A stretch of DNA of 30,330 nt from the IMG/VR virus record IMGVR_UViG_3300026201_000010, positions 1-30,330 of that record; one strand, given 5' to 3'. Numbering within the stretch: position 1 is the stretch's first letter; the number at the start of each line of letters is the position of its first letter. Positions 1 to 30,330 of the stretch are shown here, piece by piece. Both the position numbers and the translations under genes were made by a program. The stretch is from a virus. Lineage: Duplodnaviria > Caudoviricetes. The notes under the pieces were generated by a model. That model searched no databases and had not been told where the DNA came from. It saw only the letters and a program-made list of their open reading frames with translations.

Positions 1-495
1 ATTGATATAAGAGAAATTAAAAATATTAAACTTGCTAATCAATTACTAAAAGTAAAAAGAAAACAAAAGCAAGAACGTGATGAGAAGAATGCTATGTTAA
101 AACAACAGATGCAAGCCGCTCAACAATTAAAGTCTCAGCAAATGGCTGCGCAGGCAGCTATGCAAAAATCTCAAGCAGAGATGAATGCTAAGATGCAAAT
201 TAAACAAGCAGAGATAGCTTTTGAAATTGAGAAGATGAAGAATGAAGCTATGCTAAAAAGTCAGTTGATGGCTGAAGAGTTTAATTACAATCAACAGTTA
301 AGAGGAATGTCAGAAGAAGCTCTGGCAAAAAGAGAAGTTCAGAGAGAAACAGCTAAAGCTTCTCGTATTAGTCAACAAAACACAGAGCAGTCTAAGTTAA
401 TTAATCAAAGAAAAAATAACTTACCTCCTCAAAACTTTGAGTCTAATGAAGATAGTTTAGATGGGTTTGATTTAGCAGAGTTTGACCCAAGATAA
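1..495 (+). CDS. Portal protein, C-terminal fragment (gene begins upstream of the window)
   Basis: The frame is open from base 1 (IDIREIKNIKLANQLLKVKRKQKQERD...), so the ATG at 94 is internal. It has a long Q/A/M-rich coiled coil and an acidic tail typical of podovirus portal barrels, and lies directly before scaffold and capsid. Confidence 0.75.
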   Translation: MDIREIKNIKLANQLLKVKRKQKQERDEKNAMLKQQMQAAQQLKSQQMAAQAAMQKSQAEMNAKMQIKQAEIAFEIEKMKNEAMLKSQLMAEEFNYNQQLRGMSEEALAKREVQRETAKASRISQQNTEQSKLINQRKNNLPPQNFESNEDSLDGFDLAEFDPR

Positions 496-524
496 ACTAA
501 ATAAATTATAATTGTTTAATGTAC

Positions 525-532
525 TATATTTG
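525..532 (+). promoter_or_regulatory. Bacteroidota sigma70-type -7 element (TATATTTG)
   Basis: Exact TAnnTTTG match in the 496-549 intergenic gap, 17 nt before the scaffold ATG. Confidence 0.6.
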
Positions 533-549
533 TACAAAAATTAAATCTA

Positions 550-1650
550 ATGGAAATAAAAGTAAAAGAAGTAGGTGTTGTTGAAGAAAAATCAGCAGCT
601 GAAGTAGAAGAAACTCTAATTCAAAAAGCTGAGCAGCAACACGAAGAGCAAACGCAACCACAAGTAGAAACTGAAGTTGTAGAACAAACCGCAGCTCCTG
701 AGGAAACGCAAGGTGCTGAACTAAAAGAAGAAGACGTTCTTAGTTTTATTAAGAATAGATATGATAAGGACATATCATCAGTAGACCAATTGTTTGAAGA
801 AAAAGAAAACAATATTGAACTACCAGAAGATGTGTCAGCTTATTTTGAATATAAAAAGAAAACTGGTCGTGGTATTGAAGATTATGTTAAATTAAACAGA
901 GACTTTGATTCCTTAGATGAAGACCAAATTTTAACTGAGTATCTTTTAGCCACTGAAGAGGGTATTGATAAAGATGATGTTGAGTTGTTGATGGAAGATT
1001 ATTCCTACGATGAAGAACTTGACGATGAGTCTGATATTAAAAGAGCAAAGTTAAAAAAGAAAAAAGCAATTGTAAAAGCTAGAAAGTTTTTCAATGAACA
1101 AAAAGAAATGTATCGCCAGCCGCTTGAGTCAAGCGCAACTGGTATTTCTGAGGACAGCGAAGAATATAAAGCTTACAAGCAATACGTTGAGAATGCAAAG
1201 ACTCAGTCAGAACTGCAGTCTAGGAAAGTAGATTTCTTTAATAAAGAAACTGACAAGGTGCTTAATCAAGACTTTAAAGGTTTTAAGGTCAGTATTGATG
1301 ACGCTAATTTGTTATACAATCCTGGAGGTTCTGTGCAAGAGATTAAGAAAGCTCAGTCTACGATTATTAATTTTATTAATAGTCATTTGACTGAAGATGG
1401 ATTAGTCAAAGATGCAGCTGAATATCATAAAGCATTATCAGCAGCAATGAACCCTGACAAGTTCGCAAGATTTTTTTACGAACAAGGTAAGGCAGCGGCA
1501 ACGGAAGATGTAACTAGAAAAATGAAAAACATTAACATGTCTACACGTTCTGCTCCAGAAGTTGTTTCTAAAGGAGGAACTCAGTTTCGTGCAATCAATC
1601 CAAGCGAGGGTAGAGGGTTAAAGATTAAGAGTATTAAAAGAAAAAATTAA
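550..1650 (+). CDS. Capsid scaffolding protein
   Basis: 366 aa with a very acidic low-complexity N-terminus, helical middle and short basic C-terminus (LKIKSIKRKN). Located between portal and major capsid gene. Confidence 0.7.
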   Translation: MEIKVKEVGVVEEKSAAEVEETLIQKAEQQHEEQTQPQVETEVVEQTAAPEETQGAELKEEDVLSFIKNRYDKDISSVDQLFEEKENNIELPEDVSAYFEYKKKTGRGIEDYVKLNRDFDSLDEDQILTEYLLATEEGIDKDDVELLMEDYSYDEELDDESDIKRAKLKKKKAIVKARKFFNEQKEMYRQPLESSATGISEDSEEYKAYKQYVENAKTQSELQSRKVDFFNKETDKVLNQDFKGFKVSIDDANLLYNPGGSVQEIKKAQSTIINFINSHLTEDGLVKDAAEYHKALSAAMNPDKFARFFYEQGKAAATEDVTRKMKNINMSTRSAPEVVSKGGTQFRAINPSEGRGLKIKSIKRKN

Positions 1651-1671
1651 CAACATTTTAAAAATTAAAAA

Positions 1672-3168
1672 ATGGCAGGACAATTATTAGGGCCAAACAC
1701 TTCTCCAGTAGGACCAGGGTTTGCGCTACAGCCAGCACCACAGCAAGTGCCGTTGGCTACGAATTACATTACTGATTTCAACTTTTTGAATCAGTACTTA
1801 CCAGACACTTATGAAAAAGAATTTGAGCGTTATGGTAATAGAACTATTTCTTCTTTCTTACGTTTAGTAGGAGCTGAGCTACCAAGTAACTCAGACCTAG
1901 TAAAGTGGGCAGAGCAAGGAAGATTACACACTAAATATATAAAGTGTGGAACAGCAGCAGTAGTTGATGCAGACAATGTAACATTTGACATTAACGATGC
2001 ATTAGTACCAGATAGAGCTGCAACAGGCTTAACAGCTGGAACTATCGCTATTCGTGTAGGTCAAACTGTTGTTGTTTCTAACAACGATGGTTCAGGAGAA
2101 TATAAAGGAATCGTAACTCTCGCAGGTGCTGCAGGAGGATTGAACGATAACCAAATTACTGTAGCTTTCTATAACGCAGCAGGTTATACAGGTGGTTCAG
2201 GAGCAGGTAATGCTGATGCAACTATCTTTATCTATGGTTCTGAATTCAAAAAAGGAACAGCAGGAATGCAAGGTTCTTTAGAAGCTGAAGATGAAATCTT
2301 CGATAACTCACCAATCATCATCAAAGATAAGTATGCAGTATCAGGTTCTGATATGGCTCAAATCGGGTGGATTGAAGTGACTACTGAAAACGGAGCTTCA
2401 GGATACCTATGGTATTTAAAGTCTGAGCACGAAACTCGTTTACGTTTTGATGACTACCTAGAAACAGCTATGATTGAAGCAGTGCCAGCAGAAGCAAATT
2501 CTGGAGCACTTAATGCTGGTGGAGATGTAGGAAACAAAGGTTCTGAGGGTGTATTCTACGCAGTAGAAAATAGAGGAAATGTATGGGCAGGTGGTAACCC
2601 AACTGCACTAGCAGATTTCGATACTATCATTCAAAGATTAGACAAGCAAGGTGCAATCGAAGAGAACGTACTTTTCTTGAACAGACAATTTGGATTTGAC
2701 ATTGATGACATGTTAGCTGAGCTAAATGGTTCTGCTCAAGGTGGAACTGGTGGAACTACAGCTAATGGTACTTCTTATGGTCTATTTGACAATGACGTGG
2801 AAATGGCATTGAATCTTGGATTCACTGGATTCCGTAGAGGGTATGACTTCTACAAGTCTGACTGGAAATACCTAAACGACCCAACTATGCGTGGTGGTTT
2901 AACTGGAACAGGTGCTGTAAATGGTTTATTAGTACCAGCTGGTTCAACTACTGTTTACGACCAAATCCTTGGAAAGAATGCTAAGCGTCCTTTCTTACAT
3001 GTACGATACAGAGCTTCAGAAACTGAAGACAGAAAGTACAAGACTTGGATTACAGGTTCAGCTGGTGGTGCAATGACTTCTGATTTAGATGCTATGGAAG
3101 TAAACTTCCTATCTGAAAGATGTGTATGTACTATGGGTGCAAACAACTTTGTGATTTTCCAATCATAA
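1672..3168 (+). CDS. Major capsid protein (HK97-fold, crAss-like/Flavobacteria phage type)
   Basis: 498 aa, G/A-rich, with highly expressed-type codon choice (ttc, aac, atc, cgt). Motifs QYLPDTYEKEFERYGNR, WAEQGRLH and GFRRGYDFYKSDWKYLND. Follows the scaffold gene and is followed by a strong terminator. Confidence 0.85.
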   Translation: MAGQLLGPNTSPVGPGFALQPAPQQVPLATNYITDFNFLNQYLPDTYEKEFERYGNRTISSFLRLVGAELPSNSDLVKWAEQGRLHTKYIKCGTAAVVDADNVTFDINDALVPDRAATGLTAGTIAIRVGQTVVVSNNDGSGEYKGIVTLAGAAGGLNDNQITVAFYNAAGYTGGSGAGNADATIFIYGSEFKKGTAGMQGSLEAEDEIFDNSPIIIKDKYAVSGSDMAQIGWIEVTTENGASGYLWYLKSEHETRLRFDDYLETAMIEAVPAEANSGALNAGGDVGNKGSEGVFYAVENRGNVWAGGNPTALADFDTIIQRLDKQGAIEENVLFLNRQFGFDIDDMLAELNGSAQGGTGGTTANGTSYGLFDNDVEMALNLGFTGFRRGYDFYKSDWKYLNDPTMRGGLTGTGAVNGLLVPAGSTTVYDQILGKNAKRPFLHVRYRASETEDRKYKTWITGSAGGAMTSDLDAMEVNFLSERCVCTMGANNFVIFQS

Positions 3169-3178
3169 ACTAAATAAT

Positions 3179-3215
3179 AAGGTAGGGGTCGCAACTTGCG
3201 ACCTCAACCTTTTTT
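3179..3215 (+). terminator. Intrinsic terminator after major capsid gene
   Basis: GGGTCGCA-ACT-TGCGACCT hairpin, extended by AGGT/ACCT, followed by a T6 run. Confidence 0.85.
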
Positions 3216-3235
3216 AATAATTAAATTATAATCAA

Positions 3236-3988
3236 ATGAAAAAAAATGTATTGGTCAATAAGACCTATAAACTTACCAAAGATGCAGCACCGCTTTCTTT
3301 TATGCTGCCAACTAGAAACTCAAGAAGATATCCATTAATGTACTTTGATGAAAGTACAGGAACTAACAGAGCTTTGCGTTATGCAAGAAACCAAAAAAGC
3401 CCATTTGAAGATGAGCAAGATGGTAATGCTATTGTAGAACCAATTGTTTTTGAAGACGGATTCTTATCTGTTCCAAGAACAAATCCAGTACTTCAAGAGT
3501 TCTTACATTATCACCCAATGAACGGAAGTAAGTTTGTTGAGGTTAATACTGAGAAAGATGCTCAGAAAGAAATGGAAGTTTTAAATAGTAGAGTAGATGC
3601 TCTTATAGAAGCTAGACAGCTTGATATAGAACAAGTGGAGGCTTTATCTAGAGTATTGTTTAACACAGACACATCTCGAATTACCTCAGCAGAATTAAGA
3701 AGAGATATTCTTATATTTGCTGAACAAGAACCAGGTATGTTTTTGAAAGCTGTTAAAGACCCTACATTAAAACTCAACTCTAAAATAAAAGAGTTTTTTA
3801 ATCATAAGGTATTAATATTCAAGAATAATAAAAAAGACGTATATTTCAATACTGACAAGAACAAAAAGAGAATGCTTAATCTTCCTTTTGGAGAAGACCC
3901 TTACTATGTAATCGCAAGCTATCTTCAATCCGATGAAGGTATTGATATTTTAAAGTTTCTTGAAAAGAACTTGGATAATAAAAAATAA
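3236..3988 (+). CDS. Hypothetical protein of the head module
   Basis: 250-aa ORF with A-rich SD-less start, immediately downstream of the capsid gene. No catalytic motif recognised. Confidence 0.7.
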   Translation: MKKNVLVNKTYKLTKDAAPLSFMLPTRNSRRYPLMYFDESTGTNRALRYARNQKSPFEDEQDGNAIVEPIVFEDGFLSVPRTNPVLQEFLHYHPMNGSKFVEVNTEKDAQKEMEVLNSRVDALIEARQLDIEQVEALSRVLFNTDTSRITSAELRRDILIFAEQEPGMFLKAVKDPTLKLNSKIKEFFNHKVLIFKNNKKDVYFNTDKNKKRMLNLPFGEDPYYVIASYLQSDEGIDILKFLEKNLDNKK

Positions 3989-4000
3989 TGTTTATTTTTG
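3971..4000 (+). promoter_or_regulatory. Bacteroidota sigma70-type promoter (TTG-N19-TATTTTTG)
   Basis: TTG at 3971-3973 and TATTTTTG at 3993-4000 with a 19-nt spacer, matching the Flavobacterium/Bacteroides -33/-7 consensus. Confidence 0.55.
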
Positions 4001-4004
4001 TGAA

Positions 4005-4083
4005 GTATATTCATAATAATAAATAGAGCTGATAACTCTAACCAACCAAAAAGAGGCTGTAGAAATACAACCTCTTTTTTTTT
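4005..4083 (+). ncRNA. Candidate small non-coding RNA (about 75-80 nt)
   Basis: Bounded by the promoter above and a terminator, with no + strand ORF and an internal TAGAG-CTGATAA-CTCTA hairpin (4024-4040). The 5' end is approximate. Confidence 0.4.
4048..4083 (+). terminator. Intrinsic terminator, potentially bidirectional
   Basis: AAAAAGAGG-C-TGTA-GAAA-TACA-A-CCTC followed by a T9 run. It has a GAAA tetraloop and an A-tract on the 5' side. Confidence 0.85.
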
Positions 4084-4086
4084 GCT

Positions 4087-4094
4087 TATCTTTG
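4087..4094 (+). promoter_or_regulatory. Bacteroidota -7 element (TATCTTTG) for the tail operon
   Basis: Exact TAnnTTTG directly after the terminator, 18 nt before the ATG at 4113. Confidence 0.6.
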
Positions 4095-4112
4095 TAGTAA
4101 ATAAATTAACAG

Positions 4113-5147
4113 ATGAGCATTATAAATTCAGTACGTGAAACTGTACTGTCAGTTCTTAATAAAAATAACTATGGGTACATTACTCCTAGTGATTTTAATT
4201 TATATGCCAAGCAAGCGCAGCTAGATATTTTTGAAGATTATTTCTATCAATATAATTATCAAGTAAATAAAGAGAATGCTAGGCAATCAGGAATTGGATT
4301 GGCAGATATTAAAAAAGTATACGACGAGGCAATCAATATATTTTCGGAACAAGAATTTCTTGAGCCAGTTTATATTAATGGTGCGAATGAAATAATTACA
4401 TCCCCATCCGCAACATCTACTTATAGTGTTCCTACAACAGCTACAACAGGTTCTAATTATTATTTGATAAATAAAATTTTATTACTTACAAAATACTTAG
4501 TTGCTAACAGCACTAATACTTTAGTTAGTCCAAATGAATTGGTGGATAATACTAAAAACTTTTTTAGCTTAGGAGTTCAGCCTGGGGATGTTGTGGTTAA
4601 TTTATCAACTGGACAAACAGCAAATATACGATACCTTACTCCATCTACAACAGATACATTGGTATTAGATAGTAATATTTTTCTTTCAGCACCAAGCAAT
4701 TATACAATTCTTAGTACAAAGCAAGGTTTAAATGAATGTGAAAAAGTAACTAATAAAAAAATTACACAACTCAACATGTCTAATTTGACTAAACCTACAG
4801 AGTTGTTCCCAGCTTATTCACAAAATAATGAGGTAATACAAGTGTATCCTGAAAATTTTCAATGGGGTGCAAACGTAATAAACTCTGGTGAAACATCTGC
4901 TGGTAGAATATTGTGTCAGTATATTAGATACCCTAAAGACCCTAAATGGACTTATGCTCAACTTGTTGGAGGTGAACCATCATTTAATCAATCGGATGCA
5001 TTGTATCAAGACTTTGAGCTTCCTCTTGAAGATGAGCCTACATTAGTAAATAAAATATTACAATATGCTGGAATGTCTATTAGAGAAGTTGAAGCTATTC
5101 AGTTTGGGCAATCAATGGATATTAGAGAAGAACAAAAAGAAAAATAA
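4113..5147 (+). CDS. Tail ring / tail tubular (head-tail adaptor) protein
   Basis: N-terminal helical segment (LNKNNYGYITPSDFNLYAKQAQLDIF) and C-terminal YIRYPKDPKW...DFELP...LVNKILQYAG pattern resemble P22 gp4/crAss ring proteins. It has a S/T-rich beta insert in the middle, and synteny agrees. Confidence 0.6.
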   Translation: MSIINSVRETVLSVLNKNNYGYITPSDFNLYAKQAQLDIFEDYFYQYNYQVNKENARQSGIGLADIKKVYDEAINIFSEQEFLEPVYINGANEIITSPSATSTYSVPTTATTGSNYYLINKILLLTKYLVANSTNTLVSPNELVDNTKNFFSLGVQPGDVVVNLSTGQTANIRYLTPSTTDTLVLDSNIFLSAPSNYTILSTKQGLNECEKVTNKKITQLNMSNLTKPTELFPAYSQNNEVIQVYPENFQWGANVINSGETSAGRILCQYIRYPKDPKWTYAQLVGGEPSFNQSDALYQDFELPLEDEPTLVNKILQYAGMSIREVEAIQFGQSMDIREEQKEK

Positions 5148-6070
5148 TGGCATACTTAACAGAATATCAATATTACGAAAACAACGGCAATGCTCCTGAA
5201 GACGCTAATTGGGGGTCATATCAATATGTAAGTTTATATGATATAGTCAATAACTTTATGTTGATGTATGCAGGAAATCATAGTTTGATTAACAATGAGG
5301 AGCGATACAGAATTTTGTTTCACGCAAAAAGAGCAATTCAAGAATTAAATTATGATGCCTTTAAAGAATTAAAAATATTGGAATTAGATGTATGTGATAC
5401 TTTAAGATATGTACTACCTATAGATTATGTTAATTGGGTTAGAATATCCTTATATAAAGATGGCGTGCTTAGGCCTTTAACCGAAAATATTCAAACTAAT
5501 TGGAGCAATGCCTATCTTCAAGATAATAATTGTAGAATATTATTTGACCATGATGGAAACATTTTAAAGCCATCTACATCAACCATAGACATGCAAAGGA
5601 TAGAGGGTACTAAAAAAAGTATTTACCTTAATCAGCAAAGCCCTTACAATAATAGAGAAGGGTATTGTGTGGATGGTGATTGGTATTTTGATTATGGTAT
5701 CGGTGCTCAGTACGGATTAAACACAGAGACAGCAAACTTTAATCCTACATTTAAAATAAATAAAAAAGCTGGGGTTATAAACTTTAGTTCAGATATGGCA
5801 GGGGAGTTATGTATTCTTGAATACGTCTCTGATGGCATGGAGGGTGGTGATGACTCTCAAATCAGTGTAAATAAATTATTTGAAGAATATGTTTATGCTT
5901 ACATTCAATTTGCTATATTAAATGCTAAGTTTGGTGTACAAGAATATGTTGTTGCTAGAGCAAGAAAAAGAAGCTCTGCGTTATTAAGAAACGCTAAGCT
6001 TAGAATTAGTAATATACATCCAGGACGTTTGATTCAAAACATCAGAGGTATGGATAAGTGGATAAAATAG
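5147..6070 (+). CDS. Second tail ring / tail tubular protein
   Basis: FHAKRAIQELNYD...LPIDYVNWVRI...LEYVSDG pattern of adaptor-like ring proteins. Coupled to the previous gene by TAATG overlap. Confidence 0.6.
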   Translation: MAYLTEYQYYENNGNAPEDANWGSYQYVSLYDIVNNFMLMYAGNHSLINNEERYRILFHAKRAIQELNYDAFKELKILELDVCDTLRYVLPIDYVNWVRISLYKDGVLRPLTENIQTNWSNAYLQDNNCRILFDHDGNILKPSTSTIDMQRIEGTKKSIYLNQQSPYNNREGYCVDGDWYFDYGIGAQYGLNTETANFNPTFKINKKAGVINFSSDMAGELCILEYVSDGMEGGDDSQISVNKLFEEYVYAYIQFAILNAKFGVQEYVVARARKRSSALLRNAKLRISNIHPGRLIQNIRGMDKWIK

Positions 6071-6071
6071 A

Positions 6072-9000
6072 ATGGCAGAGACTACTAGAAATTTTATTGC
6101 AGGGCGCATGAATAAAAGCGTTGATGAACGCTTACTCCCTAATGGCGAGTATATTGACGCACTTAATATTAGGCTGGGGTCTACTGAAGAATCTGAAGTT
6201 GGTTCGGTTGAAAATAGTAGAGGTAATCAGCAGTTAACAGCTTTAGAGCATGAAGGAGTGCCTTTAAGCTCTCAAGCTAAATGTATTGGAGCTTATGAGG
6301 ATGGGCAAAGAGAAACATTGTATTGGTTTGTACATGACCCAGCACACGCAGGAAAAGGTATAGTAGACTTAGTTGTATCATATAATGTGCAATTAAATTT
6401 ATTAACATACCATGTTGTGACAACTGGTTCAGGGCAAACAGTTTTAAATTTCAATGAAGATTATTTAATTACTGGAGTTAACAGAGTTGAGGATTTATTA
6501 TTCTGGACTGATAACTACAACCAACCTAGATTTATAAACATTACTAGAAATTATAACTCAACCTCACCTGATTTAGCAGAACAACTTTTAGTAATTAAAA
6601 AGCCACCAGTTGCAGCTCCATCATTTGAGCTAACAAATTTGTCTGGTGAAGAAAATTTTATAGAAGAAAGATTTATAACATTTGCTTATAGATATAGATA
6701 TGAAGATGGCGAGTATTCTGCTTTATCACAATTCACAGAACCAGCTTTTGTTCCTAAAGGATTTGATTATAAAATAGAATCAGGTCTGAATGAGGGAATG
6801 ACAAACGCATTCAATAATGTTAAAGTTACTTATAATAGTGGAGGTCCTTTAGTGAAAGCTATAGAAGTTGTTTTTGCTGAAACCACATCAAGTGTGATAA
6901 AATCTATAGAGATATTTGATAAACAAAATCTTGGATATGCAGACAATACAGATTACAGTTTAGATTTCAACAACAGTAAAATATATACTGTTTTAAACCC
7001 AACACAGTTAGTTAGGTTATTTGATAATGTTCCTTTAAAAGCTCAAGCTCAAACATTAATGGGAAACAGATTAATCTATGGTAATTATGTAGATGGTTAT
7101 GACTTATTAGATTTAAACACCAACCCTATAAGGCTTGAGTATTTTTGTAGGCTTTTATCCGAAGAAATTGGAGCTGAAAGTATTGGTGACCGAACTGATT
7201 CTTTTACGTATAATATTGATGGAAGTCAAAACATTGTAAATGCTGCGGTGTTTTTTGATTTTGATGATGTAGAGTTAAAAGCTGGCGCAGCTATTACTTT
7301 TGAAATACGATATACTCATTCTCAATTTTCTGGGCAAACCCCTTTTCCATCTCAACAGTCCACAAATTTAGAACTAGACTTTACATATATATTACCTATA
7401 GATTTTGGAAGTGCTTATGAATTATCACAAGACCCTTTATTTATACAGACAATAGGAACGGCAGCAAATATACTTCCAGTGTATGACCCTGTTCCTGGAA
7501 ATGAAACTTCATGTGACGGAACAACTATTACAGATGAATGGAATTGTTCTATTCCAAATACACTGGATACATTGATAAAATTTGAAAGCGGTATTACAGC
7601 AGCTGGACAACCTATAGAAATAATTTCTAGTCCAGGTAGTTCTGAGATTGGCCTTGTTGTACCAGCGATGAGATTTGTAGATGATTTAACTACACCTACA
7701 CAAAGTGTTTATGAATACTATACTGTTACTTTTGCAGAGGGGAGTTATTCAGGTATTGGAAATCCTAAAAGCTTACATAGTGATAGAGACTATGAAGTGG
7801 GTATTGTTTATATGGATGAGTTTAATCGTTCATCAACAGCTCTTGTTAGTCCTAACAATACTGTTCACGTCGGTTGCTCGGCTGCATCTCTTCAAAATTC
7901 TATTGAAGTAACTATTCCCCCATCACAACTAGCTCCAGCTTGGGCTGACCGATATAAGCTTTGTATAAAGCCAGATTTTGAGGATTACAATACAGTTTAT
8001 TCAAACATATTTTTTGATGAGGTAGGAACTGCGGCAACATTCTTTTTGCTAGAGGGTGAAAACGCTAGAAAGGTTGAAGAGGGTGATAGGCTTAGGGTAA
8101 AGGCTGATACTAATGGGCCAACTACAAGATGTCAGTACGCTACTGTTTTGCAGAAAGAAGCTCAGACACAAGACTTTATGAGCCCTCCACCTAAAGACTC
8201 TAATGGTACAGATATTCCTGTTCCAGCAGGGACTTATATGAAAATAATACCTAATGACTTTGAGGTGGTTCAAGGCGATTTACCGACAGTTTTATATGGC
8301 AAGAGAAGTGATTGTGGTAGAAGAAAAAACGAGCACCCAAGAGTAGCTTATCCAGTAAGCATTGAAGACCCAAATAACCCAGGGCAATTTATTGATTATT
8401 CATTACCTGCAGGTTCAAGAATAAATATATATGTAGACTTTAGAAGAAAAGGAACAGGGAATCGTGCGTGTGATGGAAGACGTTATATATTAGATTTAAA
8501 GCTAACAGCTTCACAGGATTATGATAACTTTAAAGAATGGTGGGATGGAGATAACATCGCTTCTTTATTAGATAGCGGAGCGGTATCTGGAATTACAGGA
8601 GACCCTGATTGTCCACCTCCTTACTATGCTAATTATTATAACCCTGCTATACAGACAGGTCTTGGAACAAATAATGCTTTAGCTGCTATGCCGCAAAACC
8701 GATGTGAATATCAGTGGCAGTTTTTACGAGCAACAAGTAACAATCAACTTTCTCTTGGATTAGTTGGAACTAACTCATGTTCTGGCGCTAAAAATTCAAG
8801 TAAAAGAAGAGCATGTATTAGTGCTAAGATAGAAGTTTTTAGGGCTGAGAATACATTGGTTTTTGAAACTGAACCACAAGATGCTACTCCAGATTTATGG
8901 TATGAATCTGCAGATGTATTTAGTATCGACAAAGCAACTGGAAGACACGATGGTAATATACAAAACCAAACTAGTACTCAATCTGCTGTTGTATTAACAG

Positions 9001-10517
9001 ACTTTTTCAATTGTTATTCTTTTGGTAATGGTGTAGAGAGTTATAGAATTAGAGATTCAATTGTAGGTAAAGAGTTTAGTTTAGGAGAAAGAACTACATC
9101 TACTTCTGAATTAGAGTTTAAGCAAGCACATCGCTTTGCTGATTTAACTTATAGTGGTGTTTATAACAATGAAAGCAATGTAAACAAGCTAAATGAATTT
9201 AACTTAGGTTTACTAAACTTTAAGCCTTGTGAAGATATATATGGTCCGATTGAAAAACTTCATGGAAGAGAAACCGATATATTAGTTTTACAAGAAGATA
9301 AAATTTCTTATGTACTGGCTGGAAAGAACTTGTTAACAGACTCCACTGGTGGAGGTCAAGTTGCTTCTGTACCTGAGGTTTTAGGAACTCAGATAGCCAG
9401 AATAGAAGAGTATGGTATTTCAAGAAACCCTGAAAGCTTTTGTTCTTGGGGTTACAATAAATATTTTACTGACGCTAAGCGTGGTGCTGTAATTATGCTT
9501 ACAGGTTCTGCAGGACAAAATGAACAGCTTACAGTAATTTCTGAAGCTGGTATGAGGTCTTGGTTTAGAGATAGATTTATTAATGGATTAAACACTCAAA
9601 AGCTAGGAGGGTATGACCCATATATGAATGAATATGTTTTAAGTGTTAATGAGGAAAATTTACCTTCAGAAGAATCTTGCATTGCTTGTGGTATTGAAAG
9701 AACATTTACCTTTCCTGAAGATAAAACATTTAATTATTGTATAGATTTAGGAGAATTAGTAGGAAATACAGATATAGAAATATTCGCAAGTGACTCACAA
9801 GGTAGCACTATAAAGGTAGTTTATAATGGTGTAGATGTGTTGCCAACAACCACTATTAATAATGGAAGTTCTTCTTTTGTTTTTGATAAAAATATTGTTA
9901 GTGAATCTGAAGCTCAAGTTACTCTTACTGGTAAAAGCGGTGCTACTATAAAAGTAGCTATAAAGTGTCCTGTTGCTGAGATTATAACTGTGTATCAAGT
10001 TTGTATAACAAATGCTACTCACGTAGGCCAAACCATACACAATGAGTATAGATGGATAGACGGAACATATTTATCGCCACTACATTCTGAGCAGATAACA
10101 TTTGTAGATGGCACTGATTTTATTATTATCAGTCAGTTTGATTCAGTAACCGCTCCGCAAGGAGCAGGAGTTATTCCTGCTGACAATGCTTCTGTTCAAG
10201 TAATTTGTCATAAAAGACCTGTTGATAATTTTGTTTTTCAGCCTACTCAAAATGAGTTATATGCCTTAAGAACTAACACCACATACGCAGCTACACCAGC
10301 TGGTATACTTTCTTTAATTTCTGCTGCAGGTACAGCTTTACCTTTAGATGTTTCTCTTGCACCAGACCAATATATTGGAAACTATACAATGACTACAACA
10401 GGCTCAAACTTATATTTAGTATATGATTATAGACAACCAACGGAAGATGTATTATGTTACGGAACAACAGACTTAAACGATGTGTGCTGTGACTGTACCG
10501 AACCACCAACACCATAA
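6072..10517 (+). CDS. Tail stabilization / nozzle (muzzle) protein, P22 gp10-like, N-terminal major part
   Basis: 1481 aa. GRMNKSVDERLLPNGEYIDALNIR start, LLFWTDNYNQPRFIN, FAYRYRYEDGEYSALS, YGISRNPESF, YFTDAKRGAV and GGYDPYMNEY are characteristic beta-propeller motifs of this family. Confidence 0.8.
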   Translation: MAETTRNFIAGRMNKSVDERLLPNGEYIDALNIRLGSTEESEVGSVENSRGNQQLTALEHEGVPLSSQAKCIGAYEDGQRETLYWFVHDPAHAGKGIVDLVVSYNVQLNLLTYHVVTTGSGQTVLNFNEDYLITGVNRVEDLLFWTDNYNQPRFINITRNYNSTSPDLAEQLLVIKKPPVAAPSFELTNLSGEENFIEERFITFAYRYRYEDGEYSALSQFTEPAFVPKGFDYKIESGLNEGMTNAFNNVKVTYNSGGPLVKAIEVVFAETTSSVIKSIEIFDKQNLGYADNTDYSLDFNNSKIYTVLNPTQLVRLFDNVPLKAQAQTLMGNRLIYGNYVDGYDLLDLNTNPIRLEYFCRLLSEEIGAESIGDRTDSFTYNIDGSQNIVNAAVFFDFDDVELKAGAAITFEIRYTHSQFSGQTPFPSQQSTNLELDFTYILPIDFGSAYELSQDPLFIQTIGTAANILPVYDPVPGNETSCDGTTITDEWNCSIPNTLDTLIKFESGITAAGQPIEIISSPGSSEIGLVVPAMRFVDDLTTPTQSVYEYYTVTFAEGSYSGIGNPKSLHSDRDYEVGIVYMDEFNRSSTALVSPNNTVHVGCSAASLQNSIEVTIPPSQLAPAWADRYKLCIKPDFEDYNTVYSNIFFDEVGTAATFFLLEGENARKVEEGDRLRVKADTNGPTTRCQYATVLQKEAQTQDFMSPPPKDSNGTDIPVPAGTYMKIIPNDFEVVQGDLPTVLYGKRSDCGRRKNEHPRVAYPVSIEDPNNPGQFIDYSLPAGSRINIYVDFRRKGTGNRACDGRRYILDLKLTASQDYDNFKEWWDGDNIASLLDSGAVSGITGDPDCPPPYYANYYNPAIQTGLGTNNALAAMPQNRCEYQWQFLRATSNNQLSLGLVGTNSCSGAKNSSKRRACISAKIEVFRAENTLVFETEPQDATPDLWYESADVFSIDKATGRHDGNIQNQTSTQSAVVLTDFFNCYSFGNGVESYRIRDSIVGKEFSLGERTTSTSELEFKQAHRFADLTYSGVYNNESNVNKLNEFNLGLLNFKPCEDIYGPIEKLHGRETDILVLQEDKISYVLAGKNLLTDSTGGGQVASVPEVLGTQIARIEEYGISRNPESFCSWGYNKYFTDAKRGAVIMLTGSAGQNEQLTVISEAGMRSWFRDRFINGLNTQKLGGYDPYMNEYVLSVNEENLPSEESCIACGIERTFTFPEDKTFNYCIDLGELVGNTDIEIFASDSQGSTIKVVYNGVDVLPTTTINNGSSSFVFDKNIVSESEAQVTLTGKSGATIKVAIKCPVAEIITVYQVCITNATHVGQTIHNEYRWIDGTYLSPLHSEQITFVDGTDFIIISQFDSVTAPQGAGVIPADNASVQVICHKRPVDNFVFQPTQNELYALRTNTTYAATPAGILSLISAAGTALPLDVSLAPDQYIGNYTMTTTGSNLYLVYDYRQPTEDVLCYGTTDLNDVCCDCTEPPTP

Positions 10518-10531
10518 TTAAAATAAATAGA

Positions 10532-11488
10532 ATGGCAGTATCAGGAACATATTATTTAAACGGACCAGACTTGGCAACTTCAACGGCAATATTTGCCGAT
10601 GAGGATATGAATGTTTGTGCAGCAGATGGATTATATTCAAACGGCTTAATAGTACGTGAATTACTTAATTGTGTTTTACTTCCTGCTCAACCTTGTCCGT
10701 CATGCGTTGCTCCATGTGGTCAAGTTGCTGGAGAATCTAGTGCTGTAAACGGAAGTTTCTTAGGTCAAGTTAATGCAGGGTCAGATTTAGGTGCTGTAGT
10801 TATTTATTCTATTGTTGGAAATACTATACCAGATGGTGTATTAGTTACATACAATAATCAAACATATAATCAATTAACATATATAGGAAATAATGCAGGG
10901 CCAGTTGGATTAAATACACCAGTTGGTCAGCCGACTTATTACGGAAGTAACGCTAATACTCCAGTGTCTTCGACTGGGCTTCCTGTGTACACTCTTCAAA
11001 CAGACGGAACTTATCTTAATACTGGGACAAATGCTCCTATAACTGTAAACACTAATCAACTTGATTTAAGAGGCGGTGGAACTAGGGTTTATACTCAGGT
11101 AATTCCAAAGAACTCAGCAACAGTTACAAATTTAAACATAGATTTTTATGGCCCTATACTAGGAACATTTTTTTCCTTTCAAGTGAGTTGCCCTGCTGTT
11201 TTAGATAGTTTTCAAGCTTCAGCTATTCAATCAAATAATTTTTGTGCGCCAGCAACAGAAACCTATTACTTTGCGCAGAATGCAACCACTACAGCAACAC
11301 AGCCAATCGTATTTACACCTCAGACGCTTAGTTCCCCTGGTGTGGGTAATTATGTTTTTTTAGATGATGGAGCAGGAACATTAATAAATAACACAGGCAC
11401 TAGTCAATACTTAATAATAAACAACAGTACTTTCCTTGAGATACAATATGGTATTGTTATATCTACAGGTGCGTGCATTGAACCATAA
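10532..11488 (+). CDS. Cys-containing beta-rich virion protein (probable tail appendage / receptor-binding module)
   Basis: 318 aa, T/G/N/V-rich with almost no Lys, and a CPSCVAPCG cluster. Lies between the two parts of the nozzle gene. Confidence 0.6.
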   Translation: MAVSGTYYLNGPDLATSTAIFADEDMNVCAADGLYSNGLIVRELLNCVLLPAQPCPSCVAPCGQVAGESSAVNGSFLGQVNAGSDLGAVVIYSIVGNTIPDGVLVTYNNQTYNQLTYIGNNAGPVGLNTPVGQPTYYGSNANTPVSSTGLPVYTLQTDGTYLNTGTNAPITVNTNQLDLRGGGTRVYTQVIPKNSATVTNLNIDFYGPILGTFFSFQVSCPAVLDSFQASAIQSNNFCAPATETYYFAQNATTTATQPIVFTPQTLSSPGVGNYVFLDDGAGTLINNTGTSQYLIINNSTFLEIQYGIVISTGACIEP

Positions 11489-11507
11489 GAACTAGTAAAA
11501 TAAAAAA

Positions 11508-12320
11508 ATGGCAGAAAATTATACATTAACATATAGCAGTTCAGCACAAGGGTGGCCTTCTTTTTACTCTTATTTTCCAGAGTTTATAAAGGGTATGAAT
11601 CAATTTTTATATACATTTAAAAATGGTAATTTATATCAACACAATGCACCTAGTGTTCCAAGAAATAATTTTTATGGAATACAAGGAAACTCCACATTGA
11701 CTAGCGTTTTTAATGAGTCTGCTTTAGAGAATAAAAAATTTAAAACAATTGCTCTTGAAGCTGATGATGCATGGGAGGGTACATTTATAACTGATTTACA
11801 AACGACAGGTTTTATTAATGCAAGTTATTTTGAACAGAAAGAATCTGACTGGTTTGCATTTATTAGAAATAATACAGACTTACCTAGCAATACCCCTCAA
11901 CTCCCTTTACGTTCACTTACAGGTATAGGATTTAGTGATGATGTTGTAATTGGAGTTAATACAGCAACTATTACCTTTGTCCCTCCGTCTAATATTGGTT
12001 CTATTTTGTCGAATGGAGATTTATTTTATTTTGGTGTAGAAACTTCACCTGGGTCTGGAGTTTACAATCCTAGCTTAGCTGGAGAGGTTACGTCATTAGT
12101 AAAACAAAACAACGGAACATCTATAGTAACTATTGATACAACAGTAGCAGGAAGCGTTGTAATACCAGGAGTTAATGAATACTTTTTGTTTATTAAAAAT
12201 TCTATTGCAGAATCTCAAGGGGTCTTAGGTCACTACTGTGAATTTAAGTTAACCAATACTTCTACCTCTGCTACAGAACTATTTGCAGTAAAAAGCCAGG
12301 CATTCAAAAGTTTCCCTTAA
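11508..12320 (+). CDS. Tail stabilization / nozzle protein, C-terminal part encoded separately
   Basis: TLTYSSSAQGWPSFYSYFPE...YTFKNGNLYQHN...NNFYG...KKFKTIALE...LGHYCEFKLTN...ELFAV is the pattern I recognise as the C-terminal portion of gp10-like stabilization proteins. Confidence 0.6.
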   Translation: MAENYTLTYSSSAQGWPSFYSYFPEFIKGMNQFLYTFKNGNLYQHNAPSVPRNNFYGIQGNSTLTSVFNESALENKKFKTIALEADDAWEGTFITDLQTTGFINASYFEQKESDWFAFIRNNTDLPSNTPQLPLRSLTGIGFSDDVVIGVNTATITFVPPSNIGSILSNGDLFYFGVETSPGSGVYNPSLAGEVTSLVKQNNGTSIVTIDTTVAGSVVIPGVNEYFLFIKNSIAESQGVLGHYCEFKLTNTSTSATELFAVKSQAFKSFP

Positions 12321-12326
12321 AATTCA

Positions 12327-12334
12327 TATCTTTG
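12327..12334 (+). promoter_or_regulatory. Bacteroidota -7 element (TATCTTTG)
   Basis: Exact TAnnTTTG in the 22-nt intergenic gap, only 8 nt before the ATG at 12343. Confidence 0.55.
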
Positions 12335-12342
12335 TAAAAGTT

Positions 12343-12870
12343 ATGGGTATATTAAGTATATTTACAAAAAGGAAAAATAAACCAGAGAATATACTAGAAT
12401 ATGTCCATCAAAACAGAGGTCTTCTTTGGGAGAATATTAATACATTCAAAGAGAACGTCTTATTACACAGTGATTCGGTAAAGCACCACACTCCTGAAAT
12501 GGATAAGTTGATGCCAGTTACTCATCATTTGAAAGACGGACTATATACCAGAGAGATTTTTATGCCGAAAGGCACATTGGTTGTAAGTTTTATTCATAAA
12601 CAAACCCACCCATCTTTTTTTTTAAAAGGTGAGATGTCAGTTTTATTAGATACTGGCGAGGTCAAAAGAATAAAAGCACCAATGAAAGTGATGACTGAGA
12701 TAGGTACGCAACGAGTTGCTTACATACATGAAGATACAACTTGGGTGTGCGTATACAGAACAAACGCTAAAACAATTGAAGATGCTGAGGCAGAGGTTTA
12801 TACGGAAGATTATAAAGAACTACCTGAGTATGTTATATTAAATAAAAAATTATTATGTCAGGAGCAATAG
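12343..12870 (+). CDS. Cupin-like (double-stranded beta-helix) protein
   Basis: HHLKDGLYTREIFMPKGTLVVSFIHKQTHPSFFLKGEMSV...IKAP...GTQRVAYIHEDTTWVCVY matches cupin motif 1/2 spacing. Confidence 0.65.
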   Translation: MGILSIFTKRKNKPENILEYVHQNRGLLWENINTFKENVLLHSDSVKHHTPEMDKLMPVTHHLKDGLYTREIFMPKGTLVVSFIHKQTHPSFFLKGEMSVLLDTGEVKRIKAPMKVMTEIGTQRVAYIHEDTTWVCVYRTNAKTIEDAEAEVYTEDYKELPEYVILNKKLLCQEQ

Positions 12871-13760
12871 CAGGCTTAGTTATATCAGCAGGAACAACCA
12901 CAATGAGTTTTATAGGTGCTGGTAAACAAAAAAGAAAAGAAGAAGCAGCAGCTAGGTCTGCATCATTAGCTATGGCTGAAGTAGAGAAAGAGCTAACAAA
13001 AAATGAAATGAAAGCTCTAGCAATACAACAAGAGCCATACGAGCAAATGCAGGACACACTGGGTGCTCAGATTAAAACAGAAATGGCAGCCATTAGAGAG
13101 GGTGACCAGCGTGGCGTTTTAGGTGGCTCTCAAAGAGTTCAAGAGGGAGCGGTTCAGGCTTCTGGAGTAATCAGAACTGCTCAAGGTAAAGAAATGTCAG
13201 AACTAGATAAATTAGTTGCCGATGAAGAAACTCGTAAGAGTGATATCAGAATGCAGATAAAACTTGGTGAGGCCGCTGGTGCTCAGCAAGCAGCAGCACA
13301 AGCAGCAGATGCTAGAACTCAGCTTAACCAGCAAGCTTTAATGGGCCTAGGAAGCACTGTTTCTCAAGGACTTCAAATGGTTCCTACTTACGGAAAAAGC
13401 GCAGAAGCTAGAGATGTAGCAGAAATGAAGCGTGATTTTACCAAACAACAAAAGAAAGATTTCATGGCAGGAACAGGACAGTTCGCTGGCCAAGGTCCTA
13501 AAACAGCAAGAGAGTACAGACAGAATTTAAAACCAATGATGGACCAAAGCTTTCAACAAGCTGTTGGTGGGTTACAATTTAGTCCTGAACAGTTTCAACA
13601 GTTTGGAAATATAGGACAGTTTGGAGGTTTGCAACAAGGACAGTTTTCAAATCTTGATTTTCAGCAACTAGGTGGGCTACAAGGTCTTGAGTTTATGGAC
13701 CAGTTAATGCAAATGACTCCAGAACAAAGAGCAATGCTTAAAGCACAGTTAGGGTTTTAA
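12855..13760 (+). CDS. Internal virion / ejection protein 1
   Basis: Hydrophobic G/A-rich N-terminus (MSGAIAGLVISAGTTTMSFIGAG) followed by A/Q-rich coiled coils, as in T7 gp14/P22 gp7-type ejected proteins. First of a small-medium-giant trio after the tail genes. Confidence 0.6.
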   Translation: MSGAIAGLVISAGTTTMSFIGAGKQKRKEEAAARSASLAMAEVEKELTKNEMKALAIQQEPYEQMQDTLGAQIKTEMAAIREGDQRGVLGGSQRVQEGAVQASGVIRTAQGKEMSELDKLVADEETRKSDIRMQIKLGEAAGAQQAAAQAADARTQLNQQALMGLGSTVSQGLQMVPTYGKSAEARDVAEMKRDFTKQQKKDFMAGTGQFAGQGPKTAREYRQNLKPMMDQSFQQAVGGLQFSPEQFQQFGNIGQFGGLQQGQFSNLDFQQLGGLQGLEFMDQLMQMTPEQRAMLKAQLGF

Positions 13761-13776
13761 TTAAAAAGATAATTAA

Positions 13777-15654
13777 ATGAGTTATTACGGATACGTAAAA
13801 AGAGAAAACGCTGCTGGTGTTAACTGGCAGGAAGTAGGTGAAAACTTATCTAATATTTTATTAGAAGCTGGAGCTGAAAGACAGGCTAAAAGAGATGCTT
13901 TTGATAAGGCAACCAGGGAATACCAAGATATTCTTAATGATGCTCCATCTGGAGATTTTAAAACAGCAAATGCCTTTGCATTAAACCATGCTGCAGATGC
14001 TTCACGCATGCGTTTAATTCAAGACAGACTTTTAAAGAGTGGTGTAATGAAAGATAGAGATTACACTGTAGCTCGTCAGAACTTAACTGATGGGACTAAA
14101 CAACTATTTGGTTTAGCTAAAGAATACCAGACAGAATATACAGAAAAAATGGCTAGGTTAAAAGAGGGGAAAAGTCAGGAACTAGAATCCTGGTTAATGG
14201 CCAATATAGAGGGTCTTTCTAATCTTAAGAATGCTCAATCTTATATAAACTCAGAAGATGGAAGTGTAAGTATCGGTAAACTTATTGACGGCCCTAACGG
14301 AACTAGAGTCTTAAGTAAAAATCCTAATGACTTCATGACTGTAAATCAGTTACGTAACAGATATAAAGAAAAGTACGATAAGTTTGATGTGTCAGGGACT
14401 ATGACCATGGAAGCTGATAGATTAGGAACTTTTATAGATAGTGTAAGAGACGCTGGAGGTCCAGCTTATGCAGGTACTATAACTAAATTATTAGACCCAA
14501 CTATGCGTGGGACGTTAGGTCCTAATGGTGAAAAAGCTGTAGATAGTTTTTTAACCATGGAAAAAGATATGATTAATGGTTATCTTGAGTCTAACCCATT
14601 AAACGCATTATCTGTTCTTACAAACACCATAGCTATTAATCCAGATACAGGACAACCATTTGAGCCTACATTTGATGAGGCAGAAGCTAAAGCAGACCCT
14701 AATAAAATTTTAATTAGAGATGATGGTAGTGGTAGAATAGAACCTATTCTTAATGACAAGCAAAAGAAGCTAGCTTTTGAAAGTGTTCAGACAAACTTTA
14801 GAAACAAAATAGATAGAGAGAAAACTATTTCTACTTATAGTGAACCTAAAGAAAGTACTGCTGAAATAGATAAAGGCACTAAAGAAGATAAGGACAAAAA
14901 TGTTGTAAGTAACGTAGCTCAATTATATTATGGTAATGATGAGGAAGTTCAAGAGGCTGAAGATTTCTTAAGAAGTATCAACCCTAATATTGAGTCTATT
15001 GATAGAAATAGTGAGAGTGTTGTTATTACATTTAATGATGGCAGCGCATCAGAAACACTTACCTTTGAAAGTACACCTGGTGACTCAACAACTCTCTTAG
15101 ACCAAGGAGCTTGGGTTACTTCAAGCGCAAACTTCTTCTTAGATGATAAGAGTAAGATTACAAATGTAAATGAGGTCTTAGGTAAATCAGGTGTTGATTT
15201 AACAAAAGACTTTAACAAAACATCAAAAGGATTTAGTGCAGGAGCTGTAGAGAAAGAGCAAACACTTCAAGAAGCTTATTCAGATTATCTTGACGAGAAG
15301 ATTGATGGAAGTAGATTTAGTTATGTTACAGAGAATGGAGTAGTCGTTGATAATGCTAATGACAAAATGGTAAAAGATTTCGAAGCTAGTATACCTGATG
15401 GATTTGAATTATCAGAGGTTATAGGATATACAGACGAAACTATAGATAGACTTGTTAAGATTAAGAAAAAAGGAGGTAAATCACTTGAGGTTGATATTAC
15501 TAAACCAGGATATGACAAGGTAATTAAAGACTTTATCTTAGACAACTCAACATCTGAAGACGATATTAAGAGAATGGCTCTTACACCTGGTGTAAAAAAG
15601 AAAAAGGTTAGAACACAAGTAAGGTCTACACGTGGAACTGGTGAACTTGATTAA
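13777..15654 (+). CDS. Internal virion / ejection protein 2
   Basis: 625 aa, helical N-terminal half, no Cys. Middle position of the trio. The call is by synteny. Confidence 0.5.
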   Translation: MSYYGYVKRENAAGVNWQEVGENLSNILLEAGAERQAKRDAFDKATREYQDILNDAPSGDFKTANAFALNHAADASRMRLIQDRLLKSGVMKDRDYTVARQNLTDGTKQLFGLAKEYQTEYTEKMARLKEGKSQELESWLMANIEGLSNLKNAQSYINSEDGSVSIGKLIDGPNGTRVLSKNPNDFMTVNQLRNRYKEKYDKFDVSGTMTMEADRLGTFIDSVRDAGGPAYAGTITKLLDPTMRGTLGPNGEKAVDSFLTMEKDMINGYLESNPLNALSVLTNTIAINPDTGQPFEPTFDEAEAKADPNKILIRDDGSGRIEPILNDKQKKLAFESVQTNFRNKIDREKTISTYSEPKESTAEIDKGTKEDKDKNVVSNVAQLYYGNDEEVQEAEDFLRSINPNIESIDRNSESVVITFNDGSASETLTFESTPGDSTTLLDQGAWVTSSANFFLDDKSKITNVNEVLGKSGVDLTKDFNKTSKGFSAGAVEKEQTLQEAYSDYLDEKIDGSRFSYVTENGVVVDNANDKMVKDFEASIPDGFELSEVIGYTDETIDRLVKIKKKGGKSLEVDITKPGYDKVIKDFILDNSTSEDDIKRMALTPGVKKKKVRTQVRSTRGTGELD

Positions 15655-15663
15655 TAAACATCT

Positions 15664-18600
15664 ATGGACGAATTAAAAAAACTATATGATACTCTAGTAA
15701 GAGAGGGCTATTACACTAATTCTTACGATGAGTTTGTGCAGAAGTATAACGGAAGCGATGCGTACAAAGACCAAGTGTTTGGAGTGGTATCTAGAGATGG
15801 TTTATATACCAAATCAAAAGAAGAGTTTTTGTTGAAGTACAAAAGTCCTGAGCTTAAAACAAAATCGTTTGTTGAAGTAAAAAAAAAAGACGCTTCGGAC
15901 TCAGATTCGGAAGTTGGTTTATTGGAGCGATTCAAGACTAAGTACAATATTCAAGAAGATGATGTTGATTTACGAGAGCAACCTCCAGTACAAGCGGTAG
16001 ACCAAACAAGAGTTGCACAACCAAAGTTTAGAGACCCTGTTCAAGTAGCTCAAGAAAGAGAAGTTAAAGAAGCTTTTGATGCTCAACGTAAACTGGACAT
16101 GGAAGCTTTTAAAACTCAAGAAAAGCTAGACCAAGAAGCTCAGTTAGAGCAGCAAAAAATAAACCAAACATTACTACAACAAAGTCAACAGTTTAGAATT
16201 GATTTGCAAATGGTTACTTCTGACCTTATTGCTCAACACGAAGATTATGTTGTCCCTGCTTTAAATAAAAAGTTTCAGAAGTATGGTTTCTCTTTTGAAA
16301 AAACTGGCATTGGTGATGCGTTGGTTGTTACTAATTTTGATGGTTCAGCCACAGAAACAATTGACCTCGACCCTTTTACTACAGATACAGAGATATTAGA
16401 ATCTCAAAAACTAAAAAACTTTTTATCACAACATGCTCTTGAAGAGTTTGAAACTAATGAAGCATCAGACTTTGAGGGAAAATCCTTAAGAGCTCAGCAG
16501 CTACGAAGAGTAGGATTAATAAATCCTGACGGAACTACCTCTACTGTTTTGATGACATCTTATGAAGAAGACGGTAAGCATTATGCTATTCCAACTTTAT
16601 TCCCAAAAAATCCTGAGTTCTACGGAACTAATCCTAATGACTGGATGAAGTTAGATTTTGAGGAAGCAAAAAAAGTAGCCGAAGAAAGAGGTGAGGTTTT
16701 TCAGTTTGATACAGAAGAAGAAGCGCAAAGATTTGCAGAGGGTGAGTGGAAAGACACGCATTCTACAGACGCTATAGGCAAACAATTATACTCAGAGACT
16801 GGCCTAAACTTTAAAACTGAGCAAGCAAAATATGACAAGTATCTACAGGTAAGAGATGAAATAGATTTTATAGAATCTCAGGTTGCAGATTTTGGAGATG
16901 ATTTTATTGAAGAGCTAACACCAGAGCAAAAGAAACTTTATAGTGGGTTGTATGTTAATGGTATTTTAAGAGATGATACCGATGAGGTTTTAGCAGAGCT
17001 TAAAAAAATAGAAGATGATTTATATTCTGAGGTTAACACCACAGAAAAGATAGACTTGAGAGAAAAATATGACCTGGCATTACAGAAAAAATATTCAGCA
17101 TTAGCTAAAGATGCATCAATTGCAAACTATCAAGCCAAAGCTTTTGAGGAAGCGTTGGAAGTTGAAGCACTAGAAACTTTCGGTGTTGGGCTAAAAGACT
17201 TAACAGACGTAAAGCCAGAAACAGAACGAGAAGCTGCATTACTAGATAGCTTCAAAGTTCAGGTCGCATCGCTTAATGCAGAGAAACAACATGCAGCAAA
17301 CATATATGAGTCAGCTAAAACTTTCTATAGTGCTAAGTATGACAAAAGTATTATGGGTGAGTTCGAGACAGGTATGTCTGCAGTAATGAATGAGCTACAG
17401 AAAGGTCTTAATGATGGTAATGCCGCTGAAATAATACTTCAGTTATCTACAGGAATGGCTTTTGATTTTCAATCATTAGACCTTGATAATCCAGAAGATA
17501 GAAAAAAAGCTGCTGAAATAATAGTGGCTTTAAAAACAAAAAACAGAGGTAAAAAAGATTCAAGAGCACTATCCAGATGGAACAGAGCTAAAGGATTTAG
17601 AGAAAGCTTAGACGCTTTTTTAAGAAACCCTAGAGAACTAGCATTATCTTTAGCTGCAAATTCTATAGGAATGATGTTGCCTTATGGAGTTGAAATAGTT
17701 GCAGGTTCTACAGCGACAGGTGCAGGAACAGGAGCAGTAGTAGGGTCGGTTGTTCCAGGAGCTGGTACACTTGGTGGAGCAATAGCAGGGGGTACAAAAG
17801 GATTAAAAGCTGGATTTGCCTTAACAAGTTTAGCTATGGAATATACTAATGAATATTTTGCAGCCATGGAAGCTGAGGGCTATGATGTTCTTGATGCTAA
17901 GGACGTTGAACTAGCTATGCAAGATGATGATGTGTGGGCGTTAGCAAAAGAGCGTGGTTTAAAGCGTGGTATTCCAATTGCTTTAGTTGATTACCTCACT
18001 ATGAATTTAGCTGGTAGGGTTTTTCAAGTAGGTAAGACAGCGACAAGAACTAAAAAGATTGCATCTCAATTAGCTGAACGTGCTATCTTTGACCCTGTTG
18101 GTGAGATGGCTGGTGAAGCAGCAGCTCAAGTTGCAGTGGGTGATAACTTAGATTTTAAAGAGATTGCTGCTGAGGGTATCGGTGGTTTTGGTAACAACGC
18201 CAGTATGATGGCTGTCAATAAGCTTATAGATGCACGTAATATGTCTAACATAGAGCTTGCTTCTAAACTTACTGATATAAACTTTATTGTTAACGAGAAA
18301 GAATCAGACACCAGAATATCAGCGTGGACAAATAATATGGTTACACTTGGTAAGATTAACGAAGACCAAGGACAGCGCATACAAAAAAACTTAGGCTTAT
18401 CTAAAGATGCAGATAACATGCTGGATTTTGGAAGAAGTAAAAACAAACCTAAGAATAAAAGAGTAAAGGCTAGACTAATGGAATTGTTAGCGGCCAAAGA
18501 AGAATATACTGCTGACAATAATCGTAAAGAAGTGTTTAGCCAGAAGATAAAAGATATAAACGCAGAGATTGCATATCTTATAGAAAACAAATCATTAGCT

Positions 18601-21600
18601 CCAGACAACAAGAGAGCAAAGATAGAAGCTATATTCTCACCAGGCGTAGAGGTTGGTGATGTAAGAGCTGGGCTATCTCAGTATGTGATTGACGGAAAGA
18701 GTTATAGCAAGCAAGACTTTTTAAAGAAGCTTGGTAAAATGAGTGTTCGTGAGCTGACCAAGTTCAATGGTAAGGTTGTTAATGATGTAGAAGTTGCTAA
18801 CCAATTAAATGATAAAATAGAAGATGCTTCTTTTGAAGAAACAACTATTGAAGCCACTGATGTTGCGGAAATATATGGGCCTGATGTTATAACTCATAAG
18901 ACAATATTCAATTCAAGAAAGAAAAAAGGAGGTATTGAAGCTATAAAAAGCTGGGTAAATAGCGGTCAAATTACTGGTACAAATGAAAATATAAATGAGT
19001 TTGTCGAAGGCACTGTTAATAAAAGAGGTGAAGGTAAATTAAAAATAGGAAGTGATAATAGACAAACACCTAACTTTCAACAAGGTGGAATATTTGGTAA
19101 TAGAGTTTCTGATGTAGAAGGTGGTTTTGTTTTAGTTTCAAAACCAGGGACTATACAGTCTACTGACTTGCAGCCTAATGAAAGTTTTATAAACAGAGAA
19201 ACTGTTGAAGACAGCAGAGGTATAGTACTGCCTAAACCAGGGACTCCTGCAAGAGACATAAACAACTATGATATCTATAAAGTTGTAGATGGAAAAATGG
19301 TAAAACAAAACCCTAACAAATTTAAAACAAAACCATTGAGAAAGGGTTCTGAAGTCACAGTTACAGGTACAGAAGTTTTAGAAGCTCTAAAAGCTGATGG
19401 AATTGAATCTCCTACTGAACAACAGAAAATAAAAAAATCAGATGAACTTATAAAAATAAAACAAGATGCCGTTCAAAAGTCAGAAACAGAGAGCGTGGAT
19501 GCACGCCAACAAGCCGCAATTGGCACAGGAGTGGGAACAGAAGTATCACTCGAAGAAACCCCAGGGGTTGAGACCACCGAAACGCAGGAAGTAGAAGTAC
19601 CACAAGTTGTTGGTACTAATCCTTTATCCTCTATTGAAGTATCTGAAGATTATAATGATATAGGTGCTCAAAGAAGAGAGAAGATGAAAGCTGTTACACG
19701 AGCCATGGAAGATGGTGAGATAACCGAACAAGAAGCTCTTGATTTAAGAAAAGAAAGTTTTGACAATGTAAAAGAAGCTCAAAGACTTTATGAAATTAGA
19801 AAACAAAAACGTAATATTGCAAAGACAAATGAAAAAACAAGTGAAGAAACAACCACAGAAGTCCCAGCAGGAAACAGACTCTTTAGTCAGCCCTTACAGG
19901 CAGCGACAGAAATTGCGGATAGAGTTAAAGAAAGAACTGGAATTGATACGCCAAAGGGTAAGAGAATAACAAAGTTAGACGAAGAACGTTCAAAAAGAAT
20001 ATCAGACGCATACGAAAAACAAGAAGCAAACCCTAATGACCCTGAAGTACAGGCAGCTTACAAGGCTTTAGTAGATGAAACTATAGCTCAGTATGAAGAT
20101 ATATTAGCTGATGGGTATGTAATAGAGCTGAGCGACACAGAGTATAAGAGCTCTTCTGATATGATTTCAGACCTTAGAGACAATAAGAACATGAGAGTGT
20201 TCTCAACTGAAGAGGGGTTTGGTGATGCTGGTATTACAGACGCAGATAGAGCGACTAATCCTATGTTAGCTCCCACTAAATTTAAAGACAAAAATGGCAA
20301 ACCCCTTATAGTTAATGATGTGTTTAGGTTTGTTCATGACTTTTTTGGACACTCTAAAGAGGGTAATAGCTTTGGTCCTATAGGTGAAGAAAACGCATGG
20401 GACGTTCATTCTAGAATGTATTCTCCTTTAGCTAGAAGAGCCATGACAACTGAGACTAGAGGTCAGAACTCTTATGTTAATTTTTCTGGAGTTAATGAAA
20501 AAGCTTTTAAGTTAAGAGATGAGGCCAGAGCACTAAGAAAACAAGGTAAGTTCGAGGAGGCTGAAGCTAAAGTAAAAGAGGCTTATGACATGATGAGTTT
20601 TGCTGAGCAAAAAATAATGCTTCTTCCTGAAGAGTTTAGTTTGTTGCCTGAAGAAACTCCTGAGGGTATAGCTCTAGCTGAAGAGGTATCTGATTTAAAA
20701 ACTACCTTAGATGATACTAAGGTAGACTTCAGAAAGAAAGAAGACGATTCATTTACTCCTATAAAAGGTGAAGTAGATGCAGTCACTAAGGCAATCAACG
20801 AAACACAGTCAGGAAATGTATCTACCAATCTTGTAGTAAAACCTGAGGGTACTATTGATGTTAATGAACTCAATAGTAGAACAAACAGAAAGCTTCCATC
20901 ACTAAAAACATTAGAGGTAATTAATGGTATACCTGCTATATTTAATATATCAGACCAGCTTACTACAGGTAACACTGTAAATGTTTTAACTGGTAATACC
21001 ATAGATAATTTAAGAGGTGGTCTAGGATTTACTGGTACAATTGGAAATGAAAATGCTGCGTGGGCTAGTACTACAAGAGAAGAAGCACAGAGACTATTAG
21101 ATAAAGCTAAGAAAGTATACAACGATAACAAAGAATTGTTTGATAAGTTCTGGAAAGACAATCCAGAGTTTAATGGACACGTTCCTATGAACATCGTTAA
21201 GATGGGTGAGGGTTCTATATCTTCAAATGAAGCTATTTTCAGAGTACTTAAAGACAACCTGTCTAAAATCCCTGCTGAAAACAAAGTAAAAGCTTTAGGA
21301 GTTTTAAGACAAGACCTACAAGATATTGCAAATAGAAGAGCAGAGTCAATTAAAAAAGGTCAGGGTACTGATACTACTTTAAAAAAGTATCAAGAAGAAA
21401 TAACAAATATAGAGAATGTTATAGAGGCTATGAAAGATATGAGTTCAATAGAACAAATATTAAACGCAGAGTTTCTGTCTGAATTAAATATACCCACAAG
21501 AGAATTACTTAGTAAAAGAATAACTACTGGTTCAGTTCGTAGAGCTGGTGCGCCAAAGAAAAAGGTAACTATGCCAGCGAAAAGCGGTAAACCTGTAGTT

Positions 21601-24600
21601 CTTGCTTTATTAGAGGGTATGGAGCCTAGTACAGAGACTGCTAGCTTAACTCATATACAGGAAATTACAGACCTTATTACTGAACCTCAACTAGCTAATG
21701 TGCCACAGAGAAGTATAATAGCATTACAGGCGGTTGATGTAACAGTTGATGATGTTATAGAAACAAATCACCCTAATTATCCTTTTGGTCCTAAAGGAAA
21801 AACCATAGGGATATTAGAGCAGCCTGTTTCATTGGTAGAAACTTATCCAGAAGCTTATAGATTAGCTATGGCTGGATTAACATCGGCTGAAACGAAACAA
21901 GATAGAGTAACCAAAACAAAAGCAGAAAAAAGTAAAGGGCAATTAGTTGAGGGTGAACTTGCACCAGCTAGTGTTGGAACTATATTGACGCAAAAATTAG
22001 GAGTACAATATGGCTTACCTGGACTCGAATTTGAGGGAGCACTAGCGCAGACTAATATGGATGATGCTGCTAAGCTAAATGCTTTTATGAATATTGCATT
22101 TCCGTCTGTCACTATATCTACTGACACCTCAACATTTAATAATGTTATGGAGTCTGAGGGTGTTAAAAAATATCTTAAAGGTGATGAGGTTATATATGGT
22201 GTTACTGTTGATGGTGATATATATGTAAATCCAGATGTACATAATTCTCAATCAGCTTTATTTAACACATCTATTCATGAGATGGGTCACGTGTGGACTG
22301 ACTACTTACAGACTACAAAGAAAGGAAAAGCTATATATGCACAAGGTGTAAAACTTGTAGAGCAAACAGAAGAATATAAGAAGCAACTTAAGAATTTTAA
22401 CGGAGACAAAGTTAAAGCTGCAAACGAAACTATGGCTATCCTTATTGGAAACAAGGGACAAACTATAGCTGATGGAGCAGTAAAGAGTAAGTTTACTCAG
22501 TGGCTTTTAGGTATGTGGAACTACATCAAGTCTCAATTTAAAATGTCAAAAGATTTGACGGCTGAAGAAATTCAGGACATGAATCTAGATACATTCCTAG
22601 GAACTGCACTTGCTGATATCTTTGCTGGTAAAGAAATAAACCTTACTAAAGCTCAGAAGAAAAAACTTAAGAATCCTGATGTTGCATTCAGTAAGACAGA
22701 TTCAATGGGTGCTATCATAGATAAGGGAAGACAGAACGGATTCTCAGACGCATCTATTAAAGAGGTTTTAAAAGACAGAGGTTTTAAAGTTTCTGATATA
22801 AACGCTGCTATGGAAGTTAAGGTTGATGCGTTTACACCACTGCCAGAAGCTTTTGGTAGAGTAGAGGGTGGTGTTAGCCAGGGCATGCAGTTGTTTAACG
22901 AGGTGAGACAGAAGCTTTCTAAGTTTGCGACACCAGATAAAACATTATCTGATGTCAGACAAAAGGCAATGGATTTAATTAAAGAGAATCCAATCTACAA
23001 AGCTCAGCCAGAACAAACTCAGATGGAGATTCTAGTGGACTTTGACAAGACATTGAACACACGTTCTAATGTTGCTGTGCAAAAAGAAATAGCTGCGATT
23101 AAAAACAATTTAAGGCAGCGTAAAATAAATAGCCAGAATCTAAAGGCCGCACAGATACAATTAAGAAACTATATAAGAAAGGCTCTACCAAAGTCTAAGA
23201 TGTATACTCAAGCTCAAATAAACAAGCTTATATCACGTGTTACAAAGTCTACAGTGGATACATTCCAGGCAGATACTGAGTATGTGATGAAGATTGTAGA
23301 CCAACAGAAAGCCAAGATGAAGAAAGCTGTCATCAAAGACATGCTTAAGCTGGTCAAAGCAAAAGCTATGACTGCATTCACTAAGTCTGGTAAGCGTAGA
23401 GCTAAAGGTTTAAGTCGAGAGGGTACAGCATACTTCAAAGCAGTTAAGCAGATACTTACAGCTGATGTAGATACCCTTAAAAAAATACAGGAGGACCTGC
23501 AGAATGAGAGCTCAGAGATAAGCAATCTTATAGAGAAACAACAAGATGGACAGAAGCTAACTCAGAAAGAGCAAGCTAAAGTTAATCAGGCTCTAGCTTT
23601 TGATACCTTTGGTGATGTATCTAACATGAGCTTAGAAGAAGTTCAAGGCTTAATGCAACAGCTAAAAGATGTAAGGGCCGAATCAATCGCAACGTTTAAA
23701 TCAAGAAGACTAGCAAGAGTAGAAGCGAACAAGAAAATGAAAGAGGAGGCTGATGCTCAGATTAAGGATACCAATCCTATGCTGTTTGATGCTGATGGAA
23801 ATGTTTTAAATACAAATGAGCGTAACGCCATAAAGAATGAGATACTTTCTCATTTTAGAAACTTTGAGATAGGCAAAGCTTTTAGTGAACTGGGTGAGAG
23901 AATGAAGTTTAGTACGGCCAGAGAGTTTATTCAGAACATGAAGCAAATGTTCCAACACTTAGGTACATTAAGTAATGTATTGGATAGAGTGACTCAGGGT
24001 AAAAACTTTTTTACCAAGAATGTTTATGATGCTTTGAATAGAATGGATGACCTCAACAATGCAGGTGTATTTGAAACTCAAGGGAAGCTTGATGCTATAG
24101 CAAACACAATCCCTGGTATAACCAAGGGAGTAAAACAAATATATCGCAAACTCAATAGTGGTGTTCATGTTTTAAAATTAAAGCGTAGTGATACTGGTCG
24201 AGAGTACACTGATAGGTTTAATGCAGATGAACTCATGCGTATATATGCGCTTAGCTTGAATGATGTTCAAAGACAGAAGCTTGAAGCTCAGGGTATAACT
24301 CCTGAGGTTATAGAGAATATTAAAAATATAATAGGTCCAGAAGCTGTAGAGTTTACTGACAAAACTGTAAACTTCTTAAGCAATGAATACTATGAGAGTG
24401 TTAACGATGTATACTCATACGTTAATGATGTTAACTTAGGATATGTAAATAATTACTTCCCAACATCAACGATACAGAAAGAGACCACCAAGAAGATGAT
24501 TACTGATGGTGATTTTAGTGGTGTGTTCAATGCAGAATCTGCTCCTGCTTTTAAAGAAAGGGTAGACATGAGGTCTGATGTAGACCTACACGCAGGAACG

Positions 24601-26163
24601 TTCACAACTGTTCTTAAGAATCATGTGGATACAATGGAGAAATATAAAGCGTATGCTGTAGGCACACAGAGACTCAACGCTTTATTTAAGATTGACTCTG
24701 TTAATGTATTACTAGAAGAGATGGGAGTAACAGGGCCTATAAAAAAGGCTGTTAACTTCGCTATCAATCCAGACTCTGGTAAAGATGCGAGTCTAAGTAT
24801 AAAACTTATAGCTAGACTACAGACTCAGTTTACAGGATTTGCTTTAGCTTTTAAAGCTATACAGATAGTTAAGCAGGCAACATCATTTGTGAATGCATAC
24901 TCTGATTATAGTTATTTCCCTGCCAGCTCTAGAGTTCCTAGGGTTATACAGGCAGCGGTTGACCTACCTATGTTTATGATTGATGGAGCAAAAGTAGCTT
25001 TGTCTTTAGGTAAAGATTTAGTTGGTAAGAAAGGAGCTATAAGAGAGGCTATGGAGATATCACCTACATTTAGAAAAAGGGTTGAGCAAGGTCTTGAGGG
25101 TGATGTATATGGATTAGAATCTGGGTCTCAAACATTTAAGAAGACGGCACTTACTGGAGGTAAACTTAAAAGAGTACAAGCTGCGTTTAAAACTGCAGCA
25201 GCTTCACCAACAATAATTGGTGATGTCTTAGGGGTTATGGGTTACATGATTAACTACAAGCGTAACATTGCAAACGGAATGAGTAAAGCCGACGCTGTAA
25301 AAGCTTTTAATGATTATAATGCTACTCAGCAATCACGAAGAGGAACAGATAAAATTCCACTTCAAATGAATAGTAATATATTTAATCGTGCATTTACCAT
25401 GTTCGGTAGTACATTATTTCTGCAGATGAATAAAGTTATGCAGAGTACTACTAACATTACAAGAGACATGGCTAATAAGAAAAGACCACGTTCAAAAGAT
25501 ACTAGAGATTTAGCTTTGAACTTAGCTGTTGCCAACGTATTGTTTGTAGGTGTGTCTAACATAGCTAAATTTATTAAGGGTGATGATGAAGATAAGGAAG
25601 CAGCTCTTAAGAAAATGGCTGAAGCAATGATGGGATTAAACCTTATATATCAATTACCATTCCTAGGCTCTACAGTAGAGGGACTTGATGTAGCTGGTAG
25701 AGTTATCTCTGGTATAAAAGGAGAAGAGTACAAGCAAAAAGGCAGAATATTTAATGATGATATTGTAAATCCTGTTGCTAGTGTATTACAAAAGTACAGA
25801 AAGCTAACCAAGAAGGGTGAAAGTGAAATCGGTGCTGTGACTAGAGCTTTAGCAGAGATAACTATTGGTGCACAGCTTGACCCTTTCATCGGATTATATA
25901 ACTATTTTGGTGGCGAAGAAGAGGACTTAGACCCTGCTGTTTATGACATGCTTGGTATATCTCCATCGTATCGTCCTAAAAATAAAGGTAGTGTAAGTAA
26001 GGGAATGAGCAAGAAAGATATGAAAAAATTCGCTCCTGGATTATATGAAGAATTGTACGGACCAGGCGGTAGCTTAGCTCCTGTAGAACAATTAAAGAAA
26101 GACGAGAGAAAAAGAAAGCGTGACCTCCAGAAAGAGATAGACGCTGCTATGGGTCTTGATTAA
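15664..26163 (+). CDS. Giant polyvalent ejection (cargo) protein with zincin-like domains
   Basis: 3499-aa continuous ORF with a glycine-zipper hydrophobic segment (about 17635-17840), HDFFGH...GEE (20335-20391), HEMGH (22276-22290) and a long helical C-terminal region. Last gene of the virion operon. Confidence 0.8.
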   Translation: MDELKKLYDTLVREGYYTNSYDEFVQKYNGSDAYKDQVFGVVSRDGLYTKSKEEFLLKYKSPELKTKSFVEVKKKDASDSDSEVGLLERFKTKYNIQEDDVDLREQPPVQAVDQTRVAQPKFRDPVQVAQEREVKEAFDAQRKLDMEAFKTQEKLDQEAQLEQQKINQTLLQQSQQFRIDLQMVTSDLIAQHEDYVVPALNKKFQKYGFSFEKTGIGDALVVTNFDGSATETIDLDPFTTDTEILESQKLKNFLSQHALEEFETNEASDFEGKSLRAQQLRRVGLINPDGTTSTVLMTSYEEDGKHYAIPTLFPKNPEFYGTNPNDWMKLDFEEAKKVAEERGEVFQFDTEEEAQRFAEGEWKDTHSTDAIGKQLYSETGLNFKTEQAKYDKYLQVRDEIDFIESQVADFGDDFIEELTPEQKKLYSGLYVNGILRDDTDEVLAELKKIEDDLYSEVNTTEKIDLREKYDLALQKKYSALAKDASIANYQAKAFEEALEVEALETFGVGLKDLTDVKPETEREAALLDSFKVQVASLNAEKQHAANIYESAKTFYSAKYDKSIMGEFETGMSAVMNELQKGLNDGNAAEIILQLSTGMAFDFQSLDLDNPEDRKKAAEIIVALKTKNRGKKDSRALSRWNRAKGFRESLDAFLRNPRELALSLAANSIGMMLPYGVEIVAGSTATGAGTGAVVGSVVPGAGTLGGAIAGGTKGLKAGFALTSLAMEYTNEYFAAMEAEGYDVLDAKDVELAMQDDDVWALAKERGLKRGIPIALVDYLTMNLAGRVFQVGKTATRTKKIASQLAERAIFDPVGEMAGEAAAQVAVGDNLDFKEIAAEGIGGFGNNASMMAVNKLIDARNMSNIELASKLTDINFIVNEKESDTRISAWTNNMVTLGKINEDQGQRIQKNLGLSKDADNMLDFGRSKNKPKNKRVKARLMELLAAKEEYTADNNRKEVFSQKIKDINAEIAYLIENKSLAPDNKRAKIEAIFSPGVEVGDVRAGLSQYVIDGKSYSKQDFLKKLGKMSVRELTKFNGKVVNDVEVANQLNDKIEDASFEETTIEATDVAEIYGPDVITHKTIFNSRKKKGGIEAIKSWVNSGQITGTNENINEFVEGTVNKRGEGKLKIGSDNRQTPNFQQGGIFGNRVSDVEGGFVLVSKPGTIQSTDLQPNESFINRETVEDSRGIVLPKPGTPARDINNYDIYKVVDGKMVKQNPNKFKTKPLRKGSEVTVTGTEVLEALKADGIESPTEQQKIKKSDELIKIKQDAVQKSETESVDARQQAAIGTGVGTEVSLEETPGVETTETQEVEVPQVVGTNPLSSIEVSEDYNDIGAQRREKMKAVTRAMEDGEITEQEALDLRKESFDNVKEAQRLYEIRKQKRNIAKTNEKTSEETTTEVPAGNRLFSQPLQAATEIADRVKERTGIDTPKGKRITKLDEERSKRISDAYEKQEANPNDPEVQAAYKALVDETIAQYEDILADGYVIELSDTEYKSSSDMISDLRDNKNMRVFSTEEGFGDAGITDADRATNPMLAPTKFKDKNGKPLIVNDVFRFVHDFFGHSKEGNSFGPIGEENAWDVHSRMYSPLARRAMTTETRGQNSYVNFSGVNEKAFKLRDEARALRKQGKFEEAEAKVKEAYDMMSFAEQKIMLLPEEFSLLPEETPEGIALAEEVSDLKTTLDDTKVDFRKKEDDSFTPIKGEVDAVTKAINETQSGNVSTNLVVKPEGTIDVNELNSRTNRKLPSLKTLEVINGIPAIFNISDQLTTGNTVNVLTGNTIDNLRGGLGFTGTIGNENAAWASTTREEAQRLLDKAKKVYNDNKELFDKFWKDNPEFNGHVPMNIVKMGEGSISSNEAIFRVLKDNLSKIPAENKVKALGVLRQDLQDIANRRAESIKKGQGTDTTLKKYQEEITNIENVIEAMKDMSSIEQILNAEFLSELNIPTRELLSKRITTGSVRRAGAPKKKVTMPAKSGKPVVLALLEGMEPSTETASLTHIQEITDLITEPQLANVPQRSIIALQAVDVTVDDVIETNHPNYPFGPKGKTIGILEQPVSLVETYPEAYRLAMAGLTSAETKQDRVTKTKAEKSKGQLVEGELAPASVGTILTQKLGVQYGLPGLEFEGALAQTNMDDAAKLNAFMNIAFPSVTISTDTSTFNNVMESEGVKKYLKGDEVIYGVTVDGDIYVNPDVHNSQSALFNTSIHEMGHVWTDYLQTTKKGKAIYAQGVKLVEQTEEYKKQLKNFNGDKVKAANETMAILIGNKGQTIADGAVKSKFTQWLLGMWNYIKSQFKMSKDLTAEEIQDMNLDTFLGTALADIFAGKEINLTKAQKKKLKNPDVAFSKTDSMGAIIDKGRQNGFSDASIKEVLKDRGFKVSDINAAMEVKVDAFTPLPEAFGRVEGGVSQGMQLFNEVRQKLSKFATPDKTLSDVRQKAMDLIKENPIYKAQPEQTQMEILVDFDKTLNTRSNVAVQKEIAAIKNNLRQRKINSQNLKAAQIQLRNYIRKALPKSKMYTQAQINKLISRVTKSTVDTFQADTEYVMKIVDQQKAKMKKAVIKDMLKLVKAKAMTAFTKSGKRRAKGLSREGTAYFKAVKQILTADVDTLKKIQEDLQNESSEISNLIEKQQDGQKLTQKEQAKVNQALAFDTFGDVSNMSLEEVQGLMQQLKDVRAESIATFKSRRLARVEANKKMKEEADAQIKDTNPMLFDADGNVLNTNERNAIKNEILSHFRNFEIGKAFSELGERMKFSTAREFIQNMKQMFQHLGTLSNVLDRVTQGKNFFTKNVYDALNRMDDLNNAGVFETQGKLDAIANTIPGITKGVKQIYRKLNSGVHVLKLKRSDTGREYTDRFNADELMRIYALSLNDVQRQKLEAQGITPEVIENIKNIIGPEAVEFTDKTVNFLSNEYYESVNDVYSYVNDVNLGYVNNYFPTSTIQKETTKKMITDGDFSGVFNAESAPAFKERVDMRSDVDLHAGTFTTVLKNHVDTMEKYKAYAVGTQRLNALFKIDSVNVLLEEMGVTGPIKKAVNFAINPDSGKDASLSIKLIARLQTQFTGFALAFKAIQIVKQATSFVNAYSDYSYFPASSRVPRVIQAAVDLPMFMIDGAKVALSLGKDLVGKKGAIREAMEISPTFRKRVEQGLEGDVYGLESGSQTFKKTALTGGKLKRVQAAFKTAAASPTIIGDVLGVMGYMINYKRNIANGMSKADAVKAFNDYNATQQSRRGTDKIPLQMNSNIFNRAFTMFGSTLFLQMNKVMQSTTNITRDMANKKRPRSKDTRDLALNLAVANVLFVGVSNIAKFIKGDDEDKEAALKKMAEAMMGLNLIYQLPFLGSTVEGLDVAGRVISGIKGEEYKQKGRIFNDDIVNPVASVLQKYRKLTKKGESEIGAVTRALAEITIGAQLDPFIGLYNYFGGEEEDLDPAVYDMLGISPSYRPKNKGSVSKGMSKKDMKKFAPGLYEELYGPGGSLAPVEQLKKDERKRKRDLQKEIDAAMGLD
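15879..15888 (+). other. A10 slippery run (candidate -1 frameshift / transcriptional slippage site)
   Basis: GTA AAA AAA AAA GAC at codons 72-76. The -1 frame continues RRFGLRFGSWFIGAIQD to TAA at 15939-15941. Confidence 0.45.
19466..19594 (+). CDS. Nested +1-frame small basic protein (42 aa, MPFKSQKQRAWMHANKPQLAQEWEQKYHSKKPQGLRPPKRRK)
   Basis: ATG preceded by TAAAAATAAAACAAG, like genuine starts in this window. It resembles the MPFKSxxQRxW/F...P..A..W small phage protein pattern, and main-frame GC3 jumps exactly over this interval. Confidence 0.7.
   Translation: MPFKSQKQRAWMHANKPQLAQEWEQKYHSKKPQGLRPPKRRK
19829..19969 (+). CDS. Nested +1-frame small protein (46 aa, MKKQVKKQPQKSQQETDSLVSPYRQRQKLRIELKKELELIRQRVRE)
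   Basis: ATG with A at -3, 9 nt after a near-consensus -7 element (TAATATTG, 19812-19819). It has an amphipathic C-terminal helix, and rare main-frame codons (gcg, acg, ccc, ctc, gtc) occur over the interval. Confidence 0.45.
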   Translation: MKKQVKKQPQKSQQETDSLVSPYRQRQKLRIELKKELELIRQRVRE

Positions 26164-26534
26164 TAATATCTAGCGTATCTAAATGTTTTCTGTTTAGGGT
26201 ACTGCACTACTAACTCTGAGTTCAGTTCTGTAGTACCCATCCAAGATACAGTTCCATATATTTCTTTCACTTTACCATACATGATACCATCTTCACAAGC
26301 CCATATTATAACTGGGTTAAGACGTTTCATTGATAGCTGAGATAATTTATTTAAAGATACAGACAAAGGGTAGCAGTCAGTTACCTTTTTTTTAATTGGT
26401 ATCACCAAAACAAAAGCTATAAGGTTATTAGTCTGGTCATATACTCTATAATCTACATCATTAGGTCCTAATGTTTTATAAGAACCTTTAAACCTTTCTG
26501 TAAATTTAGTTATAGCTTTTACCTTTTCGGTCAT
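26160..26534 (-). CDS. PD-(D/E)XK nuclease-like protein, probably inactive
   Basis: DVDYRVYD...LIAFVLVIP strand pattern where ExK is expected. Coupled to the upstream gene by TAATG. Confidence 0.45.
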   Translation of the reverse strand: MTEKVKAITKFTERFKGSYKTLGPNDVDYRVYDQTNNLIAFVLVIPIKKKVTDCYPLSVSLNKLSQLSMKRLNPVIIWACEDGIMYGKVKEIYGTVSWMGTTELNSELVVQYPKQKTFRYARYY

Positions 26535-27256
26535 TACAGTTCCATGAGTCTGTTTATAGCTGTGTGTCCACCTATAACAACACCGCAGCCGATAGCTTGT
26601 TTCTTAAAATTCTTAGCATACGCTGCAGCATAAGCGTTGCAGTCTACTCCACAACCCACCTGCATGCCAAAGACTTTGAAGTTTCTTCCAACCATCCACT
26701 CGGTATATGCTTGTGTGTGTATGTGTCCCTGGACTGTAGACATCATATCGTTCTTTGCTTTTGTACGTGCTGTTCCTCCCTCGCCATGCACATATTGAAC
26801 ACCATCATACACAATTCTATCAACCCAGTTCCAGTCAGTTCCTAAAACTTCGTTGTATGATTTAACCCATCGTTTAGGTATCTGAGAGTCAAAAGCTTTT
26901 CGCATTATTATTCTGTCGTGGTTTCCAATACAAACATCTGCTACAGGAAACTGCTCAACCCACTTCTGTACTTCTTGAATAGCGAAGTCTAGCTCATCAC
27001 CACCACCCATTCCGTCTGGGTCTGTGGTATGAAAAGAGCTGTAGTGGTTATCAATTATATCTCCAATAAATATTACTTGGTTACAATTGTATTTAGCGTA
27101 AGTGTCTTTGCAGAATTCAAAGTATCCATCAAGCTCAAAGGGTGCGTGGATATCTCCTACTACCAGAATTCTCCTTTCCTTTTGCGTAATGTTATCAAAT
27201 GCTGCTTTGCGGTTGCCACTAAGTCGTGGTCTAAAATCTTTTCTATAAGTCATCAT
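26534..27256 (-). CDS. Calcineurin-like metallophosphoesterase
   Basis: All five motifs are present: GDIH, GDIID, GNHD, HG and GHIH. Confidence 0.9.
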   Translation of the reverse strand: MMTYRKDFRPRLSGNRKAAFDNITQKERRILVVGDIHAPFELDGYFEFCKDTYAKYNCNQVIFIGDIIDNHYSSFHTTDPDGMGGGDELDFAIQEVQKWVEQFPVADVCIGNHDRIIMRKAFDSQIPKRWVKSYNEVLGTDWNWVDRIVYDGVQYVHGEGGTARTKAKNDMMSTVQGHIHTQAYTEWMVGRNFKVFGMQVGCGVDCNAYAAAYAKNFKKQAIGCGVVIGGHTAINRLMEL

Positions 27257-27434
27257 CCATTGAGTCTATCATTGCTTTTAGCTGTAGGATTAATGTCTTA
27301 GTAATTTCTTTACAGTGGGCGTAATCATGGTCTATTAAAGACTCATATATCTCATCACAAGAGTCGTGAAGCTCGTTAGTTATTGCATTAACATGTTTTA
27401 TTCTTTCGTTCTCAAGTGACGTTATTTGTTCCAT
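27243..27434 (-). CDS. Hypothetical protein (63 aa, helical)
   Basis: Tiles without gaps with its neighbours (TAATG overlap at 27434). Confidence 0.6.
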   Translation of the reverse strand: MEQITSLENERIKHVNAITNELHDSCDEIYESLIDHDYAHCKEITKTLILQLKAMIDSMDDDL

Positions 27435-27670
27435 TAATCCCTGTCCATTACGACCAAAAAGTCGTTGCCAATTTTGTGGTCTATCTGTTTTATTTGTCTA
27501 TATATTTTCCTTGAGTTTTTTTTTGCTTCTAATCTTTCTGATTTTGTTGAATCAATCCCAAGGTTAGTATACAAATCACAATCAATACGTAATAATTCAT
27601 CTATTTTTTTCTTATCACTCCATGATTTAAACTCCGTTATCTTTTCTATGTCGTTAATTGTATATTCCAT
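27434..27670 (-). CDS. Hypothetical protein (78 aa)
   Basis: Tiles with its neighbours and has normal composition. Confidence 0.65.
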   Translation of the reverse strand: MEYTINDIEKITEFKSWSDKKKIDELLRIDCDLYTNLGIDSTKSERLEAKKNSRKIYRQIKQIDHKIGNDFLVVMDRD

Positions 27671-28172
27671 TTAAGTATGTATTTAATTTTCTTGTAACTT
27701 CTTTAACATTCTTTGGTCTTACTCTTTCGTTTATTAAACTATACAAATCAGGGTATGTTTCTACCTGCTTTTTGTACGTTTCATGCTCTAAATTTAAACG
27801 ACTAATATCCAAAGTTAACTTTTTTATTTTATTTTCCAAAGAAAATATTAAAATTCTACACTCTTCTAGGTCCAAAGCATTAGCTATATGGTCTGTTTCA
27901 TTAAAAATTTTAGCACATAACAGGTACATTTCCCATAATCTTTCATCTGGTTTGATGAAATATTTAAAGTTTTTATTGTAATGAACTATCGTGCAGTGGC
28001 TTTTGTTTATAGTTTTAGCTACTCTAGACAGTGTGTGACCACCCATATTCATAAGTATACGAGAGTAAACCATTCTTGCCTCTACCACTTCACGCCTTCT
28101 TGTCTTTTCCATAATGTCAACATCAAAAACTCTGTTAACTATTTGCTTTAATCTATTTGATTGTGTTTTCAT
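27654..28172 (-). CDS. DnaA C-terminal (domain IV)-like HTH DNA-binding protein with coiled coil
   Basis: KTRRREVVEARMVYSRIL...TLSRVAKTINKSHCTIVHY mirrors the DnaA domain IV signature (R...V.ARQ...SL..IG....RDHTTV.H). No AAA+ domain is present. Confidence 0.75.
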   Translation of the reverse strand: MKTQSNRLKQIVNRVFDVDIMEKTRRREVVEARMVYSRILMNMGGHTLSRVAKTINKSHCTIVHYNKNFKYFIKPDERLWEMYLLCAKIFNETDHIANALDLEECRILIFSLENKIKKLTLDISRLNLEHETYKKQVETYPDLYSLINERVRPKNVKEVTRKLNTYLNGIYN

Positions 28173-28486
28173 ATTAGTATTTGATTTAATAAATGATAAT
28201 CTAGATAAGTATCGCTGTCGATAATTTCTAGGTCTATGTAAATTGTATTTTCGTTTTTCTCTTTGATATATTCAACTGCAAAAAAGACTGGAGGCTCAAC
28301 TCTTTTGACTACGCCTGCATATATATTTGTCCAGGTGTCAGTCTCTGGTAAGTATTCTGCATTCCAATCTATTTGTTTTGCTATTTCCATACCAACTTTA
28401 GATGGTAGTGCTTTTAGTATGTCAATAAAGTAATCGTCCACTTCATACTCTACATCACCCTCTGTAAACCTCAGTCTTAACGCCAT
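28169..28486 (-). CDS. Hypothetical acidic protein (105 aa)
   Basis: Fills the gap between the VRR-NUC and DnaA-like genes with short overlaps. Confidence 0.6.
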   Translation of the reverse strand: MALRLRFTEGDVEYEVDDYFIDILKALPSKVGMEIAKQIDWNAEYLPETDTWTNIYAGVVKRVEPPVFFAVEYIKEKNENTIYIDLEIIDSDTYLDYHLLNQILI

Positions 28487-28694
28487 GCTTTTTTAGTTCT
28501 TTTAATCTGTATTCCTGAAGAGCAGATACTTTCCCATCAGGTTTTTTTACTTCGCTAAAGAGAACATCGCAGTCTGGAGGTATGGCTATAAGGTCTGGTA
28601 TTCCATTCTTATTTGTCTTGATTAACTTAATAACGTAGTAACCCTCGGCCTCAAGTTGTTGTATTCTTTTCTTCTGTATCTGCTGCTCAGTCAT
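28455..28694 (-). CDS. VRR-NUC domain nuclease (Holliday junction resolvase-like)
   Basis: TEQQIQ...GIPDL...FSEVKKPDGKVSALQEYRLKEL is the canonical stand-alone VRR-NUC pattern. Confidence 0.9.
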   Translation of the reverse strand: MTEQQIQKKRIQQLEAEGYYVIKLIKTNKNGIPDLIAIPPDCDVLFSEVKKPDGKVSALQEYRLKELKKHGVKTEVYRG

Positions 28695-29064
28695 CTATAA
28701 CAAAGTTACAAATTTCTTTTATAGGTATTAATACAGCCATAGAAGTATTACTATCACCCATAGCTTTCACGTATCCTTTTATATAGTATTTACGTGCAAC
28801 TTCTTTTAATCTTTCTGTTTCAAAAACATACATTACTTTGTCTTGATATGCTCCAGAAAATATTATAACCCAGTAATCTGCTTCGGTAGTAGCAATGCCT
28901 GATGGTTTTCCTCGGCTCTCATATTCTATAGCAATGTTTCCAGACTTAGCAACCCAGCTGTCACGCTTAACTTCTAAAAGTTTATCCTTAAATAAAGAGT
29001 CTACAATACGTTCTCCCTCCTTGCCAACCTCTAGGTCATATCTGAAATCGTTGTTGAAGTTCAT
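28687..29064 (-). CDS. PD-(D/E)XK-family nuclease-like protein
   Basis: GKEGE...LEVKRD...GNIAIEYESRGKPSGIATTEADYW is a common phage restriction-endonuclease-like pattern. Confidence 0.7.
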   Translation of the reverse strand: MNFNNDFRYDLEVGKEGERIVDSLFKDKLLEVKRDSWVAKSGNIAIEYESRGKPSGIATTEADYWVIIFSGAYQDKVMYVFETERLKEVARKYYIKGYVKAMGDSNTSMAVLIPIKEICNFVIDD

Positions 29065-30299
29065 AGTGACATTAGGTCTTTTTTAAAGTGACGTAAGGTG
29101 TAGTCTTTCTTTTTAGTTACAGCTTTGTATATCTGTTTCTCTATACCTCCTTTAGAAAACACCCAGTAAACATCTGACTCCAGTCTTTCTTTGGTTGTCA
29201 TTCTATCTCTTGATTGCCAGTAGCTTGTAGCTGAGAAGTCTATATTGTAATACACAAGAGCTTTGGCTTTACGCAATGAGATACCCTCACGCCCACTAAC
29301 TATCTGAAGAGCTATGCTTTTATTAGTGGCATTGAAATCATCTAGCTCTGTACACAAGTCATCACCATATACTTCCTTGAGTGCCTTGAGTTCTTCTTTA
29401 AACTTGTAGAAGATACCTATCTTCATACCAAAAAACTGCTTACGAATAAACTCTGCTTTGCTGAGGTCCAGGATAGTAGACTTGCCTGACTCAAACTTAA
29501 CAGTTCCAGAATACATTTGATGAAGTTTCATCATAAGTTTTACTGGAGTGTCAGCAAGTATTACTTCTTCGCTTCCCTCAACTACTAAATCTTTCTGTAG
29601 CTTTTTAGTTAACTCATAAGTTAACTTACTCATCTCTACTTCAAGTACATGCTCTCTTGTGTCCACTTTAAATCCTGCTTCTTTTTGTGTATAAGAAATA
29701 GTGTAGGGTTTCATTTTTTCTATGATAGAATCTCTACCTCTACTATAATCTCGTATGTACATGCTGTTTATCTTACGTTCTTTTACGTCCACATAATCAT
29801 GGCAGAACTTATAGAAGTTTGTGTATTGACGAAAAGGATTCTTTGGAATACCAAACACCTGGTGGTACATTTGACTATACGACTCAGGTGTTGGCGTTCC
29901 TGACAACAAACAGACATCACAACCTGTTTTCTTTATAATACTTTTAACGTCTCTAGCTCTCTTGTTTGGCTTTGGAAAAGCTCCCATGCCATGAGCTTCA
30001 TCTAAGATAATAAAATCCCATTTAATATTGGGAAGTTTATGCATACTTTCGTAATTAATTACGAACAAACTAAATGAAGTTGGACACATCATTTCATTGT
30101 CTTTAACTATGGAGCTGATAGCTTTCTTCTTTGTAAGAAATAACACGTTTTCGTATCCCATTCTCTCTGCTATCCCTAAACTTGTAAGTGTTTTACCTGT
30201 TCTAACTTCCATTGCCAGATAAACAAACCCCTTTTTTTGTATCACCTCTACTGCTGTATTGATAATATTTTTCTGATAGTCTCTAAATTCTATTGGCAT
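29061..30299 (-). CDS. SF2 (SNF2-like) helicase/ATPase
   Basis: Q motif RDYQ, Walker A variant EVRTGKT, DEAH, SGTP, motif V SGREGISL and motif VI QSRDR. Confidence 0.9.
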   Translation of the reverse strand: MPIEFRDYQKNIINTAVEVIQKKGFVYLAMEVRTGKTLTSLGIAERMGYENVLFLTKKKAISSIVKDNEMMCPTSFSLFVINYESMHKLPNIKWDFIILDEAHGMGAFPKPNKRARDVKSIIKKTGCDVCLLSGTPTPESYSQMYHQVFGIPKNPFRQYTNFYKFCHDYVDVKERKINSMYIRDYSRGRDSIIEKMKPYTISYTQKEAGFKVDTREHVLEVEMSKLTYELTKKLQKDLVVEGSEEVILADTPVKLMMKLHQMYSGTVKFESGKSTILDLSKAEFIRKQFFGMKIGIFYKFKEELKALKEVYGDDLCTELDDFNATNKSIALQIVSGREGISLRKAKALVYYNIDFSATSYWQSRDRMTTKERLESDVYWVFSKGGIEKQIYKAVTKKKDYTLRHFKKDLMSL

Positions 30300-30330
30300 C
30301 TATGTAGTTTTTAATTTCTGAACATTTCTC

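Follow-up and report, generated by a model that had tools for sequence, protein, structure and literature searches.

Overlapping genes and recoding are well known in phages, and lambda Rz1 within Rz and ΦX174 E within D are familiar cases of nested, overprinted genes. Programmed frameshifts produce lambda G/GT and gp10A/B of T7 and T3, and productive transcriptional slippage occurs in Thermus dnaX and Shigella spa13, as set out in the text of PMC5009743. Large phage polyvalent proteins were treated by Iyer et al. 2017 (PMC5512222), in whose main text the words 'frameshift' and 'overlapping' do not occur; 'frameshift' is likewise absent from the main text of PMC10172136, which deals with crassvirus cargo systems. 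The window analysed here (the whole stretch of viral DNA, 30,330 nt) holds a giant late gene in which an earlier note, made from the sequence alone, had proposed a hidden second coding layer without knowing of any description of such an arrangement. Nor did we find one of a family-wide second layer in giant phage genes in the open-access literature, and the layer lacks annotation in the database records examined. All the coordinates given earlier (giant ORF, A10 run, -1 tail and both +1 ORFs) proved correct. The main features are:

1672-3168, + strand: structural gene at the place of the major capsid gene; query for finding cultured relatives
6072-10517, + strand: gene for a crAss-like muzzle protein (PF25731, E 5.5e-16)
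15664-26163, + strand: giant mosaic gene, 3,499 aa, closing the head-tail operon
15664-15843, + strand: N-terminal helical module of two repeats, common to the giant and the putative slippage product
15879-15888, + strand: A10 slippage-prone run, the sole A-run of at least nine on the + strand of the window
15879-15941, + strand: -1-frame aromatic tail, 20 codons followed by TAA at 15939-15941
19466-19594, + strand: ORF1, nested +1-frame gene, 42 aa, basic, MPFKS family
19829-19969, + strand: ORF2, clade-limited +1-frame ORF of 46 aa that overlaps the beginning of the HDFFGH domain
22276-22290, + strand: HExxH motif HEMGH (aa 2205), read from the sequence; possibly a zincin-like peptidase

A tblastn search with the gene at 1672-3168 matched 85 records (68 Flavobacterium, 15 Cellulophaga, 1 Maribacter and 1 uncultured). 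The giant gene occupies the same syntenic place as phi40:1 gp101 and phi18:3 gp123, both annotated as structural from MS/MS, a kinship based on synteny and on the common A-run and tail, with no tblastn match. The 3,499-aa protein is likely virion cargo. Its modules are gained, lost and reordered among relatives, so that several exchangeable domains lie in one polypeptide; aa 2179-2325, around the HEMGH motif, are common to other giants. The N-terminal module, modelled with AlphaFold2 from the natural entry P0008, consists of helices over residues 2-58 (pLDDT ~72-83); its best BFVD matches are unnamed and mostly large viral proteins, and a fold search gave no PDB match, which says nothing on novelty. 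Family searches with the antisense ORFs at 20583-21284 and 18126-18611 returned no match.

The length of the alternative frames is by itself uninformative. The giant contains 2 ATG-started +1 ORFs of at least 40 aa against 2.39 +/- 1.24 in 1,000 synonymous-codon shuffles, and ORF-length statistics, showing no excess over chance in a gene of 3,499 codons, were rejected as a sign of hidden coding. Comparison with relatives, in contrast, argues strongly for selection on ORF1 and the -1 tail, and for clade-limited selection on ORF2. Within ORF1 variation is lowest at the main-frame wobble position: substitutions fall on ORF1's own codon positions at 0.30/0.09/0.61 (109 close pairs), and amino acid identity is 0.91 in its own frame vs 0.78 in the main frame. 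By these measures ORF1's own frame is the constrained one, and the acidic linker of the giant appears to tolerate the overlap. In the tail, substitutions by -1-frame codon position are 0.18/0.09/0.73 (14 close pairs), the third position varying most. That the frames opened by chance or merely shadow the main-frame protein is favoured by ORF counts equal to the null and by the overlap of ORF2 with a conserved main-frame motif, which makes part of its likeness shadow; relatedness moreover inflates the clade counts. Against this reading stand the substitution patterns above, the free homologs of ORF1, and the shadow-like behaviour of most other alternative-frame clusters (ratio <0.8 in 54/66), among which ORF1 ranks top of 66. 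We regard chance as very improbable for the frames taken together and hardly credible for ORF1 and the tail; for ORF2 it deserves some weight, though we think it unlikely. The proposed second layer is thus borne out by frame-specific constraint in relatives, and for none of the three signals did close homologs show what the earlier note had named as contrary evidence, namely interrupting stops and a lack of synonymous constraint. Among 83 giants, 51 carry both tail and ORF1, 15 ORF1 alone, 9 the tail alone and 8 neither; the two are not tied to each other.

An A9-A12 run accompanied by a -1-frame aromatic tail is present in 44/48 unique relatives retrieved by the N-terminus, and the run in 62/83 giants, while A-runs of such length occur only twice elsewhere in these genes (475,729 nt). 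The runs, 9 to 12 long, are found in all three phases, and the 15 codons after them contain 4 stops in the tail frame vs 93 expected. One extra A at the A10 run would give a 92-aa product. The tail is aromatic and glycine-rich and, as read from its sequence, likely forms a β-hairpin; it has pLDDT ~50 and no strands in the AlphaFold2 model. The site thus joins a conserved homopolymer of at least nine to an alternative-frame product under selection, as a slippage site should, and runs of 9 As are described as slipping efficiently in bacteria (text of PMC5009743). We propose that RNA polymerase inserts one A at the run in a share of the transcripts, which would then encode not the giant but a 92-aa protein made of the N-terminal helical module and the aromatic glycine-rich tail. 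Slippage would fix how much of this short partner is made per giant cargo protein, in the manner of lambda G/GT.

The same short product might instead arise during translation, by -1 ribosomal frameshifting or by ribosome sliding on poly-A. Three in-frame AAA codons are present at 50/60 sites, sliding on A-runs has been reported (text of PMC5009743), and the useful frame is always -1. A dnaX-type signal, in which an in-frame A_AAA_AAG precedes a 3' stem-loop, was sought and rejected: this shiftier heptamer is in frame at only 3/60 sites, no stem-loop downstream of the run was indicated (fold z mean -0.59, 10% below -2), and the run is maintained at nine or more in any phase. We consider the ribosomal route possible but the less probable of the two. 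A third alternative, phase variation at the DNA level with the run as the switch and A9, A10 and A11 genomes coexisting in a population, might draw on database proteins that have the tail in frame (4/18) or an ending in the +1 frame (2/18), and on A9 runs in one contig (L155/L218), four Pachyviridae records and Panino. Against it, the giant is in frame 0 in 43/44 run-bearing viral contigs and the tail in none, and A10 is found in three metagenomic sequences that match the Pachyviridae pattern. The Panino genome is a Nanopore-only assembly, and the matches did not include Gundel, a Pachyviridae isolate sequenced with Illumina. Homopolymer errors account for the odd A9 and tail-in-frame entries, and we judge a phase-variation switch improbable. 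The second coding layer further suggests that several deposited genes are split at the A run. In three RNA-labelled public runs, shares were 0.06-0.07 and contigs short, none crossing the A10 run. Polymerase slippage is retained below as the source of the 92-aa product.

For ORF1, two neighbouring features are needed:

18844-19458, + strand: variable inserted module (aa 1061-1265), earlier called 'ART-like', defined by presence or absence in relatives
19446-19465, + strand: A-rich initiation context of ORF1 (A-13, A-12, A-11), from start-context scoring

Among relatives whose loci were retrieved by a main-frame domain, ORF1 is nested in 49/80, always in the +1 frame; among the 62 set-A giants with the 5' end covered, it is nested in 44 and missing in 18. 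It was not detected in the retrieved parts of phi40:1, phi46:3 and Panino. The start is ATG in 59/59 contexts, and A occupies both -12 and -13 at 82% of 45 ORF1 starts vs 17% of 6,910 +1-frame ATGs. The window's ORF1 start scores 6.1 against a background mean of -3.8, scores which K/E-rich linkers, being A-rich by nature, inflate. A-12 and A-13 are initiation determinants measured in F. johnsoniae, according to the text of PMC6847099. In L101-L106 a GGAGG precedes ORF1 in place of A-12/A-13. Ribosomes would probably start internally at this A-rich site, yielding a basic MPFKS-family peptide. An internal promoter before ORF1 was rejected, the promoter motif TAnnTTTG being present in 2/68 cases vs 32/198 controls.

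ORF1 also exists outside giant genes. Its homologs are separate annotated CDS in FlowerPower (gene 48) and 023Pt_psg01, and in unrelated phages they occur as stand-alone, overlapping and fused genes as well as nested in other host genes. A tree of the MPFKS peptides (44 columns) gives 7 nesting changes and is also compatible with a single origin. The idea that the frame of the host gene is open by nature across free MPFKS genes (20/30) was discarded, since the 3' end of a ~120-aa ORF runs into many of those copies. Neither a curated model nor a known function is on record for the family in the libraries searched. In L107, L124, L130, L131, L147, L159, L161, L162, L164 and 023Pt_psg01, homologs that are free, overlapping or fused stand next to genes for terminase, portal, capsid or head morphogenesis or to a gene in the scaffold position, the remaining neighbourhoods scanned being mostly without annotation. 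Since its free relatives are neighbours of terminase, portal, scaffold and capsid genes, the ORF1 peptide likely works inside the head, on DNA or on a head protein. The earlier suggestion of a small basic virion peptide thus gains from the pI of 11.2 and from these neighbours, and we grade it as likely. A host-directed or lysis-timing basic peptide would fit the same pI, and FlowerPower gene 48 precedes a holin, away from head genes; the nearest Pfam-bearing atlas cluster, DUF3008 (15% of members, score 0.84), is a lead only. With homologs beside head and packaging genes in the loci named above, we think a host-directed or lysis role rather unlikely and retain the head role.

It had further been suggested that the nested peptides might be cognate inhibitors or chaperones, each silencing the adjoining effector domain and inherited with it. 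For ORF1 this fails. ORF1 keeps its place at the border that follows the N-terminal block, also where the upstream insert is missing: insert aa 1061-1265 is lacking in L086 (92% identical) and L001-L003, which keep ORF1, and is present in L087, L097, L119 and L135. ORF1 is likewise present without the HDFFGH domain in the sequence covered (e.g. L089, L099, L109, L135, L143 and L101-L106), its distance to that domain ranges from ~200 to 3,300 nt, and it is found free in unrelated phages. Nor has the 'ART-like' label support, the insert having no Pfam, NCBIfam or PDB match; an atlas search with aa 1061-1660 reached unnamed clusters (0.83).

ORF2 behaves differently with respect to its neighbour:

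19861-20628, + strand: HDFFGH domain (phrog_3170), conserved, aa 1400-1655 with the motif at aa 1558; predicted model pLDDT 93

Both +1 ORFs had been placed between the ART-like and the HDxxGH domains; the conserved core of ORF2 in fact covers ~35 residues at the N-terminal end of the HDFFGH domain. Its frame is open from 19772, with a further ATG at 19790, and the ATG context in the window is middling (score -1.1, under the background 90th percentile). ORF2 is open in 31/54 loci vs 13.4 expected, counts that relatedness inflates within clades. At wobble positions, differences are 0.26/0.24 vs 0.45-0.58 in clade B, where constraint is strong; it is moderate in the window's clade A. Two ORF2 leucine codons are CTC in 12/15 vs 13/245 elsewhere, and the ratio of +1 to main-frame identity is 0.99 in clade B, 0.77 in clade A and 0.46 in others, a likeness that is partly shadow where ORF2 overlaps the conserved main-frame motif. 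RNA structure was rejected as the source of the constraint (fold z 0.09 and 0.23). A first assignment of ORF2 as pure shadow (open in 25/73, by crude mapping) was revised after the open-frame counts and clade wobble constraint.

As to a cognate inhibitor or chaperone of the HDFFGH domain, ORF2 was found solely on the start of that domain (29/29 loci nested, none stand-alone, with search patterns derived from nested copies). A predicted complex of the two reached ipSAE 0.53 against 0.02 for the best control, with runs agreeing in at least 72% of contacts and partner pLDDT of at least 59; this is a weak pass, since only 18/157 solved complexes score ≤0.60 and both passing mismatches (2 of 215) also do. 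Against the idea, the frame is broken in 23/54 loci that keep the domain. Guarding is a tentative prospect for ORF2, less likely than not, whereas the general claim covering every nested peptide, given the behaviour of ORF1, is improbable. As a zincin the domain is at most a tentative candidate: the motif is HDxFGH, not HExxH, and zincins reach only Z 2.3 (best Z 3.3). Some of its BFVD structural matches are labelled polyvalent-associated; a PDB fold search gave no clear match, which says nothing on novelty.

The account we favour, with moderate confidence, is that the three extra frames, selected in many relatives, are likely expressed from the giant's late mRNA, the slippage product and ORF1 probably serving head assembly or cargo loading. 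In some lineages ORF2 would have arisen later, overprinted where the HDFFGH domain begins, and may cap or chaperone that domain; should it bind the domain, it would neatly exemplify a guard peptide that originated by overprinting its own target. More speculatively, giant virion-cargo genes of flavobacterial podophages may be nested operons combining slippage dosing, a captured head peptide gene and domain-capping overprints. If so, a 5' slippage switch would set the dose of a short partner, serving as anchor or pore, relative to the giant (in lineages of the A9 records the full-length giant too would require slippage), a mobile head peptide gene would have been captured repeatedly in linker DNA, and ORF2-like peptides would cap the overlapped effector domain, so that domain and guard travel as one cassette. 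The analysis points to a family-wide second layer in the giant virion genes that podophages of marine and freshwater Bacteroidota carry. It accounts for the conserved look of acidic 'low-complexity linkers' and would give cultured phages small proteins so far without annotation: elemoF carries run, tail and nested ORF1, and phi40:1 and Calle_1 carry run and tail, all with cultured hosts.

Like the polyvalent proteins as presented in the main text of PMC5512222, the giant is very large and mosaic, with exchangeable modules, an HExxH motif and one domain common to polyvalent-labelled proteins; unlike them, it has no named LPD, MPTase or ART match in Pfam or NCBIfam. With the crassvirus cargo systems, as described in the main text of PMC10172136, it shares a podophage setting, a gene for a muzzle protein and late genes of large size whose products are carried in the virion, but no RNA-polymerase or gp45/gp46 family match was found here. 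The N-terminal motif of ORF1 is weakly similar to phrog_1375 and DUF3008-like small basic proteins (E 0.005-0.03, below family thresholds). As in lambda G/GT and T7/T3 gp10A/B, so far as the text of PMC5009743 covers them, two products with a common N-terminus would come from one structural gene at a conserved site, with ratio-setting likely; here, though, the shift at codon ~75 cuts 3,499 aa to 92 aa rather than extending the protein, and an A9-12 run in any phase takes the place of a heptamer as the signal. A coding-region run of at least nine identical bases with a conserved alternative-frame product recalls Thermus dnaX and Shigella spa13 as treated in the same text, but the A run, a putative slippage site, lies in a phage virion gene and recurs across several flavobacterial podophage groups. 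ORF1, finally, resembles Rz1 in Rz and E in D in being small, having its own start and lying wholly within another gene in the +1 frame. It differs from them in showing no sign of a lysis gene in any test here, in having as host a 3,500-aa mosaic virion gene with several nested ORFs, and in belonging to a family whose members are also free, overlapping, fused, or nested in other host genes.

The 30,330-base virus record, with an estimated completeness of 50%, carries on its + strand a head-tail operon that includes a crAss-like muzzle gene and a 3,499-codon giant as the last gene. The host is likely a member of the Bacteroidota, since gene 1672-3168 matches 85 phage records, namely 68 from Flavobacterium, 15 from Cellulophaga, 1 from Maribacter and 1 uncultured. 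In the cultured phages phi40:1 and phi18:3, the position of the giant gene is occupied by gp101 and gp123, annotated as structural on the basis of MS/MS. Kinship with these genes rests on synteny and shared hidden features, because tblastn with aa 1-1060 of the giant did not reach the two isolates. The giant protein is presumably ejected. The features considered are the following:

15664..26163, + strand: giant gene
15879-15888, + strand: A10 run, followed by an aromatic -1-frame tail ending at TAA 15939-15941 (predicted short product of 92 aa)
18844..19458, + strand: insert, aa 1061-1265 of the giant
19466-19594, + strand: ORF1, nested in +1, a 42-aa basic peptide of the MPFKS family
19829-19969, + strand: ORF2, nested in +1, 46 aa
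19861..20628, + strand: HDFFGH domain, aa 1400-1655 of the giant
20583-21284 (233 aa) and 18126-18611 (161 aa), minus strand: two ORFs lying antisense to the giant gene; searches of Pfam and PHROG gave no match
12615-12623: T9, possible slippage site within ORF 12343-12870 (tail fibre adhesin-like)
27516-27524, minus strand: A9, possible slippage site within ORF 27434-27670

An earlier note had read the tail and the two +1 ORFs as a hidden second coding layer, and its coordinates for the giant ORF, the run and tail and both +1 ORFs are all correct. The number of alternative-frame ORFs is ordinary (two +1 ORFs of at least 40 aa with ATG vs 2.39 +/- 1.24 in 1,000 synonymous shuffles), and the case therefore depends on comparison with relatives. 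On that comparison, the hidden layer is judged to be real.

ORF1 is almost certainly a genuine hidden gene. All five candidates for its peptide in the protein collection are homologs, and Streptomyces phage FlowerPower and phage 023Pt_psg01 each have a weaker homolog annotated as a CDS of its own. Among 80 of 132 confirmed loci, retrieved with the main-frame domain alone, a profile search placed the peptide within the giant ORF in 49, in +1 in every case; the 62 giants with the 5' end present comprise 44 with ORF1 and 18 without. Within the best 80 of 134 loci retrieved by the peptide itself (some contigs being common to both sets), it lies in +1 within an ORF of at least 300 aa in 38. A variant matches 68 Flavobacterium records; among the matches listed, the 38 from elemo fall beneath a 'structural protein' CDS, and the frame was established in NC_055853.1 only (record position 52379). 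Differences between 109 close pairs (55 unique nested copies) are shared 0.30/0.09/0.61 among ORF1 codon positions 1/2/3, so that the main-frame wobble is the least variable site within ORF1, and the peptide frame has an amino acid identity of 0.91, vs 0.78 for the main frame. ORF1 ranks first among 66 alternative-frame clusters, 54 of which display a shadow pattern (ratio <0.8).

Every one of the 59 unique ORF1 contexts begins with ATG, L159 among them being an overlapping copy and not a nested one. A is found at both -12 and -13 in 82% of 45 ORF1 starts vs 17% of 6,910 +1-frame ATGs; A at these positions is reported as a positive determinant in F. johnsoniae (PMC6847099). In L101-L106, GGAGG precedes ORF1 in place of the A-rich context, and their giants have no blastp match to that of the window; in L101, L102 and L104-L106, ORF1 was possibly nested independently, in a phage whose host uses Shine-Dalgarno sequences. 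As no internal promoter motif is enriched ahead of ORF1, internal initiation on a long mRNA is its likely route.

ORF1 sits at the junction following the N-terminal block of the giant. The adjacent insert is missing from a 92%-identical relative, many ORF1-bearing giants have no HDFFGH domain in the sequence examined, and ORF1 is thus not tied to either neighbour. The idea that the hidden peptides are cognate inhibitors of neighbouring domains is not supported as a general model, since ORF1 persists without these domains, and survives for ORF2 only. Searches gave no support for the 'ART-like' label once attached to the insert. The HDFFGH domain has a confident predicted fold matching polyvalent-type viral proteins in BFVD and nothing clear in PDB; no named polyvalent Pfam domain was found in 16 related giants. 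Relative to the window, L066, L075 and L079 have this domain and the module at aa ~1673-2078 in swapped order. In L023 an interruption ~1.7 kb in breaks the giant ORF, which is whole in the near-identical L025 (comparison with L025/L026); this is either an assembly error or a variant.

The MPFKS family also occurs free. Elsewhere it shares ~28 codons, in +1, with the 3' end of a ~120-aa ORF (L103, L108, L114, L118 and others), is nested in +1 in the ORF following the portal gene (L161-L164), or forms the N-terminus of longer proteins (L107:586-3984, L116:6001, P0026), fused in L107 to a head-morphogenesis domain. Where the neighbours of free, overlapping and fused copies are annotated, most are genes for terminase, portal or capsid; many have no annotation, and in FlowerPower a holin gene lies next downstream. 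ORF1 would best be assigned a role in the head. A truncated duplicate of its start ~400 nt upstream of the intact copy in elemoF (L195:21984; NC_055853.1 position 51983) and a split ORF1 in L076, with ~700 nt between the parts (4337 and 5045), suggest that modules insert at this junction.

The -1-frame tail is very probably real. The 5' end is present in 83 unique giants, and 62 of them have A9 or longer in the first 110 codons, including L062 and L068, whose different run has no tail; the 15 codons after the run contain 4 stops in the -1 frame vs 93 expected, all in these two. Tail substitutions are distributed 0.18/0.09/0.73 over -1-frame codon positions (14 close pairs). When loci were collected by the N-terminal module (56, of which 48 unique), 44 of the 48 had the run: 43 with the giant in frame and one, an A9, with the giant shifted to -1. 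In none of the 44 was the tail in frame, and the other four had no run in 420 nt. In the remaining 475,729 nt of these genes, runs of such length occur twice, and cultured elemoF, phi40:1 and Calle_1 possess A10 with an aromatic -1 tail. Of 18 short database proteins, 4 have the tail in frame and 2 a +1-frame ending, which may be homopolymer errors.

Polymerase slippage is favoured over a dnaX-type shift as the source of the short product, because runs of 9-12 occur in all three phases, no structure was found downstream, A_AAA_AAG is in frame at 3/60 sites and slippage is efficient at 9 As (PMC5009743); ribosome sliding on the run could also account for it. The short product is predicted to fold as a helical N-terminal module (pLDDT ~80), the tail not being resolved. 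The deposited run is A9 in phi46:3, phi13:2, phi19:3, phi18:3 and Panino (L196, L201-L204), so that the giant falls in frame -1 and the tail in -2, and the annotations give split genes or genes with a late start; A9 likewise splits the giant gene in deposited L155/L218. That A9 is the true genome state is unproven, given that the Panino assembly is Nanopore-only (PMC11590407) and all 3 metagenomic sequences that match the Pachyviridae pattern carry A10: either A9 is a homopolymer error or slippage is obligatory.

ORF2 is probably real too. Of 54 representative loci, 31 keep +1 open over aa 1400-1430, vs 13.4 expected (the segment-length rule gives 31 open and 23 closed), and ORF2 is nested wherever found (29/29). 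In clade B (15 loci; both clades were picked after the tree was seen, and pair counts are inflated by relatedness), main-frame wobble differences are 0.26/0.24 over ORF2 vs 0.45-0.58 in the remaining domain, and two Leu codons are CTC in 12/15 vs 13/245 elsewhere. At codon 1412 the main frame varies among K/T/P/E/S and +1 constantly encodes Ser-Arg. The effect is smaller in clade A, to which the window belongs (10 loci; +1/main identity 0.77 vs 0.53 downstream), and the ATG context in the window is middling. Binding of ORF2 to the HDFFGH domain is weakly predicted: the complex reached 0.53, vs 0.02 for the best of 3 controls, with at least 72% of contacts agreeing between runs and partner pLDDT of at least 59, and the mark, reached by 116/157 solved and 2/215 mismatched pairs, is reached at <=0.60 by just 18 solved pairs and both mismatches. 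Another family nested in +1, which the window lacks, is marked by the motif GKKxLEELRAxGP and by A-rich starts; it was seen in L020 (aa 1106), L035, L047, L049, L067, L070 and L098, mostly continuous with ORF2 as a single longer ORF and alone in L098.

No description of the arrangement was found in the open-access full text searched, and a mention may exist in the primary publications on elemo and on Cellulophaga proteomics or in supplements. Among nested phage genes, Rz1 and phiX174 E are the cases with which it compares.

Follow-up and report, generated by a model that had tools for sequence, protein, structure and literature searches.

The tailed-phage DNA analysed here (the window, a whole stretch of 30,330 nucleotides, positions 1 to 30,330 of IMG/VR record IMGVR_UViG_3300026201_000010) very likely carries a real, unannotated gene nested out of frame inside a giant virion gene. 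The nested gene occupies 19466..19594 (+) and would encode a basic microprotein of 42 residues belonging to the MPFKS family, with a net charge of +10 and two predicted helices followed by a basic tail. The proposal of the first-pass annotation that a real gene is nested at this site is backed by homology, by purifying selection on the +1 frame, and by suppressed synonymous change in the host frame. Judging from the sequence, we put the probability that the nested gene is translated at about 0.9.

The giant host gene and its setting

The host gene (15664..26163, +) encodes a protein of 3,499 residues and is the last gene of the virion module, which in the 30.3-kb window runs from the portal end through a 366-residue gene, the major capsid gene, more structural genes, and a crAss-type muzzle protein to the giant gene. 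The portal and the capsid are named by position and by likeness to annotated relatives. Matches to the crAssvirus muzzle-protein families PF25731 and PF25729 lie at 6072-10517 and 11508-12320. The sole family match of the giant protein is phrog_3170 (unknown function) at 1410-1609, and the Elemovirus gene at the corresponding position is annotated as 'structural protein'; the giant protein may be a head cargo or ejection protein. The gene between the portal end and the major capsid gene (550..1650, +) is termed scaffold-like, a putative label given by its position and by weak Atlas leads (0.81-0.82). It holds no nested gene in the window, and its homologues carry one in many relatives. The phage probably infects Flavobacteriia, because the 85 GenBank records matched by the window capsid protein belong nearly all to Flavobacterium and Cellulophaga phages. 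Among cultured phages, Maribacter phage Panino and Elemovirus have the closest capsid proteins (45-52%).

Near the start of the giant gene, at about codon 72, a run of ten A is found within 15879-15941 (+) and is the sole plus-strand run of at least nine A. Runs of this type (at least nine A) occur in the first 130 codons of 55 of 60 distinct giant homologues, compared with five runs farther along, in 158,511 codons. Past the window run, the -1 frame reads RRFGLRFGSWFIGAIQD and then stops, and a similar aromatic, glycine-spaced peptide follows in the -1 frame in most of the 56 runs examined. This pattern suggests that the run is likely a slippage or frameshift site, with a predicted product of about 90 residues. 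A scan of the window for promoters and terminators gives one promoter-like site (1.7 expected) and two weak terminator-like sites (0.7 expected). RNA runs contain at most 0.11 of the words, from contigs of relatives, and are uninformative on expression.

The nested frame and its start region

The nested ORF extends from ATG to stop wholly within the 3,499-codon ORF 15664-26163, in its +1 frame, and translation of 19466-19594 (+) yields exactly the 42-residue peptide given at first pass, followed by a stop. In the window, the +1 frame is shut by an in-frame stop three codons 5' of the nested ATG. Five further ATG-initiated ORFs of at least 30 residues share this +1 frame.

The 20 bases upstream of the ATG (19446..19465, +) form a putative A-rich translation start region without an SD, containing 13 A, with A at -3, -6, -12, and -13. 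These four positions are described as positive start determinants in Flavobacterium johnsoniae (PMC6847099). As many upstream A are found at 3 of the 168 +1-frame ATGs of the giant gene, the nested ATG included. Among relatives, A is present at -12 in 39/42 nested starts, at -3 in only 19/42, and the invariant A is located at -5. As a sequence signal, the SD-less, A-rich start claimed earlier is borne out by the number and the positions of the upstream A. In close relatives such as L002, approximately 190 codons just 5' of the nested gene (window ~18850-19460) are missing; the nested gene is intact in such relatives while its upstream neighbour, and hence its start region, is replaced.

The main-frame reading of the same DNA (19465..19593, +; giant residues 1268-1310) is acidic, with a net charge of -8 and only 2 hydrophobic or aromatic residues in 43. 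This composition, together with main-frame residues that are less conserved than the +1 residues, supports the earlier suggestion that the giant protein would have a passive linker here.

The first-pass annotation also took the frequency of G or C at third codon positions (GC3) as the signature of dual coding. The counts themselves, 17/43 across the nested stretch compared with 1/28 and 2/29 in its flanks, are reproduced; as a signature taken alone, the contrast is weak. The gene-wide GC3 is 26%, the flanks are unusually low, and the nested stretch has an amino-acid-adjusted z of 2.5, within the top 1.3% of windows. GC3 was rejected as proof of dual coding, given that 6.7% of the 43-codon windows of the giant gene reach 17. 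Homology and frame-specific selection, as read from the aligned relatives, place the nested ORF beyond chance, and GC3 alone is suggestive, not decisive.

Constraint on the overlapping frames

In 42 distinct cores of 75 nt, the residues M1, F3, S5, Q8, P17, and W23 are invariant. Linkers that keep their main-frame residues while losing the ATG or gaining +1 stops had been named as evidence against a nested gene; the ATG is kept in 42/42 cores. Read as a direction without formal significance, as the pairs are related and the cores were chosen by likeness to the peptide profile, the comparison of 33 close pairs gives a +1-frame pN/pS of 0.14 and a main-frame pS of 0.002 and pN of 0.099, and main-frame third positions differ by 0.008 in the core versus 0.278 in the conserved host segment. 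Along the whole gene in 16 relatives, main-frame synonymous change is 0.000 in the core window versus a median of 0.297, and 0/2,422 other windows of the giant gene are as low. The main frame conserves a D-A-x-Q motif. Translation probably uses both frames, and the giant protein seems to need only a stop-free, hydrophilic stretch at this place. The constraint suggested by the substitutions is almost one-sided, the main frame merely having to stay open.

The peptide family and its predicted structure

As proposed at first pass, protein and profile searches place the peptide in a small phage protein family that is widespread and that elsewhere forms genes of its own. Five called proteins match the nested peptide at 60-88% identity, and the profile search reaches 4,365 clusters (at 50% identity) of a viral family without a name. 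A lack of +1 homologues, which had been named as a ground for rejecting the gene, is not what is found: homologues are many, stand-alone small genes among them. Free-standing copies occur in a Streptomyces phage, a Prochlorococcus phage, and many uncultured phages; they are annotated in Streptomyces phage FlowerPower and phage 023Pt_psg01 and unannotated in P-RSP2 and C75C1. Free-standing family members are missing from the GenBank annotation of HQ332139.1 (L084) and OQ984151.1 (L081). Between a Streptomyces phage copy and the window copy, identity in the N-terminal half is at least 50%. The motif is also borne by 571 longer proteins; of the 120 listed, 111 have it at the N terminus. The family has a median net charge of +12 to +14.

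Among 29 family members, 16 match PHROG 1375 (unknown function) over the same N-terminal stretch at E up to 0.1 (best 7.5e-6), and the window peptide matches it weakly (E 0.015). The profile shares this stretch with the family and carries no function and nothing on nesting. Pfam returns only HTH_28 for the window peptide, at E 0.013 and below its cut-off, and nothing above cut-off for the 29 members, with DUF3008 (PF11450) unmatched; DUF3008 appears as an Atlas lead only (0.84), and the nearest Atlas clusters are unnamed. In the AlphaFold model of the 42-residue peptide, helices span residues 6-15 and 17-27 (pLDDT 78, pTM 0.41). A PDB sequence search with the peptide gives only summed weak matches to beta-propeller repeats, Foldseek with the model gives no match, and VIA-align with the model gives a best Z of 2.5, the two-helix model being too short to show a new fold.

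The window peptide contains no cysteine and no hydrophobic stretch. A cysteine-pair subtype (C..WxC) occurs in both giant and scaffold hosts (L111, L112, L140, L141, L161, L199, NC_062741.1, and MW202828.1) and is the form present in cultured Elemovirus. In addition, a minus-strand gene starting MPSTSKKQ in L312 (G019) scores 13.8 bits against the family profile, and possibly represents a distant sister family, as judged from this score.

Conservation of the nested arrangement in the giant gene

In the peptide-first search, the best 80 loci comprise 35 in giant ORFs, 3 in a protein of ~400 residues, and 42 outside long ORFs, and the host is always in the -1 frame relative to the nested ORF. 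In the host-first search with the conserved giant part, 59/80 loci contain an intact nested ORF, the query alignment coming from 13 hosts that all carry the nested gene and the loci being partly near-duplicates; 55 of the intact calls were made via a profile from non-nested members only, and 4 by eye. The remaining loci comprise 1 remnant, 2 free-standing copies located just after the giant gene, and 18 loci without a copy, 2 of which end before the linker. Nested copies leave the host frame open along the ORF, whereas only 7/32 free-standing copies have it open across 30 codons.

Three of the 21 contigs without a nested copy carry a copy elsewhere. None of the four copy-less contigs that are at least 90% complete holds any copy, and a sensitive search of six copy-less contigs found none. 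This gene content indicates that the nested gene is dispensable in some lineages. In a tree of the giant segment, a quick version with long-branch warnings in which gain and loss are indistinguishable, nested copies are present in most clades and presence changes approximately 11 times. The sister giants L125 (8250-8520) and L111 match as far as the nested start and differ from there on across the ORF; the L125 contig is without any copy, which fits decay or replacement. Meanwhile, L141 and L161 contain, farther downstream in the giant gene, a second +1-frame ORF of 47 residues with a MSKKDTKQ start, near-identical in both, which from its sequence is possibly another nested gene.

Among cultured phages, 68 Elemovirus records have a match beneath a gene annotated as a structural protein (60 of 82 rows listed). 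In NC_062741.1 (Elemovirus elemoB_14-3B, on Flavobacterium sp. BAL314), the nested ORF starts at 53458 and is intact and unannotated in the +1 frame of gp20, a gene for 3,694 residues, and this gp20 gives no BLASTP match to the window giant. MW202828.1 also contains a nested copy, and Maribacter phage Panino has no copy in the 41 kb examined.

A second host gene

A scan with one variant of the first eight codons as a pattern gives an estimated ~1,200 stretches in IMG/VR. Flanking sequence is available for 80 such loci: 55 sit 23-65 codons inside homologues of the window's 550-1650 gene, 8 lie in ORFs of ~2,000 codons or longer, and the other 17 are either free-standing or truncated. The window's own scaffold-like gene is shorter and without a nested copy. 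The two host genes are unrelated, and the frame relation in the scaffold-like host is identical to that in the giant host. The substitution bias in the scaffold-like host has the same direction as in the giant host and is weaker (0.241 vs 0.149, 407 close pairs). Three peptide subtypes, scored with simple patterns, are common to both hosts.

One match per contig is found in 35/35, 5/5, and 26/27 contigs of three sets, many of them fragments. In G012, an intact copy in the scaffold-like gene (L177:1501-1659) coexists with an eight-residue remnant in the giant gene (L178:1501 onward), and 21 of the first 24 bases agree between the two. These distributions likely reflect repeated relocation or loss.

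Origin, expression, and function

The term 'overprinted' used at first pass, meaning a new frame laid on an old gene, would probably have to be reversed. The small protein is far more widely distributed than its host, which marks it as ancestral by the phylogenetic distribution criterion (PMC8227390); because of this distribution, the small gene is most probably the older frame, and the linker a by-product. Its likely way into the acidic linkers of late genes was as a complete unit comprising start region, ORF, and stop, which was either inserted in frame or taken in when a neighbouring gene was read through. Such entry could be tolerated because K/Q/E-rich code reads as hydrophilic in the -1 frame once stops are avoided. 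A late mRNA of the virion module would then be read twice, once in the giant frame and once from the internal A-rich start, giving a free protein of ~5 kDa. The predicted product is a basic protein of two helices, packaged in the phage head and able to bind nucleic acid.

That there is no second gene, and that the conservation comes from a main-frame motif or an RNA element, is scarcely credible: the conserved D-A-x-Q and the modest GC3 signal would suit it, but substitutions hit first codon positions of the main frame and spare its third positions, and the +1 peptide resembles both the separately called proteins (60-88% identity) and free-standing genes whose -1 frame is mostly closed. The frame-specific substitution pattern largely refutes it, to the extent that aligned sequences can. 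Entry into the nested frame by +1 frameshifting during translation of the giant gene, with a truncated giant bearing a basic tail as the product and no separate start, is also very improbable. The separate conserved A10 run makes recoding plausible elsewhere in the gene, yet there is no slippery run at the nested site, and family members throughout carry the motif at their N terminus. Two further observations make a frameshift unlikely: the ATG never varies, and a stop shuts the +1 frame shortly before it, immediately so in many relatives and at a distance of three codons in the window. A de novo birth of the microprotein within the giant gene's +1 frame, followed by its escape as a free-standing gene, is improbable. 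Nested copies in most clades of the giant-protein tree would agree with such a birth, as would the +1 frame being the commonest for de novo internal overlaps (PMC8227390). However, a de novo overprinted frame is recognised by a narrower distribution and a lack of outside homologues, and the nested peptide has neither: the family of 4,365 clusters is far wider than the hosts, with free-standing members in Streptomyces and Prochlorococcus phages, the main-frame residues are the less conserved ones, and nesting is found in two unrelated hosts.

As for what the small gene would do, the chances that its product is a head-packaged, nucleic-acid-binding protein are about even. This role is favoured by the high median net charge of the family and by the N-terminal place of the motif in longer proteins. 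It is also favoured by the nesting hosts, both of them virion-module genes, and by the 7 of the 90 longer (fusion) proteins scanned that carry MuF (3) or InPase (4), domains that PMC5512222 describes as parts of the head or as likely packaged in virions; most of the 90 have no Pfam match. The hosts and these fusions also count against a possible, on the whole unlikely, reading in which the gene is real and late and its protein acts in the cell, binding a conserved host machine (ribosome, RNA polymerase, or a defence protein) or aiding terminase in packaging; so does the absence of a match to any named family. Phages of very distant hosts share a highly conserved sequence, as expected for a conserved partner, and a conserved host target would account for it as well as DNA would. 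The N-terminal conservation, far above that usual for capsids, argues against a specific capsid-docking role, as far as sequence comparison can tell. Terminase is the commonest identified neighbour of free-standing copies (11/31 loci), an observation that also favours action in the cell; within the closest ORFs, 15/31 loci have a terminase or portal gene, which speaks for the head role, and 16/31 have neither, in a count that covered 96/133 ORFs and 31/38 loci, without a control for small phage genes in general, and that omitted 7/38 loci as look-alikes, 6 of them resembling a ribonucleotide-reductase-adjacent layout. Some copies near ribonucleotide reductase or nuclease genes, the dispensability of the gene in some lineages, and 1/90 fusions to IF3_C (P0157, E 1.5e-40; a single case and possibly an assembly chimera) likewise speak for action in the cell.

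Comparison with known systems

The T4 internal head proteins IPI-IPIII are small, basic, and late. They provide a functional analogy for the proposed head-packaged role, and PDB searches found no likeness to them in fold or sequence. The motif is fused to MuF or InPase in relatives, in the manner of the MuF/InPase head and polyvalent proteins (PMC5512222), whereas the window copy is a lone peptide; the string 'mpfks' is absent from the available part of that paper, supplements aside. The sole phage paper containing 'mpfks' is unrelated. A literature search, lying mostly outside subscription journals and leaving supplements aside, found no description of the nested gene.

In the lambda spanin pair Rz/Rz1, too, one phage gene contains a small out-of-frame gene in its entirety; spanin genes can be embedded, overlapped, or separated, and gene callers often miss them (PMC6139136). 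The nested family is both embedded, in two unrelated hosts, and free-standing, whereas according to the available part of PMC6139136 no spanin family mixes the embedded layout with others. Unlike Rz/Rz1, the nested product is basic and soluble, without a signal or membrane segment by eye, its hosts are virion-module genes, and there is no evident partnership between the nested product and the host protein. A Rz/Rz1-type spanin pair was considered and rejected, as the peptide has no cysteine or hydrophobic stretch and the host is a virion-module gene for 3,499 residues.

In phiX174, E inside D is also an internal, same-strand +1 overlap, and de novo overprinted genes of this type similarly have one frame that is seemingly disordered and weakly constrained (PMC8227390). 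Compared with the E/D type as treated in the available part of that source, the direction seems reversed here, as the nested frame has the wide distribution and the many homologues.

Implications

Nested genes of tailed phages are known mainly from spanins. The present case would add a probably old and very common gene that occupies linkers in two or more unrelated virion genes, and a conserved gene of abundant aquatic Flavobacteriia-type phages that annotation has missed. The recurring 'DAxQ' linker motif would be explained as the shadow of the nested gene. The nested start codon is removable without altering the giant protein, and the gene is present in cultured Elemovirus phages; the proposal is therefore directly testable. 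A broader picture is speculative and rather doubtful: the ancient, widespread microprotein gene may be a mobile cassette that moves among frames of unrelated virion genes and free-standing sites, with the N-terminal two-helix motif as a general head-packaging tag that also loads fused MuF, InPase, and other cargo in phages of distant hosts. If the motif is such a packaging tag, the finding would be relevant to the loading of cargo proteins into phage heads.
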